Below, in pieces: positions 1 through 64,000 of a DNA stretch of 64,000 nucleotides. Source of the stretch: a virus; the IMG/VR virus record IMGVR_UViG_3300045988_162372, one strand, 5' to 3'. Positions within the stretch are counted from its first letter, which is position 1, and each line of letters begins with the position of its first letter. Both the position numbers and the translations under genes were made by a program. The notes beneath the pieces are model-generated. The model was not told where the DNA came from, made no database searches, and saw only the letters and a program-made list of their open reading frames with translations.

Positions 1-703
1 CATTATTAATATCACCTATCACACTATTAATTTTTGCAGATGTATTAGCGATTGCCGTTTGATTAGCAATTTCTTGTTTTCCTCTTTCTTCAACAATCAT
101 CTTATTATATTCAGACATTTGTCTTTCAAAAGAAGTATTTAATTTTTCTACAGTTCCTTCTGCTTCAACATTTGATAGTTCAATATTACGTTTTGTATAT
201 AACGTATTTCTTCTATTTTGAATATCTTGTTGTTTTTTATCAGTTTCAGCAAATGCTTTGGCTGCTTTAGAAGCAATATCAAGAACAACAGAAAATACAG
301 TTAAAAAACCGCTGGCTTTACCCAATAATTTAGAGAATTTTTGCAATCCTCCCCCAGCAATTTCCATTGCTTTCCCTACCTTGCCGCCTCTTGTAGCTCC
401 TTTTTTACCCATTTTATATCCAAAAGCATCCATAAATCTTGCACTATTATCAAGATTCTGCTTTTGGTCTTTTTTATTAAACTTTTGATATGCTGTTCTA
501 AGAGAAGAATTGTTATCAGGTTTAGGTTTTCTTCTTGGTCTATTAGAGTCATTAGAATTATTGTTCGTATTATTAGAAGTAGATTTATTAAAAGCATCTT
601 GTAACTTATCAATTGTATCAATAAGTTTATCAATAGAATTATTTAATTTATCAAAATTTCTATTTCCATTTGCAATATTTCTCGACCGTCTATTACTTGC
701 CAT
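1..703 (-). CDS. partial CDS (first 234 codons; continues past the left window edge); hypothetical virion protein with tape-measure-like composition
   Basis: Absent from the supplied ORF track because no stop lies in the window. I translated the minus strand from ATG 703..701 (MASNRRSRNIANGNRNFDKLNNSIDKLIDTIDKLQDAF...GATRGGKVGKAMEIAGGGLQKFSKLLGKASGFLTVFSVVLDIASKAAKAF...) and found no stop down to position 1. The coiled-coil plus Gly-rich/hydrophobic segment resembles tape-measure or internal proteins, but that is only a guess. Confidence 0.55.
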   Translation of the reverse strand, partial: MASNRRSRNIANGNRNFDKLNNSIDKLIDTIDKLQDAFNKSTSNNTNNNSNDSNRPRRKPKPDNNSSLRTAYQKFNKKDQKQNLDNSARFMDAFGYKMGKKGATRGGKVGKAMEIAGGGLQKFSKLLGKASGFLTVFSVVLDIASKAAKAFAETDKKQQDIQNRRNTLYTKRNIELSNVEAEGTVEKLNTSFERQMSEYNKMIVEERGKQEIANQTAIANTSAKINSVIGDINN

Positions 704-737
704 TATACAATATTAATAGGTAATTTATATAAATAAA

Positions 738-765
738 TAACAGGATAATAAAAATTACCCTGTTA
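738..765 (-). terminator. hairpin terminator after the 763..984 ORF
   Basis: taacaggataat / attaccctgtta pair at 11 of 12 positions with loop aaaa; T-rich on the minus strand after the stem. Confidence 0.45.
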
Positions 766-984
766 CTTTTTAAGTGACCTCTTTTCTGCGTCAACTTGTT
801 TATTATGTGTAATTATATAGAACTTTCTTTCCTGAATCGGCATATTATATATTTCAGTCATAGATAATTTCATATACTTATGACAAAGCCAAATTTCCTT
901 TTTCAAATCTTTTTCATAATCCTTATATATTAAGGAAAATAGTATCGTCGATTGTAAGAAACGTATCAAAAGAGCCACCTCCAT
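763..984 (-). CDS. small hypothetical protein (start uncertain; alternative ATG at 873)
   Basis: 73-aa ORF overlapping the 3' end of the upstream gene by 62 nt. No recognisable motif. Confidence 0.3.
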   Translation of the reverse strand: MEVALLIRFLQSTILFSLIYKDYEKDLKKEIWLCHKYMKLSMTEIYNMPIQERKFYIITHNKQVDAEKRSLKK

Positions 985-2506
985 CGCTCTCAGGGATATT
1001 AACAGTTATATTGAAATCAACACCAGGCTTATTGTTCATCACATAAGTTCTATATGCATAAGCTTCCTTTGCACGCATATTGTTAATGTAATTTTCTATA
1101 TATGTCCTATCAGTATTACCATTAACGGAAACAGTATATTTTATCATCTGTTTAGTAATGACTTCTTCATATTCATGTTTAAAATTTTCATCCATTTTAA
1201 CATTATCTCCGATAATACTTTTCAAATCAGCAATACAATCGTCTGCATCTTGTTTATCATCATCATTAAAATTATTAAAATTTTTAAAACATTCTTGCAG
1301 ATTATTCAAATGTTCAATGGCATCAAATGCACTAATATTGATACGTTCATTAACTAAATCCCTTTTAAGTTCTTCCTCCTCTTCATAAGATAATACTTTA
1401 AATTTTAATTTAGTTCCACTCTCAGTAGTATAAGTAAACAACCCGTCCTTATCACCTTTCAAATTAAAAGGAAGATATTTTAATTGATTTAAATCAAAAT
1501 CAATGTCATACTTCTTACCAGTATCAGGGTTTGTTGCTGTAATAGGGAAACGACTTCCATAACCAGTAGCTCTAAGCCAAAGAATAACGGCATCTCTATC
1601 GCCTTTGCATAATTCATTAGATCTAACCCTCTTGTCAAGTATCTTTCTATCTAATATAACGTCAACAACTTTTCCATCCCGATACATATTAGGTGAAGCA
1701 ATGAGATTTTCATCAGATGCGGTCAGATATGCAACAGCAAGTCTTCCAATTTTATGAGGGTAGCATTGTCCGTCAGACGGAAGAGGAATCACATCGTATT
1801 GTACATAATCAGGAATTGTACTGTAATCAAAATCATAGCCGTTTACAGGACTATTTTCTGGAATTTCCTCTTCGTCCACTTCCATTTGAGGAACAATTTC
1901 TTCCTTTTTTTCTTCTATCTTCTCAACGGCAGGCATTTCAATAATATCCTCTGTGTTTTTTCTTCTACGTCTTGTTTGTTTTGCTGTGGTTTCTGTTACA
2001 TTTTCTTTCATTTCACTGTTATCAGATAATTCATTATCATTTCTTATGTAAGTTTGATTCATAAGTTTTGTCTCAAGTTCCAAATCCTGTTTAAACTCTT
2101 CATTTTTCTCACGTTTGACGTGTTTTCTATTCTTTTCTGTAAGACTGGATTTAACAGAAACAGTTGCTTGTGTATTTTGTTTATTCCTTAATCCTTCATC
2201 AGTCAATCCTTTCTTTTCAAGACGTTCTTGATATTTTCTTATATAATAAGGAGATACTTCCCTATATGAAGTATTACCCAAATCCTTCTCAGAAGCACCA
2301 TAATACACTTTTGCTTGTTTTCTATTGTCATCCATAGCAGTTTCAATGTCATTTATCGTCTTGGTTTTCGCAATATCATCTAATTTATCCGTACTCATGA
2401 CATTTTTCTTTGCTTCTTCGAGCATTTGGTTCTCAGCTTTCAATATAGCAAGTTCCCTTTTCCGTATTTCAGCCCTTTGTTCAGGTGTAAGTTCTTTTTT
2501 TGCCAT
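923..2506 (-). CDS. hypothetical structural protein; charged coiled-coil N-terminus; C-terminal domain possibly T4-type baseplate-hub-like
   Basis: 527-aa ORF. The C-terminal pattern LPSDGQCYP...LTASDENLI...LCKGDRDAVILWLRATGYGSRFPI recalls the small T4 baseplate-hub family as I remember it. Weak recall, no search done. Confidence 0.4.
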   Translation of the reverse strand: MAKKELTPEQRAEIRKRELAILKAENQMLEEAKKNVMSTDKLDDIAKTKTINDIETAMDDNRKQAKVYYGASEKDLGNTSYREVSPYYIRKYQERLEKKGLTDEGLRNKQNTQATVSVKSSLTEKNRKHVKREKNEEFKQDLELETKLMNQTYIRNDNELSDNSEMKENVTETTAKQTRRRRKNTEDIIEMPAVEKIEEKKEEIVPQMEVDEEEIPENSPVNGYDFDYSTIPDYVQYDVIPLPSDGQCYPHKIGRLAVAYLTASDENLIASPNMYRDGKVVDVILDRKILDKRVRSNELCKGDRDAVILWLRATGYGSRFPITATNPDTGKKYDIDFDLNQLKYLPFNLKGDKDGLFTYTTESGTKLKFKVLSYEEEEELKRDLVNERINISAFDAIEHLNNLQECFKNFNNFNDDDKQDADDCIADLKSIIGDNVKMDENFKHEYEEVITKQMIKYTVSVNGNTDRTYIENYINNMRAKEAYAYRTYVMNNKPGVDFNITVNIPESDGGGSFDTFLTIDDTIFLNI

Positions 2507-2526
2507 TATATATCAAATATTTAGTC

Positions 2527-3135
2527 TTAATTATCCACAACAAAAATTATTTTATTTACTAAAACAGCGTATTCAGAAGCGGAATATCCCTCAACCATCT
2601 TACACTCCTTAAAAATAGCGGAAGATTTCGCATCAGAGAATGTCATTTTGAAATCCTTTTTAGGAAGATTAAAAATTTTTTCTTCTTCAGTAAGTCTTGG
2701 ACTGTGGTTTATATGATTACTTTCTTTCAACCACATCTTCATTTCAGTTTCCAAGTCTGGATTAGATGCCAATTTTATCATTTTAAGAATAATGATGAAT
2801 TGTTCACCAGTTCTGTAAAACCTGATAAGCTCATCAATCGTTTCATCATTCCCTTTAATGTTTCTTACAATGCATTCACAGCTATTGTATTGGTATTCCT
2901 GCTTCACATAGTTTCTTTTTATCTTCTGCTTGCTTCCAAACCAAAGACTTCCACCGAATATGTTCCTTTGTCTGTCATAATTGGAAGAAACAAGCATACT
3001 GACACCATCTTTATACCGATTATAGTCTTCAGTCATAATCTGAATATACTTTCTATCTGTAAAATTAGGGTCATCATATCTAAAACCTTTTACAGGGTCT
3101 CCTATTGCATATGGTAAATAAAGAGTCGCTTTCAT
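2527..3135 (-). CDS. hypothetical protein
   Basis: ORF track gives 2527..3174. I prefer ATG at 3135 (MKATLYLPYAIGDP...) because the first 13 codons are hydrophobic and low-complexity. No motif recognised. Confidence 0.5.
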   Translation of the reverse strand: MKATLYLPYAIGDPVKGFRYDDPNFTDRKYIQIMTEDYNRYKDGVSMLVSSNYDRQRNIFGGSLWFGSKQKIKRNYVKQEYQYNSCECIVRNIKGNDETIDELIRFYRTGEQFIIILKMIKLASNPDLETEMKMWLKESNHINHSPRLTEEEKIFNLPKKDFKMTFSDAKSSAIFKECKMVEGYSASEYAVLVNKIIFVVDN

Positions 3136-3200
3136 TATTTTTTGAATAAAATTATTTATCAATAAAGATAACAAAAAATAATTCTAAAAACAATAGATAA

Positions 3201-3770
3201 TTAATGAGGCTTTTTCTTATTTTCTAATATAAGTCTTTTCTTTGTGTTTATCTTTACATATTTTGATAATTCATCAATCACTTTTTGAGGATTATTCCTT
3301 ATATCATCTTCCCAAAACCTCAACAATGTAACACAATTAAGTCCTGCCCATTGTGTTTTTAGTTTGTCAATGAATTTATTATGCTTTTGCATAGGGCTTA
3401 AATCTTCATTTGTATATTTGTTTGGGTTTCCATGATAATAATCACCATCTATCTCAATCAATAAATCAACCTGAAAAGATTGTCCGTCCTGTTTTACACA
3501 TTCTATACCATCTTTCACCTCCATTATGTAGTCTTTTTCAGTAACGCAAGTAACGGCAAAATCATAAAAACGTTTTATTGCCTTAGCTTCATATTGATAT
3601 ATGTACACCAATCCAAGTTTATCAAGGAAATTCTTGGCAAAATCTCTTTCCAACTTGGAAGTTCCGTATTTTTGGTTAGTTATATTCTTTCTTTTAATAA
3701 AAGGATTAGCTTTTCTTACGATTTTATTTCTCCTTTTGATTTTTCCGTCACCCTTTACTGGTTGTTTCAT
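3201..3770 (-). CDS. free-standing PD-(D/E)XK (Vsr/DUF559-like) nuclease, homing-endonuclease candidate
   Basis: Basic N-terminus (KIKRRNKIVRKANPFIKRKN) followed by FYDFAV...LLIEIDGDYYHGNP...KHNKFIDKLKTQWAGLNCVTLLRFWEDDI. This has the same D...(E/Q)xDG..(W/Y)H...D..K...L.R core as the nuclease domains at 26824..27960 and 17963..19417. Confidence 0.55.
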   Translation of the reverse strand: MKQPVKGDGKIKRRNKIVRKANPFIKRKNITNQKYGTSKLERDFAKNFLDKLGLVYIYQYEAKAIKRFYDFAVTCVTEKDYIMEVKDGIECVKQDGQSFQVDLLIEIDGDYYHGNPNKYTNEDLSPMQKHNKFIDKLKTQWAGLNCVTLLRFWEDDIRNNPQKVIDELSKYVKINTKKRLILENKKKPH

Positions 3771-3800
3771 ATTTTAACACAATATATTTGTCTATAACTA

Positions 3801-5735
3801 TTAACATTCAGCATTTTTCGGCTGTTCCTCTTCCTGTATAATGTCTGCATGTTGCACATCATCAATACTAAAGTCATAAACATTATTATCACGCTTTCTG
3901 AAACAGTCAATCAATCTCTTGATAAGTCTTGCGTAATATGCAGCTTGCTCAATAGCTATTCTTGCAGCAACATCAGAAGCAAGTGTTGCCAATAATTTCA
4001 TAAGCTCATTGAGAAGATATTGTATAAGTTGGTCTCTGACGGCACGAATAAGTGATGCGATGAGTTGCTTGAACATTGCCATGAAATCCTGTAAATTAAA
4101 GTTTGTTTCCCTTCCCAAAGTTTTAAGATTTATCAATATGAGAAGATATACTTTAGGTGAAAGAACAGAAAGTGTAATTACACAAGCAAGATGATTCATC
4201 AAGTTCTCAATAAAGTTCATTCTTACCCCAAAATTCACTTTACCAGTTTGTTCATAAGAAGTATCAGATATCGTGCCGCTTATTTCTGTAAGACTACCTT
4301 CGATAATAGATTGCATTTCTTGTTGCGTTGCGCTTTGGCTAATACCGTTCAAACTGCCAAGAATTGTTGACGGGTCTATTTTAACCGCACTGTTTTCCTC
4401 GCCATTAATTGAAAACAACCCACTTCTGTTCATTTCTGCTTTTTGCAGCATTGCATCATAATCGGCATTTGAAAAGGTAAAGAAACAATCACTCACAACT
4501 AAATCATCACTCTCAACAATATCTTGAACCATTTTCAATGTTTCGTTCTTGATAAGTTGTCTTGCATAAGAAAGATTGAGATGAATGTTCAATAAACCAG
4601 TTAATTGGTCTAATAATTGAGCTGCTACAACCTTTGAATCAAACAATTTCAATGAAGTGATATAATCATAATTAAACTCTATTAAAGTTTTACGATAATA
4701 ATAGTTTTCTTCGATGGGTTTATAATCTTTTGGTTTACCTAAAAATTCGTGATATTCATCTAATATGTTATAATATTCAGTATTAAGATTGGTGATTTCT
4801 TCATTCTTTACATTTATATTATTTTGAATATTATCTATCTCCGTATTAAGGGAAAGATATTGTTGCATATACTCATCATACGTGATAGTCTGTACAAGTA
4901 AAGATGTTGATAAATCGGCTATTTCATTGTGTTTCTCAGTTAAGTCACTTTGTAAATTTTCTAATTCTTCTTGTGCTTGGACTATTTCATTCGTTTTATC
5001 ATCCAACTGCTCTTGATATCCATCTTCATCCACATAATCGGTATTTCCGATAAATACATGAATACTGTTATTGAAAGGTGTCTGTATAGACATACCATTA
5101 CCTAAAGCATCTTTAATACCCATTGCCCTTTCATTGTATTCAAGGGTTATAATTCCGTCTATCTTTTCGTCTTTTGTACCTAACGCAGGACGTTCACCAT
5201 TTTCTTCATTAACCCTTTCATTTTTCCATACCTCTCTTTTGGTTGCTCTATTTTTCATATACCATAGAACCGCATTGAAATCTTCTGAGAATCTTGTATC
5301 ATCAGGCTTTGTCATTTCTTCACATCCAAAATAGAAATATTGTCCTATATTAGGGTCTGTAGGACAAGTTTGTAACAAATCTGTTATGTCAAGTTGCCTT
5401 AAATCAAATACAATACCCTCTCTTAACAAATCATCTGGTATATAAGGATTAATGGAACAAGATATAAGATTCTTGACGTTGGACATCAATATACCTTTCA
5501 CTGCAATCTCAACAGCATCAAGTTCATAAACAATGAAATTCGACAAAATTCTTATTAACGTATCATATCCTGCCGTATTTTTAAAAGCGTCCATTAAGAA
5601 AGTGAAAGGATTAGTTGAGGTATCCAGCGAAAGCAACGTATTTGTTGAATTCAGGTTTGGAAACTTGTCAATAATAGTAAGTGCTGCGTTAATCACGGCC
5701 AACGCATCATCTTTGACTTGCTTAATGTTTGCCAT
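3801..5735 (-). CDS. hypothetical large protein (central coiled coil; hydrophobic C-terminal segment)
   Basis: 644-aa ORF. Coiled-coil stretch QEELENLQSDLTEKHNEIADL...; hydrophobic VITLSVLSPKVYLLILINL near the C-terminus. Function unknown. Confidence 0.5.
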   Translation of the reverse strand: MANIKQVKDDALAVINAALTIIDKFPNLNSTNTLLSLDTSTNPFTFLMDAFKNTAGYDTLIRILSNFIVYELDAVEIAVKGILMSNVKNLISCSINPYIPDDLLREGIVFDLRQLDITDLLQTCPTDPNIGQYFYFGCEEMTKPDDTRFSEDFNAVLWYMKNRATKREVWKNERVNEENGERPALGTKDEKIDGIITLEYNERAMGIKDALGNGMSIQTPFNNSIHVFIGNTDYVDEDGYQEQLDDKTNEIVQAQEELENLQSDLTEKHNEIADLSTSLLVQTITYDEYMQQYLSLNTEIDNIQNNINVKNEEITNLNTEYYNILDEYHEFLGKPKDYKPIEENYYYRKTLIEFNYDYITSLKLFDSKVVAAQLLDQLTGLLNIHLNLSYARQLIKNETLKMVQDIVESDDLVVSDCFFTFSNADYDAMLQKAEMNRSGLFSINGEENSAVKIDPSTILGSLNGISQSATQQEMQSIIEGSLTEISGTISDTSYEQTGKVNFGVRMNFIENLMNHLACVITLSVLSPKVYLLILINLKTLGRETNFNLQDFMAMFKQLIASLIRAVRDQLIQYLLNELMKLLATLASDVAARIAIEQAAYYARLIKRLIDCFRKRDNNVYDFSIDDVQHADIIQEEEQPKNAEC

Positions 5736-5739
5736 AATC

Positions 5740-6135
5740 TTATTTTATCTTATATTCTTTTGGTTTATTATCATCATCCTCTTCTTGTGCCATCTTCTGA
5801 AGGTCATCCCATTTGAAGTTGTTGAATATATCACTGTTTTCCGAAGCTTTTGTCAAATTTCCGTTATACTTCAATATTTCACTCAACAACTTAGCGATTT
5901 CCAATTTCCTTCCAATTGCCTTGTCTTTACTTACAATAAAATCATTCATAGCCTTTGCATATTTTGCTTTTGCATCCATGATTTCATCGTTAAGCTGTAC
6001 AGAATTGGCGACCTTGTTCATTTGAATTTGTATTTCTTCAATATTTTTACAAGCCTCATTATAAAGTTCTTGTAATAATTCTTCTATTTTTTCAGGAGAA
6101 TTAAGTTTAACCTTAAATCTTTTTGGAGTTATCAT
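5740..6135 (-). CDS. hypothetical protein, acidic C-terminus
   Basis: 131-aa ORF immediately downstream of the sigma-like gene. No motif recognised. Confidence 0.5.
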   Translation of the reverse strand: MITPKRFKVKLNSPEKIEELLQELYNEACKNIEEIQIQMNKVANSVQLNDEIMDAKAKYAKAMNDFIVSKDKAIGRKLEIAKLLSEILKYNGNLTKASENSDIFNNFKWDDLQKMAQEEDDDNKPKEYKIK

Positions 6136-6162
6136 CTTTTATAAAAGCATTTATTAAGATAA

Positions 6163-6951
6163 TTATTCTTTCAAAAGTTTTTCTTTAAGGTTATAATACA
6201 TTTCCTTATATCTTCTGGATGCCTCACGTACTTCAGTCGTGCTTAACAATGTATACTCTTTAATAAAATACAATACGGATGTCTTGTTGAATTTCGTACT
6301 ACCCATACGTTTAAATAAATTACCCCAATGACTTAATAGTTCCAACAGGGCATATCCTACTTTTTCTTCATTCTTTGTGAGTTTCTTTTCAAGGACAACT
6401 TTTTTATTTAATATTCCATCTATTTCATTCTTCATCCCATCGATAAGTTCTTCATTTAAGTTCCAATTAAACAACTTTTTATCATCATCATTTCTTTGTG
6501 TAGGTTCTAAGAATACTTCATCATACGGATAAAACCTATCTCTTTGTTTCATATATGTGGTACGTTTAAGAATAAGGTAATTTTTACATACAGTACCACA
6601 ATACGAATATACTTTATAACCCTTTGTTACGTCAAAGTTATTGACTTTGGTTATAAGGAAAGAAAGTGTATCATAGAAAGTATCTGTAAAATCTTCTGAA
6701 GGAGTAAACAAATCATATCTTCTTATGATACTTTCAATCATCTTAGTAAACGCAGGAAGCAATTTTTCATTAAAAAGTTTATTTCTTTCGGCTTGGTCTG
6801 TACTTGTGATGTATTTGACAAATGCAGCTTCCTCTTCCTCGTAAAAATATCCTTTTCTATTTTTACCAGGTTTTCTACCTCTTTTCTTAGGTTTATTCTC
6901 AACCGCTACCTGAGTTGTTGTTTCTATTGCGTTTAAAGTTTCTAAAGACAT
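6163..6951 (-). CDS. phage late sigma factor-like protein (T4 gp55-like / sigma-70 region 2-like)
   Basis: LLPAFTKMIESIIRRYDLF...DTFYDTLSFLITKVNNFDVTKGYKVYSYCGTVCKNYLILK has the same layout as T4 gp55 (...[27 protein letters not shown]...) and sigma region 2. Basic N-terminus KPKKRGRKPGKNRKG. Confidence 0.5.
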   Translation of the reverse strand: MSLETLNAIETTTQVAVENKPKKRGRKPGKNRKGYFYEEEEAAFVKYITSTDQAERNKLFNEKLLPAFTKMIESIIRRYDLFTPSEDFTDTFYDTLSFLITKVNNFDVTKGYKVYSYCGTVCKNYLILKRTTYMKQRDRFYPYDEVFLEPTQRNDDDKKLFNWNLNEELIDGMKNEIDGILNKKVVLEKKLTKNEEKVGYALLELLSHWGNLFKRMGSTKFNKTSVLYFIKEYTLLSTTEVREASRRYKEMYYNLKEKLLKE

Positions 6952-6977
6952 TAGGTGTTACCATAATATTTTATCAT

Positions 6978-7799
6978 TTATTTTACTTCCTCAACATTAT
7001 CCACAATAATATCCTTCTTTCTGTCTTCCTTGTACGGATATTCCCTCACAGCCAATTCAAACCATTTCTGAATTTCAGTATCAGACAATGTATTGTTATA
7101 TTCGTCAGTAAGGCTGTTTTTACGTCCTACAACATGAGTATATCCTTCTTTTGGTACAACATATACCTTTAATCCATTATGCGTAGTACGAAGCAAAAAT
7201 TCATAGTTAAATGACACTTTAATTGAAGGTTTCAACATGCCAACGCTTATAAAATCTTTTTTGTTGAATATACCACCAGTAAGATTGAATGTTGAACAGT
7301 TTTGCAAACAATCAAAATCAATGAAACCAATATCATTAGAGAATGAAGAAGCCCATACAATTTCATTACCAAACTGCCATTTCGTTCTGTCTTCGCTATG
7401 TTGCGCATTGATAGGTAAGAATACGCTCACATCCTCATTTGAAAAATAATATTCATGAGCCATACTGAACCAGTTTTTAGCATATTCATCATCGTATTCA
7501 AGAATTGAGAAATAATCGGTAGAACAATTTTTAACACCACAGTTCACTTGGCTGCAAAAATCTGTCTGTCCTTCATTAACAGTCAAAATGAAACTGTCAT
7601 AAGAATATTTTAAAGCTAAATCTTCTACCTTATCAGCTAATACTGATTTAATGGCAGGAGGACATACAACCATCGTGATTAATTTCCCATTAGAATAAGT
7701 TTCAGCGTTATTAACCACACTTTCTATTGCCTTATCCATATATTCATCAAACGTATCGTCAATTTGATGTACAGGTATTATTATAGTAATATCTTTCAT
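6978..7799 (-). CDS. glycosyltransferase family 2-like (GT-A)
   Basis: ITIIIPVHQ N-terminal strand, NEGQTDFCSQVNCGV, and DxD-like DYFSILEYDDEY. Confidence 0.65.
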   Translation of the reverse strand: MKDITIIIPVHQIDDTFDEYMDKAIESVVNNAETYSNGKLITMVVCPPAIKSVLADKVEDLALKYSYDSFILTVNEGQTDFCSQVNCGVKNCSTDYFSILEYDDEYAKNWFSMAHEYYFSNEDVSVFLPINAQHSEDRTKWQFGNEIVWASSFSNDIGFIDFDCLQNCSTFNLTGGIFNKKDFISVGMLKPSIKVSFNYEFLLRTTHNGLKVYVVPKEGYTHVVGRKNSLTDEYNNTLSDTEIQKWFELAVREYPYKEDRKKDIIVDNVEEVK

Positions 7800-8950
7800 T
7801 CTTCAGTGGAGGTTTTTGCAATTATTTTTGTTTCTTCAAGCTCTTTGATTCTATCTTCCATAATTTTATTGAAAACATTGTCAGCAGAAATTTTCCAATC
7901 ATCAAATTTGTATTTGGCATTAGTCACATTCATAGCATTAATCAGTTCTTCTGGAATATCATCCCTCATCCAAGAGCCTATGACTGATGCAAGAATAGCA
8001 TGTACGTCATTGATGTTATTAAACCAAATGGCATTGTCACACAAAACTTCTCCGTCACTCATCCATTCCATAATATCTTCTGGTACTTTACCTATTACAA
8101 TACTTCCGCATCGCATAGCTTCAATAGGAGAATATCCGAATTGGGTATCCCTATCAATCCAAACAGTAATTGCACCTTCTTTCAAAAGTTCAGCATACTC
8201 TTCTCTTGGGAAATTTCTAATATCCCTAAAAGAAATAAACTTATAGATAGGATATTTCCAATAGAAAGGCTTGATTATCTTGTTTACATCGTTTTGGTCT
8301 TTTGCAACAATATTTACAATAAGTTTCTTAGGTTTAATACTTTCCCTAAAACAATCATCAATATATGGATTTAAAACCTTCGTTTTTAAATAAGGGAATA
8401 CACTATGAATACGTTTATCAAGCAAGTTAGTTGCACAAATAGCATCAAATATTCCATAATTAGACCATTGAACGCCAAGAGGTATAAATTCGGTTACATA
8501 ATTATAGTTCTGAAGTAATACATATCTTTTACAAGGAATATTATGTTTATATGTTTCAAACATAAGACTTGAGAATACTTCTGGAATAAACAAAAAGTCA
8601 GACGGTGCAACTTTCCATTCGTTCATTGAAATATTCAAATGAGGAAGTCCGTCATATTCTTTTCCCATCCATTCGCTTGCACTATGGAAGATTCTCGCTT
8701 CATCAATAGCAAGTTCTTTTTTATTCAATTCTTCAAGCTCTTCTTGTGTATATTCATTAGGAAGCTGATATATCATTTGTACATTATATCCATTATTAAA
8801 CAGATATTTAGCCAATTGATATACATAAGACATACTTCCATTAGGAATTCCTTTTGAATCAATAACAAAGAAAAACAATGTGCAATCCTTGTTCTTTATA
8901 TTTTCGATTGCATTATTTATACGTTCTATTACAACTTTATTATCAGCCAT
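7796..8950 (-). CDS. glycosyltransferase, GT-B fold (GT4-like)
   Basis: N-terminus LFFFVIDSKGIPNGSMSYVYQLAKYLFNNGYNVQMIY and C-terminal FGYSPIEAMRCGSIVIGKVPE (E-x7-E-like region). 4-nt overlap with the GT2 gene. Confidence 0.55.
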   Translation of the reverse strand: MADNKVVIERINNAIENIKNKDCTLFFFVIDSKGIPNGSMSYVYQLAKYLFNNGYNVQMIYQLPNEYTQEELEELNKKELAIDEARIFHSASEWMGKEYDGLPHLNISMNEWKVAPSDFLFIPEVFSSLMFETYKHNIPCKRYVLLQNYNYVTEFIPLGVQWSNYGIFDAICATNLLDKRIHSVFPYLKTKVLNPYIDDCFRESIKPKKLIVNIVAKDQNDVNKIIKPFYWKYPIYKFISFRDIRNFPREEYAELLKEGAITVWIDRDTQFGYSPIEAMRCGSIVIGKVPEDIMEWMSDGEVLCDNAIWFNNINDVHAILASVIGSWMRDDIPEELINAMNVTNAKYKFDDWKISADNVFNKIMEDRIKELEETKIIAKTSTEE

Positions 8951-9394
8951 TTATTCTAAATTCATTTCAGGATTATTTATTTCAAAGATAATACCACTAT
9001 GTAACAAAGTGTTAAAGGCTATTTTTTGGCCTAGGAATAAATCATCATCATTCTCAACCTTAATGATAGCCCCTTCTGGTGAATAATAAGGACTCACTAT
9101 TGTATTAAGTAAAATGCGTATGAAATCATAACGTACATTATTAAATGCAACATTATTATTTGATTTGGTTTCCGTAATTTCCTTACTTACAGCCCTAAAA
9201 TCGCCAATACTCTTTTCCTTGATGTTTTCATTGTCATCATCCTCATCAAGAGAAGTGTCAGCAAAAACCTGCGTAATTACAGTATTGGTATCTTTCTCAT
9301 TGTTTGGATTATGGGAAATGAATTCCATAAACTTATCCATATCTATCGCATAATAACGTCCGTTAAATTCATATAAACTACTTATCATATTCAA
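8951..9394 (-). CDS. hypothetical protein
   Basis: 147-aa ORF, tightly packed in the operon. Confidence 0.5.
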   Translation of the reverse strand: MNMISSLYEFNGRYYAIDMDKFMEFISHNPNNEKDTNTVITQVFADTSLDEDDDNENIKEKSIGDFRAVSKEITETKSNNNVAFNNVRYDFIRILLNTIVSPYYSPEGAIIKVENDDDLFLGQKIAFNTLLHSGIIFEINNPEMNLE

Positions 9395-9992
9395 AACTAA
9401 TTAACTTGCTTATTGTTTCATTTTCATCTTGGAACAAATCCATTAAACTATCAAAAGTATATTTACATTCCACATCCTCATTATAAGGAGTTTTTATTTT
9501 AATTGCGACTTTTCCTTCAGGAACATTGGACAATAGTTTAGGATTTGCAGTAATCATTATATCACACCTATCCCATACTTTATGAGAATCAACGGGAAAC
9601 AACATTTCCCTACATCTGCATCCTATTTTTGAAAGAAAAGCATAAGTAGCTTGGATTGTCAATCCTATTTCAAACGGACTGAATAGGAAAATTTCAGGAA
9701 TGTCTCCTTCATCAAAGTCTCTCATAGTATTCTGTAACCAGTCACTGAAACGATACGGAAGCATCTTGTCCATAGGTTCTGCACGGGCATAAAGTTCGTA
9801 AGCATAATCATTATATCTGAAATTATTGAAATCTGCTCTATTTTCAAATTCAAAAACATCACACAAATCAAATGATTTTACATCTGAAACTTTAATATCA
9901 CAATCAGGATCAATGGCTTTTTTATAACATACTATAAATTGTGCCAAATTATCCCTTAGAGTATCGTTTATGTCAATAGCTATTTTTTTCAT
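9378..9992 (-). CDS. HAD / 5'(3')-deoxyribonucleotidase (NT5C)-like protein with atypical catalytic motifs
   Basis: MKKIAIDINDTLRDNLAQF resembles NT5C motif I (iavDmDgVLadf) but reads D-x-N rather than D-x-D. The C-terminal KVWDRCDIMITANPKLL sits where NT5C has ...lIDDxp.nl. Confidence 0.35.
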   Translation of the reverse strand: MKKIAIDINDTLRDNLAQFIVCYKKAIDPDCDIKVSDVKSFDLCDVFEFENRADFNNFRYNDYAYELYARAEPMDKMLPYRFSDWLQNTMRDFDEGDIPEIFLFSPFEIGLTIQATYAFLSKIGCRCREMLFPVDSHKVWDRCDIMITANPKLLSNVPEGKVAIKIKTPYNEDVECKYTFDSLMDLFQDENETISKLISFEYDK

Positions 9993-9995
9993 CTC

Positions 9996-10457
9996 TTATC
10001 TATCGTATTGTATTTCTATTTGTTTATTATCCTTGTCAACATATACGAGTCTTGGATAAGCATATTGAAGATTAGCCTTAAAACCACAACTACATTCATG
10101 TTTTGCAATAGTTTGTCTTGTGTAAGGATTACAATATAGCTTATGACTGCATCTTAATTCCTTTCCACATTTAGGGCAATATGCATGGATTAAATAAGCG
10201 TCTATTTTTTCACTTGAGAGAAGACCCTGTTCATCCATTTGTTTATCTGAAATCGTAGGATACTCCCGATGGAATTTATTAGCCATATCATTAGGGTCAT
10301 TTCTTAATTCGTCCAACTTTTTGGCATATTCATCCTTACTAAAATCAGAGGCAAATTGTTTTACCAACTCATCATCGTTATTTGAAACGACTTCATGGTT
10401 TTCATTCTGTTTATCAGCTTCAAACTGCTTCATATATTCTTCTAAAATGCTTCCCAT
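9996..10457 (-). CDS. hypothetical Zn-ribbon protein
   Basis: CPKCGKELRC ... HECSCG (four-Cys arrangement). Confidence 0.5.
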   Translation of the reverse strand: MGSILEEYMKQFEADKQNENHEVVSNNDDELVKQFASDFSKDEYAKKLDELRNDPNDMANKFHREYPTISDKQMDEQGLLSSEKIDAYLIHAYCPKCGKELRCSHKLYCNPYTRQTIAKHECSCGFKANLQYAYPRLVYVDKDNKQIEIQYDR

Positions 10458-10533
10458 TTTTTGTATTTATAGATTAATTTATAATTTTGTATATATTTAT
10501 AATAATATGTGTTTGTGATAAAATCAAGTCTTT

Positions 10534-11052
10534 TTATTTCCAAGTAACCTCTTTTTCGTTACCATTTTTATCATAATATGAAAACCAAAATTCTTTGGGT
10601 TCAAGAACAATAAGTTTATCCAATACATCTTTTGTGTATTTCTCAGCAACACCGTGTTTTACATAAGCAATAGTTGCATGGGGATGATATTCCTTATAGT
10701 CGGAATGAGTTGGATATTTGTCAGTAATAGCCTTATAAGAATTAAACAAAGGTATCGAACTTGCATCACACTTCAATACTTCAAAATCAGGATTATCAAA
10801 TGAAGATATGTTAGTAAGAAATGTTTGGTATTTATCCAAAGGCTCAAGCATATCTTTAAGCTTATTCAAATCGACATCATTATCAAGACAAGGAACAAGT
10901 GTAACATGAGTATCTGTTTCTATACCGTAACCGCTTCTACTGTCATCTCCATAATACAAATCATCTTCAGAAAGTTGTTCTTGTATGTCCTTAATAATAT
11001 CAGGCGTATTAAACCTAATCATTAAAAAAGCGTATTTCTTTTTATCTGCCAT
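10534..11052 (-). CDS. 2H phosphoesterase superfamily protein (LigT/CPDase-like; possible Acb1-like cyclic-nucleotide phosphodiesterase)
   Basis: Two H-x-T motifs at the expected spacing: TDT-H49-V-T51-LV and YHP-H125-A-T127-IAYV. Confidence 0.7.
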   Translation of the reverse strand: MADKKKYAFLMIRFNTPDIIKDIQEQLSEDDLYYGDDSRSGYGIETDTHVTLVPCLDNDVDLNKLKDMLEPLDKYQTFLTNISSFDNPDFEVLKCDASSIPLFNSYKAITDKYPTHSDYKEYHPHATIAYVKHGVAEKYTKDVLDKLIVLEPKEFWFSYYDKNGNEKEVTWK

Positions 11053-11071
11053 GTTATAAAATTATTATGTA

Positions 11072-12199
11072 TTATTTAAGACTTTCTATTTCAGCTTGTT
11101 CTTTCAGGTATTTTCTAAGACAATCACGGCAAAGCAGTTTTCCATATGTTTGTTCAGCAATCTGCATATCCATATATTCAGTTGTTTCAGAATCAGAAAT
11201 ATCATCACTATCATCATCAATATCTTTTCCTTGTGTGGGATTCAAGTCATCAATGGATGACGGGTCATAATATACTTCCTTTCCACATCTTTCGCATACA
11301 TATTTCTCTGCAAAATTATCAGTAAGGTCAAGTACACGTTCCTTTCTCTCATGGTTAGCATATTTATCAGCCATTTCTTTATTGTAGAACTGCTTAATCA
11401 TATCTTCACCATTTATAACAATATCAGCACTAAACCTTAAAATATAATCACCATCAAACTCCAATACCTTTTCAAACGAAAGGTTATTGAATTCAAACTG
11501 TATCATATCATTCAATTTGTACGCATGAAGTGTCGTAAATGCAACGGATATAATATCTAAAATATCAGATTTAATACCTTTATCCCTAATATTTTCAACT
11601 TCCCTTACAAAACCTTTTGAGATGAATACCTTATCATCAGGATATATGCTTACATAAAAATCAAGTTTAACAGTTTTTCCTGGGTATTTTTCAAATACGA
11701 CAAGTTTTTTGGTAAATTCTTCTATTTTATAACGTGGAAAGAAATTCCTTTTTACGTTCAAGGTATAACTCTTCTTAGGCTCAACATAGATTAAATGTTC
11801 ATCCTTGTAAAATGCATCTTTTAACCCATCATTAACACCTTCAATATTTCTTTCGTTAGGCTGAATGGTAATTACATTTAGATTTTCTGAATTTTCAAAC
11901 TTTACAAATTTACTGTCATATTTTTCATCCATTTTCTTTGCCAACGTAGGCGAGAAATACTCATAATGTTTTGCCTCCCTATCCACTGTATAAGTTCTGT
12001 ATCTAAGTTCTTTCACCTCTTGTGTCAATTCACCTTTAAGGAGAGCTTTTGAAACTCTATGCGACCCCACTTCCTGATTAACTGAAATCATATTGTCATG
12101 ACTTGAACCAAGTTGTGTGAATATTTCGTTTTCTGTATTTTTAAGACCGAACATTAATCCAGTCCATACATTATTTATCTTATCTTTAATTTTTCCCAT
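11072..12199 (-). CDS. hypothetical protein with C-terminal split Zn ribbon and acidic insert
   Basis: CERCGK ... DDDSDDISDSETTE ... CRDC near the C-terminus. Confidence 0.5.
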   Translation of the reverse strand: MGKIKDKINNVWTGLMFGLKNTENEIFTQLGSSHDNMISVNQEVGSHRVSKALLKGELTQEVKELRYRTYTVDREAKHYEYFSPTLAKKMDEKYDSKFVKFENSENLNVITIQPNERNIEGVNDGLKDAFYKDEHLIYVEPKKSYTLNVKRNFFPRYKIEEFTKKLVVFEKYPGKTVKLDFYVSIYPDDKVFISKGFVREVENIRDKGIKSDILDIISVAFTTLHAYKLNDMIQFEFNNLSFEKVLEFDGDYILRFSADIVINGEDMIKQFYNKEMADKYANHERKERVLDLTDNFAEKYVCERCGKEVYYDPSSIDDLNPTQGKDIDDDSDDISDSETTEYMDMQIAEQTYGKLLCRDCLRKYLKEQAEIESLK

Positions 12200-12202
12200 A
12201 GT

Positions 12203-12403
12203 TTATTCTAACTCAATATCCTTTATTCTTTTATCAATTTCATTTTCAAATTGAGTTTTTATAGTAAATAATTCTGAACGTACATCAAATTTATCTTTAT
12301 TTCCACCATTAATTTCAATATCAATATTTAATCTTTTAATTTTCTCATTAATAAGGTCAAAATAAGCCTTCAATTCCATTATTGACAATTCACTGATTTT
12401 CAT
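12203..12403 (-). CDS. small coiled-coil protein
   Basis: 66-aa ORF starting 4 nt after the upstream stop. Confidence 0.4.
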   Translation of the reverse strand: MKISELSIMELKAYFDLINEKIKRLNIDIEINGGNKDKFDVRSELFTIKTQFENEIDKRIKDIELE

Positions 12404-12468
12404 TTGAATAAATTATATTATATAGAAATTATTATTAATTCAATATAATAATAGACATATAAAAAATC

Positions 12469-12502
12469 AAGGTGGCATTCCTTGTAAGAGAAACACCACC
12501 TT
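12469..12502 (-). terminator. weak hairpin terminator after the GMP reductase gene
   Basis: aaggtgg / ccacctt 7-bp stem with a 20-nt loop, followed on the minus strand by a T-run (plus strand aaaaaa 12461..12466). Confidence 0.35.
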
Positions 12503-12531
12503 AGAAAAAATAAATTTAGGAATAACAAAAA

Positions 12532-13551
12532 TTATTTATTTACACTTTCTTGCGTGTTTTTAGAAATAACAACACAATCAACAAATTCAGGACAAAAATG
12601 TTCAATATCTGTTACATTCGTATAACTCATTGCGGAACGAAGATAGCTTTCCATATTTTCAACCCATGTGTTTAAATGTGTTGTAATGGGTAAATACTTA
12701 GTAATGCCTTCTGCGGTCTTTGTTTTCTTTCCGTTTATTACAATCTGTCCTTGCTTTGAAGCCATACCATAAATTTCCTTACATTTAACACCATCAACCT
12801 TAATTGTTTTAGCACAACTTTCATGTAATGACGCAAACAGGCTTCCAATCATTACATAATCAGCTCCCAATGCCAATGCTTTGATTACATCAGAATAATT
12901 ACGAATACCACCATCTGCAATGATATAAGGAAGTTTAGTACCCATAGAATCAGACAATAGTTGCAGACTCTGTTTAATTTCAAATACATCATTAATCAAT
13001 GAAGCCATAGGGTAATGGATAGACGTATTTGACGAAGTAATGCAGCATCCGCCACTACCAATTCCTACTCTAATATACTGTACACCAGCATTATAAGCAA
13101 CCTTATATGTTTCGGGATTTGCAATATTGCCAACCATAACAATGATATTATCTCCGTGAATTTTTTTAGCTTTCATAACATAATCATACATTAAATTCAT
13201 ATGCCCGTTGGCGATATCAATTAATGCCTTTGCAGGAGAATTAAACTTACCATATTCATTACAGAAACATTCATAGAATTCGTGAAGAGAATATGCAGAC
13301 CATCCACCAGAACAAGAATTGCCGTATCTCACGGTTATGTCAATGTTTCTCGGAAGAATTGCATTTATCTTGTTACTCTCAAACAAATGATAATTAAATT
13401 CATCTACAACACTGCTCATAGGCGCGGTAAATATAGGCAATTTACCATTTTCTTTATAAACATTGCATTCATCTCTATGTTCGATATATGAAACCTTTGC
13501 AGGTTTTACCATGATATCATTGTATGAATAAAGTGTCTTATCTAATAGCAT
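12532..13551 (-). CDS. guaC: GMP reductase (GuaC-type; IMPDH/GMPR family without CBS domains)
   Basis: Block-for-block similarity to E. coli GuaC as I recall it: IDIANGHMNLMYDYV (IDVANGYSEHFVQFV), VGNIANPETYKVAYNAGVQYIRVGIGSGGCCITSS (AGNVVTGEM...VKVGIGPGSVCTTR), IIADGGIRNYSDVIKALALGADYVMIGSLFA, YGMAS, AEGITKYLP. 339 aa fits GMPR size. Confidence 0.75.
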   Translation of the reverse strand: MLLDKTLYSYNDIMVKPAKVSYIEHRDECNVYKENGKLPIFTAPMSSVVDEFNYHLFESNKINAILPRNIDITVRYGNSCSGGWSAYSLHEFYECFCNEYGKFNSPAKALIDIANGHMNLMYDYVMKAKKIHGDNIIVMVGNIANPETYKVAYNAGVQYIRVGIGSGGCCITSSNTSIHYPMASLINDVFEIKQSLQLLSDSMGTKLPYIIADGGIRNYSDVIKALALGADYVMIGSLFASLHESCAKTIKVDGVKCKEIYGMASKQGQIVINGKKTKTAEGITKYLPITTHLNTWVENMESYLRSAMSYTNVTDIEHFCPEFVDCVVISKNTQESVNK

Positions 13552-13574
13552 AATAACATTATTTTTTAAAATTT

Positions 13575-14138
13575 CTATTTAACACCAGTACTGCCAAACC
13601 CATCAAGATTACGTGATTCGTTACTTTCAACTTCTTCTACTTGTTGCATATTCACTAATTCTTTACAATAAACAGGCATCAACACAGCTTGTGCAATTCT
13701 ATCCCCTGACGTGATTACAATGTCTTTCTTTGAAAGATTTACAGCAATAATACAAACCTCATTGACATAATTTGAATCTACAGTACCAGGAGTATTGAGT
13801 ACAGACAAACCGTGCTTCAATGCCATTCCGCTCCTTGGTCTTACTTGTATTTCACAATTTTCGGGAATGTTAAAATACAAGCCAGTATGAATAAGTTTTC
13901 TTTCAAGCGATTTTAATGTAATAGTGTATTTTCCTTCTTTTTTATCCAACTTTGCATTTTCGTCGCTTTCAGTAATATAAGCCCGTAAATCAAAACCACT
14001 ATCACCGCTATGTGCGTATTCTGGATTAGGATTATCAGACTTATTGACAAATTGCAAAATTTGAACGTCTGGCATATAGTTGTCAGGTTTATCATATATG
14101 CCACCTCTCATAAACATAGGTATCTTTCCAAATGTCAT
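13575..14138 (-). CDS. dut: dUTP diphosphatase (trimeric dUTPase)
   Basis: Motifs GDSGFDLRA, RPRSGMALKHG, GTVDSNY, GDRIAQAVL, C-terminal RNLDGFGSTG. About 45 aa of N-terminal extension, so the start is uncertain. Confidence 0.9.
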   Translation of the reverse strand: MTFGKIPMFMRGGIYDKPDNYMPDVQILQFVNKSDNPNPEYAHSGDSGFDLRAYITESDENAKLDKKEGKYTITLKSLERKLIHTGLYFNIPENCEIQVRPRSGMALKHGLSVLNTPGTVDSNYVNEVCIIAVNLSKKDIVITSGDRIAQAVLMPVYCKELVNMQQVEEVESNESRNLDGFGSTGVK

Positions 14139-14180
14139 ATTAAATTATATATATTATTGATAATTAATTATTCATCATTG

Positions 14181-14211
14181 CAAAGATACAATTTTTTTAT
14201 TAAAAAACAAA
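14181..14211 (-). promoter_or_regulatory. Bacteroidota sigma-A type promoter upstream of dut
   Basis: Minus-strand TTTG (14211..14208), 19 nt, TATCTTTG (14188..14181). The -7 box lies 42 nt upstream of ATG 14138. Confidence 0.6.
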
Positions 14212-14218
14212 ATAAAAT

Positions 14219-14242
14219 GGGATGTATTCGCTAATACACCCC
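14219..14242 (-). terminator. hairpin terminator after 14317..15000
   Basis: gggatgtatt cgct aatacacccc (one mismatch) followed by a T-rich run on the minus strand. Confidence 0.5.
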
Positions 14243-14316
14243 CTAATTAAATTATTGTTTAGCACAATGTACTTGACCAACAACGTGAAATAGCAATTTC
14301 ATTTGTTAATTATAAA

Positions 14317-15000
14317 TTATGATTTTCTTTTTTTATTTTTTCCAATATATTTCATCTGGCACTCAAATATGTTATTATCGCTATCAAGAAATAAGAATTT
14401 TTCTCCTAATTTCATTGCTTTTAACGAACTATTACTTCCATAACTTAAATTTTCATTAACCATCCCCTTTTTCAATTCATTTATCTTCTTATCAACAACA
14501 CTTTCAACAATGGTTTTTATTAACTCATAATCAACATTTACAGACAATGGAGTAGCATTATTATTTCCTTGTACTTCATTCAACTCTTGTCTATCTTGTT
14601 TTTCGAGCTTTTCTTGGATTTCATAAGAACGATTAAAACTATTAGGTAATGTTTGTTTTAATTTTTCTGTAAAAGCATCCATTTTAGGGTCAACGACAGT
14701 CATATCCAACGGGTTTGCTGCAATAGATTCGATAATTTGTCTTGGCAATTTGGAATGACTATAATCAATAGAGCCTCCATGTTCTCTTCTCTCTTTAATT
14801 CGTTTCATTTCCTCGTGAGGGTCATATCCGCTGGTTTTTTCAACCTCTCCATATACAGCCTTGTCTATATCATCCAAATTTCCGACAATAGGAGAATTGG
14901 ATGAAACAGTTCTTGCTTGTTTATGCTGAACGGCTTTTATACCGTTTTCCATTATCTGTTTCTGTTCTTTTGACAGAGCTAACTTTTCTTCAAGTGTCAT
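14317..15000 (-). CDS. hypothetical protein
   Basis: 227-aa ORF; no motif recognised. Confidence 0.5.
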   Translation of the reverse strand: MTLEEKLALSKEQKQIMENGIKAVQHKQARTVSSNSPIVGNLDDIDKAVYGEVEKTSGYDPHEEMKRIKERREHGGSIDYSHSKLPRQIIESIAANPLDMTVVDPKMDAFTEKLKQTLPNSFNRSYEIQEKLEKQDRQELNEVQGNNNATPLSVNVDYELIKTIVESVVDKKINELKKGMVNENLSYGSNSSLKAMKLGEKFLFLDSDNNIFECQMKYIGKNKKRKS

Positions 15001-15059
15001 ACTGTTTATATTAATTTATATGAGTTAATATATATTTAATATTCGGTAAAATCAATAAA

Positions 15060-15947
15060 TTATCTTCTCGGTATTTTACTTAAATCAATTTTCAAAGGAT
15101 TATCCAATTGTTGTCTTAATCTATCCATTCTTCTTTCCGTATCAGTTTTGTACAAATCATTATTACTATTCGTTTGATTATTTAAATTCTGATTACGCTT
15201 GGCCAACATATTTTGTAAATCCCTTATACTGATAGGTTCAGGCTGTTGATTGCTTTTGGCATTATTAGTTTTGTCAGAAGAAGTTGGTTCCGATTTTTGT
15301 CTAGGCCCAGATTGAGTTTGAACACTATTATTGGTATTGTATTGTCTAAAACCTTGTTTGGTTTTTATATCAGACAGTTTAATAGGATTACTCAACTGTT
15401 GTTTCAACCTTTCCATACGTTTCTCAGTATCAGTCTTAAATACATCATTGCTATTATTTCTTGCATTTTGCATTTGCTGATTATTCGTATTGGATTGGCC
15501 CTTCATTCTCGGAGAAGAATGATTAATAGGTTTGGTAATTTCATTGTTATCATTGTCATTACCAAATTTGGCGATTTTATAAACAACACTCATAGTATTG
15601 TCGCCATCAGGATTAAACTCACCCAAACCTTTGTAATAATTGTTTGCAGGTTCAGTAAAGATTTGTTTCGTAGGTTTCCAATAAGATATTCTATCAAGTC
15701 TGAAAAATTTCCAACTTGGAACACGTGAAGTCGTGTCCCCATAAGGTTGAAAAGCACGTATAACAGGATTACCAGCTTTTGTTAAACCATAGGCATACAC
15801 CTCAATTATTCTTGCACCTGTAGCTATATCTTCGCCTTTTGTATGATAGTTTATGATAATACGGGTATGTGTGTCAATTGCATCATTAACTGAATTAATT
15901 GACACAGATTCACTTAATAATATTCTATTTATACCCTCTAACATCAT
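15060..15947 (-). CDS. hypothetical protein: WYL-like N-terminal domain plus two copies of a ~30-aa motif in N/Q/S-rich linkers
   Basis: N-terminus IIINYHTKGEDIATGARIIEVYAYGLTKAGNPVIRAFQPYGDTTSRVPSWKFFRLDRISYW resembles the WYL beta-barrel pattern. Repeats are DVFKTDTEKRMERLKQQLSNPIKLSDIK and DLYKTDTERRMDRLRQQLDNPLKIDLSK. Confidence 0.45.
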   Translation of the reverse strand: MMLEGINRILLSESVSINSVNDAIDTHTRIIINYHTKGEDIATGARIIEVYAYGLTKAGNPVIRAFQPYGDTTSRVPSWKFFRLDRISYWKPTKQIFTEPANNYYKGLGEFNPDGDNTMSVVYKIAKFGNDNDNNEITKPINHSSPRMKGQSNTNNQQMQNARNNSNDVFKTDTEKRMERLKQQLSNPIKLSDIKTKQGFRQYNTNNSVQTQSGPRQKSEPTSSDKTNNAKSNQQPEPISIRDLQNMLAKRNQNLNNQTNSNNDLYKTDTERRMDRLRQQLDNPLKIDLSKIPRR

Positions 15948-15971
15948 AAGACATTTAATTTATTTACACTA

Positions 15972-16337
15972 TTATGGTACTTGGTATTGTCCTTCTAATA
16001 CATTAGCACTGGTATCTACCAATTTAGCAGAATATTGATATGTAGGATTATACAAACTACGACCCATAGCAGTACTTCTTGCTTCATTATCAGCATCATT
16101 ACCTGCGCCACTATCAGGATCAGTATCAAAATTACTATAATTGAATACACCTAATGTGCCATTACAGTTAGGAAGCCAAAATGAATGCCCTCCATGTCCA
16201 GTACCCTTACCTTGCGCATCACCCGTTGCCAAAGCGTCAGGATGTTTACCAGAATATTGATTATATTGATTATAATCGCTTCTTACAATTTCCTCATGAC
16301 GTTCATCCATTGAACGTATTTCCAAACAACTTTGCAT
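15972..16337 (-). CDS. hypothetical protein (Gly/Asp-rich)
   Basis: 121-aa ORF preceded by the late-type motif at 16371..16379. Confidence 0.5.
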   Translation of the reverse strand: MQSCLEIRSMDERHEEIVRSDYNQYNQYSGKHPDALATGDAQGKGTGHGGHSFWLPNCNGTLGVFNYSNFDTDPDSGAGNDADNEARSTAMGRSLYNPTYQYSAKLVDTSANVLEGQYQVP

Positions 16338-16370
16338 TATATAGTCTTGTTATAAGTCTTTTATTTTATA

Positions 16371-16379
16371 ATAAATATC
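16371..16379 (-). promoter_or_regulatory. putative late promoter core (sense GATATTTAT)
   Basis: 33 nt upstream of ATG 16337. Confidence 0.45.
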
Positions 16380-16443
16380 ATTGAATTAGAAATATATTTC
16401 TTAAAAACAGCATAAGTCTTTATTAAATAAAAGATAACAGAAA

Positions 16444-16479
16444 GTTATATCCGAAGATATAGATAAATTCGGATATAAC
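16444..16479 (-). terminator. hairpin terminator after the tail tube gene
   Basis: Perfect 12-bp stem gttatatccgaa / ttcggatataac with a 12-nt loop. Confidence 0.6.
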
Positions 16480-16506
16480 ATAACCTCAATTATTTGACAA
16501 ATGTTA

Positions 16507-16995
16507 TTAGTAAGCTAAAATACAATATTGAGGACGCAAAGTTAATTCGATTGTTGCCAAACCGTCATCCTCATAAGAAAGATCTCCAAAGTTGGAGCTT
16601 ACAATTTGACAATTTTTGCATATCCACAAACTTACAGTAGTACCAGTTGGATCAAGCATTTGAAGTTGAACATCACGTTTATATGCAACAGCATAACCCA
16701 TACGACCTGTTACAGATTCGGCATGTAAACGTACCCATTCCATTACAGCTTGCGAGGCAGAAGGGCCAATCGGGTCTCTTAATGTAACATTTATTTGTTC
16801 CCAATTATATCTACCTGCTACCCAGTTTGATGTATTTAAGAAAGGAATTTCGGTTTCTCCAATTGATATATTAGGACGGACAGTATTGCTAACCCACCAT
16901 TCTTGTATACCTAAATCTGATGGAAAACGCATCAAAAATCTATTTTTTCTTAACGGTTCGTATTCAATAGGCGATTTTATCAATAAATCTTCCAT
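16507..16995 (-). CDS. tail tube protein (T4 gp19 family)
   Basis: RKNRFLMRF (T4 RPNLFQVEI), IPFLNTSNWVAGRYNWEQINVTLRDP (T4 ...NRKINVAGDRTFDDWTVTVMNDE), SLWICKNCQIVSSNFGDLSYEDDGLATIELTLRPQY (T4 GLWPTNVGELQLDWDSNNEIQTFEVTLALDY). Confidence 0.8.
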   Translation of the reverse strand: MEDLLIKSPIEYEPLRKNRFLMRFPSDLGIQEWWVSNTVRPNISIGETEIPFLNTSNWVAGRYNWEQINVTLRDPIGPSASQAVMEWVRLHAESVTGRMGYAVAYKRDVQLQMLDPTGTTVSLWICKNCQIVSSNFGDLSYEDDGLATIELTLRPQYCILAY

Positions 16996-17026
16996 TTTAA
17001 GTTTAATTAGCTATTTATTTTTATAA

Positions 17027-17035
17027 ATAAATATC
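17027..17035 (-). promoter_or_regulatory. putative late promoter core (sense GATATTTAT)
   Basis: 31 nt upstream of the tail tube ATG 16995. Confidence 0.45.
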
Positions 17036-17202
17036 AGAATTATTACTTTTGCAGCGGAATTACAATATTAAATATATAAATAAATGGATAGAAAAGAAAA
17101 TTGTCATTAAATTAAAAAGTATATGGTGACAATATTGATACATCAATAGAGAATTTTAGTAAGTTCCTGCCGATACCACAAGAGGCTGTAGTTATCTTAA
17201 AT

Positions 17203-17430
17203 GTGGGCATAACTTATCAAAAAAAAAAAACAGAAGACGATATTATTTCTTTTAACGAAGATAAACTACATATTAATAATATTATTCAACATACTAAAGA
17301 CATAATTCCTCCTTTTAAAATTGATATATGCCTTCCAGATTATAGTACAGCGATTGAATATAATGGATTAATATGGCATTCTGAAAATTTAGAAAAGAAA
17401 TACTATCATCTAAAGAAAAATCGAAGAATA
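17203..17430 (+). pseudogene. relic of a homing-endonuclease-like gene (nuclease core only; truncated)
   Basis: DDIISFNEDKLHINNIIQHTKDIIPPFKIDICLPDYSTAIEYNGLIWHSENLEKKYYHLKKN aligns with ICDFITSFGIKAEKHNRTIIKPNEIDILIPEKNIGIEYDGLIWHSEKYKVDSNYHIGKTN of 17963..19417. The Zn-ribbon modules and C-terminal domain are missing. The ORF tail runs antisense into the 17447..17821 gene. A 12-A homopolymer lies at 17219..17230. Confidence 0.6.
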
Positions 17431-17446
17431 CCAAAAGTAATGGAGA

Positions 17447-17821
17447 TTAAATGTCTCCATTACTTGTTTGTTTATTATCTTTACTTTCAAATGCCTTATC
17501 TACTATATTCCATACCTTTTTAAGTAGCTGATACTGTTCTGATGTAGGATTATCAGCAAGTTTTGCAATAGCTTGTAAAGCTAACTGACGTATTTTATTT
17601 ATAGTATCAGTTACATCAACTTCGCTTCCACTCTCTTCTGGGGCGGTTTCAACTTCTTCCTCTTCTTCATAACCATCATTAAATTCATCAGGTTTTTCAA
17701 AGTCCTCTTCATTAACATCAGAAAAAATCATATTCTCAACAGTTAATTTAGGTTTACTAAGCAATTGTTTCATTTCGCTGATAAGTTGCTTACTATCTAT
17801 ATTTTGTTTCTTCTTTTCCAT
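17447..17821 (-). CDS. small highly acidic protein
   Basis: 124 aa with FEKPDEFNDGYEEEEEVETAPEESGSEVDVTD. Late-type motif upstream. Confidence 0.55.
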   Translation of the reverse strand: MEKKKQNIDSKQLISEMKQLLSKPKLTVENMIFSDVNEEDFEKPDEFNDGYEEEEEVETAPEESGSEVDVTDTINKIRQLALQAIAKLADNPTSEQYQLLKKVWNIVDKAFESKDNKQTSNGDI

Positions 17822-17846
17822 ATTTGATAAAGTAGATTTATATATT

Positions 17847-17854
17847 ATAAATAT
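17847..17854 (-). promoter_or_regulatory. putative late promoter core (sense ATATTTAT)
   Basis: 25 nt upstream of ATG 17821. Confidence 0.4.
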
Positions 17855-17896
17855 ATACTAACATAATTAAATATAGTAACATTTAACATTTAAAAC

Positions 17897-17927
17897 TTTG
17901 TTATTTATATATAATAATGTATATTTG
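17897..17927 (+). promoter_or_regulatory. Bacteroidota sigma-A type promoter for the nuclease gene
   Basis: TTTG (17897..17900), 19 nt, TATATTTG (17920..17927). ATG at 17963. Confidence 0.65.
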
Positions 17928-17962
17928 CACAGCAAAACTTAGCAATACAACGAAGTTATAAA

Positions 17963-19417
17963 ATGAACGGTAAAAACCAATTTCCAAAAGTAACTACTGA
18001 AAGTATTATACAAAGATTTATAAATAAACGTGGAGATGAATATGATTATTCTCACGTAATATATAAAAATATGCATACAAAGGTTGCTATTGGTTGTAAA
18101 ATACATGGTATATTCTATCAAACCCCTCATAATCACTTAAAAGGACAAGGATGCCCAGAATGTAGTAAAAAGAAAGTTGCAGATGGACGTAGAATGTCAA
18201 AAGAAGAATTTATCAGAAGAGCAAAAGAGAAACATGGTAACAAATATGATTATTCAAAGGTTGAATATATAAACAATAGAACAAAGGTGTGTATTATTTG
18301 TCCTATTCATGGTGAATTTTGGCAGACACCTGATGAGCATTTAAGATATGGTTGTAAAAAATGTTCTGTAGAATATATTGCTCGAAAAAGAATAGAAAAT
18401 TCTGCTAAAACATTTGAACAAAGAGCAGGTGAAATACATAATTTCAAATATATTTATGAAAAAGATACTTATAAAGGAAATGATAATTTAATAACTGCAT
18501 ATTGTCCTATTCATGGTAAATTTACACAAATTGCGCATTATCATTTACAAGGTTATGGTTGCCCTAAGTGTGGAATAAGAAAATCTGAAAATGAGGATAA
18601 AATATGTGATTTTATTACTTCTTTTGGAATTAAGGCTGAAAAACACAATAGAACAATAATCAAACCTAATGAAATTGATATTCTTATACCAGAAAAGAAT
18701 ATAGGGATTGAATATGATGGCTTAATATGGCATTCTGAGAAATATAAAGTAGATTCTAATTATCATATTGGCAAAACTAATAAATGTAAAGAAAATAATA
18801 TACAATTAATTCATATATTTGAAGATGAATGGTTAGAAAAGGAAAATATAGTTAAATCAAATATATTAAATATATTAGAAGTATATGAAAATAAAATATT
18901 ATCCGATAATTGTGTAGTTAAAAACGTTTCACCTCAACAAGCTAAATATTTTCTAAATAACAACTATATTAAGGGAGAATGTCGAGCTAAAATACATTTA
19001 GGTTTGTATTATAATAATGAATTAATTTCTTTAATGTCATTTTCTAAATTAAAAATATTAAAAGGTGATGTATGGAAATTAGTTTGTTATTGTAATAAAA
19101 TTAATACAAGTATTTTAAATGGGGCAAATAAATTACTTCAATATTTTATAAAAAAAGAATTGCCATCTAAAATTATTACTTATGTTGATAAACGATGGAG
19201 TAATGGAAAAGAATACGTCGAAATGGGATTTACTTATACAAATGACACTAAGCCTGATTATTTCTATGTTATAAATCAACATAGAATAAGTCGTTTTAAA
19301 TATAAAAAGAATGATTTGACACAAAAAGAAATCTATAGAATATATGATTGTGGTTCAATGTGTTTTGAAATGAATTTAAACAAAAAAAAGAGGACTAAAT
19401 ATATAAGTCCTCTTTAA
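17963..19417 (+). CDS. free-standing homing-endonuclease-like protein: 3 Zn-ribbon modules + Vsr-like PD-(D/E)XK core + GNAT-like C-terminal domain
   Basis: Repeated module (KYDYS.V.Y....KV.IICPIHGEFWQTP..HL.G.GCP.C), then NEIDILIPEKNIGIEYDGLIWHSE...IQLIHIFEDEW, then a C-terminal domain shared with 51928..53625 (ends EIYRIYDCGSMCF). Confidence 0.65.
   Translation: MNGKNQFPKVTTESIIQRFINKRGDEYDYSHVIYKNMHTKVAIGCKIHGIFYQTPHNHLKGQGCPECSKKKVADGRRMSKEEFIRRAKEKHGNKYDYSKVEYINNRTKVCIICPIHGEFWQTPDEHLRYGCKKCSVEYIARKRIENSAKTFEQRAGEIHNFKYIYEKDTYKGNDNLITAYCPIHGKFTQIAHYHLQGYGCPKCGIRKSENEDKICDFITSFGIKAEKHNRTIIKPNEIDILIPEKNIGIEYDGLIWHSEKYKVDSNYHIGKTNKCKENNIQLIHIFEDEWLEKENIVKSNILNILEVYENKILSDNCVVKNVSPQQAKYFLNNNYIKGECRAKIHLGLYYNNELISLMSFSKLKILKGDVWKLVCYCNKINTSILNGANKLLQYFIKKELPSKIITYVDKRWSNGKEYVEMGFTYTNDTKPDYFYVINQHRISRFKYKKNDLTQKEIYRIYDCGSMCFEMNLNKKKRTKYISPL
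17990..18574 (+). repeat. three tandem Zn-ribbon DNA-binding-type modules (protein-level repeat)
   Basis: GDEYDYSHVIYKNMHTKVAIGCKIHGIFYQTPHNHLKGQGCPEC / GNKYDYSKVEYINNRTKVCIICPIHGEFWQTPDEHLRYGCKKC / NFKYIYEKDTYKGNDNLITAYCPIHGKFTQIAHYHLQGYGCPKC. Confidence 0.8.
19387..19415. terminator. bidirectional hairpin between the convergent nuclease and sheath genes
   Basis: aaagaggact / agtcctcttt perfect 10-bp stem with a 9-nt loop. It lies inside the last codons of the plus-strand gene. Confidence 0.55.
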
Positions 19418-19435
19418 TTTTTATTGAATATATTA

Positions 19436-22400
19436 TTAAGCATCTTCCCAAACTGTACCTTGTGGGGTAATAACAAATTCCAATTCAATGTATTCCAATG
19501 TAGGTGTAGGCTTGATATAAATCTTAGCAGGAAGTCTTAGTTGCTCTCTTGCTTCAACACTATCATCAATTTCCAAACGCCAGTCTGTAATACCCCTATT
19601 ACTCATTATATTATCCAAGATAGGAGTGATTGCACTTTCAAATGATTGCTTAGTAGTATTATCATTCGGATCGAAAATCAAACCAATACAAGCAATAGAA
19701 CAAAGTTTTCTAATTCTTAACAGTAATCTACGTTTAGATATTCTATTCATCTGACTTTCTCTTACTTGTAAGTTCTTGTCTCCCCAAATTCTCATACCGT
19801 CTTGTGCAAATGTATTTACGAAGTTAATACGCCCATTATAAAGGGTATCTTGGTCATCTAACTTCAACATTTTCTTTGGTTTAACTCCATCTATCGACCC
19901 CCTGTTCCAACCTGAAGCAGCATACCAAGGGAATGCGATATTATCAGTATAAGCGAAGTTTCTTACCACATCTTTTGTTGGTGGCAGGAACACATATACG
20001 TTGTTATCACTATCAAAATATTTTACATTAGGATAGTATGTACAAGTATAATTACTATCAATATCAGCATCTTCCAAGTTGTAAACTGCGTCATCAGGAG
20101 TATACATTTCGCTTTCAGTATCACCTGCGCCGAAAGGTTTATCAGGTGTAGTTACCACATATACAGAATCTGCACGTTCATTTTCAACCATGTCAATCAC
20201 TTCACCAACAAGCGTAGGGTTATTTACATAGTCAATACCAGGAGTAGCTAATACATTGATGTCTATTTCTTTTGGATTGGAGAACAATCTTGCACCATAT
20301 AAATAAGCATAGTAGTCAGAATTCAAACACTTGTCAGCGACATCAAAGTTGTATTTCTCAGGCTCTTTCAAAACAGAGAAATAAGTACCTTCACCACTTA
20401 TAGTGTTTAAGTTACCACGATATTTCTGGTATCTGAAATCATCCCCAATACTTTTTGAAGTACGGTAATAATCCCATCCATCCCATCCACCATAAAATGC
20501 TACAGTGAATTTTCTATATCTTTTATCTTCGTAAATGGTATTAACCATTGTATCTTCGTCACCAATTCTAGGTTCAATACCCATAGATGTGGTAACATTC
20601 TTATTAACTGTAACCCAAGTATAACCAGAAATAGTATCTACTGTAACGGTTTGAGTATTTCCTTGTTCATCTGTTATTACACCAGCCTCATTAGGCACAC
20701 CATTTAATATACGTGCATCCAAGTGAAAACAAGGGCTTAACCCTTCAGGCTCTCCATTGTAAGCTTCAACACCTTTATATTTCAATATATCCTCATCAAT
20801 ACCAGTAATATCAGAGATACCAAAATATTGTCTATTAATTCTTATATCATCATCGACAGTGGTATTATATTGGAAATAAGGTTGTACGGGGTCTTCTGTG
20901 CAGTGGACAGTCGAAGCGTAGAATTGGCTATTAGAATCAAGAGCAGCAATTCTGCTTATACCTTTATAGTTTCTGATAGGATATCCTAAGAAACCAGCAG
21001 GTATTGAAACCTTAGTCTTATCAGTTTCATTCACTTCTACTGTAATGTAGTTGGAAACTGCTTCATACTGTTCATCATAAGAACCAATCTTTAATGCAAT
21101 ATAATTGCTACTACCTGGGATTAAATCACATTGTGTATATCTTTCCAACACAGACTGAGAAGCATCAGTATCATAGAAACTTCTAACAATAACGTCAAAA
21201 GTACCATTTTCAGGGTCAATATTCTGTATTGAAACCTTAACTTCAGTATTAGCATTGTCACCGTCAGAAATAGTATGGAATCTGAACAGCTTGGTTAATT
21301 CAACATGTTCAGCAGAACCCTTCATTTCAGATACAATCCACGGAGTAGAAGCACATCTATATTGTTCCTTGTAATTGTTCATATCAAGCGTGATAGGTTC
21401 AATGTCACTATCATCATCCTTCATTACATAATACAAACCATCTTCTAACACTTCAACAGCGTCTTCAAATATCTCATTTTTAATAGTACTCTTACCGCTC
21501 AGATACTCTGTCTGATAATTTCCTGTCGTTTGGTCATCGCCCTCCGCATTTTGGTATTCTCCATAGTAATATTCTCTTGTACCATCGGATGTGGTATAAG
21601 CCACTACGGTGTAAATATGCCCAGGTTTACCATTAGTGGAACTCCAACTTCTACCGTTATTTCTTGAAATGTGTACTGTAAGCGGGGTTGTATTGTCTTT
21701 ATCGTTTACGGATTCTGCCGCTGAATACAAGAAACGCTTTCCTACATCTCTTCTTTGCAACGTTGATTCGTCATCAGTAAGAATTGCATCAACCGAAGCA
21801 TGTTTAGGAATAATTCTTGTAACAGGATAGAATTTCGTGCAATTGTTAATTTCAGTAATCAATCCCCTCTCAATTAATTGTTGTAATGCAACATCATACA
21901 ATTCTTCAACGTAAATTTCGGCATCACCCACTTCAGGATCTCCACCTATTACATTGTAAATATAATTTTTTTCATTCTTGTTTAGTGTTACCGAATATCT
22001 CTTTTCAACACCATCAAATCTCTTAACAACAATTGTAAATGTTCCATAATTCGTAACATTAACATTAAATGAGTTTTCAGAAGGAGTATAACCAGGATTA
22101 CAATCCAAGCCTAAAGTCAATGTTTTACTTGGTTCAAGTTTAACATCTGTTGCATAATATTGGATTTTATCATATTCATACTCATCTTCACAAATACCTA
22201 TCTCAGGTTGTTTGGCACGTAAAAATGCAGCTTTCTTATGTTCACCTCTTGAACGCAATACAGCAACAACCATATTATCATAAGTTTTGTCTTCAGAATC
22301 AGTAGCACCTGCCGTTATAATCCATGCAGGCCCAGCATTTACACCAGATAAACCAAGAACTCTTACTACCTGTAATTGGTCTGACTGTTGCAGATAGGAC

Positions 22401-22660
22401 TTGGCGATATATGGTAATTCGTATTTCAGGTATTGACTTCCACGGAACTTTTCAGGATTAGTTCCACCGAAATATGTAGTAAACTGTCTCCAATTCTCAA
22501 TTGCAAAAGGTTGAAATGCAGGCCCTTTAACAGTTTCACCTACCAATCCAAGAGTGGTGATACCAAGTGACTTGGAAGCGTAGGTAAGATCTGTTTCTTT
22601 GGTATATATACCAGGACTAACATGTACACCTCTCACGCTATTGCTATTGTTATTTGCCAT
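19436..22660 (-). CDS. contractile tail sheath protein (gp18-like, enlarged)
   Basis: N-terminus VHVSPGIYTKETDLTYASKSLGITTLGLVGETVKGPAFQP is the typical sheath start (PGVY..E.D). 1074 aa. Lies close to the tube gene. Confidence 0.75.
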   Translation of the reverse strand: MANNNSNSVRGVHVSPGIYTKETDLTYASKSLGITTLGLVGETVKGPAFQPFAIENWRQFTTYFGGTNPEKFRGSQYLKYELPYIAKSYLQQSDQLQVVRVLGLSGVNAGPAWIITAGATDSEDKTYDNMVVAVLRSRGEHKKAAFLRAKQPEIGICEDEYEYDKIQYYATDVKLEPSKTLTLGLDCNPGYTPSENSFNVNVTNYGTFTIVVKRFDGVEKRYSVTLNKNEKNYIYNVIGGDPEVGDAEIYVEELYDVALQQLIERGLITEINNCTKFYPVTRIIPKHASVDAILTDDESTLQRRDVGKRFLYSAAESVNDKDNTTPLTVHISRNNGRSWSSTNGKPGHIYTVVAYTTSDGTREYYYGEYQNAEGDDQTTGNYQTEYLSGKSTIKNEIFEDAVEVLEDGLYYVMKDDDSDIEPITLDMNNYKEQYRCASTPWIVSEMKGSAEHVELTKLFRFHTISDGDNANTEVKVSIQNIDPENGTFDVIVRSFYDTDASQSVLERYTQCDLIPGSSNYIALKIGSYDEQYEAVSNYITVEVNETDKTKVSIPAGFLGYPIRNYKGISRIAALDSNSQFYASTVHCTEDPVQPYFQYNTTVDDDIRINRQYFGISDITGIDEDILKYKGVEAYNGEPEGLSPCFHLDARILNGVPNEAGVITDEQGNTQTVTVDTISGYTWVTVNKNVTTSMGIEPRIGDEDTMVNTIYEDKRYRKFTVAFYGGWDGWDYYRTSKSIGDDFRYQKYRGNLNTISGEGTYFSVLKEPEKYNFDVADKCLNSDYYAYLYGARLFSNPKEIDINVLATPGIDYVNNPTLVGEVIDMVENERADSVYVVTTPDKPFGAGDTESEMYTPDDAVYNLEDADIDSNYTCTYYPNVKYFDSDNNVYVFLPPTKDVVRNFAYTDNIAFPWYAASGWNRGSIDGVKPKKMLKLDDQDTLYNGRINFVNTFAQDGMRIWGDKNLQVRESQMNRISKRRLLLRIRKLCSIACIGLIFDPNDNTTKQSFESAITPILDNIMSNRGITDWRLEIDDSVEAREQLRLPAKIYIKPTPTLEYIELEFVITPQGTVWEDA

Positions 22661-22694
22661 CTATAATCAGATTTTATCGTATTATTAGTTATTT

Positions 22695-22703
22695 ATAAAT
22701 ATC
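22695..22703 (-). promoter_or_regulatory. putative late promoter core (sense GATATTTAT)
   Basis: 34 nt upstream of the sheath ATG 22660. Confidence 0.45.
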
Positions 22704-22743
22704 ATTAAAAATACCAAAGTGAGATATTTATAATATAGAATAG

Positions 22744-23100
22744 TTATCTAAAATCAAATATATTATTAAGGTTATCAATATCTTGGATTGTCAAGTTTAT
22801 TTTGTTGTTTTTCACTACTTTTTCAATATTAATATTATCCTCTACATCAATAGTTATTTCGCTATCAAATACAGAAGAATATAATATCTTTTGATTTTCA
22901 GTCATATTGTTAAAATCGACATTCTCTCCACAAATCATATTCAACCGTTGAAATACAAATTCTTCCATCTCTATTAATTGTTTATACAGTTTGTATAAAG
23001 CAAAAGCAAGATTCGCAGGAAGATTGATTTGTTGTGCAATAATCTTATCAATAGTCTTACTTAGATTAAACCCATATGAAATAGAAATAGTTTTCTGCAT
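22744..23100 (-). CDS. hypothetical protein (start 23100 preferred over 23166)
   Basis: MQKTISISYGF... The longer version would overlap the upstream gene by 11 nt and begins with hydrophobic low-complexity residues. Confidence 0.45.
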   Translation of the reverse strand: MQKTISISYGFNLSKTIDKIIAQQINLPANLAFALYKLYKQLIEMEEFVFQRLNMICGENVDFNNMTENQKILYSSVFDSEITIDVEDNINIEKVVKNNKINLTIQDIDNLNNIFDFR

Positions 23101-23155
23101 ATAATATATAAATGTAATAACTTTATCACTAATTAAGATATTACAAAATAATAGG

Positions 23156-24280
23156 TTATTCAACAATAATCTCTTCTGATTTCACAGGTTCATCATTTGC
23201 ATTTTCGGGAGTGTTTATTTTATCATATACAGTTGACGGATCATAACCAATGAATTTCAAAGATGACTTTTGGTTAACATCAAAATGTCTTACCCTTATC
23301 TTGATGTTATCTCCGTTTTTTACTTTAAATCCTTTGTCAATATAATAAGGTGTATCATTCACGGATAACCTTATTTTTCTTATATTTGTTTTTTCAATGG
23401 TTTCTATCACCATATCGGTATCAATTGTAAATTCTACCTTGTCATGGTATTCTTCAAAGTCTATAGATAGTTCCAAAGATTTATTTTCATAAACATCATC
23501 ATATTCGATAATATCAATTTTTGGCTTTGATTTATTGGTATCACCATCACCGAATAACATTATTCTTTTTGGTTTTTTCTCTACTTTGAAGTCATCTTTA
23601 TTAATAATATATGCCATTACTTTTATGACAAATGACTGCATAAAGAATTTACGTTCATCAACAGAATAAGTTGATTCATCATTTACTGAATCAATTACCA
23701 TAGGTATAAAATGGTCATTAGGACGAATATAACATTGCCTTGCACTGAATAGTTTGTTTATCTTCTGGTTGAATACATTTAGCATAGCAAATTTATCGGT
23801 AATAAAATTTATTCTATACATTAAATCAACAGCAAAAGGTTGTTTCATAGAATATATTTCATAGTGTTCAGTTCCATTATCATCCATTACGTTTCTAATC
23901 CTTAACGTGTAATATCTATCTCCTGGAATATTCCATAACCCCCCTTGATTATCGCCAGTTTCAGGATTATTATCTCTTGACACTGTTTTGAAATTCAATA
24001 ATAGGTTTCCGTTTTCATCAGTATGTTGCCATGATTGACTATATTCATTGAATCTTTGGTTTGAATACCAAGTAAAGGTAGGAATTTTCTTCCCATCAAA
24101 CTCAATATCTATCTTAGTATCCACAAATTCAAGTACAGCTTTGTCTATATCCTCATATTCCAAAGGTTTAGGAAAATAAGGCTCATTATGCATTATTTCT
24201 TTTGTATAGTTTTCACGTCTTTCTCGTCCAAATGCTTTTTCTCTATATTTGATAGGGGTTATGTATTTTTTAGGCTGCAT
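23156..24280 (-). CDS. hypothetical virion protein (possibly neck or tail-completion, by position only)
   Basis: 374-aa ORF two genes upstream of the sheath. No motif recognised. Confidence 0.4.
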   Translation of the reverse strand: MQPKKYITPIKYREKAFGRERRENYTKEIMHNEPYFPKPLEYEDIDKAVLEFVDTKIDIEFDGKKIPTFTWYSNQRFNEYSQSWQHTDENGNLLLNFKTVSRDNNPETGDNQGGLWNIPGDRYYTLRIRNVMDDNGTEHYEIYSMKQPFAVDLMYRINFITDKFAMLNVFNQKINKLFSARQCYIRPNDHFIPMVIDSVNDESTYSVDERKFFMQSFVIKVMAYIINKDDFKVEKKPKRIMLFGDGDTNKSKPKIDIIEYDDVYENKSLELSIDFEEYHDKVEFTIDTDMVIETIEKTNIRKIRLSVNDTPYYIDKGFKVKNGDNIKIRVRHFDVNQKSSLKFIGYDPSTVYDKINTPENANDEPVKSEEIIVE

Positions 24281-24306
24281 ACTTTAATGTTGTTAATTTT
24301 AATATA

Positions 24307-24828
24307 TTATATTCCATCAAATTCATCTCTCGTCACTGGCGCGCACTCAATTACAAGCCACGGAGATTTATAAGCACCAACAACCATATTGTTCGCATTA
24401 TTTATCTTTCCGTCACTTATGACAGAAAAATAATACATGTCATTTGTATCATTCAATACACCAATATAATCACCTCTTTTAATATCACATTTATATGTTT
24501 TTAAAGTATTTTTTAATATATATACGGTAAGATTTCCACTTAACATATATACACCGCTTGATGTTTTATCATCAAACGTCTTTGTTTGAGCTTCTTTTAT
24601 TTCATATAAACAAGGCAATTCTTTTGGAGGTTTAAACCTTATATTCCTTTTATTCGGTGTTTCGTGGTATATGTCATTTGTATTTGTTTTTATTCTATCA
24701 ACTTCATATAACACAATCGTCTGATTAGTATCTTCTTCCATATAGTCAGATAGCAATTCAGTTTCTAATTCATAATCCTCTTCGGAATAGAATAAATTAT
24801 TCCTATTTACTGGTGCATTTATTGGCAT
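24307..24828 (-). CDS. hypothetical protein
   Basis: 173-aa ORF at the head of the minus-strand tail block. Confidence 0.45.
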   Translation of the reverse strand: MPINAPVNRNNLFYSEEDYELETELLSDYMEEDTNQTIVLYEVDRIKTNTNDIYHETPNKRNIRFKPPKELPCLYEIKEAQTKTFDDKTSSGVYMLSGNLTVYILKNTLKTYKCDIKRGDYIGVLNDTNDMYYFSVISDGKINNANNMVVGAYKSPWLVIECAPVTRDEFDGI

Positions 24829-24854
24829 GATTAATAACTTTTTATATAAATAGT

Positions 24855-24885
24855 TTTGCTTTTACTATACAAAATAGTATATTTG
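24855..24885 (+). promoter_or_regulatory. Bacteroidota sigma-A type promoter for the SNF2 operon
   Basis: TTTG (24855..24858), 19 nt, TATATTTG (24878..24885). ATG at 24907. Confidence 0.65.
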
Positions 24886-24906
24886 CAAAAATAATATTTT
24901 ATATAA

Positions 24907-26754
24907 ATGGGTGAGCAATTAAGTATCAGAAAGATTAAAAAAGCATACGATATATTAAAATTTTACAACGGAGATAATAATCAAATTCTTCTTTATCAGA
25001 ATGAATATAAGAATGGAAGTTTTGTGTTGAATGATTTTTCGTACAAATATATTACTTCCAATCAAGATTACACACCGTTACAGATAAATAAAACAATTCG
25101 CATATCCTCTGATTACGGCAACATATTAAAAGAAAAATACAATATAGATTTTATTCCAAACAAGGTAAAAATCACTAAGATAATAGGGGAAATGAATAAC
25201 AGTTATCATTGCTATGTGCAATATAGACAAAGTATCCCCCCTCAACTTATGTATGTGAATAAAAATTACATCATAGATAAACTATTTGATAATAAAACAG
25301 ATTCTTATGAGAATATAGATTTTGATAAATACGATAAATTAGCCGAAAAAAATGGTAGAAAACTAAAACCTCACCAAAAAGAAGCTATAAGATTCCTTCT
25401 TACCAATAAAAAATGTATTTTAGCTGATTCAATGGGTCTTGGGAAAACACTAGATACAATTGTTGCGGCTTTGGAAGGTGGTTTCAAACATATACTTGTA
25501 ATTACGACTGCATCTGTAAAAAGTACATGGAAAAAAGAAATATCTTATTATGAAGATGAAGATAACATTGCAATAATGAGCGGTTCTAAATGGGTAAATG
25601 CAAAGAAATTTACTATAACAAACTATGATATAGTACAAAATTTCTATCAAGTTCCATATGAAGCAGTTGAAGAACTCGATGAAAATGGAGAAGTGATTGT
25701 AAAACTTAGAAAATCACAAAAAAAGGAAGTAATAAACGAAAGTTTAATGAAAAGCCCTTTATTCCAAGAACATTTTGATTGTGTAATTATTGATGAAGCA
25801 CAAAAATTATCAAATAAAACCTCAATAAGATATAAGACAATTTATGATTTTCTTCATAGAGCTAAACCAGAAGCAGTTTTTTTAGTCACTGGAACTCCTT
25901 TGACAAATAAGCCCATTAATCTTTATAATATATTATGTCTTATAGATGCTGATATTACAAAAGATTATAATTATTATTGTATGAGATACTGCGATGGCCG
26001 TAAAATGAAACTAAGAACAGGAAAAATAATCTTGCTTAATAACGGAGCAAGCCATTTGGATGAATTAAGAGAAAAAATTAAACATTTATATATAAGAAGG
26101 TTACAATCTGAAACAAATGGAATGGTTAGTAAAACAGTATTAACAAAAGAATATGATTTAAATGAACAACAAAAAGAAATATATAATACATTATGGGATA
26201 ATTACTTACAAGCCAAGAAAGAATTAGGTGTTGATGATGCAGAAAAATACAAAGATCTAGTGGAAGGTATAATTGTAAGGCAGTATTTGGCTAAAGAAAT
26301 GATACCTAATACTATTGAATTGACCGATGACCAAATAAATTATGGCGAAAAAGTAATTATTGTATGTACATTCCAAGAAGAAATTGATATACTGAAAGAA
26401 CATTACGGAAGAAAAGCTGTTGTTTATAACGGTAAGATGACGGCCAAAGCAAAAGATAAAGCCGTTGATAGTTTTATGAATAATCCTAATACAACAGTAT
26501 TTATTTGTAATTTAACCGCCGCAAGTGTAGGTATTACATTAACAGCATCTCATTACATTATATTTAATTCATATTCATGGGTAAGTGCTGACAATAAACA
26601 GATGGAGGATAGAATTTATCGCTTAACACAAGATAAAGATGTGACTTGTGTATATCAAATGTTTACGGATTCTATTTCAAAAGAAATGTATGATATTGTT
26701 AAAAATAAAGAGCTGATAGCCGAAGAAGTTATCAAGACTGAAAAGGACAAATAA
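24907..26754 (+). CDS. SNF2/RAD54-family helicase
   Basis: LKPHQKEAIRFLL, ILADSMGLGKT (motif I), VIIDEAQKLSN (motif II), LVTGTPLTNKP (motif III), and a C-terminal helicase lobe (VFICNLTAASVGITLT...QMEDRIYRLTQ). Confidence 0.85.
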   Translation: MGEQLSIRKIKKAYDILKFYNGDNNQILLYQNEYKNGSFVLNDFSYKYITSNQDYTPLQINKTIRISSDYGNILKEKYNIDFIPNKVKITKIIGEMNNSYHCYVQYRQSIPPQLMYVNKNYIIDKLFDNKTDSYENIDFDKYDKLAEKNGRKLKPHQKEAIRFLLTNKKCILADSMGLGKTLDTIVAALEGGFKHILVITTASVKSTWKKEISYYEDEDNIAIMSGSKWVNAKKFTITNYDIVQNFYQVPYEAVEELDENGEVIVKLRKSQKKEVINESLMKSPLFQEHFDCVIIDEAQKLSNKTSIRYKTIYDFLHRAKPEAVFLVTGTPLTNKPINLYNILCLIDADITKDYNYYCMRYCDGRKMKLRTGKIILLNNGASHLDELREKIKHLYIRRLQSETNGMVSKTVLTKEYDLNEQQKEIYNTLWDNYLQAKKELGVDDAEKYKDLVEGIIVRQYLAKEMIPNTIELTDDQINYGEKVIIVCTFQEEIDILKEHYGRKAVVYNGKMTAKAKDKAVDSFMNNPNTTVFICNLTAASVGITLTASHYIIFNSYSWVSADNKQMEDRIYRLTQDKDVTCVYQMFTDSISKEMYDIVKNKELIAEEVIKTEKDK

Positions 26755-26823
26755 CATTTTGAAATATTAAAGTTAATAAGAATAGAATAATCATACTATT
26801 TATTATATATAAAGTCAATAACT

Positions 26824-27621
26824 ATGAATACTGAAGAGTTTATAAGAAGAGCGAAAATAATCCACGGTGATAAATATGATTATTCAAAAACAAAATATGT
26901 AAATACCCAAACAAAGGTTTGCATTATTTGTCCAATTCACGGGGAATTCTGGCAGAGATATAGTGATCATTTATATGGAAGAGGGTGCAAAAAATGTATG
27001 GCGGAAAAATTAAGGAATGACAATTCGTTATCCCAAGAAGAGTTTATAAGAAAAGCAAGAGAGGTACATGGTGATAAGTATGATTATTCGAAAGTAATTT
27101 ATAATGGTAATAAAAAGAAAATATGCATTATTTGCCCCATACACGGAGAGTTTTGGCAAATAGCAGGTAATCATTTACGTGGCTATGGATGCCAAAAATG
27201 TGTCAGAAGTATATATGATACTGAAAGTTTTACATATAAAGCAAACATAACACATCATAATAAATATGATTATTCAAAGGTAAAATACGAAGAATATGAT
27301 AAGCCAGTGTGTATTATTTGTCATAAAAAAGATGAAAATGGAATCGAACACGGAGAATTTTGGCAAACACCACATGGACACACACAAGGTAATGGATGCC
27401 CAAAATGTGCGATTGAAGGAATACAACTGCAACACAGAATGACAACCCAAGAATTTATTAAAAAAGCAGAAGAAGTACACGGTGATAAGTATGATTATTC
27501 GAAAGTCGAATATGTAAATTGTAATACACCGATATGTATTATTTGCCCCATACACGGAGAGTTTTGGCAAAAACCTCACAATCATTTAACAGGTAGTGGA
27601 TGTATACTATGTAACGAGAGT
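26824..27621 (+). repeat. four tandem Zn-ribbon modules; modules 2 and 4 nearly identical at the DNA level
   Basis: ggtgataagtatgattattcgaaagt occurs at about 27072 and about 27482. attatttgccccatacacggagagttttggcaaa occurs at about 27128 and about 27538. Offset is 410 nt. Confidence 0.8.
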
Positions 27622-27960
27622 AGGTGTGAGACAAAAGTTAGAAAAATATTATTATCTAATGATATTCATTTTGAGTATCAAAAAAGATTTAATTGGTTAG
27701 GAAAACAATCATTGGATTTCTATTTGCCTGATTATAATATTGCAATTGAATGTCAAGGTGTACAACACTTTAAACCTGTTAGTCATTTTGGAGGAATACT
27801 GGCATTTCACAAACAATATAAAAAAGACAAAATAAAATGGTCTTTATGTGAAGAACATAATATAAAAATTTTATATTATACCATAAATAAAGAAATATTA
27901 AATTCTTCAGTTATAAGAAATGAAAATGATTTATTGAAAGAAATATGGAAGAGAAAATAA
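26824..27960 (+). CDS. free-standing homing-endonuclease-like protein: 4 Zn-ribbon modules + Vsr/DUF559-like PD-(D/E)XK core
   Basis: Four copies of EEFIRKA.EVHGDKYDYSKV.Y....K.CIICPIHGEFWQ.P..HL.G.GC.KC, then LDFYLPDYNIAIECQGVQHF...KDKIKWSLCEEHNIKILYY. Confidence 0.65.
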   Translation: MNTEEFIRRAKIIHGDKYDYSKTKYVNTQTKVCIICPIHGEFWQRYSDHLYGRGCKKCMAEKLRNDNSLSQEEFIRKAREVHGDKYDYSKVIYNGNKKKICIICPIHGEFWQIAGNHLRGYGCQKCVRSIYDTESFTYKANITHHNKYDYSKVKYEEYDKPVCIICHKKDENGIEHGEFWQTPHGHTQGNGCPKCAIEGIQLQHRMTTQEFIKKAEEVHGDKYDYSKVEYVNCNTPICIICPIHGEFWQKPHNHLTGSGCILCNESRCETKVRKILLSNDIHFEYQKRFNWLGKQSLDFYLPDYNIAIECQGVQHFKPVSHFGGILAFHKQYKKDKIKWSLCEEHNIKILYYTINKEILNSSVIRNENDLLKEIWKRK

Positions 27961-28517
27961 AAAATAATAGATTTGTGGCAATTGATTTCGAGACACTTGA
28001 GTGTTGGAGAGCATCTGTTATAAGCATAGGTATTGTTATCATTGAAAACAACCAAATTGTTGATAGTTATTACACAAAGGTTTGCCCTCCTACGCAAATG
28101 GAATCATATCATTGTGTAAAAATACATGGGCTTCATTACAAAGATGTGAAAAACTATCCAAAATTTGATGAAATATGGGAAAAGATTGATAGAGAATACA
28201 TAAAAGGTAGTCCTATCATTGCGCATAATGTAGGCTTTGAAAAAAGTTGCATCAATGAATGCGGAGATTTCTTTGGAACAAATACTGATTATGTATATTA
28301 CGATACATTGAATATGTCTCGTAAGTATATTAATAAGCTTGAAAATTATAAACTTGACACAGTTTCAAAATTTGTGCATCATAAATTAAACCACCACCAC
28401 AATGCGTTGGAAGATGCAAAAGCTTGTGCTGCAATATTTATTTATTTAAATAAAAAACATACTACATTGGTAGAAGACTATGACAGAAACAGAAATAGAA
28501 GAAAAAAAACAAATTGA
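27945..28517 (+). CDS. DEDDh 3'-5' exonuclease (DnaQ/epsilon-like)
   Basis: Exo I FVAIDFETLE, Exo II IAHNVGFEKSCI, Exo III HHHNALEDAKACA. Confidence 0.8.
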   Translation: MEEKIKNNRFVAIDFETLECWRASVISIGIVIIENNQIVDSYYTKVCPPTQMESYHCVKIHGLHYKDVKNYPKFDEIWEKIDREYIKGSPIIAHNVGFEKSCINECGDFFGTNTDYVYYDTLNMSRKYINKLENYKLDTVSKFVHHKLNHHHNALEDAKACAAIFIYLNKKHTTLVEDYDRNRNRRKKTN

Positions 28518-28938
28518 TGATTTGGATTTTTTGGATATGTCCGAGTACAAGGTAGTGTATATTATATACGTTGGAAAAGATGTAGATGATAAAAATATTT
28601 ACCAATTCATATTATCCAACAATCCTGATGATGTATTTTCTGAAGGATGGGGTGAAAAACCTGCGTCCAATATACCTAAATCAATATTAATGATTGATGA
28701 GGATATGTATGAATACGTGAAAGAGTTAAAAACGGATATGATGTTGGACTTAGCACAAGATAATTCCTGTTTTTCAATGCAAGACGCAAGAGATAATATT
28801 GTTGCTCTTGCTTATGAGAATATTGACAATTATGAAGAATACCCAGAGGAAGGTAGAATAGTAATACATTTTGGTGAAAGTATAGATGAAGTTGAGAAAA
28901 ATTTTGCCAAAAGAAATTTATTCTTGAAATTTGTATAA
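28480..28938 (+). CDS. hypothetical acidic protein (alternative start 28537)
   Basis: 152-aa ORF; no motif recognised. Confidence 0.45.
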   Translation: MTETEIEEKKQIDDLDFLDMSEYKVVYIIYVGKDVDDKNIYQFILSNNPDDVFSEGWGEKPASNIPKSILMIDEDMYEYVKELKTDMMLDLAQDNSCFSMQDARDNIVALAYENIDNYEEYPEEGRIVIHFGESIDEVEKNFAKRNLFLKFV

Positions 28939-28997
28939 TCATTATCCATCTTTATAAAAAGATAAACTGTAAAATAAAATTAATAAATTATTAAACA

Positions 28998-29609
28998 ATG
29001 GATAATAAAGCAACCTTTAAAATTGGAAAAAGTATATATTCTCCTGTGTTCTGTGATTATTCAGACAAAGAAATCGTAGACAAAATTGTTGATAGATTAG
29101 GCACATTTGCAAAAGATGTAACAGAAGAGCAATTCTATTTCACAAAAAAATTAGTAAGAGATGGTTGGCAAATTTGTGATTGTTATTATGGCGAGAAAGA
29201 CAAAACTAACAAATATATCTCAAAACTTAAAGCAAGGTTGAATTGGTTTAAATTCACAGGAATTAATAGCGATTATAACAAATGCACGGAAAAGATAATG
29301 GATGAAGAAATCATATCCAATAATGTTTCTGATTATGTCTTATATGTGAATTATGGAAATACAACCATATTCTTATATGATAATACATTGGAAGAGCCGA
29401 CTATGATAGGCACATTTCACTGTTATGATGATATCATAAGAAGTCTTAAACATATTAAGAGAAGCATCCCAGCAAAAGCTAAAATGTCATTCAATGTAAA
29501 TAGATATGTGGACACATTTGATGATAAAGAAAATCCTATATTGCAATCAGCTTTTGGAACAAAATATTATGAAATTGATTTTGATAGATTAAAACTTATT
29601 GCAATTTAA
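28998..29609 (+). CDS. hypothetical protein
   Basis: 203-aa ORF; no motif recognised. Confidence 0.5.
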   Translation: MDNKATFKIGKSIYSPVFCDYSDKEIVDKIVDRLGTFAKDVTEEQFYFTKKLVRDGWQICDCYYGEKDKTNKYISKLKARLNWFKFTGINSDYNKCTEKIMDEEIISNNVSDYVLYVNYGNTTIFLYDNTLEEPTMIGTFHCYDDIIRSLKHIKRSIPAKAKMSFNVNRYVDTFDDKENPILQSAFGTKYYEIDFDRLKLIAI

Positions 29610-29620
29610 TAAAAATAATA

Positions 29621-29654
29621 ATAGCCGTTAGAAATTTAACAAACTAACGGCTAT
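29621..29654. terminator. bidirectional hairpin terminator between convergent genes
   Basis: Perfect 11-bp stem atagccgttag / ctaacggctat with a 12-nt loop. Confidence 0.65.
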
Positions 29655-29660
29655 CCTATT

Positions 29661-29915
29661 TTAAAGTATTACTGAAATTACATAAATTATGACAGTAAAC
29701 AAAGAACCTAATAGAGTGGCAATAAAGTCTTTCTTGTCAAATACAGTATCAAACCATTTTTCTTTTGCAAACTCTAACAACATTGTGACAACAAATCCTA
29801 CTATCAGCCCAACCCATCCGAATAATCCACAAAGACAAGTTAAATAACCTCCAACAAGGAAATGGAGTATCTTGTCACTTCCAAATTTGTTAATTATATT
29901 ATCTATTAATTTCAT
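29661..29915 (-). CDS. small membrane protein (2-3 TM helices)
   Basis: DKILHFLVGGYLTCLCGLFGWVGLIVGFVVTMLL ... LLGSLFTVIIYVISVIL. Holin or other membrane role not resolved. Confidence 0.5.
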   Translation of the reverse strand: MKLIDNIINKFGSDKILHFLVGGYLTCLCGLFGWVGLIVGFVVTMLLEFAKEKWFDTVFDKKDFIATLLGSLFTVIIYVISVIL

Positions 29916-29936
29916 TATATTTTAATATTTTCATTA

Positions 29937-31085
29937 TTATATTACATACATACCAAGAGGAATACCTTTCTTCATTTCTAACATACTTTGTACCATTTCA
30001 GCTTGACGTTTCATTGTTTCATAAGGAGACATTCTTTGCAATCTTTGGTCAAGGTTTTGCATAATATTATCTTTTTCTCTTTGACCCATTGATATAAGTG
30101 TCTGATAATCAAGAGTTAATGGGCTACTTATCATATTTATATTACCTGAGAATTTTCCTCTTACCAATCCTAATGTTTCAGCAGCATGTGCAATAAGTAA
30201 TTGTCGTATGATAACTTTTGTTGGGGAATTAAATAAAGTATAATCCATTTTATCCAAAGGCACTTGGTCAGGAGTAAGCAATACATCAGGATTAGCCTTT
30301 CTACATTCATCAGCATTTGAAGGATTTACATCATAATATGTATACCAACAAACACAGTTATTAAGATTATACATATTTATTCCTGAACTACCAAAAGTTA
30401 ATTTACTTCCTGGTGTACTCATTAAATGAATTAAATGTGTACCATCAGGCCCTGCTGTTACCTTATATGTTAAATCACATCTAAAGAATTTATTTTTCTG
30501 TGCCATTGACGCACTGAGCAATGCAACATCATATAAGTTAAAAGCATAAGTTCCGACCCCCAATCCATAAGCAGTACCTACACCACCGAATGCAGCAGCA
30601 GAAGAAAATCCCATTTGTCCATAAACCCCCTCTCCAAACGGAGTGCCAAAACCACTATATGATGCAAATAAAGCAGCATCTGTTTCAGGTGGTGTAATCC
30701 ACAATACTTTATTAATTTCACGTCCAGCGGGAATTACATATACTTGTTTCCCTTTTTCCAATTTAAAGAAGTCCTTTTTTAATTCCCACGGCCCAGAATT
30801 TTGTAAACCCACTTGCTTGCTGAACCAATAGCTATAATCTTTTGAAATATCTAACGTTCTTACAGATAGAGCATAAGCAATATCAGTATTAGTTACATCC
30901 TTACCATATAGAGAAGCCCAGTTACTCTCTATAACAAAATTTTGGACTTTTTCAGCATAATCACCCACTGCAATTTCTAACAAATCGCATAATGCATTAT
31001 CAGTTAATTCAATTTTTCTTATCCCACCTGAAAGTTTTGAACGTACAAGTTTGAATAAGTGTTTTATTTCATCATCAATAACCAT
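29937..31085 (-). CDS. hypothetical virion protein
   Basis: 382-aa ORF; no confident motif. Confidence 0.45.
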   Translation of the reverse strand: MVIDDEIKHLFKLVRSKLSGGIRKIELTDNALCDLLEIAVGDYAEKVQNFVIESNWASLYGKDVTNTDIAYALSVRTLDISKDYSYWFSKQVGLQNSGPWELKKDFFKLEKGKQVYVIPAGREINKVLWITPPETDAALFASYSGFGTPFGEGVYGQMGFSSAAAFGGVGTAYGLGVGTYAFNLYDVALLSASMAQKNKFFRCDLTYKVTAGPDGTHLIHLMSTPGSKLTFGSSGINMYNLNNCVCWYTYYDVNPSNADECRKANPDVLLTPDQVPLDKMDYTLFNSPTKVIIRQLLIAHAAETLGLVRGKFSGNINMISSPLTLDYQTLISMGQREKDNIMQNLDQRLQRMSPYETMKRQAEMVQSMLEMKKGIPLGMYVI

Positions 31086-31128
31086 TGCAATATATTAATT
31101 TATATATAAATAGTTCATCACTTCAATC

Positions 31129-31136
31129 ATATTTAT
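31129..31136 (+). promoter_or_regulatory. putative late promoter core (ATATTTAT)
   Basis: 29 nt upstream of ATG 31166. Confidence 0.4.
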
Positions 31137-31165
31137 TAGAAATAAGATATAAAGTAATAATATCA

Positions 31166-31567
31166 ATGGCATATAATTTCTTCATAAACAAAGGGGCAAC
31201 ATTACCAACACTTAGAATGGAAGCAATAAATGACGGCAGACATGATTTCTCTAAATTAAACATTGCCCTACAAGCAGCAGATGTATATTTCAATATGACA
31301 AATATTGAAAATGGTATTAGAAAAATTGCTAATCAAAAAGCAAATGTTATCATGAAAGAAGATAACGGTTGCGAGGATAAATATATCATTGAATATCAAT
31401 GGAAAGAAAGAGATACAAAAACACCAGGACTTTATAAAGGAGAGTTTAGAATTGTATTCAATGACACAGTTGAAGTAGATGGCAAAACATTGCCAATAGG
31501 TGAGTTGATAGTACCTATATCACAAGAACTACACATACATATTATAGAAGGAAATATTAAAAAATGA
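31166..31567 (+). CDS. Ig-like structural protein (BppU-N/DUF2479-like pattern)
   Basis: Start moved to MAYNFFINKGATLPTLRMEA... The pattern ...VYFNMTNIENG...YIIEYQWKERDTKTPGLYKGEFRIVF...LPIGELIVPI resembles N-terminal Ig-like domains of phage baseplate or fibre proteins. Confidence 0.4.
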   Translation: MAYNFFINKGATLPTLRMEAINDGRHDFSKLNIALQAADVYFNMTNIENGIRKIANQKANVIMKEDNGCEDKYIIEYQWKERDTKTPGLYKGEFRIVFNDTVEVDGKTLPIGELIVPISQELHIHIIEGNIKK

Positions 31568-31585
31568 AAAATATAGCTTTCAGGT

Positions 31586-31616
31586 TTTGTTCTTACCCTA
31601 TTTAATAGTATATTTG
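31586..31616 (+). promoter_or_regulatory. Bacteroidota sigma-A type promoter for the DNA polymerase
   Basis: TTTG (31586..31589), 19 nt, TATATTTG (31609..31616). Confidence 0.65.
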
Positions 31617-31678
31617 CATTGAAGTTTGATTGGCATGATGTATTGAAGAGTAATACTTAACTGCTGATTCAGTAAAAT

Positions 31679-34231
31679 ATGTTAATTAATAAATTATTTG
31701 TAATGAGTTCAAAACCTGAAGTAACAAAAGAGCAGGTACATGCTTTTTTGATGGGTAGTAACCCAATGGAACATATCATCAAAATCGAAGGAGATTATAA
31801 TGATGATAAGATTTATGTTATTTACAGAGATGAGAATAACAAACTAAAGACTGACATAGATAATTTCTATCCTTTTGTATGGTGTAAACAAAGCACTGGA
31901 CGTTTTCTCTATAATGGGGACAGAAAGAAACTGAAAGACGCTATGGCTAAATACAATTTAGGCTGTAAGGGTCTTAGAATACATGATACTGATGGAAATG
32001 TACATCCTCGTATGGAAAATGGATATCGTGTCATGTTCTATGCTAAAACACCTATGGCATTTTCCAAATTCCAAAAATTCTTTGAAGAAGGTGGAAGACC
32101 TATATATCCAAAACCAAGCGACAAAAGTTACGGATTAAGGGATTATATCTGTGTTGCTCCTAATGAACAATATATGATTTCAACAGGAAAAAGAATGTTC
32201 AAGGGGTATGAAGATTATGATGACTTGCTACGTCTTGAATGGGACTTGGAAACAGAAGGACTTGACCCAAATATCAATGCCATTTCACAGATTGGTATAA
32301 GAACAAACAAGGGTTTTGAAAAAATCATTTCAATTCAAGGCGAAGGTGAAGAAAAACTTGAAAATGAAATGAAAGGTTTATCAGAGTTTTTCCAAATTGT
32401 AAGAGAAATACAACCTGATGTAATGACAGGACATAACACAGAGAACTTCGACTGGAATTTTATTGATGTTCGTCTAAAAAAGCGTGGGTTATCCCTTTTC
32501 GATTATACACAACAGTTATTTTATGGAAAAGGTATATATAAAAAACAAAAAGAGGCTGTTTTGAAATTAGGAGGGGAAATGGAATATTATTATCCTACTG
32601 TAATGTGGGGACATAATCTTACAGATTCTTTATTTGCTGTAAGACGTGCGCAAGCTCTTGATAGTAATATGAAAAAAGCCGATTTGAAGTATGTTACTAA
32701 ATATTCAAAACTGAATAAACCCAATCGTGTATATGTACCAGGAAAAGTTATTAATAAAACTTGGAGTGATACATCAAAAACTTATGCTTTTAATAATGAG
32801 AATGGTGAATGGTTTAAGATAACAGATGAAATTCTAAACAAAACTTTTATAAATTGTATTGGAGAAAAACTACAAAGATACAGTCTAAATAACGATGGCA
32901 CATTACATGATAATAAAGAAAATCGAGATTTTAAATATGTAACAGGACGATACATTGTTGAACGTTATCTTTTGGATGACCTTTATGAAACAGATAAGGT
33001 GGAGCTTCGTTATAATCAATCTAATTTTCTTGTGGGTAAGATGCTTCCTGTGTCATTTGAGAAAATGTGTACAATGGGAACTGCCGCTATATGGAAGTAT
33101 ATTATGCTTGCATGGAGTTACGAACATGATTTAGCAATTCCAGAATTAATTGATACAAAACCGTTTACAGGTGGATTATCACGTTTATTAAAAGTAGGGT
33201 ATGTAGATAGAATTGTAAAATTGGATTTCAATTCACTTTATCCATCTATTATTCTTTCATTTAATATTAAGACACCTGTAGATGTAATGGGTGTTATGAA
33301 TGCTATTCTTGAATACATCTTGACTGAACGTGAATACTATAAAGGATTAAAGGCAGATTTTGGAGCAAAAGCAAAAAAGATAAAGAAACAAATAGAAGTA
33401 AATCCAAATCTTCCAAATATCAAGGAATTAAAAGAAGAGCAACAAAAATACGAAACAGAAGCTGCACGAAATGACAAGATGCAATTGCCTTTAAAGATTA
33501 CTGGTAATGCATTCTTTGGTTCATACGGTTCTGGAAGCGTTTTTCCTCATTCAGATTTGATTTGTGCAGAAGAAACAACTTGTACAGGACGTATGATGTT
33601 GCGACTTATGATTTCGCATTTCACGAGTATTGGATATGAACCTATTGTAGGTGATTCATTTACCGAAGATACTCCTTTATTTATCAAATATAATAATACA
33701 AATGACATTGATATAGTACCAATATCAAAATTGATAAATGAAAAGAAAATTAAAAAGGATAAATTAGATAGGGAGTATGATACCTCTAAAAAAGATTTTA
33801 AGGTATTATGTAGAAGCGGATGGAAAGAAGCCACATATATTTACAGACATAAAACAGATAAGGATATATATCGTATAAATGATAACAATTGTTCTGTTGA
33901 TGTTACAGAAGACCATTCTCTGTTTAATGAAAAACAAGAGAAAGTAATACCAAGCGAAATAAACAAGAATACTAAACTTGAATATTATAATGGTGGAAAT
34001 ATTATATCGAATAAATATACATTCGATAAACGTAAATTAAATATGTGTGCAGTCCTTGCAGCAGGAAATAGAGAACACGCTTTGATAACAAAAGAAGTGC
34101 TTAATAGTACGGTTTCTTGCAAAAAATATTTCTTGGATAGGTTTGAACATTATAGACAACCAAACAAAAAATATTCAAAGCAAATTATAGCTTCATTACA
34201 ATATATTAAAATGTGTGTAGAAAATAGGTAA
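31679..34231 (+). CDS. polB: family-B DNA polymerase, N-terminal fragment (exonuclease + palm to mid motif C) fused to an N-intein
   Basis: Exo I LEWDLETEGLD, Exo II HNTENFDWNF, Exo III YLLDDLYETD, motif A LDFNSLYPSII, motif B KITGNAFFGSYGS. Polymerase sequence ends ...GYEPIVGD (aa 659), followed by intein block A SFTEDTPLF and block B VDVTEDHSLF. Alternative start MSSKPE at 31703. Confidence 0.85.
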   Translation: MLINKLFVMSSKPEVTKEQVHAFLMGSNPMEHIIKIEGDYNDDKIYVIYRDENNKLKTDIDNFYPFVWCKQSTGRFLYNGDRKKLKDAMAKYNLGCKGLRIHDTDGNVHPRMENGYRVMFYAKTPMAFSKFQKFFEEGGRPIYPKPSDKSYGLRDYICVAPNEQYMISTGKRMFKGYEDYDDLLRLEWDLETEGLDPNINAISQIGIRTNKGFEKIISIQGEGEEKLENEMKGLSEFFQIVREIQPDVMTGHNTENFDWNFIDVRLKKRGLSLFDYTQQLFYGKGIYKKQKEAVLKLGGEMEYYYPTVMWGHNLTDSLFAVRRAQALDSNMKKADLKYVTKYSKLNKPNRVYVPGKVINKTWSDTSKTYAFNNENGEWFKITDEILNKTFINCIGEKLQRYSLNNDGTLHDNKENRDFKYVTGRYIVERYLLDDLYETDKVELRYNQSNFLVGKMLPVSFEKMCTMGTAAIWKYIMLAWSYEHDLAIPELIDTKPFTGGLSRLLKVGYVDRIVKLDFNSLYPSIILSFNIKTPVDVMGVMNAILEYILTEREYYKGLKADFGAKAKKIKKQIEVNPNLPNIKELKEEQQKYETEAARNDKMQLPLKITGNAFFGSYGSGSVFPHSDLICAEETTCTGRMMLRLMISHFTSIGYEPIVGDSFTEDTPLFIKYNNTNDIDIVPISKLINEKKIKKDKLDREYDTSKKDFKVLCRSGWKEATYIYRHKTDKDIYRINDNNCSVDVTEDHSLFNEKQEKVIPSEINKNTKLEYYNGGNIISNKYTFDKRKLNMCAVLAAGNREHALITKEVLNSTVSCKKYFLDRFEHYRQPNKKYSKQIIASLQYIKMCVENR

Positions 34232-34494
34232 TACTTTGACAGAAGAAAAGAGTAAAAATATTTTAGCAAAGAAATATAATTGTCCGCAAAATATATCTGA
34301 ACATGAATTTTGTAAAAGTAAAGGATGGTACAGAATATATGATTGCAGTTGTTTATGCTATAAATGGAAAAAAGTAATAATTAAACAAGAATGTTATGAA
34401 AGTACAAAAAATAAATAAGACTGATAAGTATGTTTATGATATTTCACTTGATGGAACAGTTGTAAACGCATTAGGAATGAATATTCTCTCCAAT
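33656..34494 (+). mobile_element. split intein in PolB motif C: N-intein 33656..34228, 164-nt gap with endonuclease relic, C-intein 34396..34494
   Basis: Ser1 codon at 33656; T-x-x-H block B; stop at 34229..34231. The second ORF opens with the 33-aa MKVQKINKTDKYVYDISLDGTVVNALGMNILSN, then Thr+1 at 34495. Joined exteins read PIVGD-TDGFNF. Confidence 0.7.
34236..34418 (+). pseudogene. relic of the C-terminus of the Zn-ribbon/Vsr-like nuclease family, lying between the intein halves
   Basis: SKNILAKKYNCPQNISEHEFCKSKGWYRIYDCSCLCYKW aligns with SKNNMIKKYGLDKKLTEWEMARQLGYDRIWDCGLLKYVW (C-terminus of 51928..53625) and with EIYRIYDCGSMCF (C-terminus of 17963..19417). Confidence 0.6.
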
Positions 34495-36048
34495 ACAGAT
34501 GGATTTAATTTTCAAATGCCTAAAACATTTCGTTATACTGACGAGCATCCGTATATAAGTGATGGGGGAGGACGCAATAGTGAAAAAGGTAAAAAATATA
34601 CAAAAGTAGATGCAGATGTTGCTGAATTTGAAGACAAGTATTTAAATCACGCCTTTAATGGAGGTATTAATAAAAACGGTCTTGGTATAGATGAATATTG
34701 TAATGCTACCATTAATTTTGCTCGTAAGAATTATGCAGACTTGCTTGATAATGGAAAGATTAAAATGGTTGGAAATACAATCAAATCCAAAAAAATGCCT
34801 ATTTACATTGAAAAATTTTTGAATGAAGCCATAAGACTTTTATTAAATGGTAAAGGCGCAGAATTTCTTGAATATTACTATGATTATGTAGAGAAAATTT
34901 ACAATTTACAAATTCCATTACAAGATATTGCAACTGTTGGTAAAATAAAAGTCAATCTTGATACCTATAAAGCTAATTGCAAGAAATTGACATCAGCAGG
35001 AACTAAGAAAGCAAGACAAGCATGGTATGAGCTTGCAATTAAAGACAATTTAAATGTCAATATGGGCGATGCAATATATTATATCAATGTGGGAAATAAA
35101 AAAGCTACATCAGACATACAAAGAGTGAGCAAATTATATTATATTGATAAAAATGGAAATAAATGCGAGGATTTCATTGATGAAAATGGTGAGGTTGTGT
35201 ATGATAAAAAAGGAAACCCTAGTAATTTTACTAAGAAAATAAAAGCGGAGTATGATAAGCTGAAAAAATCAATGAATAAATCGGTTATAAAGAACATAAA
35301 TGACCCATCCAATACATTTTATACTATACTTGAGTACGCCCAACAGAAATATCCTTTCTTAAAAATTCAGGAAGAAGATGAGATAATATTCAATTGTGTT
35401 AGACTTTCAAATGAAATTGTAGAGGACGAAGAGGAACATTTTTGCACTGCTGATTTTGAATATAATAGGGCAAAATACATCAATATGTTCAACAGTCGTA
35501 TAAGACCCTTGCTTGTATGTTTTGATAAAAAAATCAGAACAAAAATAAACGATAAAGGTAAAGAAGTTGACAACATCTTAATTGATAACCCAAAAGATAG
35601 AAAAGCCTTTACCGAGGATGAAAGTAAACTTGTATCTGGTCAACCATATAACATAAAAGATCAAGACACTTATGAACAACTTATGACTATCGAGGATAAG
35701 GAAATCAAGTTTTGGTTATCAGTTAACAAAACACCACCTTTTGTAAAAGAATGTGGAATTGATTGGGATAAGACTGTTGAAAAATATCAAGAAAGACAGA
35801 AACAACTTGAAAGTGAAGGAGTTAAAGCTGAACTGGAAGAGTATAATAAAATAATTGATTCTTTAAAAGAAAGTGATGTAGAAAAATTCAACGAAACTGG
35901 TGAATTGCCAGATAAGTTAATGAAACTCATTGATATAAATATGGATACATATGACTTCGTTTCAAAGAAATGGGGAGTTATATTAGGAAGTATGTTTGAT
36001 GTACTTGATAAAGATTTTAGTATAAATAGATTTGATGCGGAAGAATGA
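34396..36048 (+). CDS. polB: C-intein (33 aa) fused to the family-B DNA polymerase C-terminal fragment (rest of motif C, thumb)
   Basis: After ...NILSN the sequence TDGFNF completes motif C. ARKNYADLLDNGKIKMVGNTIKSKKMP matches the KKRY-type region that follows motif C in family-B polymerases. Confidence 0.8.
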   Translation: MKVQKINKTDKYVYDISLDGTVVNALGMNILSNTDGFNFQMPKTFRYTDEHPYISDGGGRNSEKGKKYTKVDADVAEFEDKYLNHAFNGGINKNGLGIDEYCNATINFARKNYADLLDNGKIKMVGNTIKSKKMPIYIEKFLNEAIRLLLNGKGAEFLEYYYDYVEKIYNLQIPLQDIATVGKIKVNLDTYKANCKKLTSAGTKKARQAWYELAIKDNLNVNMGDAIYYINVGNKKATSDIQRVSKLYYIDKNGNKCEDFIDENGEVVYDKKGNPSNFTKKIKAEYDKLKKSMNKSVIKNINDPSNTFYTILEYAQQKYPFLKIQEEDEIIFNCVRLSNEIVEDEEEHFCTADFEYNRAKYINMFNSRIRPLLVCFDKKIRTKINDKGKEVDNILIDNPKDRKAFTEDESKLVSGQPYNIKDQDTYEQLMTIEDKEIKFWLSVNKTPPFVKECGIDWDKTVEKYQERQKQLESEGVKAELEEYNKIIDSLKESDVEKFNETGELPDKLMKLIDINMDTYDFVSKKWGVILGSMFDVLDKDFSINRFDAEE

Positions 36049-36314
36049 TGAAAGACAAAATTATAAATAATATAGGTAAAATTATAATACTATCAGCAAT
36101 AGTTATTATTTCTCTTATTTGGATATTTATAGGCTTTAAGAGCGTACTTTTAACTATAGGTGTATTAACTCTACTATCGTACATAAATACAGCTATTACA
36201 ACACTTGGAAATGCCTTTATTGGACGTGATATAAATATGAGTTATGATATATTTTGGAAAATGCTATTCATATTCATAACATCGTTATGTTTTGGAATTT
36301 ACTTTAATATATAA
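36045..36314 (+). CDS. small membrane protein (3 predicted TM segments)
   Basis: IIILSAIVIISLIWIFIGF, VLLTIGVLTLLSYINTAITTLG, MLFIFITSLCFGIYF. 4-nt overlap with the polymerase stop. Confidence 0.5.
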   Translation: MMKDKIINNIGKIIILSAIVIISLIWIFIGFKSVLLTIGVLTLLSYINTAITTLGNAFIGRDINMSYDIFWKMLFIFITSLCFGIYFNI

Positions 36315-36320
36315 AAAAAA

Positions 36321-36353
36321 AATAAGGAAGAGAAAATTAATCTCTTCCTTATT
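36321..36353. terminator. bidirectional hairpin terminator
   Basis: Perfect 13-bp stem aataaggaagaga / tctcttccttatt with a 7-nt loop, preceded by an A-run. Confidence 0.65.
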
Positions 36354-36374
36354 AGGTATGTGATGACACTCTAA

Positions 36375-37862
36375 TTAGTATGTTCCACAATCAAATACAG
36401 CATCTGCCTTCATACCAATACCTTCCGCAGATACTTCAATCATAGGATCAGAAGGTTTAGCTACGGCTGTGATGGTTTTTTCAGTACCGTCTCCACTTAC
36501 ATTGATACCCTTACCTGCAACCACTGAAATAGCTGCATCCCTAACAGCATCAATAGCATCAGCATTCGCTTTAGCCTGAGTGTCAAGCTGAGTAATAGCA
36601 TCCATAACAGAAGTAGCGTCATTGACATACGTTGCACCGACAGGAGCAGTAAATGTGCCATCTGTGCCAAGACCAACAGAAGCCTCTACTTTATCAATAG
36701 CAGCTTGAACTCCCTGTTTAGCAGCATCAATAGCAGCTTGAACTCCACTCAGCTTAATACCATCAGCACCAACTGTCAAGAATGCTTCAGTTGAACCGTC
36801 AAGTTTTGCAGCAATAACTTTTCCACTAACAGAAATACCATCGCCTGCTGTATAAACATCAATCAAAGAGGTTACATTAAGGTTGATAACTTTGTCTCCT
36901 GCATCAGTATTGAATGTGAATACCAAGAATGTGCCACTTTGAGCTTCACCAACAGGCTGGTCAGCAGAAGCGGTTTTTAATTCAACATTTTGAAGCATTC
37001 CATCTTTAATGAAATCAGTGGCAGCAATAGTTGCAATTGCAGCACCATCCTTACCAATTAATTTCAAGCCGTCAGATTTGCTCCAAGTCAAGTTAATGTT
37101 AGCAAGTAAACCATCCGTAGTCTGAGTTAAAACTTTATCAGCAGTATTAAGTTTTAAAGAGATTGTCTTTTCACCTTCATTTTCTTCTGATACTGCAATA
37201 GCGTCTTGCCCTACATATTGTACGAGGGCAGCACTTGCAACACTCATAACACCAGTTTCTCCATTAACAACGATAGTAGTGCCATCAACATTTGCTTTCA
37301 AGTCAATGCCACCGTCTGCGCCATCACCGATAACAACAGTTTTGTTATTAGAAGTAATAGCACCACGTTTTACAGCAATTTTACCGTCTGTTTCTGATAC
37401 TTCGGTAACAAAACTTTTTGCAACAGCAGTATCTGCAACATCAAGAGCTTGAACAGCGGCTGTAATTTGGCCATCGGCATAATCTTTTGCATCTTGTTCA
37501 GCTTTTGAGATTGAGCCTTCACCACTTCCATTAATTTTTACCAATGCATCAGCAATTTTCTTAATAGTGTCATAAGCATCATCAATTGCTGAATCCTCAC
37601 CACCTTTAATGGCAGCAATGGCAGCATCAAGAGCATCCTGTACCTCAGAAGGAATAGCATCAGCATCAAAGATTGTATAATCTTCAGCACCTTTAATACC
37701 AAATAAAACCTTTTCAGGTTTAATATCTGTGTCACCGCCACCGTAGGTAGCGATTGCAGGTTCACCGACAGCAGCAGTAGCTAAATAAGCTTTAAGACCA
37801 TTTAAAGCTGCTGTTTTGTTTTCATAATTTACATGTCTTTTTAGTTGTAATGTATAAGCCAT
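36375..37862 (-). CDS. tail fibre / fibre-like protein (Ala/Gly/Thr-rich)
   Basis: N-terminus YTLQLKRHVNYENKTAALNGLKAYLATAAVGEPAIATYGG resembles the LQLRRG...GEP fibre N-terminal motif. It shares the module ...LIDVYTAGDGISVSG...FLTVGADGIKLSGVQAAIDAA with the next gene. Confidence 0.6.
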   Translation of the reverse strand: MAYTLQLKRHVNYENKTAALNGLKAYLATAAVGEPAIATYGGGDTDIKPEKVLFGIKGAEDYTIFDADAIPSEVQDALDAAIAAIKGGEDSAIDDAYDTIKKIADALVKINGSGEGSISKAEQDAKDYADGQITAAVQALDVADTAVAKSFVTEVSETDGKIAVKRGAITSNNKTVVIGDGADGGIDLKANVDGTTIVVNGETGVMSVASAALVQYVGQDAIAVSEENEGEKTISLKLNTADKVLTQTTDGLLANINLTWSKSDGLKLIGKDGAAIATIAATDFIKDGMLQNVELKTASADQPVGEAQSGTFLVFTFNTDAGDKVINLNVTSLIDVYTAGDGISVSGKVIAAKLDGSTEAFLTVGADGIKLSGVQAAIDAAKQGVQAAIDKVEASVGLGTDGTFTAPVGATYVNDATSVMDAITQLDTQAKANADAIDAVRDAAISVVAGKGINVSGDGTEKTITAVAKPSDPMIEVSAEGIGMKADAVFDCGTY

Positions 37863-37951
37863 TGTAGTATTATAATTAAATTAATTATCTTATTATTAAT
37901 ATAATTGGTAATCTATTTTTCAAGACCACCAATTATAATTATTATTAAATT

Positions 37952-40900
37952 TTAGGAATTACTTCCATATTCACCAAAATCAATCAAATTATTTATGATT
38001 TCTTCAATCGTTGCCAATCTTTCAGCCACACTAGGCTTGCCTTCTTCTGGTTCACCTATTTGTTCCTTGATTTGGTTAATAGTTTGATTGATAGTGTTAA
38101 TATTATTATTAACAGTTGTCAAATCACCTTCCAATTTTGAAATTCTATTTTCATAGCCTTCAACTTGATTACTCAATTCGGTAAACTGATTAGAGAGATT
38201 AGTAACTTGACTTCCTAGTTCAGTAACTTGTGTTGTTAAGTTATTGATAGCACCCGTATTCTGTGCAATGTTTTGTGTATTCTGTTCAACCTTAGTCTGT
38301 AAATTAGTAACATTGCCTTGAAGGACTGTGATATCGCTCTTAGCCTGTGCCATATCAGACTTCAAAGTATCAACGTCAGAAACAAGTCCTGCAACTTTAT
38401 CAGTTTCAGTTTTCAAATTTTCAATTGCTTTCTGAACAGTAACTTCATCGCCACCCCATAAGGCTGTCAATTTACTTGCCTCATTGCTCATATAAAGTGT
38501 ACCGTTGTTGTTCAATATACCATTATGAGCTTCTGTTGAAATGGCTAACCTTGCACGTAAAATATCAACGTTGTCTGCACCAGCTGTTTTGGTTAATGTA
38601 ATAGGATTATCAGTTCCATTATCAATAGTCCATTCATTTACTATATCTCCAACTGGTATAGAAATTTGCTGTGTTTCACCACCATCTTTAGCAATAGTTA
38701 GAACAATGCTTTGTGTTACACTATCATAATGTCCCTCTTGAACTAGTGAATGTTCGGATAGTGTAAATTTAGATTTTTCATTACCATTAACAATCAAGGC
38801 AATGCTATTCTCAGCCTTATTATAATTCAATGCTATAGAAGAATAAACACCATTACCATCAAGCTTGATAATATTATCTTCGGTTGTGTTGAGTTTTAAA
38901 TCAGCTTTCAATGTTGTACCACCGTCAGCTTTACTTGCAGTCAAAGCAATTGAATTTGTTTCAGAAGTGATAATATTTAATCTTCTATCTTCTGCTTGCA
39001 ATAAGCTAACATTAGTTTCAATCGCAGTTGCTCTATCTTCAAGTGCATCAATAGCGTCAGCATTTAACTTTTCAGCAATTTGCGCTCTGGATGTTTCATC
39101 TGCGACATCTGTTTTCGTTGCGTAATCGCTTAAATCAACAGAGGTAAGATAACCTTTTTTATCAATTTCTTCTTTCGTATATACATCCGCAGAATTAGCT
39201 TTTTTCTCCAACCCTCTATCAGCATACTCCTTAGCTTGAGTTAAGGCATTATCAGCTTTTGTTGTAGCATCAGTGGCAGCGGTAGCAATTGCATTATCTT
39301 GAGCTTCCTGTGTTTTAGTGTCAATAGTTCCATTAAGAGTATCAATTGCAGCATCAATACCATTTATGCTTACACCGTCAGCACTTACTGTCAGATATTT
39401 TTCTGACAATGTTGCTTTTCTTACTGAGAATGTATTTGCGGACAAAGACATACCATCACCTGCTGTATAAGTGTCAACCAAATCAGAAATATCAACTTCA
39501 ATAGGTTGCTCATGTTCATTTTCAGTCTTGAAAATGAATTGAAGTTTATGAGAAGCATTATCATAATTTACAGATTTCAAGAATTGGTCTTGTGGAATGT
39601 TAATATCACCTGCAACAACACCATCAACCAGTACTTGATAATGCAAATCATTTGCTTCATCTTTTACAACTTCGACACTTTCAATCTTTGTTGCAAGACT
39701 TGTTTCAAGCTCTTTATCTTTGGCTTTCAACTCTTCAATTGAGGTAGATAAATTTCCTTCATTTGTCTCAAGTTTTGCAATCTCACTATCCGTGTATGCT
39801 TTTGCATCAGTTAAAACTTTTTCATCCTTAGCAACATAATCAGCTACCAGTTTATCTTCAAGAGCATCATTTGCATTATGAATATCACTGGTTACTGTAG
39901 TGTAATTCTTAGCGATCTCACTATCAGTATAAGCCTTTGCATCAACCAATGCCTTATCAGCTTTAGATGTCGCATCAGAAGAAGCAGTATTAACAGCATC
40001 AGTTTTTGCATTACTGATTTCAGCTTGCAATTCAAGTTTGGCTGTGCCAAGTTGTGTATCAGTATATGTTTTCGATTCGGCAATAGCACTACTAACCTGA
40101 GAAGCGACACTACTCGTTAAATCATTAATTCTTTCATGTAATGCGCTTTCAGCATTTTCTGCACGTTGCTGTTCGGCTTGAATACCCTGATTTAAAGTAT
40201 CATATGTGTATTTCAACATATATCTTACAGAATTTGGGGTATTCTCATCAGCATTTAACGAATCAATAGCTTTCTTGTTTTCCTCTACACTTGTTCTAAG
40301 TGTTTCAATAGCATTTGTATTAGCAGAAATTAAATTAGCATTTGCTAATTCAGCAGCCTTTGCTCTTTCACTTTCTTGTGTAATATTTTCTTGTAGCCTA
40401 GCTTCAACACCAGTTGCTCTTTCTGTTTCAACTGCAATAGCATTATCAATTGTACTCTTGGGAGCAAGTAATTCGCCATTTCCATTGATAGATAAAATAT
40501 TGTCGTTAGAGGCTAATCGAAATGCGGTTGTAACGACTTTTTCTGTGCTTCTTGTGTTATCACTTACTTGGAATACGACAGGGCTTGATGTATTGTTTTC
40601 AAATCTATAAATGGTAATTAATCCACTCATAGGAATTCTTACAGTATTCCCGTTGTTGAATTCAATTACAAGTTCCTGTGTAACACTATCATAATAAGCA
40701 TTGTCAATAAAATCAACACCAGGAAGTTCAACCTCTTTTGTAACATTACCAGTTCTTACAATCAATTTATTAGATGCAATATCACAGGTAATTTCAATAT
40801 CAACTTCCAAACCGCCATCTTTATGGATAATAGTTTTATTACCTCCAAGCCTCACACCACCAGAAATTCTGTAACCAACATTGGTTTCTTTTGTTGCAGT

Positions 40901-41962
40901 AATAACCATTGTATCGGTAGTATCACCTTCAATCGTTGTATTTTCCTCAACATCAGAAATATGTTTCTTTACAGTATCAAGTTCAGAGTTAACCTCATCC
41001 TTGAAATCGTTAAATGAAGTTTCTAATTGATTAATTCCGCTATATACAGTACCACTCTTATACTTGATATTGGTTGCACGTCCATCAACGAACAGTTTTT
41101 CGTCTTGTACGGATAGAATATTATTCGGGTCTTCTGAAATCTTCACGTTTGCCGAAATCGTATTCTTATCTTTATCAACCACAAGATTAACGTTATATCC
41201 GTTATTATCTGGTGTATATTGCGTATGCTCTCCAAGTTTGATGACTTTCCTGTTAGCATCATCCATAAATTTACCATCTTTCATTCCGCTCGTGACAAAA
41301 GACAGTTCGCATTTTTCTGGATCATATTCAAGATTAACAGTGGCGTAGATACCGTCAGGCTTCAAACCAAGAATATTGTTGTTGTCATCAAGGGTATCTG
41401 CATCACCGTATGTAGAAAATTTAACAGACGGTTTCAATTCCATACCCTTGTCAGTTGCAGTATAGCTTACAGCAATGGACTTAGACTCAACAGGGATAAG
41501 ATTAGTTGATTTAAAGCTATCTTGTGCGAATTTTGAGATAACAGCAATAGCCTCTCCAAGGCTGGTTGTATCGCCAATCAACTCATCTTTAACGTCAGGT
41601 TCATAAGTAACTTGATTTTGTATTTTGTTTTCATCAAACGTAAGACCAGCAGCATTTATGACATCTTTTAAAGTTGCAATAGCCTTGTCAAGTCTCTCAG
41701 AATTTTCGGTTTCAGAATTTTCTATTTCATCAACCTTGTCACTTACAGCACCAACGTCTATTGTGGCAATTCTTCTGTCACCCACACCAAAAGCCAAGAT
41801 AGCATTAGGTTCATCGCTATCACCGTAGAAATACAAGGTAGGTTCACCTACCAGACTGTCTGGTAGGAATTCCCTACGGATATATTTCATAGCAGTGTCT
41901 CTGTCAGCGAATATCTCCTTGTGAGAACAAAATTGCAATCTCCAATTTATATTGTTATTCAT
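37952..41962 (-). CDS. long tail fibre protein (1336 aa; coiled-coil repeats)
   Basis: N-terminus WRLQFCSHKEIFADRDTAMKYIRREFLPDSLVGEPTLYFYGD; repeated DAKAYTDSEIAK units; long heptad-like C-terminal region. Confidence 0.65.
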   Translation of the reverse strand: MNNNINWRLQFCSHKEIFADRDTAMKYIRREFLPDSLVGEPTLYFYGDSDEPNAILAFGVGDRRIATIDVGAVSDKVDEIENSETENSERLDKAIATLKDVINAAGLTFDENKIQNQVTYEPDVKDELIGDTTSLGEAIAVISKFAQDSFKSTNLIPVESKSIAVSYTATDKGMELKPSVKFSTYGDADTLDDNNNILGLKPDGIYATVNLEYDPEKCELSFVTSGMKDGKFMDDANRKVIKLGEHTQYTPDNNGYNVNLVVDKDKNTISANVKISEDPNNILSVQDEKLFVDGRATNIKYKSGTVYSGINQLETSFNDFKDEVNSELDTVKKHISDVEENTTIEGDTTDTMVITATKETNVGYRISGGVRLGGNKTIIHKDGGLEVDIEITCDIASNKLIVRTGNVTKEVELPGVDFIDNAYYDSVTQELVIEFNNGNTVRIPMSGLITIYRFENNTSSPVVFQVSDNTRSTEKVVTTAFRLASNDNILSINGNGELLAPKSTIDNAIAVETERATGVEARLQENITQESERAKAAELANANLISANTNAIETLRTSVEENKKAIDSLNADENTPNSVRYMLKYTYDTLNQGIQAEQQRAENAESALHERINDLTSSVASQVSSAIAESKTYTDTQLGTAKLELQAEISNAKTDAVNTASSDATSKADKALVDAKAYTDSEIAKNYTTVTSDIHNANDALEDKLVADYVAKDEKVLTDAKAYTDSEIAKLETNEGNLSTSIEELKAKDKELETSLATKIESVEVVKDEANDLHYQVLVDGVVAGDINIPQDQFLKSVNYDNASHKLQFIFKTENEHEQPIEVDISDLVDTYTAGDGMSLSANTFSVRKATLSEKYLTVSADGVSINGIDAAIDTLNGTIDTKTQEAQDNAIATAATDATTKADNALTQAKEYADRGLEKKANSADVYTKEEIDKKGYLTSVDLSDYATKTDVADETSRAQIAEKLNADAIDALEDRATAIETNVSLLQAEDRRLNIITSETNSIALTASKADGGTTLKADLKLNTTEDNIIKLDGNGVYSSIALNYNKAENSIALIVNGNEKSKFTLSEHSLVQEGHYDSVTQSIVLTIAKDGGETQQISIPVGDIVNEWTIDNGTDNPITLTKTAGADNVDILRARLAISTEAHNGILNNNGTLYMSNEASKLTALWGGDEVTVQKAIENLKTETDKVAGLVSDVDTLKSDMAQAKSDITVLQGNVTNLQTKVEQNTQNIAQNTGAINNLTTQVTELGSQVTNLSNQFTELSNQVEGYENRISKLEGDLTTVNNNINTINQTINQIKEQIGEPEEGKPSVAERLATIEEIINNLIDFGEYGSNS

Positions 41963-41993
41963 TATTAATATCTAATTTTTATGTGTTATATTA

Positions 41994-44348
41994 TTAAATA
42001 TCTCCGAAATTGAACGAGAACTGAATTTGAATATCATTTTCTCCACCTTTACTCTTTAAAGTAAGAATACCTTTTTCAGTATCAAAACTACTCCCTTCGC
42101 CAATAAGAAGTTGTTTGTCAAGAGTTTCGTCTGCATTTGTTCTTTCTTCAGTTTCCTTGTCAATCTTAGTATTAAGTTCAGTATATTTCGCTTCAACATC
42201 AGCTTTCACTTCATCGACAGTTGCGGATAAATCATCAACTTTTGAATTTACATCATCAATACCTTTTTGAAGGTTATTATCTGCTTGTATTCTGTTCTCA
42301 ATTTCAGCGTCAAGACGTTTTGAAACCTCATCAACATTTCCAGTAACGCTGTCAATCAATGTTCTAATTTCTTCATCGGCAGCTTGTCTTTCAGATTTCT
42401 CAGTATCAATAGCTGTTTGCAAATCAGCTTCGGCTTCAGTTGCACGTTGAACTTCGTTATCTATATTGGTCTGCAAGACAGTTTCAGCCTCGGTAGCTCT
42501 TTGTGTTTCGGCTGTAATTGCATCAGACAATTTCTTATCTTCAGCAGTTCTATTCTCAATCTCGGCAGCAATCGCACCGTTAATCGTATTAATACTGGTT
42601 TCCAATACATTGTTAATCTGGTCAAACGCTTTCTTAGTTTCTTCACCGAAATCAGCCAACGTATCGTTGATTTTCTTGATTGTCTCGTCTGTAGAATCAA
42701 ATCTGTTCTTTAAATCTTGAATATCAGCATCGGTAGAAGCGGCTTCATCATTTAATTTTTGTTCAAGCTCATTATCCTTGTTTGTTGAACGTTCAATTTC
42801 AGCGGACAGATTTTTATCAATCTCATTTTCCCTTGCAATAGCTCTGGTTGTTTCCTGATTGATTTGATCTTGGAGATTATCAAGAGTCTTGGTAACATCG
42901 TTAATAACATCGTTATAAATTGCGGTAGGAACGGCAATCAAATCACCTTTGACAAGACGATATTCTATATTGGAATTTCCATTAGGTGCATTAACGATTA
43001 CAACACTTTCACCTTCTTGCAGTTCATTTTTCAACCATTTCTTACCATCCCACTCATTCAAGAAATACTTCTTTGTTAAAGTGATACCCATTCCGTTATT
43101 AGGAAGCACGGGATTATAACACTTATTAGACAATGCAATGTTTGTTGCAGTCCAAATAGCTTTTCCTTTCTTCTGAGAAGGCATTAATACTGTTGAATAA
43201 GGCATACCCAAGATATTTTCTCTTTCAAGGTAATTATCTCCATTATAATCCTTTATCAAACGTAACGAAAGATTATACTTGGTAGAAATAACATCTTGAT
43301 AAACTGTTGATTTATCATATTCAAATCTCTTGGTAAAAGCATTGCTATATTGACTGTTGCTTGCAGTCCAGAACCACGCTCTTTCCAAGAAATAGCCGAA
43401 TTGTCCTCCATCATCGGTATATCCAGCAGGAGTTACAGCAAAACCATATTTATCTATGCCTCTATTTGGATGAAGAAATGGTTTATGTTGACAAGTTCCA
43501 TATTCGCCACAGTAGGTAGGAGCGCAAGGATTGCTTTTTCCACAAGTACAAACTGGGCAAGGAGTTGAAGTTTCTCCATCGTAGTTTATACATGTAGATG
43601 TGTCACAAACGCTTTCCAGTTTCCAAAAATCTTTCGATTTAAGCAATTTTCCTGCAAATTTACCGAAATAACGATTGCAGGTTGCAGAAGCATGGTCTTT
43701 ATTCTCATCACAAGGTTCAATTGCATTAAGCATATCATCCCAATCATCCTTTGTAGGAATACGCCACGGGGAATTGCAAGCATTTAAATCACAGGCGATT
43801 TGCTTTACTCCTTCATAATTGTACAAGAAACCATATTCACTGATATTTTCCAAAGTAAGATATCTATCGCCAGGCATTACTCTTTCACGGGAAGGCAGAG
43901 TTTCACATCTTGTGGTATCGACAACCTTTGTTACTGGCCTATACATACCAGTCTTGAACATCGGAGAAATACCAATAGGATTGGAGGGTTTTCCGTTTCC
44001 TTTCACAGTACCGTCAGTTGCAACGGCTTCACCAGTATTATAAGTGGTAGCAAACCCAGTAATCGTTTGGGTTACTCCATTTCTTTTAATATAAAGAACA
44101 CCATTAGTCGTATCAAAATCAAAGCTGATATCTTTTGTAAAGTCTGCAAAAGCATTCAATGTCGAAATGGTTTCGCCGTTCAACAAAGTGATGACAAGCT
44201 CATTGCCATTGACATTTACTGATTTAACATCTCTTCCCTCAAGAGTGAAGAAATTACTATCAACTTCATAACCGTCTAAGGCACAATTCTTTGTTATATC
44301 TCCTTCGTATGGAGATGTAAGTCTGAAATATGTTAAACCTTTGTTCAT
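41994..44348 (-). CDS. fibre / receptor-binding protein with a Fibrobacter-succinogenes-major-paralogous (FISUMP)-like domain and C-terminal coiled coil
   Basis: YGFLYNYEGVKQIACDLNACNSPWRIPTKDDWDDMLNAIE...AGKLLKSKDFWK...GFAVTPAGYTDDGGQFGYFLERAWFWTAS matches the G.LYNW...CP.GWR.PT..EW..L...aGkLKs...W...GFsalPaG.....f...g..a.fWts pattern. Confidence 0.6.
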   Translation of the reverse strand: MNKGLTYFRLTSPYEGDITKNCALDGYEVDSNFFTLEGRDVKSVNVNGNELVITLLNGETISTLNAFADFTKDISFDFDTTNGVLYIKRNGVTQTITGFATTYNTGEAVATDGTVKGNGKPSNPIGISPMFKTGMYRPVTKVVDTTRCETLPSRERVMPGDRYLTLENISEYGFLYNYEGVKQIACDLNACNSPWRIPTKDDWDDMLNAIEPCDENKDHASATCNRYFGKFAGKLLKSKDFWKLESVCDTSTCINYDGETSTPCPVCTCGKSNPCAPTYCGEYGTCQHKPFLHPNRGIDKYGFAVTPAGYTDDGGQFGYFLERAWFWTASNSQYSNAFTKRFEYDKSTVYQDVISTKYNLSLRLIKDYNGDNYLERENILGMPYSTVLMPSQKKGKAIWTATNIALSNKCYNPVLPNNGMGITLTKKYFLNEWDGKKWLKNELQEGESVVIVNAPNGNSNIEYRLVKGDLIAVPTAIYNDVINDVTKTLDNLQDQINQETTRAIARENEIDKNLSAEIERSTNKDNELEQKLNDEAASTDADIQDLKNRFDSTDETIKKINDTLADFGEETKKAFDQINNVLETSINTINGAIAAEIENRTAEDKKLSDAITAETQRATEAETVLQTNIDNEVQRATEAEADLQTAIDTEKSERQAADEEIRTLIDSVTGNVDEVSKRLDAEIENRIQADNNLQKGIDDVNSKVDDLSATVDEVKADVEAKYTELNTKIDKETEERTNADETLDKQLLIGEGSSFDTEKGILTLKSKGGENDIQIQFSFNFGDI

Positions 44349-44371
44349 TTTTACGTTATATTTATTTAATT

Positions 44372-44380
44372 ATAAATATC
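44372..44380 (-). promoter_or_regulatory. putative late promoter core (sense GATATTTAT) within a shared 18-nt block
   Basis: 23 nt upstream of ATG 44348. The block ttatttaattataaatat spans 44362..44379. Confidence 0.5.
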
Positions 44381-46353
44381 TACTGTTTTAGGGAAATCGC
44401 TTCAAAATCGTAATTTTCCCTTATCTCGTTAATGTCCAAAATACAATTATATATTTTGAAACTTTTTATAAATCCGATAAAAGTGCCAGCAAACTCCTTT
44501 TCCAAAGGAAGTACATATTCTGGTAATTTTCTGTAATTCATATAAATTACGTCACACAATCCTTGTGTGCCACCTCCTATTGAAATATTAAAAGGAACTC
44601 CTATCTGTTTATCTTTCAAGTCATTCAACTCTTTTAACTCTAATGTGGGAAGTTCTTTTGAAACAAGACATAATTTCCCATTGACATACAAAAATATTTT
44701 CATTGAAGATTTATTGATAGGACTAAGTTTTATATGAATTGTAGCCCATTCATTATTTGCAATAACAGGTTTGGAAAATTCACTTTCAATCTTATAATTT
44801 TTAGTTTCACTATCACAATTCCTTACCATATATTTATAGCCAATACTTCCATCGTCTTTTATCTGGAATGATAAACCATTCTTAAATATATCATCCAAGA
44901 CATCATATTTTTTATTTTTCTTATCAATAAGTTCATCAATTGTCTTGATAGTATAACCGTCCTTAGTATGATTGAACAATATGAAATAATTTTCTATATC
45001 GGGAATTTTTATATCAGTCAAAATAACTTTAGTATTTTCATCCCAATCTTTAATAGTAAAGCCGTCATCAGTGTGATTGAAAAATATGAATTTATTATCG
45101 GTCTTTATCTCGAATATATTAGGTTGATTGAACGAATATCCTTCAGAAGTATGAAATATCTCGTTCTCATTCAATTGTTTTTCTTTATTATAATATTCAT
45201 CTTTGACATACATGTCACAAATATTGCAATTAGGAGTAATATATTCACTATCGACATATTCATCAGAAAAATACGTTCCACAACACACTTCTTTCTTTAT
45301 TGTTTTTGAAATAGATGATTTTTCACTAACAATATCAGGGCTATGTAGTTTTTCGTTATTAACAAGGACATCATGGCTTTCATTAAACCATATTGAATTA
45401 TCTTGATAAGTGTTCAAGTATTCAGGCATAGTAAATATGAATTTATTGTTGACAGAGCAATTACCACTATTATTTTTAATATTAGCCTGATAACAACAAT
45501 TACTTATTTTTTTATCCGATAAATAATCATCAGAAAAATACCCGTCCTTATTATATAAATCATCATAAGGTTTAATATAGTTGTCATTTAGAGTATTATT
45601 GTTATTGTAATCAACATTTACATACCCATCCACTACATAGCCATTATTAGATTTATCAACTTGTATGTCAACTAAATAATTAATCCACCATTTGTTTTCC
45701 GCACGTGTTCCTATATAAAAAAACATACCCTTATTTTGGGGATATCTATCGTTTAAACGTATTAGTTTATTATCTTCTTTGGCAAATTCTTCTTTTTTAA
45801 GTGTTATTTCAAAACACAAACCATCCCCAATATTATCAGGAAGAACTTGATAATCAAAACCAAAAAGTTTATAGAAACCTTGATAAAATCCCCCGTTTAA
45901 TCTAGCACATAATATACCATCTTCCTCAACAAGTTCATTGGAATAGTCATATAACATATTATTTCCATTTACCTTGTTTAATCTTAATCGTTTATCATCC
46001 TGTTCAATAGTAAGATTTGAATTAGTAAACAGATCATAGAATATTTGATTACTTACCCTATCTTTCTGGTATGAAATATATCCATTATCAACCCCAGTAA
46101 ATCCAATGTAATTGGTATTAACACCTTCATTTATGGCATCATTCCATGAATATAAGTTATCACTATATAAATTATCAAACCATACGCAATTAGGATTATT
46201 AATATCAATATAAGAAATAAGGCATCTTGTCTGTAATCCCTTGATTAGATTATTTCCAAACGAAACGTCAGTATTAAGACAAAAATCCCAATATTCGTCA
46301 TACATCAGACGAAAGTCAATTGGTATATTATAATTTTTTAAAATATTGCTCAT
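44380..46353 (-). CDS. fibre/baseplate-associated protein with a C-terminal LamG/concanavalin-like jelly-roll
   Basis: C-terminus EWATIHIKLSPINKSSMKIFLYVNGKLCLVSKEL...FNISIGGG...FIGFIKSFKIYNCILDINEIRENY is a LamG-type pattern. Internal duplicated motif FIFFNHTDDGFTIKDWDE / FILFNHTKDGYTIKTIDE. Confidence 0.5.
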   Translation of the reverse strand: MSNILKNYNIPIDFRLMYDEYWDFCLNTDVSFGNNLIKGLQTRCLISYIDINNPNCVWFDNLYSDNLYSWNDAINEGVNTNYIGFTGVDNGYISYQKDRVSNQIFYDLFTNSNLTIEQDDKRLRLNKVNGNNMLYDYSNELVEEDGILCARLNGGFYQGFYKLFGFDYQVLPDNIGDGLCFEITLKKEEFAKEDNKLIRLNDRYPQNKGMFFYIGTRAENKWWINYLVDIQVDKSNNGYVVDGYVNVDYNNNNTLNDNYIKPYDDLYNKDGYFSDDYLSDKKISNCCYQANIKNNSGNCSVNNKFIFTMPEYLNTYQDNSIWFNESHDVLVNNEKLHSPDIVSEKSSISKTIKKEVCCGTYFSDEYVDSEYITPNCNICDMYVKDEYYNKEKQLNENEIFHTSEGYSFNQPNIFEIKTDNKFIFFNHTDDGFTIKDWDENTKVILTDIKIPDIENYFILFNHTKDGYTIKTIDELIDKKNKKYDVLDDIFKNGLSFQIKDDGSIGYKYMVRNCDSETKNYKIESEFSKPVIANNEWATIHIKLSPINKSSMKIFLYVNGKLCLVSKELPTLELKELNDLKDKQIGVPFNISIGGGTQGLCDVIYMNYRKLPEYVLPLEKEFAGTFIGFIKSFKIYNCILDINEIRENYDFEAISLKQ

Positions 46354-46382
46354 TTAATGGTATATCAAAGTCTTTTATAACA

Positions 46383-46391
46383 ATAAATATC
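46383..46391 (-). promoter_or_regulatory. putative late promoter core (sense GATATTTAT)
   Basis: 29 nt upstream of ATG 46353. Confidence 0.45.
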
Positions 46392-46404
46392 ATTGGCTAA
46401 CTTT

Positions 46405-46412
46405 ATATTTAT
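46405..46412 (+). promoter_or_regulatory. putative late promoter core (ATATTTAT)
   Basis: 23 nt upstream of ATG 46436. Divergent partner of 46383..46391. Confidence 0.45.
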
Positions 46413-46435
46413 TTAATATAAAAGAACTAATTCTA

Positions 46436-46957
46436 ATGAAAAAACATATTACGATAAAATTAACAGAAAGTCAATTATACGAGGCACAACAAGATGCGTT
46501 TGAATATCTCACAAATTCGGACACAATACATAATGATGGACAAAAAAACGTATCAGTCGGGGGAAAATTGAATGACAAAGAAAATGGTTCACCTATTACA
46601 ACTGACGATTTTGCTTCTATGACAACCGCACAGGGTTATAATAGATATGGAGCTATTGGAAATACATATACAAGAAGATTAACTGAAACAGACAACAACA
46701 AAGATGGGGTTGATGATTTTTATAATAATGACGAACTTGACATTATGAGCAATGGTGATGAAACAGACAATCTTGAAGGTGTTTCAAATACAGTTGATAC
46801 AAGGACAGACAACCTTGTCAATTTAATCAAACAATTACCTCCAAAAAAACAAGCTATTGTATTAAATAAAATACTTGAAAATATGGATTTAAATGGCTTG
46901 AGTTACAATTGGAAGAAAGAATTAGCTAAAAAATTAGGACTTGCAACAATTAAATAA
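46436..46957 (+). CDS. hypothetical protein (possible internal virion protein)
   Basis: 173 aa. N-terminus KHITIKLTESQLYEAQQ shares a motif with the C-terminus of the next gene. Confidence 0.5.
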   Translation: MKKHITIKLTESQLYEAQQDAFEYLTNSDTIHNDGQKNVSVGGKLNDKENGSPITTDDFASMTTAQGYNRYGAIGNTYTRRLTETDNNKDGVDDFYNNDELDIMSNGDETDNLEGVSNTVDTRTDNLVNLIKQLPPKKQAIVLNKILENMDLNGLSYNWKKELAKKLGLATIK

Positions 46958-46958
46958 G

Positions 46959-47930
46959 ATGATACATTTATTGAATGAAGGAAATAGCGAATTACGTCAT
47001 CGAAAATTTGCGTTACCAGATGGTATAAGAAAACATTTGCAAAATGTTTTAAATTCTTACAATGGTGATAAAACAGCAAATGGTTATCAACGTTTAACTA
47101 ATATTTTAAAAATGGATGGCATTATGTATAACGAAATGAAGCGCATCAAGAATTTCTTTGATAACTATAAAGGATCTGATAAATCATCTGAATACGTCTT
47201 AAATGGTGGAGAACCAATGAAGTTATGGGTTGATAACACATTATATAGTGCGACAAAAACCATACGGGATTATAAACAAGCCAAGAAAGATGCAGGGGAT
47301 AAAAATGCCTTTATTCGTCATCATGAAAAAGATAGACAGGAAAAGAAGAACAAACCTACACAAGTAAAATTCCATACAAACGATACAGAGTCTTCAATCG
47401 CAGATAACACCTTTATGAGATATGAAGGAAAAAATAGTGAAACTTCTTTAAATGAAAATGATATAACAAAATATATTCCCAAGAAAGTATATTCAGCAAT
47501 ACAAAAATTGAATGATGCTGTACAACAGCAAAAACAATATACAGGTGATGAATATTGTTTGATGGAACACGATGGGTATGAATACTCATTAAGCCCTATC
47601 ATCATAAATGATAAAGGTGAAATGGAATATGATTTGATTTATGACGATTATAAAAAAACACATTATCACGAAACAATAGCCTTAGTAAGAGAATATGATG
47701 GTGAAGTATGGTTTGACGAAGACGAATATAAAGAATACATTAAGCATTACAAATCAGATTTAAAACGTTATTTTAAATATTTCCAAGAGTATGGGGCAAA
47801 AGAGAGCGATTATGAAGAAGACGGAGAAAATAGGGTGTTAAATAGAATAAATAATGAAAGCAAGAATGGGATTACTATCATTATAACAGAAAAACAATTA
47901 AGAGAAATACAGAAAAATCATAAATATTGA
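46959..47930 (+). CDS. hypothetical protein
   Basis: Start moved to ATG 46959 (MIHLLNEGN...), 1 nt after the upstream stop. C-terminus GITIIITEKQLREIQKN. Confidence 0.5.
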   Translation: MIHLLNEGNSELRHRKFALPDGIRKHLQNVLNSYNGDKTANGYQRLTNILKMDGIMYNEMKRIKNFFDNYKGSDKSSEYVLNGGEPMKLWVDNTLYSATKTIRDYKQAKKDAGDKNAFIRHHEKDRQEKKNKPTQVKFHTNDTESSIADNTFMRYEGKNSETSLNENDITKYIPKKVYSAIQKLNDAVQQQKQYTGDEYCLMEHDGYEYSLSPIIINDKGEMEYDLIYDDYKKTHYHETIALVREYDGEVWFDEDEYKEYIKHYKSDLKRYFKYFQEYGAKESDYEEDGENRVLNRINNESKNGITIIITEKQLREIQKNHKY

Positions 47931-47987
47931 AGATAGAAGTAGAATTCGTTATTATTACTATAATAATATTATTAACAAGTATAGATA

Positions 47988-48383
47988 ATGAGTTGGATTC
48001 AAACAATAGCAGATGGTATAGAAAAGGCATTTGATACTGTCAGACCTGCCTTGAAATCTATACCACCTTTTTTACTTATATGTGAATTATATAAAAGACC
48101 TGGTTTATCAGCAATCGCCCTTACAAGTGCGATAATCAGACGCTTACCAGAAGCTGGTATAGAAACAGGAGTTAATCCTGACGGTTCTGAAAACAAAGTA
48201 AATCAATTTGTAAGAATTATGTGCGAAGAAACAATTAAGGAAATAAAAGATAATGCTCGTGTTACTTGTGTAATTGAACCAGGAAGTGTAATAGGAACAG
48301 GCACAGGAGCGAATGCTGGAGGCCCGATTGTCGTGACAACAATCAATACAATGATTGGTAAAACAGTAGGGTTGATAGAATAA
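47988..48383 (+). CDS. hypothetical protein
   Basis: 131-aa ORF in the baseplate-like block. Confidence 0.5.
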   Translation: MSWIQTIADGIEKAFDTVRPALKSIPPFLLICELYKRPGLSAIALTSAIIRRLPEAGIETGVNPDGSENKVNQFVRIMCEETIKEIKDNARVTCVIEPGSVIGTGTGANAGGPIVVTTINTMIGKTVGLIE

Positions 48384-48404
48384 AATCATAAATTAAAATA
48401 AATT

Positions 48405-48611
48405 ATGGGATTTAATATAAACACGGCAACCAATGCTGAATTAAAGCAAAAGTGTGAAGAATTAAACAAAGAGTATAAAATACTTCAAGCAGATATGGTG
48501 GAGAAATGGGGAAAAATGATTAAATTATCAGAAGAATACTCTAAAATAAAACAGTTACTGGATAAAAGGGAGGGAAGATTAAATGTCAGTGAGAACAATA
48601 CAGAAGAATGA
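48405..48611 (+). CDS. small coiled-coil protein
   Basis: 68-aa ORF. Confidence 0.4.
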   Translation: MGFNINTATNAELKQKCEELNKEYKILQADMVEKWGKMIKLSEEYSKIKQLLDKREGRLNVSENNTEE

Positions 48612-49476
48612 TGATATTATTATACGTTTGTGCGAAGTATTGTCTGTTGAAGATGATAATGCGGGATTAAGGATTAAGGTCAGGATTGACCCCGATGACG
48701 GCGATGTTCAATATATTGATGATTTACCATATACATACCCGTTGTTACCTAAATTGATACATATAAATCCAAAAGTAGGTGAATGTGTTATGGTTATTTT
48801 ATCTACACAAGGACAGTCTAATGGCAACAGGTGGTTTATTGGCCCTCTGATTTCACAACAATATATGACAAATTATGACCCTTTCAAATTTTCTTCAAGA
48901 TGTCTTTTGGAAGGACAACAAGTAGCAAGACCTCTCCCAAACCCATCACAAAACCCATTAAATAACGGAACTATACCTGAACATGATGATATTGCATTGC
49001 AAGGAAGACAAAACACAGATGTTATACTTAAAGACAATGAATTAAGAATTAGATGTGGTTTTAAAAAATATCCATTAGGAAAACCACAAGATAGTCTCGC
49101 ATTTAACAATATAGATCTAGGATACATACAAATGCGATATAAGCAAATGAAAGACAATAATGGTAATAATTTTTCGAGTGTCACTAATATTGTCTCTGAT
49201 AGGATTAATCTTTTAACATATGATTCAGCAAATTATTTCTGTATGACAGATCCAGATTCATTGATTACCGATGAGGAACTTCTTAAAATACTGGAAAATG
49301 CGCATCCGCTTCCGTATGGTGATAAGTTAATGGAATTCTTATCTAAATTAATTAAAATATTCAGGGAACATACACATCCATTTCCTATGGATCCGCCATC
49401 TCTGACACAGCCTGAAAAACAAACATTGTCAACAGACCTTACAAAAATGTTATCACAAGGTGTAAGAATAAATTAA
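48583..49476 (+). CDS. baseplate hub/spike protein (gpV / gp5 OB-fold-like)
   Basis: IIRLCEVLSVEDDNAGLRIKVRIDPDDGDV...LPYTYPLLPKLIHINPKVGECVMVILS...NRWFIGPL fits the Phage_base_V / VgrG N-terminal OB-fold pattern. Confidence 0.5.
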   Translation: MSVRTIQKNDDIIIRLCEVLSVEDDNAGLRIKVRIDPDDGDVQYIDDLPYTYPLLPKLIHINPKVGECVMVILSTQGQSNGNRWFIGPLISQQYMTNYDPFKFSSRCLLEGQQVARPLPNPSQNPLNNGTIPEHDDIALQGRQNTDVILKDNELRIRCGFKKYPLGKPQDSLAFNNIDLGYIQMRYKQMKDNNGNNFSSVTNIVSDRINLLTYDSANYFCMTDPDSLITDEELLKILENAHPLPYGDKLMEFLSKLIKIFREHTHPFPMDPPSLTQPEKQTLSTDLTKMLSQGVRIN

Positions 49477-49510
49477 ATCCGAGATACAATCATTTCTCGG
49501 ATTTTTTATT
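49475..49510 (+). terminator. rho-independent terminator
   Basis: aaatccgaga / tctcggattt 10-bp stem whose 3' end runs into six consecutive T (49502..49507). Confidence 0.7.
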
Positions 49511-49517
49511 ATCTTTG
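49510..49517 (+). promoter_or_regulatory. possible host-type -7 box (TATCTTTG) without a clear -33 element
   Basis: 33 nt upstream of ATG 49551. A near-late motif CTATTTAT follows. Confidence 0.3.
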
Positions 49518-49550
49518 CATCACTATTTATTTATAAAATAAAGTATAACA

Positions 49551-50984
49551 ATGGCAATAGTTACACATACTTTTATAAGCAAGTCAAATACCATTATTAA
49601 AGATAGTGTCGCTTCTGTTGGTCTAAATCCTATTCTCGAATTAAATTATGGGAAAATGCTGACAAGAGGACTTATTTATTTTGATCATACCAAAGTTCAG
49701 GAAATGGTAGAAGATAAAATATATCCAGATATCTCCAAATTGAGACATGTATTGAAGATGAAAAATGCAGGTTCAATTGATGATAAACATATAAATAGGA
49801 TATATTTAGATTCTAACGGGGATTACTATAAACAAAGAACATCATCATTTGATTTGATATATTTTCTTATCCCAAATGATTGGGATGAAGGAAAGGGTTT
49901 TGATTATAAACAGGATTTAAATTTAAGAAGCCACAGAGCATATTCATGGCGTGGTTGCAATTGGTATCAATATCAAACATATTGCAAATGGGAAAATGAA
50001 GGTATTTACTCAACGGATAAGCTATCAAAGGAACTTGATTTGTTTACATCAAAAAACGGCAATCAATCTAATATTATTATAGGATATCAGCATTTTGACA
50101 AAGGAAACGAGTCAATAGAATTTGATATAACGGAAACCTTCAATAAGTTTATTACAGGTGAATTGTGTAATTATGGTATTGGTATTGCATTTTCACCACA
50201 ATATGAAAATAAGAATACTGAATTAACACAATATGTAGGTTTCTTTACATCCCATACACATAGTTTCTTTGAACCCTATGTGGAAACAACTTACAATGAA
50301 ACGATAGAAGATGATAGAGCGGACTTTTATCTTGATAAATCTAATAAACTATATTTTTATTCCATTGTAGGGGGAAAATATGCCAATCTGGACGAGTTTC
50401 CAACGTGCATGGTAAATGACACTTCATATGAAGTAAAACAGGCTACAAAAGGCGTTTATTACATTGATATAGAAGTTCCAAGTTCGTCTTGTGAAGACAA
50501 TACAATGCTATATGATGTTTGGAGTAACATTAAATACAAAGGAAAATCATTTCCAAATGTTGAATTGGAATTTGTAACAAAATCATCAAATGATTATTAT
50601 CAGTTCGGTATTCCATCCTCAAAGCAAGAAACAGAGTTAATCCCAACTCTTTACGGAATTAAATATAAGGAAGTCATAAAGAGGGGCGATATAAGAAAGA
50701 TTAATGTGGATTGCAGAATACCTTACACTACAGACCAAGACAGGAATAATAATTACATTGAATATAGGCTATATATATTATCAGGTGAAAAACAAATTGA
50801 CGTAATTGATTGGCAAAAAGTAGAAAAAGGGTATAATGAAAACTACTTTTTTATAAACACGAATGAATTATTACCATCACGTTACTATATTGATATTAGA
50901 ATAAACGTAAATATGGAATTATTCAATTACCAAAAAGTATTGGAATTTGATATAGCTGATAATATTACTGAATACTATAAATGA
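49551..50984 (+). CDS. hypothetical structural protein
   Basis: 477-aa ORF; no motif recognised. Confidence 0.5.
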   Translation: MAIVTHTFISKSNTIIKDSVASVGLNPILELNYGKMLTRGLIYFDHTKVQEMVEDKIYPDISKLRHVLKMKNAGSIDDKHINRIYLDSNGDYYKQRTSSFDLIYFLIPNDWDEGKGFDYKQDLNLRSHRAYSWRGCNWYQYQTYCKWENEGIYSTDKLSKELDLFTSKNGNQSNIIIGYQHFDKGNESIEFDITETFNKFITGELCNYGIGIAFSPQYENKNTELTQYVGFFTSHTHSFFEPYVETTYNETIEDDRADFYLDKSNKLYFYSIVGGKYANLDEFPTCMVNDTSYEVKQATKGVYYIDIEVPSSSCEDNTMLYDVWSNIKYKGKSFPNVELEFVTKSSNDYYQFGIPSSKQETELIPTLYGIKYKEVIKRGDIRKINVDCRIPYTTDQDRNNNYIEYRLYILSGEKQIDVIDWQKVEKGYNENYFFINTNELLPSRYYIDIRINVNMELFNYQKVLEFDIADNITEYYK

Positions 50985-50999
50985 TTTACAATTTTTTGT

Positions 51000-51812
51000 A
51001 TGGCAAGAAAAAAGAATTTAAAAGGAATTTCCCAAGAGGAAATGGACATCATCACCGATAAGATGAATAGTTCTTTAATAAATAAAGAAAATCTTTATAC
51101 AATGATAACAAATGCATTGAATTATAAAATTGCAATCAAATGCAAAAATGAAAAACAGAAATCTTTTGTGAAATCAATGAAAGACGATAATAAAGAAATT
51201 TGTTTTGGTGTCGGATCACCAGGAACTGGTAAAACATATCTTTCGTTGGCCACAGCATTACAATTATTAAAGGACGAAAAAACACCTTATAAATCAATAG
51301 TTGTCTTCATACCTTGCTTGGAAAGTGTTACAGCATTGAAAATGGGGTTTTTGAAAGGAAATTTGGATGATAAGACTGAGGCTTACAAACAAAATACTAT
51401 AAACAATATTATAAAAATACTTGAAAATTCAGGTAATACAAACGCAAAAGAAATAACATCTTTTCTAATAGGACAAAATCTGATAAGATTTGAATTTATA
51501 AATTTTGTCAAAGGAAAAACATTTGAGAATTGTATCTGTGTAATGGAAGAAGCTGAAGATTATACAAAAGAAGATATGTTACTTTTGTTGACACGTAAAG
51601 GTGGAAAAACCTGCAAGATGTTCATCAGTGGAGATGATAAACAAACTTCAAGAAATGACATTAAAAATAAAAAAGAAATAACAGGTTTAAGGTTTGCTGC
51701 AAATGTTCTTAATACAATGAAAGAAGTTGCAGTTACGGAGTTTATTCCAGAAGATATAGTGAGAGATCCATTACTTACAGAAATAATCAAGAGATTTGAA
51801 GAAAATTATTAA
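51000..51812 (+). CDS. phoH: PhoH-like ATPase
   Basis: Walker A GVGSPGTGKTYLSLATAL and the PhoH signature CVMEEAEDYTKEDMLLLLTRKGGKTCKMFISGDDKQ (compare iilDEaQN...LTRiG...vitGD.tQ). Confidence 0.8.
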   Translation: MARKKNLKGISQEEMDIITDKMNSSLINKENLYTMITNALNYKIAIKCKNEKQKSFVKSMKDDNKEICFGVGSPGTGKTYLSLATALQLLKDEKTPYKSIVVFIPCLESVTALKMGFLKGNLDDKTEAYKQNTINNIIKILENSGNTNAKEITSFLIGQNLIRFEFINFVKGKTFENCICVMEEAEDYTKEDMLLLLTRKGGKTCKMFISGDDKQTSRNDIKNKKEITGLRFAANVLNTMKEVAVTEFIPEDIVRDPLLTEIIKRFEENY

Positions 51813-51818
51813 AACATA

Positions 51819-51854
51819 AATAATGGTCACATTTAATCAATTGTGACCATTATT
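51819..51854. terminator. bidirectional hairpin terminator between phoH and the nuclease gene
   Basis: Perfect 13-bp stem aataatggtcaca / tgtgaccattatt with a 10-nt loop. Confidence 0.65.
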
Positions 51855-51927
51855 AGTTAAATCATATTCATATACCATATTTTCGCCTTTATGTACCTCT
51901 TTTGCTTTTTCTATAAAAATTTCTCGT

Positions 51928-53625
51928 TTATCTTTCATTTCTTATCCAAACATATTTTAATAATCCGCAATCCCATATTCTATCATATCCTAACTGTCTT
52001 GCCATTTCCCATTCGGTTAATTTCTTATCTAGGCCATATTTTTTTATCATATTATTTTTTGATAAGATCATTTTATGAATTCGTTTATTTCCATGAATAT
52101 GAGAATTATAATATTTATAGTCAGGCTTTAATATTTTTGATAAATGAAAACCTATATGTGTATATAAATTATCATTTTCATCAACAGTCCATCTTCTATC
52201 AGCAAAAGAAGTTATCATATTAGAATTGTAATTCTTAATAAAGTAAGAGAATAATTTTCCACCGATACCAACACAATGATAATTGTAATTAGTTGCAAAT
52301 CTATTTAATTCCCATTCTTTGATTTTAACACTTCCATGTTTAAAAGTCATCACCCCAATTAATTCATTATTGTAATAACACCCAAGATATACTGTTGACG
52401 GAGCAAATCCTTGAATGTGATATTTGTTTAGGAATTCTTCAGCCTGATATTTATATATTTCTTTAACCGTACATTTACGAGCATATATTTTATTAACAGA
52501 GTGATTTATATGTAAAATATGTGCTATTTTACTCATAACAATATCGTGTTTTTCGATAAATTCATCATCAAAAATTTGAATTAATTTTATACCTTGTGCA
52601 TTACATTCATTTAATTTATTTAAATGATAATTTTTATCCTTACCAAATCTTTCACAATGCCAATATAAACCGTTATACTCAATAGCAACTCTTTTTTCTG
52701 GAACATATATATCAATTTCTCTTCCATTCAATATACCTCTATCTTTATGACATTCTAAATTATTATTATTAATAAAACTAATAATTTCTTTTTCAGCAGC
52801 AGAAGTATATTTTTCAATACCTTTTTCGCTTAATACTAAATTATTCTTTTGTGCTATTGCTCGAAATTTAGACAGTGTATCGGCACACATTATACCTTCT
52901 TTGCCATATCTTAAAATATATTCTTCTTTTGTAATTCCATGAAATTTCAGATGGGCATTACTTATCTTTGTTAGTTTTTTCCCACATATTTTACAAGTAA
53001 TAAATTTATTAGCATCATCCTCCATTTGCCTATTTTTAATAGGATTGGCAATTTGAAAATATTTTTTTTCTTCTGGAAAATTTTTAATGTAATCAAATTT
53101 AGATATATTGTGAACACTTTTTAGATGTTGCTCAAAAGCACCACTTTTGTTTTCAACATCACTTGTAACCCATTCACAAAATGGACATTTCTTAACAGGC
53201 TTATTTTCTACTTTTCTATACGACAACCATTGTTCCCACCAATAATTACCAGTTTTCATATAATACATTCTTCTATCATACAATGTTGGTATTTCAACAT
53301 TGTATTGTTTTTTAATATAAGACGTTAAAACACCGCCATTATTATTAATGTCACAAGATTTGAATTCTGTATTTTTATCAAAAACTTCATAATGGTAATC
53401 ATTAGTATCAATATACTTTTTTATATGATAATCCTTAACCACAAATGCATCATTATTATTTTGTCCACCTCTTTTTTTAAATTGAATACCATTCTGAGAA
53501 AGTATTTGTTTAATTCTAAGTTTCCCCACATGATATTTAAGGGCTAAGGTTTCAATACCAATTTTACTATTAAGATATTCATCACAAATAATCTTTTCAT
53601 CAAGTATAGCTTTTGTTTTCGACAT
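51928..53625 (-). CDS. free-standing homing-endonuclease-like protein: HTH + C2H2-type fingers + Vsr-like PD-(D/E)XK core + GNAT-like C-terminal domain
   Basis: Start moved to MSKTKAILDEK (ATG 53625) because the track's extension covers the MCP terminator and this gene's own promoter. CPFCEW...HLKSVH, CKICGK...HLKFH. REIDIYVPEKRVAIEYNGLYWHCE...IKLIQIFDDEF. C-terminus ...HCVGIGGKLFSYFIKNY...GYDRIWDCGLLKYVW. Confidence 0.65.
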   Translation of the reverse strand: MSKTKAILDEKIICDEYLNSKIGIETLALKYHVGKLRIKQILSQNGIQFKKRGGQNNNDAFVVKDYHIKKYIDTNDYHYEVFDKNTEFKSCDINNNGGVLTSYIKKQYNVEIPTLYDRRMYYMKTGNYWWEQWLSYRKVENKPVKKCPFCEWVTSDVENKSGAFEQHLKSVHNISKFDYIKNFPEEKKYFQIANPIKNRQMEDDANKFITCKICGKKLTKISNAHLKFHGITKEEYILRYGKEGIMCADTLSKFRAIAQKNNLVLSEKGIEKYTSAAEKEIISFINNNNLECHKDRGILNGREIDIYVPEKRVAIEYNGLYWHCERFGKDKNYHLNKLNECNAQGIKLIQIFDDEFIEKHDIVMSKIAHILHINHSVNKIYARKCTVKEIYKYQAEEFLNKYHIQGFAPSTVYLGCYYNNELIGVMTFKHGSVKIKEWELNRFATNYNYHCVGIGGKLFSYFIKNYNSNMITSFADRRWTVDENDNLYTHIGFHLSKILKPDYKYYNSHIHGNKRIHKMILSKNNMIKKYGLDKKLTEWEMARQLGYDRIWDCGLLKYVWIRNER

Positions 53626-53652
53626 ATCTAATACATTTTTAATTTTACAATG

Positions 53653-53684
53653 CAAAGATACTATTTTTATACCAAACATACAAA
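53653..53684 (-). promoter_or_regulatory. Bacteroidota sigma-A type promoter for the nuclease gene
   Basis: Minus-strand TTTG (53684..53681), 20 nt, TATCTTTG (53660..53653). ATG at 53625. Confidence 0.6.
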
Positions 53685-53726
53685 TGAAAACCCATTTATT
53701 TTCGTTAAAAAAATATATAAACAAAA

Positions 53727-53755
53727 ATGAAAGGATTATAAAATAATCCTTTCAT
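53727..53755 (-). terminator. hairpin terminator after the major capsid gene
   Basis: Perfect 11-bp stem atgaaaggatt / aatcctttcat with a 7-nt loop. T-rich tract follows on the minus strand. Confidence 0.7.
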
Positions 53756-53787
53756 CAATATAATTATTATATGTAATAGTCTGATTA

Positions 53788-55680
53788 TTAACGTAATTCG
53801 TTAATATTCCAATACGTTAAACCATCTACCTTAATAGCACCATAGTATTTGTTATTAACAAGTTTCTTTGCGTAACGTGTCACAATTCCTTTTACAGGTG
53901 CAAAGTTGAAGGGGTTATACATTGTTGGGGTTAATGCCATAGGCACATAAGGTGCATAGATATAGCCAGTGTCAAGCAACGAAGTACCGTGGTGTCCCAT
54001 AATCAAGCTCCAATGAGGTGCATACGGGTCAACAATTACTTGATAACGTCCTTGAAGTGCGCCAATCTTTTCGATACCCATGTTATACTGCATACTTTCA
54101 GCACTTGCATCTGTTACGTGGAAATATTCCAAGTCATTCAACACAGCAGAAATTTCAGCAGAAACTACAATAAACGAAGCACCACCACGAAGTGTAGATT
54201 TTTGGATTTGAGCAGAAATCTTATTGATTTGTGTCATAAGAGTCTGGTTCCAGTCTTTCTGTGTATAGACAGTTGAAGGAGTACCAATTCTTTGCCATCC
54301 ATTGTAATCCCAACGTAATTGCCAAGCAGCGGCCTTACGAATATCTCTTAAAATTTCACGGTCAATCTCGGCAGCAATCTGTTCAGAGAGAATTGCAGTC
54401 AATTCTGCTTCTGCATCTATATTATGGAAAGCACTCACATCCTGTGCAAGTTCAGGAGACCAAGTAGCACGAAGCTTTCTTTCCTCAACCGATACAGATA
54501 CGGAAGTAAGTTGGAACGAAACTTCACCCATATCAGTTTCCAATTCAAGGCTATCATACTGTGCCCAAGCAATCTTGAACAAATCATCAGGCTGTTTGTC
54601 AGCTAATTGTGTAGGATCTACACCAATATAACCGAGCATTGTCTGACCCTGTTTTTTAGCAGGTTTAGTTAAATCAAGTTCAATATAAAGCTTACCATTA
54701 GCATCACAAATGTTCTGATAATCCACCATTTGTGTACCATACTTCTGTGTCATAACACGGAAAGGAATTGATTCATTAGCAGCAAATGAAGTGAAATCAT
54801 CACCGCCGTCAATAGCTTCTTTAGTAATAACTTTCAATGAAGCAAGGAAAGCTTCAGTATCCATTTCATTACCATCTGGGCCAGTCAAACGACCTGCATT
54901 GTAAGAACTGAAACCAGTTACTTCAAGCAGTAACGAACTAATAGAACCGTTAGAATCTGTAGGATAATCATCCAAATCAGCAGCTACATAATCACCGTTA
55001 GGTGCAAGCATAACCACTGTTGAATTCCCAACACGGATAGTAACTTTACCTTTTGAATTATCAAACAAGAAGTCATTATAGAACAAATCATAAAGAGATT
55101 TCTTCATGTATTTTGTGACTTCAGGTTTCTGCACCATTGTGCCAGTACCATCATCTTCCCAAGCAGGTTTTACAACCTCATCAGGCAAGTAATACTGATT
55201 CTTGGTTTCCCAAGTTCTTTCATCATTGGCATCAAATGCCTGGCCATTGTAGAAACGGTTTTGAGCTTTATAACCCATCAAGCCTACATGCTTACCAGTA
55301 TCACCATTAGAAATCTGACCGTCTTCCGCATAAGTCCATTCTCTTTCAGATGTTACGGGTTTAATGAAGAACAATTTACCGATAGGTAAGTTCATAGCTT
55401 GTACTGATACAATGTCATTAGCAAGCAATTTAGAGAATACACGTCTGATAAGAGGGAATACGACTGTTTCAAACGAACCAGAGTTATCAGAACCAGTAGC
55501 TTCATAAATAAGGTGCTTTGCGTTGTTTTCATAAAGGGTTGCAATTGTTTCCTTTACATGTCCTTGCAAGCCTTCCAACAGATGAAGCTTTTCCCATCTT
55601 TCCTGTATATCTTGTCTAATTTTTTTCTGTGCATTAAGTTCAATTGAACCAACTGCTCCACTATTTAATAGTTCTCGCAT
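53788..55680 (-). CDS. major capsid protein (T4 gp23-like)
   Basis: FETVVFPLIRRVFSKLLANDIVSVQAMNLPIGKLFFIKP is the hallmark gp23-family N-terminal region. Sits after the protease and scaffold genes. A strong terminator follows. Confidence 0.8.
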   Translation of the reverse strand: MRELLNSGAVGSIELNAQKKIRQDIQERWEKLHLLEGLQGHVKETIATLYENNAKHLIYEATGSDNSGSFETVVFPLIRRVFSKLLANDIVSVQAMNLPIGKLFFIKPVTSEREWTYAEDGQISNGDTGKHVGLMGYKAQNRFYNGQAFDANDERTWETKNQYYLPDEVVKPAWEDDGTGTMVQKPEVTKYMKKSLYDLFYNDFLFDNSKGKVTIRVGNSTVVMLAPNGDYVAADLDDYPTDSNGSISSLLLEVTGFSSYNAGRLTGPDGNEMDTEAFLASLKVITKEAIDGGDDFTSFAANESIPFRVMTQKYGTQMVDYQNICDANGKLYIELDLTKPAKKQGQTMLGYIGVDPTQLADKQPDDLFKIAWAQYDSLELETDMGEVSFQLTSVSVSVEERKLRATWSPELAQDVSAFHNIDAEAELTAILSEQIAAEIDREILRDIRKAAAWQLRWDYNGWQRIGTPSTVYTQKDWNQTLMTQINKISAQIQKSTLRGGASFIVVSAEISAVLNDLEYFHVTDASAESMQYNMGIEKIGALQGRYQVIVDPYAPHWSLIMGHHGTSLLDTGYIYAPYVPMALTPTMYNPFNFAPVKGIVTRYAKKLVNNKYYGAIKVDGLTYWNINELR

Positions 55681-55718
55681 ATGTAATAATCTTTAATTGT
55701 TACAATTATTATTTAATT

Positions 55719-55727
55719 ATAAATATC
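55719..55727 (-). promoter_or_regulatory. putative late promoter core (sense GATATTTAT) within a shared 18-nt block
   Basis: 38 nt upstream of the MCP ATG 55680. Confidence 0.5.
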
Positions 55728-55744
55728 TACTAGAATTGAATAAT

Positions 55745-57232
55745 TTATTTTTTCTTGGTATTTTTGTCCAAAGCATCCAATCTAGCCATGAGTGATATTG
55801 TTTCTTGCAAATCTTCAGACTGATACATTTTTGTTTCAACAACAGGTTTTGTTGCGTTATTAGTCTTAGATTCAGACAACTGCTTATCAAGCAAATTATT
55901 AATTTTGGCGACTCTATCAGGATTTTTCAACTCAGTGTCAATAGCTGTGAATGTATCTTTTGCTTCCTGCAATGTTCTTACATTGTTGAACTTATTAATA
56001 ATACTCATTTTTTCTTCTTTTGAAGTTGAGTTCTCTGTTACAAGTTTGATGATTCTACTTAAGTTGTAATTAGCAACGATAGCTTCATTAATCTTGTTCT
56101 TAAGTTCTTCAACAATGCCTTTTAACTGTTTGTTTTCAGCAAAAATTTGATTTGCTTGACGCTTGATAGATTCCATTTGTTCACCACTGTAACGAGGTTT
56201 TTGCGTACTTGTATATTCTCCGCCTTTGCTTTGATTTCTTGCAGCACGTCCATTAGAATTAGGAACGTGTGATTTTGCTGTTGAATTCTGATTAGCAAAT
56301 CCTCCTACATTTGTGGCTTCTTCCACATTGTCATCAAATTCAATTTCAAATTCATCACTTTCGTTTACATTTTCTTCAAACGGATTCATTTCACTGCCTG
56401 CTTTACCGTAAGGTTTTTCAGTTCCAGTAGGAACTCCACCATCCATAGAGTAAGTTTCGCTTGATTTAGCAGGTTCATTGTTAGATGGTGTTGTCATAGC
56501 AGTTTTTTTCTGATAATCAGTTGTATAACCAGTTTCCTCATTTACTTTTCCGCATCCTTCATCGCAAGTGCAATTCTCTTTGTTTTTACCACAACTAGGA
56601 CATTTGTCATCAGACTCATTGCAACCTTCACCACATTGGCTTTCATCAGTGGCAGTCGCAGAAATATCAACGGAATCGCTATCGTTGTCAGTGGTATCTA
56701 CATTAACAACATATTGCTTATCCGTGTCATCATCATTGATAACAATTGTGCCTTGTGCATCATCTTTGAATACTCTTACACTATTAGCAGGGTCTTGTGC
56801 GACAAGTTTAAGAACTTTAACAACATTATCCTTATCCATATTACGCAAGTCAAATTCACCCGTTTCATCCTTGTATTGTTCAAGGTCTCCCCACATATCA
56901 TCGGTTTCATCTCCACCGTCTTCTAATTCACTTGTAGTTTCAACATCGTCTTTGACAGCAGGTAAATCATCACCAGTTTCGTCGCCAGACGTTGCAGAAT
57001 CATCAGTGCTTTCCTTGTCATCGTCGGGGGTAGGGACATCATCGACTTCTTCCTCTTCGTATGAATCATCATCTTCGTCAGCTTCTGAGATAAGTTTGCG
57101 AAGGTTTTTGTTAACCTCTTCGCTTACAATATCTTTCAAACTCTCGTTAGCCATTTCATCTAGCTTTTTCTTCAAAGTATCTTTTTCACTAACAAGATTT
57201 TTAATATATTCGCTTCTTATTTTATTATCCAT
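55745..57232 (-). CDS. prohead scaffolding protein (gp22-like by position and composition)
   Basis: 495 aa, very acidic with coiled-coil ends, between the protease and MCP genes. Contains a 7-Cys cluster, CGEGCNESDDKCPSCGKNKENCTCDEGC. Confidence 0.55.
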   Translation of the reverse strand: MDNKIRSEYIKNLVSEKDTLKKKLDEMANESLKDIVSEEVNKNLRKLISEADEDDDSYEEEEVDDVPTPDDDKESTDDSATSGDETGDDLPAVKDDVETTSELEDGGDETDDMWGDLEQYKDETGEFDLRNMDKDNVVKVLKLVAQDPANSVRVFKDDAQGTIVINDDDTDKQYVVNVDTTDNDSDSVDISATATDESQCGEGCNESDDKCPSCGKNKENCTCDEGCGKVNEETGYTTDYQKKTAMTTPSNNEPAKSSETYSMDGGVPTGTEKPYGKAGSEMNPFEENVNESDEFEIEFDDNVEEATNVGGFANQNSTAKSHVPNSNGRAARNQSKGGEYTSTQKPRYSGEQMESIKRQANQIFAENKQLKGIVEELKNKINEAIVANYNLSRIIKLVTENSTSKEEKMSIINKFNNVRTLQEAKDTFTAIDTELKNPDRVAKINNLLDKQLSESKTNNATKPVVETKMYQSEDLQETISLMARLDALDKNTKKK

Positions 57233-57264
57233 TAGAAAATATATTTTCTGTTAATTATTTAATT

Positions 57265-57272
57265 ATAAATAT
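57265..57272 (-). promoter_or_regulatory. putative late promoter core (sense ATATTTAT) within a shared 18-nt block
   Basis: 32 nt upstream of ATG 57232. The block spans 57255..57272. Confidence 0.5.
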
Positions 57273-57384
57273 TTTTCAGATTTAGAATGTATGCTCATTC
57301 CATATAAATAAATATGGTTTTAAACACAATAATTAATTATAATTTGCTACTGAAAATAATAATAGACATATCAAGACATAAAAA

Positions 57385-57423
57385 TAGTCCGTAAACAAGT
57401 AATACACACTCACTTACGGACTA
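57385..57423 (-). terminator. hairpin terminator after the protease gene
   Basis: tagtccgtaa / ttacggacta 10-bp stem with a 19-nt loop. T-run follows on the minus strand. Confidence 0.55.
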
Positions 57424-57449
57424 AATATATAATTGAATATTTCTAATTC

Positions 57450-58172
57450 TTAGAGCATTAATATTTTTTCTATTACATCAAGTTTAGTGTTTTCATATAA
57501 TGTAGACTTGCCTTTTTTTGTCTCATCATTCTCCATATATTGTTGCAATTCTTGGCGATTTGATTTAATATTTGCTCCAGGGGTACTTGGTTCTATCACC
57601 ACATCCCAACAGACTATTTCATAATCTTCACCAACAACAAAAGTTCCAAATTTTTGTTCAACACTTCCAACTCCACGAGATGAAACGCCAATTAGATAAC
57701 CAGATAACAACATATTTGCGACTAAATCTCCACTTGTAGAACAAACCCCATATTTAATATATCCTGGTGATAGATGTAGTTCCATCTCACCTATTAATGT
57801 ATGACCTTGCCATTCTAAGCTTAAAATATTATGAGCTATGTCATGTCCTGAAAGTGCGGAACTAGAAGGATGGTCTAGGCTGCCTAATGCATTATGATTC
57901 AATATTTTATCTTGGTATTTTTCAACTTCTCTTTTCAAAACATCTTCTGGATATATACGTCCATTAGCATTTTTGATGCCATATTTTTGGAATACAGCCG
58001 ATACAACAAAGTGTTCTGGAATTACAAATTTATGATTATTATTTATATCTTCATGTATCTGTTTAATTATATCCGTATCCCTGTTAATATGACCATCATG
58101 CTCAATAAGTAAACCTGTACCAGTTTGCCCTTTCTTTACTTCTGTAAGCTGTTCAAAATTAACATTATTCAT
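57450..58172 (-). CDS. prohead core protease (T4 gp21 family)
   Basis: KNANGRIYPEDVLKREVEKYQDKILNHNALGSLDHPSSS matches the gp21-family N.NgRiYp...GEl.HP region. Position between portal and scaffold. Confidence 0.7.
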   Translation of the reverse strand: MNNVNFEQLTEVKKGQTGTGLLIEHDGHINRDTDIIKQIHEDINNNHKFVIPEHFVVSAVFQKYGIKNANGRIYPEDVLKREVEKYQDKILNHNALGSLDHPSSSALSGHDIAHNILSLEWQGHTLIGEMELHLSPGYIKYGVCSTSGDLVANMLLSGYLIGVSSRGVGSVEQKFGTFVVGEDYEIVCWDVVIEPSTPGANIKSNRQELQQYMENDETKKGKSTLYENTKLDVIEKILML

Positions 58173-58202
58173 ATTTCAATCTACTATTTTACAATAAATA
58201 GC

Positions 58203-58211
58203 ATAAATATC
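58203..58211 (-). promoter_or_regulatory. putative late promoter core (sense GATATTTAT)
   Basis: 30 nt upstream of the protease ATG 58172, in the 42-nt intergenic gap. Confidence 0.45.
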
Positions 58212-58214
58212 TCA

Positions 58215-58640
58215 TTAACTGTAAAACATATTACTTTTTTCTAATAAGTTGGACAAATTATTATTAAATGCATTTACCAATGAAGAAATTTCACATTCAT
58301 AGTCTGAAATATTTTTTAATACAGAAGGTTTAACATACACATCATATTTAAGAAATGACTTTTTATTGTATGTCATACCATTTCCGTTCGTATCAAAATG
58401 ACAGATGTAATTGTTCCCAAATGATTTATTATCAACAATTAATTTTTTTACTGTCCTATTAAATTCATCTTTTATTCCAAGAATATCCTTTGAATAATCA
58501 GATTTCTTTGTTTTTGGAATTATTTTTGTTTTAGCTCTTATATAAATAACTTCTGGAATTTCTTTATTTAAAGAACCATATCTTACTGTGTATTTATCAG
58601 TATTTTGTAGTTTTATTTCTTTCTTACTTCTCTTGTTCAT
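58215..58640 (-). CDS. hypothetical basic protein; moron-like insert in the head operon
   Basis: 141-aa ORF with its own host-type promoter, preceded by a terminator hairpin. No motif recognised. Confidence 0.5.
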   Translation of the reverse strand: MNKRSKKEIKLQNTDKYTVRYGSLNKEIPEVIYIRAKTKIIPKTKKSDYSKDILGIKDEFNRTVKKLIVDNKSFGNNYICHFDTNGNGMTYNKKSFLKYDVYVKPSVLKNISDYECEISSLVNAFNNNLSNLLEKSNMFYS

Positions 58641-58679
58641 TTAATAGTTAAACATATTAAGTATATTATATATACAATG

Positions 58680-58710
58680 CAAATATACAACTTTTAACAC
58701 AAATAACAAA
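58680..58710 (-). promoter_or_regulatory. Bacteroidota sigma-A type promoter
   Basis: Minus-strand TTTG (58710..58707), 19 nt, TATATTTG (58687..58680). ATG at 58640. Confidence 0.6.
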
Positions 58711-58760
58711 ATGAAACATATATTATTAAATCGTTTTGTTAAATAATACATGTTTCATTT
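58709..58760 (-). terminator. long imperfect hairpin after 58788..59732
   Basis: aaatgaaacat / atgtttcattt 11-bp stem, extended by 7 further A:T pairs. Confidence 0.5.
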
Positions 58761-58787
58761 ATGTGTAATTGATATTATCGGTTATTC

Positions 58788-59732
58788 TTAATTTATTGTG
58801 TTTTTAATTTGATATAGTTTGATAATATTATCAATTCCGTCTTCCTCTTTATATTTCATTTCATCTACTTGTTTCATAATATTTCCCCATCTGTTTTTCT
58901 CATCTTCTGTATTTGAATTGGAGAAGGATTCATACAAACAACCTGATACCTCCTTTTTAATTCCGTTGAAAGCATCTTCTGTGTTGTTTCCATATTTAGC
59001 CATATTTTCAATCAAATTACGTTCATTTTCATTCAAACTCTCGTACATTTCTTGAGACTTAGAAACAGCAAAATTAAACATATTATCAATATCTGTTTTA
59101 TTTGAAGCACCTTTTTCGGTATGTTCTTTAAGATAGTTGACTATCACATCTTTGCAAGCTAAACACTCATTCAGGTTATTTAATGCTTTTTTATGTGTTA
59201 AAATATATTCAATGGCTTCATATAATCTTGCATCATCATCTGAAACAACCACTAATTCATTTCCTTTGTATTTGTGAATTATATCAATAAGTTTCTGGTT
59301 ATTTTCGCTAATTTCTTTTTTAGAAAACACAGGGGTTTGTTCCAATACCGAATTCAGATATTCAGTAGCGTCAACATTTTCATTGACAGACTTTAAAGCG
59401 TTATAAACATCAAATTGTTTTTTTAACACCTTGTTTTCTGAAATTAATTTCTTAATTTCATTAATCGCCTTTGCCTTTTTCTTATTCATAAACCATTTAG
59501 GAACGTTGGCTTCAATAATATTATAAGTAAGCCCAAAGTTTTTATTTTCTCTATAAATCATTTCTTGATTACCTGCTTGCATATTGACATATCTCTCTGC
59601 CATATCATACAGTTCATTTGCTTGTTTTCTTTCTTTATCAGCAGCTTCCATATTGCCTTCTGCATATTTCTTTAATGCACCTTGCATCAAAGTGTTTGCC
59701 CTTGTATATAAATCGTGTATATTGTTATCCAT
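58788..59732 (-). CDS. hypothetical head-module protein
   Basis: 314-aa helical protein downstream of the portal gene. Confidence 0.5.
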   Translation of the reverse strand: MDNNIHDLYTRANTLMQGALKKYAEGNMEAADKERKQANELYDMAERYVNMQAGNQEMIYRENKNFGLTYNIIEANVPKWFMNKKKAKAINEIKKLISENKVLKKQFDVYNALKSVNENVDATEYLNSVLEQTPVFSKKEISENNQKLIDIIHKYKGNELVVVSDDDARLYEAIEYILTHKKALNNLNECLACKDVIVNYLKEHTEKGASNKTDIDNMFNFAVSKSQEMYESLNENERNLIENMAKYGNNTEDAFNGIKKEVSGCLYESFSNSNTEDEKNRWGNIMKQVDEMKYKEEDGIDNIIKLYQIKNTIN

Positions 59733-59758
59733 TGTTTTTACAGTCTAATACTTTATAA

Positions 59759-59767
59759 ATAAATATC
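59759..59767 (-). promoter_or_regulatory. putative late promoter core (sense GATATTTAT)
   Basis: 26 nt upstream of ATG 59732. Confidence 0.45.
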
Positions 59768-59769
59768 TT

Positions 59770-61824
59770 TCAGTCTTTCTTCTTTGTAAATTCGTTTAAT
59801 TGTTTCTGTAATGAATCCAATTCTTCATTGATTAAAAAATTTTTATTAAGAAGAGGTATTCTTTCTACATTGTCTTTTTTTTCTTTTTCAATCCTTTCTT
59901 CGTTAATCTTCTTTTTTAACAACTCTGCGTAATGTTTTTCTCGCTTTTGTAAATCAAGGGAAATTTTCTTCTGCTTCCGTAATGTTTCAGTAAGAAGTTT
60001 TTTCATATATCTACTTCCAAGATTTTCGTTAGCTTGTTCGGGTTGTCCGCCTTCTATACCTCCGTTATCCTCATTAGCGGCATTTTCAATGTCCATTTCT
60101 CCTTCTTGACCGTTATCAATTTCTTCACCACCCATATCTTCTTCGCCAAAATCTACATCACCGCCGCCAATAGCAGCACCAGCAGAGCTACTTCCACCTC
60201 CCATTACACTACCATCGTCTGCGCCTTCTTCGGGAGTATCACTATACTCTGCCCCTGCTTCGCCATATACATTATCAACTGGATCAAATATACCTGTTCT
60301 TTTAATAATTTGGAATGTCTTTTTCAATTCGCCTGCAAGTGCATTTTCAAGACGTAATTCTTCAAGGTTATCTGCGATCTCTTTATCAGACCATTTAAGG
60401 ATTGTTTTCCAAGCTCTTGTTACAGACATTAAAGGAATACCATTACCGCCATCAGTAATAGCATCTTTCGCTGTTGTTATTTTCTTCGCAAGATTTTCAA
60501 TTTCCAGCATTTCTGCCTGAGATGACGGGTTGTTCATTGTAATTGTAAAATTAGTTAACTCATCAGTTAAACCTAATAAAATTAAATGCACAATAGCAAC
60601 CTTATTCAACTCCATAATTAATGCTTGTTGTATTCTATTCACAGTTTTAGAGAAACGTACATCCAACAACGAAAGATTTTTACCATCGCCTTGTGCCTCT
60701 TCAAAATTCAAGAATGATTTTGGTACACGCAATGCTGTAAAGACCTTATTTTGAATAAATTTAATATCATCAATGGCATTCAAATTTTGTGCGGCTGGCA
60801 ATGTTTCAATAGGATTAGGAGCATCATCAGAACGTACAGGAATAAAAAAATCTTCAGTATTTGCCAAAATGTTTTTTCTTAAATCAATTTGACCAGTCAA
60901 AGGATCTATAATAGGGGTACGTTTAAATTCGTTTGCGATTTGCTGCACATAAGCAGGTACGTCTTGCTCGTCAATTGCACCCACATTTATTTTAAATACA
61001 CGCCTTTCAACAGAACGTTCCAAACGATAAACCAACATACTATCTTCCATCATTGACAACAGTCTGAAATGCCTTCTAGCTTTTTGTAAAAAACTGCAAC
61101 CATACGGAAGGAATATTGAATTATAAAGCAGCCTAAAATGTGCAATTTGCCAATCTTGATATGGTATATATTCATTTGTACCTACCCACACAAATTTTGT
61201 TGAATTTTGCATATATGGATTTACATTGCTTAGTTGTGTATATGCACTTGCATAAGGATTTTCCATACCATTTTCATACCTTTCAATCTCATAAACAGGT
61301 AATTCCTTCCATCCAGTTACCCCATTTTTATCATCAATATTGAGTAATAAGAAGTCATTTCCATATTTACACATGCATCTACATATCATAGGAAGCATTA
61401 CATTTATGGAAAGTCGGTTTACAAATAAATCCTGTAATATTGCTTTTACACGTTCAGAACCAGAAGTAATATTGATTACGCATCCACTATCACCAATATA
61501 ATTACATTCTTCCGTAACAATATCTAAAGCAGTACCAATTTCGGGAAATAAATCCATTAAATCGGCCTCACGATAACACAATTTAATTTCATTTAAACTT
61601 GCAAGAGAACGGTTAGTTATATCATATTGCGCACGTTTCCATTGTTTTGCTAAAAGATGCTGCTGCCTTGCTTGTAAAGCAGCCTTATCATATTCATCTT
61701 TATCTTTCGTTTTAACAATAATATCATCAGGATTTGCTCTTTGAACATTGTAATTGTTTACAATAGCACCATTCCCTGAGAACATACTATTGATACGTTG
61801 AAATATAGTAGGTTTTTTTGCCAT
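59770..61824 (-). CDS. portal protein (gp20-like)
   Basis: 684 aa directly downstream of terL. YREADLMDLFPEIGTALDIVTEECN resembles the conserved portal region (..pEi..ald..adea). Gly/acidic-rich C-terminal tail. Confidence 0.65.
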   Translation of the reverse strand: MAKKPTIFQRINSMFSGNGAIVNNYNVQRANPDDIIVKTKDKDEYDKAALQARQQHLLAKQWKRAQYDITNRSLASLNEIKLCYREADLMDLFPEIGTALDIVTEECNYIGDSGCVINITSGSERVKAILQDLFVNRLSINVMLPMICRCMCKYGNDFLLLNIDDKNGVTGWKELPVYEIERYENGMENPYASAYTQLSNVNPYMQNSTKFVWVGTNEYIPYQDWQIAHFRLLYNSIFLPYGCSFLQKARRHFRLLSMMEDSMLVYRLERSVERRVFKINVGAIDEQDVPAYVQQIANEFKRTPIIDPLTGQIDLRKNILANTEDFFIPVRSDDAPNPIETLPAAQNLNAIDDIKFIQNKVFTALRVPKSFLNFEEAQGDGKNLSLLDVRFSKTVNRIQQALIMELNKVAIVHLILLGLTDELTNFTITMNNPSSQAEMLEIENLAKKITTAKDAITDGGNGIPLMSVTRAWKTILKWSDKEIADNLEELRLENALAGELKKTFQIIKRTGIFDPVDNVYGEAGAEYSDTPEEGADDGSVMGGGSSSAGAAIGGGDVDFGEEDMGGEEIDNGQEGEMDIENAANEDNGGIEGGQPEQANENLGSRYMKKLLTETLRKQKKISLDLQKREKHYAELLKKKINEERIEKEKKDNVERIPLLNKNFLINEELDSLQKQLNEFTKKKD

Positions 61825-61849
61825 TATCTTAAAATTAGTTTATAATACT

Positions 61850-61857
61850 ATAAATAT
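61850..61857 (-). promoter_or_regulatory. putative late promoter core (sense ATATTTAT)
   Basis: 25 nt upstream of the portal ATG 61824. Confidence 0.4.
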
Positions 61858-61858
61858 A

Positions 61859-61890
61859 ATGGTTTGAAAGAGATTAATCAATCAAACCAT
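61859..61890 (-). terminator. hairpin after terL
   Basis: atggtttga / tcaaaccat 9-bp stem with a 14-nt loop. Confidence 0.4.
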
Positions 61891-61948
61891 ATATCAAACA
61901 TTATTCCTAGTCAACCAAAATAGGTTGTTTTCCAAAAATCAACCATAT

Positions 61949-63847
61949 TTAGTTGTGCGTTTTCTTAAACTTTTTAACGCATCCCAAAAGCATCATTGCA
62001 GCAAATCTTCTCTGCTCATCATTTGCACCTTTACTTGAATAGAAAGGAAGCTGATGTTTAGGTTTTGTTGAAGATATATCAATAGTTTGATTGAGGTTTC
62101 TTACATTATAATTCTGTGTTTTTGCACTTGCAATAAACCAAGATGAAACAATTGTACTGTCTTTGGCTTTGATTTTATCACGTCTAATCATATAAAATTG
62201 CATGACAAATAATCCCATTGCAAGACAAGTAAGCAAGTCGTCATGCTGCCCGTCCATATGGTCTGGTCTTCCGTTTTTATATACCCAGGTCTCCAATTCA
62301 TTGATTGTTCTCATTGAGTGAACTCTGAATGAATTATCCTTAAGCATATTTACAAAATTTGAAATCATTTGCAAACGTAAAGAATTTGTTCTAAAACCAG
62401 GTAACTGCTTTTCATTTTCCTTACCTATATTTTTAGTGTTTGCCAGATTTGTATTTGTATAGTTTTTTAATGATGGATCATCATAATAAAGATTGGGATA
62501 ATTCATTTCCAATAAGGATAATACAATAGAATCACCATAACCACCTATTGCCTCCACAACAGCTAATGCTTCATTATAGATTTTCCCATATCTATCTATT
62601 AATTGTGCAACCTCATTCCCATTTAATTTTCCGTTATATTCTAATACCTGTTCAAAACATGGGATTCCGTTTTTATCTATGGCATCTACATCAATTACTT
62701 GTATTGCAGTAAAATCTTCACCACTTCCAGAACTAGGGTCACAAGAGATTATATATCTATGGTTTGGTACTGGGTCTTTCCATATCCAAGTTTCATGAAC
62801 TGCTAAATCTTTTAAGTTCCAATCATCAGTTATTTCAATCACATTTTGTTGCAGTTGCATTTCAATTGTATCAACTGGTACGACGTTATCACTTGAACCC
62901 AAGAATGATACGTTAATCTCTTGATTTATTTTTATTTCATCATTATTAAAGGATTTGCAAGTATTTTCATACCACGGAGATGTCGGTTTCCATCCGTCTT
63001 GTTCCAATTGTTTCCATCGTTTTTCGTCATAAACAATGTTACCTTTTTTATCTATTACTGTGTCATAACTCCATTCAATTTCTCCATTGGTATTTTTTCT
63101 TGACCATTTCAAATGTCTATTATAACGTGGGTCTTGAAACCATCTAAATTCTACGACATGAAAATTGTTTTCTTTCTTAACTGCTTTTGAATATGTGTTG
63201 TAATATAATGCATCTTTACCGTTTGGTGTAGAAATCATTACAACTTTTGCTCCTTTCACTGTGTTTGTTGCTGCTACTGCTTGTGTATATACAGAAACTC
63301 CATTTTGGATAAACGCTGCCTCATCAAGGATTAACGCACTCACGCTAGGGATACCTCTTGAGGCATTTACGCCACTTGAACGAGCATACACTTTGCAACC
63401 GTTAAATAATTCCAATTTTGCTTTATTTCTTGTTTTAAAAATAGACTTAGTATTCTTAGGGGAATTAGGATCTGGTGAAAAATAATCACTACCCCACATC
63501 CATCTTGGAACTTGTTCCAAAAATGTTGCAACATTCTCCAATAATTGTTGAGATATATCAAGCTTGTTTCCGATACAAAGCACAGTTTCTGGTGAATCAG
63601 GATTTGCAAAAACTAACTGTCCAGTTACCCACGCAGAAGTTACTGTTGTTATTCCACTTTGTCGGGGTTTTATTGTAACAATATTATTGTATTGAGTTAA
63701 TGCTTTAACTAGTTCTATTTGTCGGGGAAACAATCTAAACGGAACTTCTTTTCTTTCGGTCGCATTATACGTTGAAAGATAATTTTCAATGAAATACTGC
63801 CTCGTTTTATCTTTATAACATTTGAGATATTCTAATTTATAATCCAT
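61949..63847 (-). CDS. terL: terminase large subunit
   Basis: Walker A-like KPRQSGITTVTSAW, Walker B ALILDEAAFI, C-terminal nuclease region HMDGQHDDLLTCLAMGL. 632 aa. Confidence 0.85.
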   Translation of the reverse strand: MDYKLEYLKCYKDKTRQYFIENYLSTYNATERKEVPFRLFPRQIELVKALTQYNNIVTIKPRQSGITTVTSAWVTGQLVFANPDSPETVLCIGNKLDISQQLLENVATFLEQVPRWMWGSDYFSPDPNSPKNTKSIFKTRNKAKLELFNGCKVYARSSGVNASRGIPSVSALILDEAAFIQNGVSVYTQAVAATNTVKGAKVVMISTPNGKDALYYNTYSKAVKKENNFHVVEFRWFQDPRYNRHLKWSRKNTNGEIEWSYDTVIDKKGNIVYDEKRWKQLEQDGWKPTSPWYENTCKSFNNDEIKINQEINVSFLGSSDNVVPVDTIEMQLQQNVIEITDDWNLKDLAVHETWIWKDPVPNHRYIISCDPSSGSGEDFTAIQVIDVDAIDKNGIPCFEQVLEYNGKLNGNEVAQLIDRYGKIYNEALAVVEAIGGYGDSIVLSLLEMNYPNLYYDDPSLKNYTNTNLANTKNIGKENEKQLPGFRTNSLRLQMISNFVNMLKDNSFRVHSMRTINELETWVYKNGRPDHMDGQHDDLLTCLAMGLFVMQFYMIRRDKIKAKDSTIVSSWFIASAKTQNYNVRNLNQTIDISSTKPKHQLPFYSSKGANDEQRRFAAMMLLGCVKKFKKTHN

Positions 63848-63872
63848 AAAATAATGATAAAAGCGTTATATA

Positions 63873-63880
63873 ATAAATAT
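63873..63880 (-). promoter_or_regulatory. putative late promoter core (sense ATATTTAT), embedded in hairpin 63863..63885
   Basis: 25 nt upstream of the terL ATG 63847. Confidence 0.4.
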
Positions 63881-63917
63881 AACGCCAAATTGAAAAATAG
63901 TAAAATTCTGTATAATT

Positions 63918-64000
63918 TTATAATGAATCAACAATCATTTCATCTGCTGTAAAATAATCATTATCATTTATTTGATAAGTTGCATCATTTTTTGATTTCA
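63918..64000 (-). CDS. 3' end of a gene entering from the right edge (last 27 codons)
   Basis: The minus strand reads ...KSKNDATYQINDNDYFTADEMIVDSL-stop (stop = plus-strand tta 63918..63920). By position it could be the small terminase; this is unverifiable here. Confidence 0.35.
   Translation of the reverse strand, partial: KSKNDATYQINDNDYFTADEMIVDSL

Follow-up and report, generated by a model that had tools for sequence, protein, structure and literature searches.

Taylor et al. 2011 (PMC3239194) assigned phage endonucleases of the Hef type to the EDxHD family of Vsr-like enzymes, and nrdB is the reported cleavage target of Hef from phage U5. A different activity is represented by the Mom protein of phage Mu, a Gly-tRNA-dependent adenine-N6 DNA aminoacyltransferase (PDB 8bv8, Pfam PF25680). 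The Mom fold binds dsDNA, a flipped adenine has been modelled into it, and residues H58, R111, S124, D149, and R151 are essential or important (PMC13219725). Computational work has identified fusions of a restriction endonuclease (REase) to a Mom-type GNAT domain (Iyer et al. 2021, PMC7824862). An earlier note on the DNA analyzed here, made from the sequence alone, had left a combination of nuclease and GNAT-like domains unassigned to any characterized homing-endonuclease family, a view that our results do not support.

The DNA that we analyzed, hereafter the window, is a 64,000-nucleotide stretch from a T4-like jumbo phage with low GC content (~31%). The phage behind the window is uncultured. 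We interpret a set of its genes as free-standing homing endonucleases that belong to the Hef-like branch of the Vsr-like (EDxHD) family, and put the probability of this reading at roughly 85%.

Gene set and genomic context

Three long ORFs, the last of them counted from its ATG, occur beside a short ORF and fragments at 17203..17523 and 34236..34418 (Table 1). Translation recovered all six ORFs and relics that the earlier note had listed, at the same coordinates, and a six-frame search of the window found no copies beyond these. The six had been taken for one family, and for five of them a relationship can be demonstrated. BLASTP among the three long genes gave E values of 1e-43 to 1e-50 (2e-50 for 17963..19417 versus 26824..27960, and 6e-47 for 17963..19417 versus 51928..53625), and both fragments were also linked to them. 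The sixth, 3201..3770, had no BLASTP match to the other copies and is only a remote DUF559/Vsr-like relative. It lacks a Mom-like domain and is retained in the nearest record (G001) and one other close relative; its whole neighborhood is missing from more distant relatives. Paralogue identities of 31-46% (BLASTP) indicate separate arrivals, and recent intragenomic duplication is ruled out by the same values.

Table 1. Features of the window discussed in the text, with the state of the corresponding site in the nearest record, G001
Feature	Position in window	Strand	Description	Site and state in G001
Short DUF559/Vsr-like endonuclease gene	3201..3770	-	189 aa; DUF559 E 1e-3, phrog_559 E 8e-4	Present
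Relic of a second putative Hef-like gene	17195..17451	+	Nuclease-core fragment IEYNGLIWH, between tube gene and orf124	orf124/tube site: intact 567-aa gene, 55099-56799
Bacteroides-type promoter-like box (TTTG ... GTATATTTG)	17897..17927	+	Upstream of 17963 gene; consensus match only	
Putative Hef-like homing endonuclease gene, intact	17963..19417	+	484 aa; phrog_559 E 3e-103	Sheath/orf124 site: stub, first 52 and last 94 bp fused
Putative endonuclease gene, intact	26824..27960	+	378 aa; phrog_559 E 1.5e-74	Helicase/exonuclease site: cleanly absent; helicase stop, TC, and exonuclease ATG adjacent
Upstream-of-pol site			No gene	Intact 385-aa gene
PolB N-terminal part plus N-intein, in-frame	31679..34231	+	850 aa; Pfam DNA_pol_B and exo domains	
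3' relic of putative Hef-like gene	34236..34418	+	...YRIYDCS... C-terminus of Mom-like domain, between polymerase halves	PolB split site: intact 634-aa gene, 72251-74152
C-intein (33 aa) plus PolB C-terminal part, in-frame	34396..36048	+	550 aa; C-extein TDGFNF from 34495	
Putative Hef-like gene, intact	51928..53625	-	565 aa; phrog_3339 E 1.6e-94	Present
Bacteroides-type promoter-like box (TTTG ... GTATCTTTG)	53653..53684	-	Upstream of 53625 start; consensus match only	

The genes adjoin conserved functions. The neighbors named previously (tube, sheath, SNF2-type helicase, a polymerase-exonuclease-like gene, PhoH, MCP, and PolB) were all confirmed, and the interval between sheath and tube also holds a 124-aa ORF (orf124) that had been missed. 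The final codons of 26824..27960 overlap the start of the exonuclease gene downstream. For 51928..53625 we take the ATG at 53625 as the start in preference to the TTG at 53724, which would give a longer frame: a promoter-like box separates these two codons, and homologues measure 558-571 aa.

The N-terminal parts of the proteins differ. In 17963..19417, three zinc-ribbon (C-H-C-C) repeats are followed by a Vsr-like nuclease domain and then by a Mom-like GNAT domain, the active site of which is degenerate; 26824..27960 combines four zinc-ribbon repeats with the nuclease domain and lacks the Mom-like domain. The repeat unit, N-terminal in both proteins, is ~60 residues long (…KYDYS…CPIHGEFWQ…GCxxC; Pfam DUF723 and DUF4379). 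Such repeats had been attributed to the family in general, but they are confined to these two genes. In their place, 51928..53625 encodes an N-terminal helical region and two C2H2/ROS-MucR-type fingers, followed by a Vsr-like nuclease domain and a Mom-like GNAT domain whose active site looks intact (pLDDT of the whole-protein AF2 model, 89.7). Likewise, the core motif E-Y-(D/N)-G-x-x-W-H, thought to be shared by all copies, is exact in 17963, 51928, and the relic at 17203, but appears as the variants E-C-Q-G-V-Q-H in 26824 and E-I-D-G-D-Y-Y-H in 3201.

Host-type promoters had been proposed for two of the genes. Bacteroides-type promoter-like boxes do precede 17963 and 53625, and the GTAT(A/C)TTTG form also precedes the helicase and polymerase genes. 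However, the boxes are mere consensus matches, and the loose pattern (TTTG ... GTAT[A/C]TTTG) was not enriched, with 10 found versus 8 expected. A scan for sigma-70 promoters was uninformative in such AT-rich DNA (33 found versus 22 expected).

Nuclease domain and family assignment

The long genes match phrog_559 and phrog_3339 ("HNH endonuclease", "homing endonuclease") with E values of 1e-74 to 1e-103. A tblastn search with 17963..19417 found relatives in 1066 phage records, several of which are annotated as Hef-like homing endonucleases, and matches that cover >90% of the protein include 'putative Hef-like homing endonuclease' genes (PTm1/PTm5, BUCT_49532). We also modelled the nuclease domain of 51928..53625 alone (AF2, pLDDT 88). 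Its best PDB match is the catalytic domain of I-Bth0305I (3r3p; TM 0.61/0.71, 25% identity), followed at lower ranks by NGO0050 (third; DUF559-like), RAP/FASTK-type domains, and Vsr itself (1vsr, eighth). Searching the PDB with a whole-protein HMM profile returned no Mom, I-Bth0305I, or Vsr; fold comparison alone reached them.

Catalytic residues are largely retained. Among 63-64 homologues of 51928..53625, D305 never varies and H323 and D354 hardly do; these Asp, Trp-His, and Asp positions are equivalent to D51, H69, and D97 of Vsr. The corresponding motifs in 17963..19417 are EID, IWH, and FEDE, and 26824..27960 has no obvious equivalent of the third catalytic Asp. Searching with the C-terminal 300 residues of 51928 identified >4500 proteins that share the module of nuclease plus tail. 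The N-termini in front of this module are swapped among zinc-finger types (ROS_MUCR, zf-Di19, DUF723, and Rua1_C).

Domain searches thus uphold a nuclease function, via the PHROG homing endonuclease families and 3r3p as the best structural match. The earlier note could not assign the domain combination to any characterized homing-endonuclease family; this view is not supported, given the Hef-like branch, the EDxHD family (Taylor et al. 2011, PMC3239194), the annotations, and the PHROGs.

Occupied, empty, and decayed sites

A near-identity search of the phage collection gave no match to the window. The nearest record, G001, is an IMG/VR contig of 216,649 bp that is collinear with positions 769..64000 of the window. 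The two share 92-98% nucleotide identity, and collinearity is broken at endonuclease sites only (Table 1). Just two of the genes, 51928..53625 and 3201..3770, are common to both. The body of 17963..19417 (18015-19323) is absent from G001, and the 385-aa gene of G001, like 26824..27960, is without a Mom-like domain. Both relics in the window correspond to genes that are intact in G001: 17195..17451 matches the middle of the 567-aa gene (86% nucleotide and 68% amino acid identity; E 7e-28), and 34236..34418 matches residues 593-630 of the 634-aa gene (84% amino acid identity; E 2e-21). Such differences between otherwise near-identical phages indicate that the endonuclease genes are moving.

Sequence identity also changes at the sites. 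Immediately right of the 26824 insert, identity to G001 is 74% over 50 bp, versus 92-98% farther off. Block identity shifts in steps where genes are inserted; across the upstream-of-pol site, for instance, it changes from 93.7% to 98.5%. These steps recall a report in which the boundaries of recombination were marked by nuclease genes (PMC10448857).

More distant relatives vary at the same places. Among 79 relatives, the site downstream of MCP is found without a gene, with genes of different subtypes pointing either way, or in a decayed state; it is empty in L018, L019, L026, L027, and L063, and contains relics in L016 and L017. L092, L113, L117, and L121 have a compact sheath-orf124-tube interval, whereas many others have one or two Hef-like genes there. 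For 51928..53625, which G001 also carries, the evidence for mobility comes from these more distant relatives only. For all but 3201..3770, the pattern is not one of vertical conservation at the same loci, and the finding of empty, occupied, and decayed sites favors mobility. The proposal that they are free-standing Vsr-like nuclease genes between core genes, behaving as mobile elements, therefore stands, based on presence, absence, and relic differences from G001 and on sporadic occurrence in distant relatives.

A fractured polymerase gene

PolB of this phage is a fractured gene, with a split intein at motif C and an inserted endonuclease gene that has decayed in the window. The N-extein ends in ...EPIVGD, and the N-intein extends from 33656 (SFTEDTPLF ... 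VTEDHSLF) to a degenerate LAGLIDADG-like tail. The 550-aa ORF begins MKVQ…YVYDISLDG…NILSN and continues with TDGFNF. Splicing blocks A (SFTEDTPLF), B (VTEDHSLF), F (YVYDISLDG), and G (NILSN) are recognizable, with IVGD/TDGF at the junctions, and the exteins, once joined, regain the motif C (IVGD-TDGF) seen in relatives whose gene is unbroken. Matches of the intein halves in PDB and Pfam are weak, and Pfam at normal thresholds did not recognize them. Contiguous inteins occupy this site in relatives, and the two halves align collinearly with them; the sequences of the halves together with this alignment confirm that, as had been claimed, one of the relics lies inside the polymerase intein.

We compared the motif-C site across 80 relatives. 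The gene is uninterrupted in ~36 and contains a contiguous 355-358-aa intein with LAGLIDADG motifs in ~11; in ~25 the intein is split, and its halves flank one or two Hef-like genes. In a few, as in the window, the intein is split and the gene has been lost. The contiguous LAGLIDADG inteins at this very site suggest that the intein carried an endonuclease domain of its own before the Hef-like gene invaded it.

A Mom-related C-terminal domain

Two copies had been described as having a GNAT-like C-terminal domain, degenerate in 17963..19417, and the fold match, hhalign, and motif states all agree. We find that this tail is a relative of phage Mu Mom. Using the full 51928 model, Foldseek identified Mu Mom as the best PDB match (8bv8_B and 8bv8_A; E 1.5e-6), ahead of ~50 ordinary GNATs, in an alignment of ~205 columns versus a 202-residue Mom chain. 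A stand-alone phage Mom was matched in the viral structure library BFVD (TM 0.68). In hhalign, the tail profile matched a profile of 30 Mom-family proteins with E 3.7e-5 over 125 columns; the family profile was required, as a lone Mom sequence aligned over just 21 columns, a match without meaning. The Pfam Mom model (PF25680) scores 18.5 bits, under its gathering threshold of 27.1, and E 0.01 is reached by only 6 of 63 homologues. By this curated cut-off, the tail is related to Mom yet lies outside the family.

Shared blocks include ELNR (Mom R111), SFADxR (Mom D149 and R151), and a His (Mom H58), and hhalign places equivalents of all four residues in 51928..53625. Mom S124 aligns with a Gly inside an H-x-x-G-x-G/A loop that resembles the classical GNAT cofactor loop. 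The replacement of S124 by a canonical GNAT loop suggests that the donor may differ from that of Mom. The model also contains a helical insertion (~518-544) before the last two strands, to be compared with the HTH-like insertion required for the activity of Mom.

The residues H-R-G-(G/A/S)-D-R are kept in 27 of 35 distinct Mom-like domains sampled from this phage clade. Where they are intact, as in 51928..53625, we predict that the domain is probably still an enzyme acting on nucleic acid. At the same positions 17963..19417 has Y-C-N-A-D-R, so the His and Arg equivalents are lost; that a degenerate domain occurs in an intact gene suggests that the Mom-like domain is dispensable for mobility.

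Proposed mechanism and alternatives

Judged on comparative evidence, the homing interpretation appears well supported. As read from sequences and models, each protein joins a variable N-terminal array of zinc fingers or zinc ribbons to a conserved nuclease of Vsr fold, and two copies also have the Mom-related GNAT domain. The occupied sites are seen to be short gaps between essential phage genes, plus the polymerase intein, and gain, loss, and erosion occur on the time-scale that separates phages 92-98% identical. We predict that the zinc-finger array recognizes an extended stretch of DNA and that the nuclease cuts the homologous, gene-less allele of a co-infecting relative. Recombinational repair would then copy the gene and its flanks into the cut allele. 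Once a gene became fixed in the population, selection would lapse and the gene could decay by deletion; such decay may be the source of the two relics in the window and of the stub in G001.

The Mom-like active site, strongly conserved in 27 of the 35 domains, has no role in a simple homing model. One possible, if unlikely, explanation is that the domain serves as a structural or DNA-binding module, such as a base-flipping clamp or a dimerization surface, that positions the nuclease without catalysis of its own. The Mom fold itself binds dsDNA with a modelled flipped adenine, the Pfam Mom score of the tail falls short of gathering (18.5 vs 27.1 bits), and 17963..19417 is intact and polymorphic without the His and Arg equivalents. 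Most copies, however, keep both H-R-G-x-(G/A)...D-x-R and a canonical GNAT cofactor loop, and such conservation of the Mom-like residues is difficult to account for if the domain neither binds a ligand nor acts as a catalyst.

We consider it doubtful that the nuclease-Mom fusions are single-chain conflict systems resembling restriction-modification, a role that would be compatible with homing. The Mom-like domain would acylate adenines in the phage DNA, and the nuclease would attack unmodified DNA of the host or of competitor phages. The fusion of REase fold and Mom-family GNAT is real, equivalents of Mom H58, R111, D149, and R151 persist in 27 of 35 sampled domains, and a proposal of this kind has been published for jumbo phages (Iyer et al. 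2021, PMC7824862). Yet copies that lack the Mom-like domain (26824..27960 and the 385-aa gene of G001) are intact and equally polymorphic, as is 17963..19417 with its degenerate domain, and Gly stands in place of Mom S124. The presence in one genome of several divergent paralogues together with decaying relics, lodged in core-gene gaps and an intein, also suits selfish elements better than defence.

Improbable, too, is the more specific idea that the domain is an active, site-directed DNA base acyltransferase that modifies the recognition site of the whole enzyme and thereby spares the carrier self-cleavage. If true, the genes would be mobile single-chain restriction-modification units, able to invade sequences too conserved for protective mutations. 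With a GNAT loop instead of Ser124, the donor could be an acyl-CoA rather than Gly-tRNA, and the product possibly an undescribed DNA modification.

Finally, we see hardly any chance that the genes are domesticated, vertically inherited, and non-mobile, with a role in replication or repair, even though the window and G001 share 51928..53625 and 3201..3770 and two copies have promoter-like boxes of the helicase/polymerase type: near-identical phages differ in presence, absence, and relics, the same sites are sporadically occupied by different subtypes and orientations, and for five of the six items (all but 3201..3770) the domesticated reading is largely refuted.

With homing as the preferred reading, two near-identical jumbo phages and dozens of their relatives constitute a natural experiment that spans empty site, invasion, fixation, and deletion relic. 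Stages of intein fracture are also captured, at defined sites. The alleles would provide ready-made substrate pairs for cleavage specificity, and the same substrates could be used to probe the role of the conserved, apparently active Mom-like domain.

Comparison with known systems

No new category is opened by these genes, since publications already cover the family, its Vsr-like nuclease, the fusion to a Mom-type domain, and the layout of the fractured gene. Like the Hef and Hef-like genes of other phages (U5 Hef; Acj9, CP220, LIMEstone1, PTm1, and PA5oct), the genes described here are free-standing between conserved genes and occur in multiple copies per genome. The Hef-like gene of LIMEstone1 adjoins the tail tube gene, as in the window, and proteins annotated as Hef-like have full-length sequence similarity to the window copies (tblastn; BFVD matches). 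On the other hand, the window copies are only 35-40% identical to those of cultured phages, and their N-terminal DNA-binding modules vary from copy to copy. Their likeness to U5 Hef is drawn from later papers and annotations.

With the I-Bth0305I/EDxHD family (3r3p; Taylor et al. 2011; Dassa et al. 2009) the genes share the nuclease fold and the conserved Asp, Trp-His, and Asp. This family is associated with split inteins, similar to the arrangement of PolB in the window. I-Bth0305I is encoded in an intron and has NUMOD/HTH modules, with the nuclease domain at the end, whereas the window genes are free-standing and carry zinc fingers or ribbons. Also unlike I-Bth0305I, two window copies bear the extra C-terminal Mom-like domain.

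That domain differs from Mu Mom in being fused to a nuclease, in having Gly at the position of S124, in scoring below the Pfam gathering value, and in being degenerate in 17963..19417. The Mom-REase fusions of jumbo phages (Iyer et al. 2021, PMC7824862) have the same architecture and occur as several copies per phage, and PA5oct proteins are among our structural matches. Iyer et al. read these fusions as restriction-modification-like; our comparative data point to mobile, homing-type behavior.

The PolB locus has the layout of the fractured genes with split inteins (Dassa et al. 2009, PMC2677866), including, in G001, a Vsr-like endonuclease gene between the halves. The window represents the 'endonuclease lost' stage of that series. 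Unlike the published examples, the fractured gene encodes a phage polymerase of the B family, and relatives carry a contiguous LAGLIDADG intein at the same site.

Mosaic identity and endonuclease genes

Endonuclease genes coincide with mosaic boundaries between the window and a close relative, the IMG/VR contig G001. Nucleotide identity in successive blocks is 91.8%, 95.3%, 93.7%, 98.5%, and 98.2%, and the stepwise changes fall at endonuclease insertion points. At the site of an additional Zn-ribbon nuclease gene in G001, which lies directly upstream of the polymerase gene and lacks a Mom-like domain, the window has only 28 bp (31113-31140).

The stop region of the intact Zn-ribbon nuclease gene at 26824..27960 overlaps the exonuclease start codon (27945). 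In its first 50 bp the exonuclease gene shares just 74% identity with G001, and the N-terminus of its product is altered. From this comparison, window positions 27937-27990 are a candidate cleavage site of the nuclease, along with polymorphisms that would be protective.

Coordinates of features and states of related loci (L numbers, loci in related phage records)
Feature	Location	Strand	Detail
Block boundaries	17154/17433, 26754/27937, 31112/31141, 34258		window coordinates
Tail sheath protein gene	19436-22660	-	1074 aa
TTTG…GTAT(A/C)TTTG box	14181-14211	-	
	17897-17927	+	
	24855-24885	+	
	31586-31616	+	
	53653-53684	-	
	58680-58710	-	
Zn-ribbon + nuclease gene	G001 68025-69179 (L006)		intact, 385 aa
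PolB motif-C intein site	33656-34494		split intein, Hef-like gene decayed
Contiguous LAGLIDADG intein	L136, L149, L190, L195		355-358 aa
Fractured	L127-L135, L139, L143		split intein with Hef-like gene(s)
Gene lost	L144, L174		split intein

Sheath-tube region and promoter-like boxes

The window encodes an unusually long tail sheath protein, whose sheath-family matches are confined to the C-terminal half; the closest match in a cultured phage is from Microcystis phage Mel-JY01 (32% identity). A perfect 13-bp hairpin (17435-17465), terminator-like for both strands, lies where the endonuclease gene relic meets the 3' end of orf124, a 124-aa ORF between sheath and tube.

Six boxes of the Bacteroides promoter type occur in the window, all intergenic and upstream of genes, including those for the helicase, the polymerase, and two endonucleases. 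The loose Bacteroides-type pattern overall is not enriched in the window relative to shuffles.

The PolB intein

Comparison of loci revealed four states at the PolB motif-C site among relatives, from intein-free to a split intein without the gene. In the window, the N-intein tail (…KKYFLDRFEHY…) resembles a second LAGLIDADG helix that has decayed. Thus, the intein seems to have already carried its own endonuclease domain when the free-standing gene invaded.

Follow-up and report, generated by a model that had tools for sequence, protein, structure and literature searches.

Organization of the polymerase locus

The locus analysed here lies in a 64,000-nucleotide stretch of viral DNA (IMG/VR record IMGVR_UViG_3300045988_162372; hereafter referred to as the window), and raises the question of how the product of a family-B DNA polymerase (PolB) gene is made when the gene is broken in two inside its catalytic motif C. 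The source of the polymerase gene is an uncultured jumbo myovirus, with contigs of 217-313 kb. The two open reading frames, ORF1 (31679..34231, 850 aa) and ORF2 (34396..36048, 550 aa), are located on the same strand in different frames and are separated by a gap of 164 nt (Table 1). ORF1 carries the Pfam domains PF03104 (PolB exonuclease) and PF00136 (polymerase), and matches PHROG 262 'DNA polymerase' (E 3e-64; profile positions 15-561 of 856). The true start of ORF1 is probably the ATG at 31703; on an identical ENA contig the gene caller places the start at Met9.

The N-terminal part of the polymerase in ORF1 extends to ...GYEPIVGD (33655) and is followed by an N-intein of 191 aa. ORF2 begins with a C-intein of 33 aa, MKVQKINKTDKYVYDISLDGTVVNALGMNILSN, and then continues from Thr+1 (34495) with TDGFNFQ and all remaining polymerase sequence. 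After joining, the exteins could be aligned with archaeal PolB structures over motifs A, B and C (...yepivgDTDGfnfqmp against ...fkvlyiDTDGlyatip of Pyrococcus abyssi; E 2.6e-9), and this alignment sets the break within motif C, after its first Asp and before its Thr. The statements of the initial annotation on both ORFs, the intein blocks and the VGD/TDG junction were all correct on re-reading.

Table 1. Features of the fractured polymerase locus (positions in the window)
Feature	Position	Strand	Content or basis
N-extein	31679..33655	+	PolB exonuclease domain, motifs A (DFNSLYPSI) and B (KITGNAFFGSYG), first Asp of motif C (...IVGD)
N-intein splicing core, ~112 aa	33656..33991	+	Ser1 (33656), block A SFTEDTPLF, NX motif YIYRHKT, block B VDVTEDHSLF
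N-intein tail, 79 aa + TAA stop	33992..34231	+	Basic, helical; tail profile against L010 intein, AF2
Homing endonuclease gene relic	34224..34418	+	PHROG 559/3339 C-terminal match; sister genome L012; blastn breakpoints
C-intein, 33 aa	34396..34494	+	Block F YVYDISLDG, block G NALGMNILSN, ends Ser-Asn
C-extein, stop included	34495..36048	+	From Thr+1 (TDGFNFQ...): remaining motif C and C-terminal PolB

Occurrence of the split in independent assemblies and relatives

Three reading frames succeed one another (+1, +1) across the A-rich spacer, as could be expected if a one-piece intein gene had been broken in two by an assembly or sequencing error, or if the two genes were joined at the level of RNA or the ribosome (group I intron, frameshifting or bypassing). 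However, the same sequence was recovered in independent assemblies: 13 assembled contigs encode the exact ORF2 protein, and one ENA contig shows 100% identity to the window along 9653 nt that take in the spacer. The two-gene layout was found in all of the best 120 homologue clusters of ORF1 and in all of the best 120 of ORF2. Both intein halves show conservation in their protein sequence, the gaps of 1.7-5.6 kb in 19 split loci hold complete endonuclease genes (1-3 same-strand homing-endonuclease-like ORFs), and no Rfam match was obtained at E<=1 in the region 33000-35000. Such an artefact or RNA-level joining is extremely improbable. The identical DNA in independent assemblies, the same layout in homologues and the invariant splicing residues (see below) show that the split arrangement is no artefact; it stands well beyond chance or error. 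No terminator was found in the 164-nt spacer.

Homing endonuclease relic in the spacer

The spacer contains an ORF (34236..34418) that matches the C-terminus of PHROG 559/3339 (E 1.6e-4). In the gap of a sister genome (L012; 96-99% identical) an intact endonuclease gene of 633 aa was identified (PHROG 559, E 9e-150), the best PDB match of its product being I-Bth0305I (3R3P; E 0.008). In the window the start codon of this gene is mutated from ATG to ATA at 34224-34226, and about 9 N-terminal codons are joined to about 45 C-terminal codons by an internal deletion of about 1.74 kb, with the junction near 34251-34258 (blastn breakpoints, microhomology); at its 3' end the relic shares 23 nt with the beginning of ORF2. 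All other split loci examined carry the endonuclease gene in intact form, and the window keeps a dead relic of 60 codons. The 164-nt spacer is what remains of a free-standing homing endonuclease gene. The two-gene split originally claimed is correct, but the locus is a 'fractured gene' with its endonuclease deleted to a relic rather than a clean split. The endonuclease origin of the spacer had been overlooked in the earlier examination.

Because the endonuclease gene of the spacer is plainly dead, the polymerase gene itself might be taken for a decaying pseudogene, broken and replaced in replication by another polymerase. This explanation is very unlikely, given that the two ORFs run without interruption for 850 and 550 codons and are kept intact in hundreds of clusters, and that the N-extein substitutions relative to the sister genome are mostly synonymous (10 of 13).

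Insertion site and related alleles

The exact insertion point was defined by intein-free alleles, which read ...IVGD↓TDGFNFQ... (the arrow marks the junction) in one frame (L015, L019-25, L027, L031-33, L037 and L038); the N-exteins of the intein-free relatives are 46-66% identical to that of the window. At the same point, L010 and L017 carry one-piece inteins of 355-356 aa with both LAGLIDADG motifs, which score above the cutoffs of TIGR01445 (31.2 and 26.8 bits vs 24.5) and of PF14528 LAGLIDADG_3 (36 bits vs 22.5). An exhaustive HMMER search yielded 720 representative clusters at E<=1e-3. Of 33 long relatives, 32 have the N-terminal junction xxD↓S; the C-terminal junction could be located in 20 and there reads xN↓TD(G/S). 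All six long relatives scanned are PolBs, and three of these match Intein_splicing, two above the cutoff. By its sequence, the insertion is assigned to the pol-c allele, xxD↓TD(G/S), with Ser1 and Thr+1. The archaeal Tli Pol-2 and Neq Pol inteins presumably use the same D↓TDG 'pol-c' point, the latter with Ser1/Thr+1. The PolB1 allele (GDTD↓S, Ser+1) was also considered and ruled out, because the window reads VGD↓S...SN↓TDG.

The split point is located at the position of the endonuclease domain: IntC begins just before block F, and IntN ends after block B plus an endonuclease-domain remnant. The tail of the N-intein, with a net charge of +9, is a degenerate remnant of the second LAGLIDADG repeat without the catalytic motif, and its profile aligns with residues 224-281 of the L010 one-piece intein (hhalign probability 79%, E 1.6e-5). 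All stages, that is, intein-free, one-piece LAGLIDADG and split with endonuclease genes, can be recognized in related phages.

Profile searches and predicted structure

The search against intein profiles that had been proposed in the initial annotation gave a divided result. The window N-intein matched TIGR01445 intein_Nterm with E 2.9e-4 at 21.7 bits, under the cutoff of 24.5, and gave no Pfam intein match at E<=1, whereas the profile of the fused mini-intein, used against the PDB sequence library, detected inteins only, with 9HTH (Aes123 PolB1; E 4e-4) in first place, followed by TFIIB inteins and CatC. The N-intein core is 42-50% identical to the one-piece inteins of L010 and L017 (E 1e-24), and the membership of the window N-intein among inteins is reached partly through transitive homology.

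In the AF2 model of the intein, the pLDDT was 85 overall (81-97 for the N-intein core and 93-98 for the tail); the C-intein, with no alignment depth, was not confidently modelled. The top eight Foldseek matches in PDB were all inteins (probability 0.97-1.0, with weak E values of 0.03-0.1), and of the 16 matches in BFVD at E<=1e-3 (best E 2.7e-9) nearly all were viral DNA polymerases that bear an intein, including the 'Intein-containing split DNA polymerase' of Aeromonas phage AS-gz. The proposed comparison with the Hint fold was thus borne out for the N-intein part, for which a Hint-like (horseshoe) fold is predicted. The profile searches and the AlphaFold/Foldseek comparison together place the N-intein among PolB inteins.

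Conservation of splicing residues

Ser1 is present in all 120 ORF1 homologues, and so is the T-x-x-H of block B (TEDH in 118, TQDH in 2), which is invariant in alignments A1-A3. Likewise, the terminal Asn followed by Thr+1 (N↓T) was found in 120/120 ORF2 homologues and in all loci compared. The C-intein is mostly 33-36 aa long among these ORF2 homologues, and that of the window is 57-97% identical to the C-inteins of related loci, one-piece inteins among them. The penultimate residue is Ser in 116 of the 120 homologues, Cys in 3 and His in 1; the window C-intein ends with Ser-Asn, and the one-piece relatives retain His-Asn. Among the loci compared, the block-F His is absent from split and one-piece forms alike. 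These two His residues normally help Asn cyclisation, and are common, not universal, in inteins. Charge complementarity, typical of fast split inteins, was not evident across the intein family. The NX motif reads YIYRHKT in split forms and YVYKHKT in one-piece forms, with His invariant (alignments A2 and A3) and the replacement of Arg by Lys only in one-piece forms. Its aligned counterpart in the Aes123 intein is MKH, and the (R/K)H NX motif has been described as specific to Ser1 inteins (PMC10189870). From its residues, the intein is highly likely to be a naturally split class-1 intein of the Ser1/Thr+1 type, with oxyester intermediates.

Most of the split members lack both the penultimate His and the block-F His, and the N-intein has an additional folded tail of conserved length, a possible interaction module. 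These features would fit intein halves that no longer splice and instead serve as non-covalent docking domains that hold together a two-subunit polymerase, as reported for the fragmented NrdA of phage Aeh1 (PMC3045599). Nevertheless, homologues with as little as about 60% identity all keep Ser1, TxxH, the NX His, the terminal Asn and Thr+1, although the positions next to them vary, a pattern for which splicing chemistry is the sole explanation; moreover, the insertion parts the two catalytic aspartates of motif C, so that polymerisation by a complex left unspliced is unlikely. We therefore consider docking without splicing improbable.

Proposed origin and trans-splicing of the polymerase

The initial annotation had interpreted the locus as a split intein in PolB motif C that uses Ser1 and Thr+1 and in which Ser replaces the penultimate His, and this interpretation is supported by the intein-free alleles, the one-piece homologues, the invariant residues and the profile and fold matches. 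Taken as a whole, the locus very probably represents a fractured PolB gene with a motif-C split intein, for which we infer trans-splicing.

The split intein very probably descends from a one-piece LAGLIDADG intein, still present at the same site in related phages, into the decayed endonuclease region of which a Vsr-like/PHROG 559 free-standing endonuclease gene would have been inserted. This gene overlaps the preceding gene's stop at its 5' end and the following gene's start at its 3' end. Later, the endonuclease start codon and about 1.74 kb were lost in this genome, leaving the 164-nt spacer. In the proposed reaction, the 850-aa and 550-aa precursors would associate via the intein halves, Ser1 would undergo the N-O acyl shift, Thr+1 would attack the ester, and cyclisation of the terminal Asn followed by the O-N shift would release a polymerase of 1176 aa with an intact DTD motif. 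Only the spliced form would be catalytically competent, since the intein separates the two metal-binding aspartates. A well-conserved split intein thus divides a phage replicase in its catalytic centre, and rejoining after translation would be a requirement.

Comparison with known systems

Among the known systems, the N-intein of Nanoarchaeum equitans PolB (Neq Pol), a protein of a hyperthermophilic archaeon, is short (about 98 aa) and is not known to carry a LAGLIDADG remnant. The Neq Pol intein is 22% identical to the window intein over the aligned part, and NeqN was among the top structural matches of the window N-intein (Foldseek probability 0.99, target TM 0.62). Neq Pol is likewise a naturally split, family-B, oxyester system without a Cys nucleophile (Choi 2006; 5OXZ), but its two genes are at separate loci (PMC2677866), without an endonuclease relic.

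PolB is also fractured in motif C in Aes123/CP21 (T4-like Aeromonas and Campylobacter phages) and MIJ3/PA5oct (Pseudomonas jumbo phages), and trans-splicing has been shown experimentally for Aes123 and CP21 (PMC11923092, PMC12707363). As in the window lineage, the halves of the Aes123/CP21/MIJ3 type are adjacent on one strand with an endonuclease gene or small ORFs between them, and Ser1, block B VTEDHS and the NX motif are shared. In contrast, the insertion is two residues downstream, with Ser+1 instead of Thr+1 (MIJ3 and Campylobacter phage F379 read YGDTD↓S...HN↓S), His-Asn and the block-F His are retained, and the N-inteins of 115-120 aa lack the 79-aa tail; the likeness of the Aes123 type to the window intein is at the profile level only (E 4e-4).

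The fractured genes of Dassa 2009 (gp41, NrdA/J, IMPDH, DnaE and others; PMC2677866) show the same order of N-part plus IntN, free-standing endonuclease gene, and IntC plus C-part, with a Vsr-like endonuclease gene overlapping the flanking stop and start as in the window lineage, and step III of that model (endonuclease loss, locus gp41-7) matches the state of the window. Host gene and intein allele are not the same as in those cases, and here a single phage lineage provides the one-piece ancestor, the fractured form and the endonuclease-deleted form. The one-piece pol-c LAGLIDADG inteins (L010, L017 and long metagenomic PolBs) share the site, the nucleophiles and clear homology with the window intein, but are contiguous, with an intact two-motif LAGLIDADG domain and mostly a His-Asn end. 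PolB16 OarG from sheep gut metagenome (PMC10189870) is a Cys-independent PolB motif-C split intein with the NX histidine, differing in its atypical split (IntN of 15 aa), its site GDTD↓S and Ser+1.

The novelty of the locus is modest, the nearest precedents being Neq PolB, Aes123/CP21/MIJ3 and the Dassa 2009 fractured genes. The rarity implied in the initial annotation was overstated, since phage PolB motif-C split inteins have already been described (Aes123, CP21 PolB1, MIJ3/PA5oct and PolB16). In addition, an unannotated split intein is visible in PolB motif C of Prevotella Lak megaphages.

A polymerase gene broken within catalytic motif C

The family-B DNA polymerase (PolB) is encoded by two ORFs (ORF1 and ORF2; see the table), which are separated by 164 nt and lie in different reading frames of the window. 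ORF1 carries the PolB exonuclease and polymerase domains of Pfam, and matched PHROG 262 'DNA polymerase' solely over positions 15-561 of the 856 of the profile. Its polymerase part ends with ...GYEPIVGD at 33655 and is followed, from Ser at 33656 onward, by the 191 residues of the N-intein (SFTEDTPLF ... VDVTEDHSLF ...) and a TAA stop, while ORF2 begins with the C-intein, MKVQKINKTDKYVYDISLDGTVVNALGMNILSN, and continues with TDGFNFQ. The joined polymerase parts contain motif A (DFNSLYPSI) and motif B (KITGNAFFGSYG), and their junction region could be aligned (E 2.6e-9) with the structures of archaeal family-B polymerases, in which the catalytic ...YI-DTDG... of the Pyrococcus abyssi enzyme is matched by ...IVG-D/T-DG... 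(the slash marks the insertion point). The break of PolB into two ORFs inside motif C, as described in the initial annotation, was thus borne out in every detail by the ORFs, the domains and the motif alignment. Within 31679..31703, alignments of the homologues start at ATG 31703 (MSSKPEV...), and the gene call on an identical ENA contig is 842 aa; the true start of ORF1 is probably this ATG rather than 31679.

Coordinates of the features in the window and in related loci
Feature	Sequence	Coordinates	Strand	Length	Remarks
Free-standing homing endonuclease gene	window	17963..19417			PHROG 559, E 3e-103
Helicase gene	window	24907..26754
Free-standing homing endonuclease gene	window	26824..27960			PHROG 559, E 1.5e-74
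ORF1	window	31679..34231	+	850 aa
Mismatch patch in N-intein	window	33886..34009		124 nt
N-intein tail	window	33992..34228	+	79 aa
Endonuclease relic	window	34236..34418		60 codons	N-terminal 9 codons fused to C-terminal ~45 codons of 633-aa gene
ORF2	window	34396..36048	+	550 aa
Endonuclease-like ORF	L012	4262..5463		385 aa	corresponds to window 31112..31141
Segment absent from window	L012	8581..10315
Gap between intein halves	L001	8505..14151		5.6 kb
Displaced N-intein tail fragment	L001	10393..10962
TnpB-like ORF (appearance only)	L001	11220..12530	-	436 aa
Distant PolB with one-piece intein	L040	8161..9270
Interruption after TDG	L011	10657..10672
Prevotella phage Lak-B5 N-intein (L083)	MK250024.1	515724..516086			Bacteroidota-host megaphage

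Reality of the split arrangement

The split layout is not an artefact. The exact ORF2 protein is recorded on 13 contigs, and the ENA contig ERZ1314577 (312.9 kb) matches the window at 100% identity across 9653 nt, the spacer included. Of the 120 top-ranking clusters of ORF1 homologues (60-94% identity), nearly all are 817-875 aa in length, with one truncated (758 aa), and the query coverage is 98-99%, tail included, in most of them; the 120 top-ranking clusters of ORF2 homologues measure, with few exceptions, 540-566 aa and carry the C-intein at the start. The lineage is an uncultured myovirus, with a tail sheath gene and contigs of 217-313 kb. Against GenBank phages, megablast of the locus gave no match, and tblastn detected distant PolBs only. 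Since neither a group I or II intron (Rfam, region around the spacer) nor a terminator (terminator scan of the spacer) was found, the two polymerase genes are probably co-transcribed; promoter prediction in the spacer was uninformative, with 8 promoter-like sites vs 5 +/- 2 expected.

Identification of the insert as a split intein

The splicing residues are highly conserved: Ser1 and the block B T-x-x-H were found in 120/120 homologues of ORF1, and the terminal Asn and Thr+1 in 120/120 homologues of ORF2, in which the penultimate residue is Ser (116), Cys (3) or His (1). The proposal of a split intein with Ser1, Thr+1 and Ser in place of the usual penultimate His is supported by this conservation. 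The family also carries, as YIYRHKT with an invariant His, the (R or K)-His 'NX' motif, a reported signature of Ser1 inteins (PMC10189870). A sub-group of the ORF2 homologues ends its C-intein with ...DGTVCSSMFKIMSN instead of ...DGTVVNALGMNVLSN, block G being replaced and Ser-Asn/Thr kept.

A profile of 13 fused mini-inteins, when searched against the PDB, retrieved inteins only, with Aes123 PolB1 (9HTH) at E 4e-4 followed by TFIIB inteins and CatC. The window N-intein scores just under the TIGR01445 cutoff; it has no intein domain in Pfam, and single-sequence phmmer of the N-intein, C-intein or tail gave nothing significant against PDB sequences. The Hint fold was supported for the N-intein: the AlphaFold model with 36 ORF1 homologues reached pLDDT 85, and only inteins stand among its eight best Foldseek matches in the PDB, three of them being the RadA mini-intein, PI-PkoII and the N-fragment from the split Pol intein of Nanoarchaeum; the C-intein, without alignment depth, was modelled with low confidence, and a fused mini-intein modelled without alignment (pLDDT 36) was unusable. 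PI-PkoII (2CW7), which sits in motif B, was dropped as a same-site intein and kept as a structural and sequence relative only. Among predicted viral structures (BFVD), 16 matches were obtained at E<=1e-3, almost all of them giant-virus and phage DNA polymerases, including the 'Intein-containing split DNA polymerase' of Aeromonas phage AS-gz.

An exhaustive HMMER search, which superseded a word-indexed protein search with the one-piece intein of locus L010 (2 matches), yielded 720 representative clusters, the nearest being ORF1-like proteins with the match at the C-terminus and the more distant being proteins of 1250-2100 aa with the match inside. All of the six long relatives scanned are PolBs, three with an Intein_splicing match (two above cutoff). 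The N-terminal junction is xxD/S in 32 of 33 long relatives and the C-terminal junction is xN/TD(G or S) in all 20 where it was found; as read from these junctions, the insertion is at the D/T position of motif C, the classical 'pol-c' point.

Stages of gene breaking among related loci

By scanning IMG/VR, we collected 79 loci, which were dissected by tblastn with six query pieces and direct translation. In intein-free polymerases (L015, L019-25, L027, L031-33, L036-38), the N-extein abuts the C-extein in a single frame, ...IVGD/TDGFNFQ.... Two loci, L010 and L017, carry one-piece inteins (355 and 356 aa, respectively) whose insertion point is precisely that of the window, with two LAGLIDADG motifs and a His-Asn/Thr C-terminus; both pass TIGR01445 and PF14528, and are related to the window N-intein core (42-50% identity, E about 1e-24) and C-intein (57-61% identity). 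Nineteen loci share the split of the window, although their halves lie 1.7-5.6 kb apart; every such gap carries one to three long plus-strand ORFs of a single zinc-finger/nuclease family. The 5.6-kb gap of one locus (L001) holds two or three endonuclease genes, a minus-strand ORF of TnpB-like appearance and a second, displaced copy of the N-intein tail fragment, 64% identical to the window tail. In L011, a stop codon stands directly after TDG and the C-extein resumes in another frame; a frameshift, an error in sequencing or one more insertion could account for this.

Around the locus, the sister genome L012 (IMGVR_UViG_3300045988_157961, 216.6 kb) shares 96-99% identity with the window, and it carries a 633-aa ORF between the polymerase halves. 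This ORF matched PHROG 559 'HNH endonuclease' (E 9e-150) and PHROG 3339 'homing endonuclease', and contains DUF4379 zinc fingers and a PD-(D/E)XK REase match below threshold; its best PDB match is I-Bth0305I (3R3P, E 0.008), which belongs to the Vsr-like family originally reported from fractured genes (PMC2677866, PMC3239194). From the internal deletion and its breakpoint, which was mapped against L012 within an AGAAAAG-type microhomology, the 60-codon ORF in the window spacer is recognized as the fused ends of this gene, with its ATG changed to ATA. As in the published gene-breaking model (PMC2677866), the endonuclease gene overlaps the upstream stop and the downstream start, and the window corresponds to step III of the model, the loss of the endonuclease gene. 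An empty site, a one-piece LAGLIDADG intein, fractured genes with one to three endonuclease genes and an endonuclease gene in the middle of deletion thus stand side by side in this lineage, so that every published step is represented; since all are within closely related genomes, the model is testable there.

Endonuclease genes also differ between the two genomes outside the spacer. The second of the free-standing genes in the table lies directly after the helicase gene and is missing from L012; it is thus a presence/absence polymorphism. Conversely, just upstream of the polymerase gene, L012 has an endonuclease-like ORF that the window lacks; this ORF contains several copies of a zinc-finger motif, CPxHGxF, and a nuclease motif, LDIYIP...IEYQG. 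Of the 46 mismatches to L012, 15 are concentrated in a short patch of the N-intein (12% vs 0.66% in the N-extein), which looks like recombination or co-conversion beside the endonuclease insertion site.

The 79-residue tail of ORF1 varies in sequence but not in length; it is basic (+9 in the window; family mean +6.3) and modelled by AlphaFold as a confident helical domain. In the one-piece intein of L010, the tail profile aligns to the second LAGLIDADG repeat (residues 224-281; probability 79%, E 1.6e-5), and the tail has no catalytic GDG segment; the split intein thus retains a dead half of its former endonuclease domain. The two intein halves were also examined for complementary charges, which proved not to be characteristic of the family.

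Proposed trans-splicing of the polymerase

The gene anatomy, homology and residue conservation are directly established, and from these we infer the splicing steps by reference to the class-1 pathway demonstrated for other Ser1 split inteins (PMC11923092, PMC12707363, PMC10189870). The intein halves would associate, an N-O acyl shift would take place at Ser1, the ester would be transferred to Thr+1, the terminal Asn would cyclise, and an O-N shift would then join Asp to Thr in motif C by a peptide bond. Alternatively, the intein halves could be non-splicing, and merely hold a two-subunit polymerase together non-covalently. Such docking is opposed by the invariance of exactly the splicing residues and by the separation of the two metal-binding aspartates that would persist; because of this separation, the unspliced polymerase is unlikely to be functional. 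Trans-splicing of PolB is highly likely, and the essential replicase of widespread uncultured jumbo phages apparently works only after it.

A broader proposal, that this is the first mesophilic phage-borne naturally split Ser1/Thr+1 pol-c intein, that it splices with neither of the usual Asn-cyclisation histidines, and that the degenerate LAGLIDADG half, folded and strongly basic over its 79 aa, has taken on a new role, for instance in solubility of the N-intein or as a tether of the precursor to DNA, is considered doubtful as a whole; if true, new orthogonal Cys-independent split inteins could be drawn from hundreds of natural variants.

Relation to known split polymerase inteins

Split PolB inteins have been described in Nanoarchaeum (cited in PMC2677866), in T4-like Aeromonas and Campylobacter phages (Aes123 and CP21 PolB1; PMC11923092, PMC12707363), in the Pseudomonas jumbo phages MIJ3 and PA5oct (PMC6892783) and in a sheep gut metagenome (PolB16 OarG; PMC10189870). 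PolB split inteins in motif C are therefore already known, and the window element adds another. By direct reading, the junctions of MIJ3 and Campylobacter phage F379 are both YGDTD/S...HN/S, two residues downstream of the insertion site in the window; their halves are separated by a homing endonuclease gene or by small ORFs. The Nanoarchaeum Pol split intein is presumably located at the pol-c D/TDG position, and the window element is its phage-borne, adjacent-gene counterpart at this point. No description of this myovirus lineage was found in the open-access texts searched.

The finding is of value mainly for giving the gene-breaking model a complete natural series and for its pool of Cys-independent split inteins, a large natural Ser1/Thr+1 family being added to the few known without a Cys nucleophile. 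Non-Cys inteins are sought for protein ligation in oxidising conditions (PMC11923092, PMC12707363). For annotation, an unrecognised intein leads to the polymerase being reported as two 'hypothetical' or truncated proteins.

Related elements were noted in three further settings. A distant PolB (L040, about 31% identity) has a related one-piece LAGLIDADG intein (SVSFDSP...ILCHN/T), inserted not in motif C but about 60 residues downstream of it. In unannotated Prevotella Lak megaphage genomes, a PolB1-type N-intein follows ...AGDTD/S... and ends at stop codons; judged from its N-half, that of Lak-B5 looks like a split intein within motif C of PolB, and Lak phages may use a recoded stop codon. In the cultured Bacteroidota jumbo phage PTm1 of Tenacibaculum, a 263-aa 'DNA polymerase' (A0A5S9HXP1) matches the N-intein model in BFVD at E 1.9e-4, and may represent another fractured PolB.

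Follow-up and report, generated by a model that had tools for sequence, protein, structure and literature searches.

Introduction

The closest described systems come from phage genes that are broken at an intein. In the fractured-gene model of Dassa et al. (2009, PMC2677866), a free-standing gene for a Vsr-like homing endonuclease lies between the halves of a split intein, and gp41-7 represents a stage III locus from which the endonuclease gene has been lost. Among phage family-B DNA polymerases (PolB), the naturally split intein Aes123 PolB1 has Ser as its first residue and no catalytic cysteine (PMC11923092; 9hth). Two further groups are relevant here: the canonical LAGLIDADG inteins (LAGLIDADG_3 / Hom_end; PI-TkoII, 2cw7; TliVMA and PhoVMA, 7qss and 7qst) and the I-Bth0305I or EDxHD endonuclease family (Taylor et al. 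2011, PMC3239194; 3r3p).

Here we analyze a 64,000-nucleotide stretch of viral DNA (IMG/VR record IMGVR_UViG_3300045988_162372, hereafter the window) together with related loci. We believe, with a probability of about 85%, that its PolB gene is a fractured gene with a dead LAGLIDADG skeleton in a split intein, into which a second nuclease gene was inserted and then collapsed to a relic. The locus is a clear example of the 2009 model and not a new kind of system. As in that model, the intein interrupts the gene of a phage replication enzyme, the two halves of which adjoin. Relatives carry a free-standing Vsr-like endonuclease gene between the halves whose 3′ end overlaps the downstream start, and loss of the endonuclease gene is an expected later stage.

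Results

Layout of the split polymerase gene

The window contains a jumbo-phage PolB gene in two adjoining ORFs on the same strand, broken at a split intein (Table 1). ORF1 (850 aa) encodes the N-terminal part of PolB and a 191-aa N-intein, and ORF2 (550 aa) encodes a 33-aa C-intein and the C-terminal part of PolB. The insertion site lies in polymerase motif C, GD/TDG (the slash marks the site). Joining the exteins restores GDTDG, and inteinless relatives are uninterrupted at GD-TDG. The N-extein matches Pfam DNA_pol_B and DNA_pol_B_exo1, and the polymerase family profile aligns with archaeal PolB structures as far as the 'YAD' of motif C. Among GenBank phages, the locus has no megablast match, and a protein search returned only distant PolB relatives with 22-27 % identity (Salinibacter, Campylobacter, and cyanophages).

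Table 1 Features of the split polymerase locus and of related nuclease genes in the window
Feature	Position	Strand	Remarks
ORF1, 850 aa	31679..34231		PolB N-part and 191-aa N-intein
N-extein of PolB, aa 1-659	31679..33655	+	ends '...IVGD', first half of motif C
N-intein Hint N-lobe, aa 660-769	33656..33985	+	sequence motifs, Foldseek
N-intein tail, aa 770-850 and stop	33986..34231	+	four-helix domain, LAGLIDADG-derived by sequence comparison
Tail segment with significant homology	34073..34228	+	block D, LAGLIDADG motif 2, next helix
Lost endonuclease start codon	34224..34226	+	ATA in window, ATG in L006 (6083-6085)
Relic of Vsr-like (EDxHD) free-standing homing endonuclease gene	34236..34418	+	TTG start, 60 codons
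Deletion junction	34250..34258	+	A-rich AGRAAAA stretch, on both sides of the deleted L006 segment
ORF2, 550 aa	34396..36048		33-aa C-intein and PolB C-part
C-intein, aa 1-33, MKVQKINKTDKYVYDISLDGTVVNALGMNILSN	34396..34494	+	aligned with blocks F/G of contiguous inteins
C-extein of PolB	34495..36048	+	starts with Thr+1 in 'TDGFNF', second half of motif C
Full-length nuclease of the relic's family, 484 aa	17963..19417	+	phrog_559, E 3e-103
Full-length nuclease of the relic's family, 598 aa	51928..53724	-	phrog_3339, E 2e-94

The N-intein begins at S660 (33656-33658) with 'SFTEDTPL' and contains a block B, 'VTEDHSLF', with 'TEDH' at 33905-33916. Its AlphaFold model is confident as a whole (pLDDT 93, pTM 0.86), and Foldseek matches this model to the intein structures 2cw7, 5o9i, NeqN/NeqC, and Aes123 PolB1. 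The dN/dS of the Hint lobe against related locus L001 is 0.057, with a dS of ~1.6. The C-intein reads 'YVYDIS...NILSN/T', which comprises blocks F/G, the terminal Asn, and then the nucleophile. The penultimate His before the terminal Asn, a feature of class 1 inteins, is absent, the window reading '...LSN'. Ser is likewise penultimate in the split alleles that were read (L005, L006, L022, and L086), and contiguous alleles carry 'HN', except L044 with 'KN'. Inteins without a penultimate His are known. The two halves would be translated separately and presumably joined by protein trans-splicing, as suggested by the motifs (Ser1, block B TxxH, terminal Asn, and Thr+1) and by purifying selection. 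The splice product would be a polymerase of 1176 aa with motif C restored.

Like Aes123 PolB1, the intein is split, occurs in a phage PolB, has Ser as its first residue, and lacks a catalytic cysteine. The window family profile shows a distant Hint similarity to Aes123 PolB1 (E 1.3e-4), the sequence similarity being marginal. Unlike the intein of the window, Aes123 PolB1 consists of fragments of 120 and 39 aa and has no endonuclease remnant.

States of the same polymerase site in related phages

We fetched 80 related loci and compared them at the GD/TDG site. The polymerase is inteinless in 47 of them. Ten others hold, at the identical site, a contiguous intact LAGLIDADG intein of 355-358 aa; all ten align as a single family with both LAGLIDADG motifs, and the two that were scanned, L014 and L040, match Pfam LAGLIDADG_3 with E 8e-9 and 2e-12, respectively. 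Those of L014, L040, and other loci fall within the canonical LAGLIDADG inteins as ordinary representatives. A split intein with at least one nuclease-family ORF between its halves is found in 17 loci. Intact nuclease genes between the halves were read in L001, L005, and L006 (561 aa and 633 aa in L001 and L006), and homologs of the nuclease separate the halves in L002, L007-L013, L016, L017, L024-L026, L037, L047, and L057. L022 has a split intein with a spacer of ~27 nt and no nuclease gene. The intact endonuclease gene present between the polymerase halves of relatives is absent in the window, where only a 60-codon remnant is left. Alleles with an intact intein, with an intervening nuclease, and with an inteinless polymerase, all of which the sequence-only reading had proposed to look for among relatives, occur at one and the same site. 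Its proposed order of events, in which an endonuclease-containing intein was invaded by a second nuclease gene, split, and left with a decaying nuclease, is largely supported by these phages. One lineage carries a displaced second copy of the N-intein.

The flanks of L006 are 98.5 % (left) and 96.9 % (right) identical to those of the window. Exactly where the window lacks 1743 bp (581 codons), L006 has an ORF of 633 aa (6083..7984). This ORF is a member of phrog_559 (E 9e-150), and around 'LAIEFDGIFWH' it matches the catalytic domain of I-Bth0305I (3r3p; E 0.008). The full-length paralogs in the window give weak Pfam Vsr matches, a further likeness to the I-Bth0305I family. Beyond I-Bth0305I, the phage genes add several N-terminal DUF723/DUF4379 zinc-ribbon repeats and a GNAT/Mom-like C-terminal domain. 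Sequence identity dips in a trough centered on the intein site, as would fit exchange driven by the endonuclease between nearly identical phage genomes.

The N-intein tail and its relation to LAGLIDADG inteins

After the Hint N-lobe, the N-intein continues for ~80 residues, as had been noted from the letters of the window; the tail runs from aa 770 to aa 850 and begins at 33986, slightly before the position first given for it (34020, aa 781). The AlphaFold model of the tail contains four helices (pLDDT 88.5 for the tail alone). The sequence-only reading took the tail to be an eroding, degenerate LAGLIDADG domain. Erosion is contradicted by three observations: the tail is found C-terminally in every split allele, its dN/dS of 0.046 (~0.05, dS ~1.6) indicates purifying selection, and its predicted fold is confident. 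All 146 database homologs of the N-intein share its type. The N-inteins that were read or aligned stop a few residues past a conserved 'SKTxxAGLQYLK' helix, and the tail domain lies at the C-terminus or a few residues from it in nearly all of the 82 cluster representatives drawn from 1.84 billion proteins, one exception being a 2580-aa repeat protein.

The LAGLIDADG likeness itself holds through allelic inteins and not through any direct match. A direct LAGLIDADG profile match, which had been named beforehand as the test, was not found for the tail in Pfam (E <= 10), for 61 family members scanned singly (scattered noise aside), or in PDB sequence profiles, where the tail gave only weak uS13-type noise (E >= 0.1). 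Pfam scans of the N-intein and of the fused intein also gave no match. Foldseek with the tail alone returned no significant match in PDB or BFVD; its top BFVD matches are mostly intein-host proteins, which we treat as a hint only. Significance is reached only via the allelic intact inteins, to which hhalign aligns the tail profile with 90.8 % and E 1.2e-6, pairing tail residues 30-80 with intein positions 225-290. The homologous segment of the tail reads 'HALITKEVLNS...KKYFLDRF...YSKQIIASLQYIK'. When a tail HMM was run over 4223 ORFs with hmmsearch, it hit the same place in L014 (E 1.3e-5) and L038 (domain E 2e-4, whole ORF 2.4e-5).

In a MAFFT global alignment, the tail is colinear with the intact inteins, and its first helix is placed on LAGLIDADG motif 1. 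This is a best placement only, with an hhalign E of 0.2-0.4, and we therefore claim the correspondence of helix 1 with motif 1 only as positional. Along its length the tail follows the motif 1 helix, block D, the motif 2 helix, and the next helix of canonical LAGLIDADG inteins, and it lacks ~95 aa of first-half beta-sheets, ~10 aa at the 'GDG' turn, and ~40 aa of the C-terminal part. In contrast to those inteins, it has no Pfam match, and AlphaFold models it as all-helical, without the alpha-beta-beta-alpha-beta-beta-alpha fold and the beta-sheet DNA-binding saddle. The catalytic acidic residues that end LAGLIDADG motifs are also absent: the alignment shows a gap in the tail opposite the 'GDG' of motif 2, and 'LAAGN' stands at the motif 1 position. 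Having lost the beta-saddle, the acidic 'GDG' residues, and the C-terminal third, the tail domain cannot cut DNA.

An all-helical prediction, together with the missing Pfam and PDB-sequence matches, the non-significant Foldseek results, and the non-significant pairing of helix 1 with motif 1, would also suit a helical domain of different origin (a small DNA-binding, docking, or cap domain, for instance) that the N-intein acquired and that resembles the LAGLIDADG motif 2 region by chance or convergence. We regard this as quite improbable, as the profile-profile match (E 1.2e-6) falls at the colinear position, and as the matched inteins have the same insertion site, Ser1, a block B 'TEDHSLF', blocks F/G, and Hint lobes that are 42-48 % identical to that of the window. 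The comparisons therefore argue that the tail descends from a genuine LAGLIDADG domain without itself being a member of the LAGLIDADG family. It is a stripped, catalytically dead, and conserved LAGLIDADG skeleton, and it is not decaying. The tail is probably kept since the N-intein fragment needs this domain for folding or solubility. Only tentatively do we suggest that it has become an exapted and required module of the split intein, which would stabilize or solubilize the 191-aa N-intein or raise its affinity for the 33-aa C-intein. If so, the intein would represent a class of natural split inteins that is new in structure and uses no catalytic cysteine (Ser1/Thr+1), and a dead homing endonuclease would have been recycled into the splicing machinery.

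A nuclease relic between the polymerase halves

The ORF in the gap between the intein halves joins the first codons of a nuclease gene in-frame with its last ~37 family-homologous codons (aa 7-44), ends in a read-through extension of 14-16 aa, and overlaps the downstream polymerase ATG by 23 nt. It had been proposed to align with the C-termini of the two large nucleases of the window. This is true of the 598-aa nuclease, its closest match among the window's own genes (pairwise BLASTP E 3e-8 with 16/39 identities over its last 40 aa; tblastn E 1.8e-6 when the entire window is searched), whereas the match to the 484-aa nuclease, a protein with Pfam DUF723 and weak Vsr and GNAT matches, covers only 12 aa (E 4e-4). 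The relic also matches the extreme C-terminus of PHROG 559 (E 1.6e-4, positions 562-601 of 607) and that of PHROG 3339 (E 8e-4), and its amino-acid identity to the 3′ end of the endonuclease gene in L006 is 72 %. Only the last ~40 family residues align, so that just the end of the GNAT/Mom-like C-terminal domain is retained; the catalytic nuclease core is absent and is located in the 581 codons missing relative to L006. The proposal that the gap ORF is a decayed nuclease gene is thus borne out, with the ORF being an in-frame deletion derivative of an L006-type 633-aa gene.

Inspected base by base, the two BLAST segments shared by the window and L006 overlap by 8 bp at the deletion junction. 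An exact search for the junction in IMG/VR gave no match, and the deletion allele is thus so far known only from the window. This search result, that is, no second contig with the junction, and the presence of several paralogous nuclease genes in the genome would also be expected if the short gap were an assembly collapse between repeated endonuclease copies and the real genome had a full gene. We consider such an artifact very unlikely: protein identity among the paralogs is only 33-46 % across the parts that align, so that they have no long nucleotide repeats between them, the junction lies in an A-rich stretch of 7-8 nt, which is below the size for k-mer collapse, and the relic has its own substitutions, a shifted stop, and an ATG-to-ATA change.

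Against the 3′ end of the L006 gene the relic is 77-86 % identical, compared with 99 % in the flanks. This much greater divergence indicates that the deletion occurred in a different endonuclease allele and that the junction inferred from L006 is approximate. Over 39 codons, the dS is 1.3 and the dN/dS is 0.08, and the divergence is mostly synonymous. We also considered that the relic might be decaying fast, having arisen only recently by deletion from a gene like that of L006. We rejected this, since the mostly synonymous divergence, lying within a wider identity trough, indicates that the donor was a different allele.

The reading frame of the relic is uninterrupted and the deletion preserves it exactly, which leaves room for residual function. 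It could be a functional mini-gene that serves translational coupling or encodes a small DNA-binding or immunity peptide. The deletion of exactly 581 codons, the overlap with the downstream ATG, and the low dN/dS, which comes from 39 codons only, would fit such a role, as would the supply of the downstream start by the endonuclease 3′ end that Dassa et al. note (PMC2677866). However, the ATG is lost, the conserved 'DCG' motif has become 'DCS', the stop is shifted, L022 works with its short spacer and no relic, and the junction sequence is not in IMG/VR; divergence that built up while both genes were intact accounts better for the low dN/dS. We therefore think that a functional mini-gene is unlikely and that the ORF is the remnant of a collapsed endonuclease gene.

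Discussion

The history that we propose for the locus has three layers. The first would be an ancestral LAGLIDADG intein of ~355 aa, whose intact counterpart persists at the same site in related phages and of which the window probably keeps the two LAGLIDADG helices, the block D helix that separates them, and one further helix after the second. The second would be a free-standing homing endonuclease gene, encoding a putative nuclease with zinc-ribbon repeats, a Vsr-like/EDxHD core, and a GNAT-like C-domain, which may have inserted in the endonuclease-coding region of the intein before or after the LAGLIDADG reduction. This insertion would have given the upstream half a stop codon and the downstream half a start, and would thus have split the intein. 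In the third layer, the endonuclease gene of the window would have collapsed, losing 581 codons relative to L006 and its ATG to ATA, and leaving a 60-codon pseudogene that overlaps the downstream polymerase start.

One clade of large phages thereby presents six states of the same polymerase site: empty; with a canonical LAGLIDADG intein; split, with the skeleton and at least one nuclease ORF; split, its endonuclease gene collapsed, as in the window; split without endonuclease; and with a displaced second N-intein copy. These provide sequence-level intermediates for the 2009 gene-breaking model and add to it a case in which a second, unrelated nuclease succeeds the first within one intein. The sequence-only reading had seen in the locus a snapshot of how split inteins arise; the stages are indeed seen in relatives, but the idea itself is the model already published by Dassa et al. 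(2009, PMC2677866). The conserved tail is also a concrete target for split-intein engineers, as it offers a naturally extended N-fragment without a catalytic cysteine, and aggregation of N-inteins is a known bottleneck in this field (PMC11923092).

The locus differs in several respects from those of Dassa et al. (2009, PMC2677866). The N-intein is 191 aa here and 88-105 aa in that set, and it is longer because the LAGLIDADG-derived domain has been kept. Their model starts from an endonuclease-free intein, whereas the intein invaded here would already have held a LAGLIDADG domain. A partial in-frame deletion remnant is left in the window, in contrast to the clean loss described there, and PolB with the insertion site of the window does not seem to be among the eight enzyme types given there. 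The hairpin that they describe is not evident in the window, where the RNA fold of 34200-34440 has a z-score of 0.2 and a promoter and terminator scan revealed no terminator. The scan gave a single sigma-70-like match at the start of the relic ORF, and the frequency of such matches is that of the background.

The polymerase gene and its split intein

The family-B DNA polymerase (PolB) gene is carried by two ORFs on the same strand, one on either side of the site in question (see the table). In Pfam, ORF1 hits DNA_pol_B together with its exonuclease domain. Polymerase sequence ending in '...GYEPIVGD' passes at residue 660 into 'SFTEDTPLFIKY...VTEDHSLF...', which corresponds to intein blocks A and B. 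ORF2 starts with 'MKVQKINKTDKYVYDISLDGTVVNALGMNILSN', followed by 'TDGFNF'. The intein splits the polymerase between GD and TDG, because archaeal PolB structures align with the polymerase family profile as far as motif C 'YAD'. The N-intein is 191 aa long and the C-intein 33 aa, with Ser as the first residue, Ser as the penultimate residue and Thr at +1. These features suggest that the two polymerase halves are joined by trans-splicing, and the predicted spliced product would be a polymerase of 1176 aa.

The penultimate residue is His in many inteins. In the window and among the loci of related phage contigs (L001-L089), Ser precedes the terminal Asn in the C-inteins of the split alleles read (window 34489..34494, L005, L006, L022 and L086), which end in '..LSN', '..VSN', '..MSN' or '..CSN'. 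In contiguous LAGLIDADG alleles the residue is His ('..AHN', '..CHN'), except for Lys in L044 ('..LKN').

Coordinates of the features discussed
Feature	Sequence	Coordinates	Strand	Length or start
ORF1, PolB N-part and N-intein	window	31679..34231	+	850 aa
Gap ORF (nuclease relic)	window	34236..34418	+	TTG start, 60 codons
ORF2, C-intein and PolB C-part	window	34396..36048	+	550 aa
Nucleotide-identity trough against L006	window	33741..34653
Large nuclease	window	51928..53724	-	598 aa
Second relic of the nuclease family	window	17122..17427	+
DUF723-family nuclease, third member	window	26824..27960	+	378 aa
Intact endonuclease gene	L006	6083..7984		633 aa
Extra DUF723/DUF4379 gene	L006	1857..3011		384 aa
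Split with short spacer	L022	7727..8100
Polymerase in two frames	L023	7860..8020
Free-standing N-intein and tail (P0117)	L086	5001..5519		172 aa

A nuclease relic between the polymerase halves

The sequence-only reading proposed that the gap ORF between the halves resembles the C-termini of the large nucleases in the window, and this was borne out. The gap ORF shares 16/39 identities with the last 40 residues of the 598-aa nuclease (BLASTP, E 3e-8) and a 12-residue match with the 484-aa nuclease (E 4e-4), and tblastn against the entire window gave E 1.8e-6. In an independent search, it matched PHROG 559 (E 1.6e-4) and PHROG 3339 (E 8e-4) at their very C-termini; these are the families into which the two large nucleases fall (E 3e-103 and 2e-94).

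An IMG/VR search with ORF2 as the query returned 80 loci. The near-identical L006 (source contig IMGVR_UViG_3300045988_157961, 216,649 bp) shares 98.5% identity with the window over 31141-34258 and 96.9% over 34251-43994, and between these segments it is longer by 1743 bp, a length of precisely 581 codons. This additional DNA forms the body of a 633-aa ORF located between the N-intein and C-intein genes. The 633-aa protein matches phrog_559 (E 9e-150), DUF4379/DUF723 zinc ribbons and, around 'LAIEFDGIFWH', the catalytic domain of I-Bth0305I (PDB 3r3p, E 0.008); on account of these matches we assign it to the homing endonucleases of the Vsr-like/EDxHD family, as a member with extensions at both ends. 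In paralogs, the C-terminal one gives weak GNAT and Mom matches.

The window retains the first codons of this ORF ('..LTEEK'), and relic aa 8-46 ('NILAKKYNCPQNISEHEFCKSKGWYRIYDCSCLCYKW..') are homologous to its last ~39 codons. The relic stop is displaced, and reading continues for 14-16 more residues past the homologous region into the start of ORF2. The window has ATA (34224-34226) at the position of the L006 ATG, and the conserved 'DCG' is changed to 'DCS'. The deletion junction lies within an AGRAAAA stretch that L006 has on both sides, and the deletion may have arisen by slippage at this short A-rich repeat; an exact search of IMG/VR with the window junction sequence gave no match. The relic appears to be a pseudogene; its 3' part lies against the site where translation of ORF2 begins, which may be the main reason that this part has been kept.

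The window and L006 are 99-100% identical in the polymerase exteins, 95-96% in the N-intein, 77-86% in the relic, 88-90% over the C-intein together with the initial ~150 nt of the C-extein, and 97-100% beyond 34654. Derivation of the relic from the L006 allele itself is ruled out by the relic identity set against that of the exteins. The relic differences are mainly synonymous (dS 1.3, dN/dS 0.08, 39 codons). This trough (95% to 77% to 90%) is centred on the endonuclease site and is consistent with a recombination or co-conversion tract around a homing endonuclease site. The endonuclease gene of the window was therefore a different allele from that of L006 before its collapse, and the deletion junction inferred from L006 is thus only approximate.

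We note several other members of this nuclease family. In tblastn, the second relic, directly upstream of the intact 484-aa gene, matches the Vsr/EDxHD core in two family members: the 598-aa paralog (q273-370, E 1.5e-9) and the L001 gene. The 378-aa protein matches the first 317 aa encoded by the L001 gene (E 5e-75), and the GNAT-like C-domain is apparently absent. The 384-aa gene upstream of the L006 polymerase gene is absent from the window (31112/31141 against L006 1800..2999), another presence/absence polymorphism of the family.

The N-intein tail is a conserved domain related to LAGLIDADG inteins

The last ~80 aa of the N-intein (aa 770-850 of ORF1), termed the tail, had been read as an eroded LAGLIDADG domain. 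The tail has no match in Pfam at E <= 10 or among PDB sequences, and Foldseek with the tail alone found no significant match. Uninterrupted inteins of 355-358 aa occupy the same GD|TDG site in L014 and L038 (355 aa), L044 (357 aa), and L040-L043, L048, L051, L054 and L082 (358 aa). Ser1, block B '(V/C)TEDHSLF' and blocks F/G 'YVYDIS..GTF...HN' are shared features of these inteins, and each LAGLIDADG motif is present (the first as 'GFFMADGS'/'GFFLGDGS', the second as 'GFCCGDGQ'/'GVFASDGY'). Of these inteins, L014 and L040 were scanned, and both pass Pfam LAGLIDADG_3 (E 8e-9 and 2e-12).

The tail profile aligns with ten aligned contiguous inteins in hhalign at 90.8% probability (E 1.2e-6, 57 columns), placing 'idRIPxxILNxxkxxxkxFlxxf...ySKTxlAGLqFIK' on intein 225-290 'KKVPxxILNaxxxiKKAFieGv..DG......KSqvAMAGi.lllkEL', which comprises block D, LAGLIDADG motif 2 and the next helix. 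A tail HMM run on 4223 translated ORFs hit L014 (i-E 1.3e-5) and L038 (i-E 2.2e-4) at the same place. Fused split inteins are colinear with contiguous ones in a MAFFT global alignment, with gaps of ~95 aa (first-half beta-sheets), ~10 aa ('GDG' turn) and ~40 aa (rest of the second half). MAFFT also sets tail helix 1 ('MCAVLAAG', 'AKMILDG') against LAGLIDADG motif 1 ('FGFFMADG'), a placement that by itself is not significant (E 0.2-0.4). Judging from these alignments, the tail is descended from a LAGLIDADG domain. It is no longer a family member: the saddle, the catalytic acids and a profile match are all absent. The proposed LAGLIDADG origin thus stands by way of the allelic inteins, and direct family membership does not.

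The tail is conserved rather than eroded. The 191-aa N-intein as a query found 146 proteins, most at 40-55% identity and 97-100% query coverage, and the homologs read or aligned end a few residues past the conserved '(Y)SKTxxAGLQYLK' helix. Searching 1.84 billion cluster representatives with a profile of 61 tails turned up 82 proteins, nearly all with the domain at the C-terminus or a few residues from it; one exception is a repeat protein. All split alleles end the N-intein ORF with the tail domain. Between the window and L001 (81% nucleotide identity), dN/dS is 0.046 in the tail and 0.057 in the preceding Hint lobe; at dS ~1.6, these values indicate constraint on the protein level. The AlphaFold2 model of the N-intein with the family alignment (pLDDT 93, pTM 0.86) places tail helices at residues 125-136, 146-149, 153-166 and 175-189, and the tail modelled alone has a pLDDT of 88.5. 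The tail may be retained for folding or solubility of the N-intein fragment; aggregation of split-intein N-fragments is a documented problem (PMC11923092).

Tail copies were also found elsewhere. L086-L089 carry a free-standing degenerate second N-intein with a tail (protein P0117, at least 24 contigs), without Ser1 and TxxH, flanked by the PolB-N::N-intein gene on one side and two endonuclease genes on the other. The tail of this copy is of the window type (73% nucleotide identity to 34004-34216), and the fused N-intein there bears a different tail type. This arrangement suggests that one intein allele displaced another, of which the N-half remained. In protein P0091 (226 aa), a PP2C-phosphatase-like N-terminus is joined at 'GDS' to the C-terminal portion of an N-intein bearing a window-type tail; the protein is probably a chimera created in assembly at the GDS motif that both have.

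Allelic states and comparison with fractured genes

The classification covers 85 loci, and the alleles predicted by an invasion history were found. The polymerase halves are directly contiguous at GD/TDG, without an intein, in 47 loci. Ten loci have a contiguous LAGLIDADG intein by the classifier, which lists L042 in place of L038; L038, whose N-extein is beyond the locus edge, was identified separately by reading the sequence. Eighteen loci (17 IMG/VR and L002) are intein-split, with ~1.4-4.5 kb containing family nuclease homologs between the exteins. Contig look-ups gave L002 and L005, and the remaining 16 of the 18 are IMG/VR loci; with L015, which has nuclease homologs upstream of the C-intein and its N-extein beyond the locus edge, the count is 17 of 80 IMG/VR loci. 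One locus, L022, is split with a ~27-nt spacer without an endonuclease remnant, and is an end state fully cleared of the endonuclease gene. The 20 loci labelled 'split' are these 18, L022 and L023. L001, L003 and L004 are partial contigs with an N-intein, including nuclease ORFs in L001 and L003. The states are spread over the range of polymerase similarity, as expected of mobile elements. The reduced LAGLIDADG domain and endonuclease gene invasion are common to all split alleles, and among the loci classified the window alone has a partial endonuclease remnant.

The locus is an instance of the 'fractured genes' reported by Dassa et al. 2009 (PMC2677866). A new Vsr-like family accounts for half of the endonuclease genes described there, and in their stepwise model the intein-coding region is invaded at step II and the endonuclease gene is subsequently lost at step III (locus gp41-7), with a downstream start codon supplied by the 3' end of the endonuclease gene. 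The same model is taken up by a 2025 preprint on actinobacteriophage inteins. The N-inteins in the 2009 report are 88-105 aa and LAGLIDADG goes unmentioned in it, whereas here the invaded intein already had a LAGLIDADG domain, whose helical skeleton is kept under selection in a 191-aa N-intein, and the second endonuclease gene survives as an in-frame deletion remnant. In the literature searched, which takes in a minority of subscription-journal papers, no account of a natural split intein with a LAGLIDADG remnant was found. Gene anatomy, homologies, the presence/absence series and purifying selection are directly established. The observation of the sequence-only reading is confirmed; its history, in which a second nuclease gene invaded an endonuclease-containing intein, split it and decayed, is supported, with the corrections described, by intact, split and inteinless relatives and the L006 gene.

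In L023, the polymerase is in two frames near motif C without intein sequence, which could be due to a frameshift or a sequencing error, or else to fracture of the gene without an intein. In L037, L057 and L039, a ~316-nt insertion ~230 nt after the extein start breaks the C-extein tblastn match at query residues ~71-74, and could be a further element inserted into the polymerase gene.
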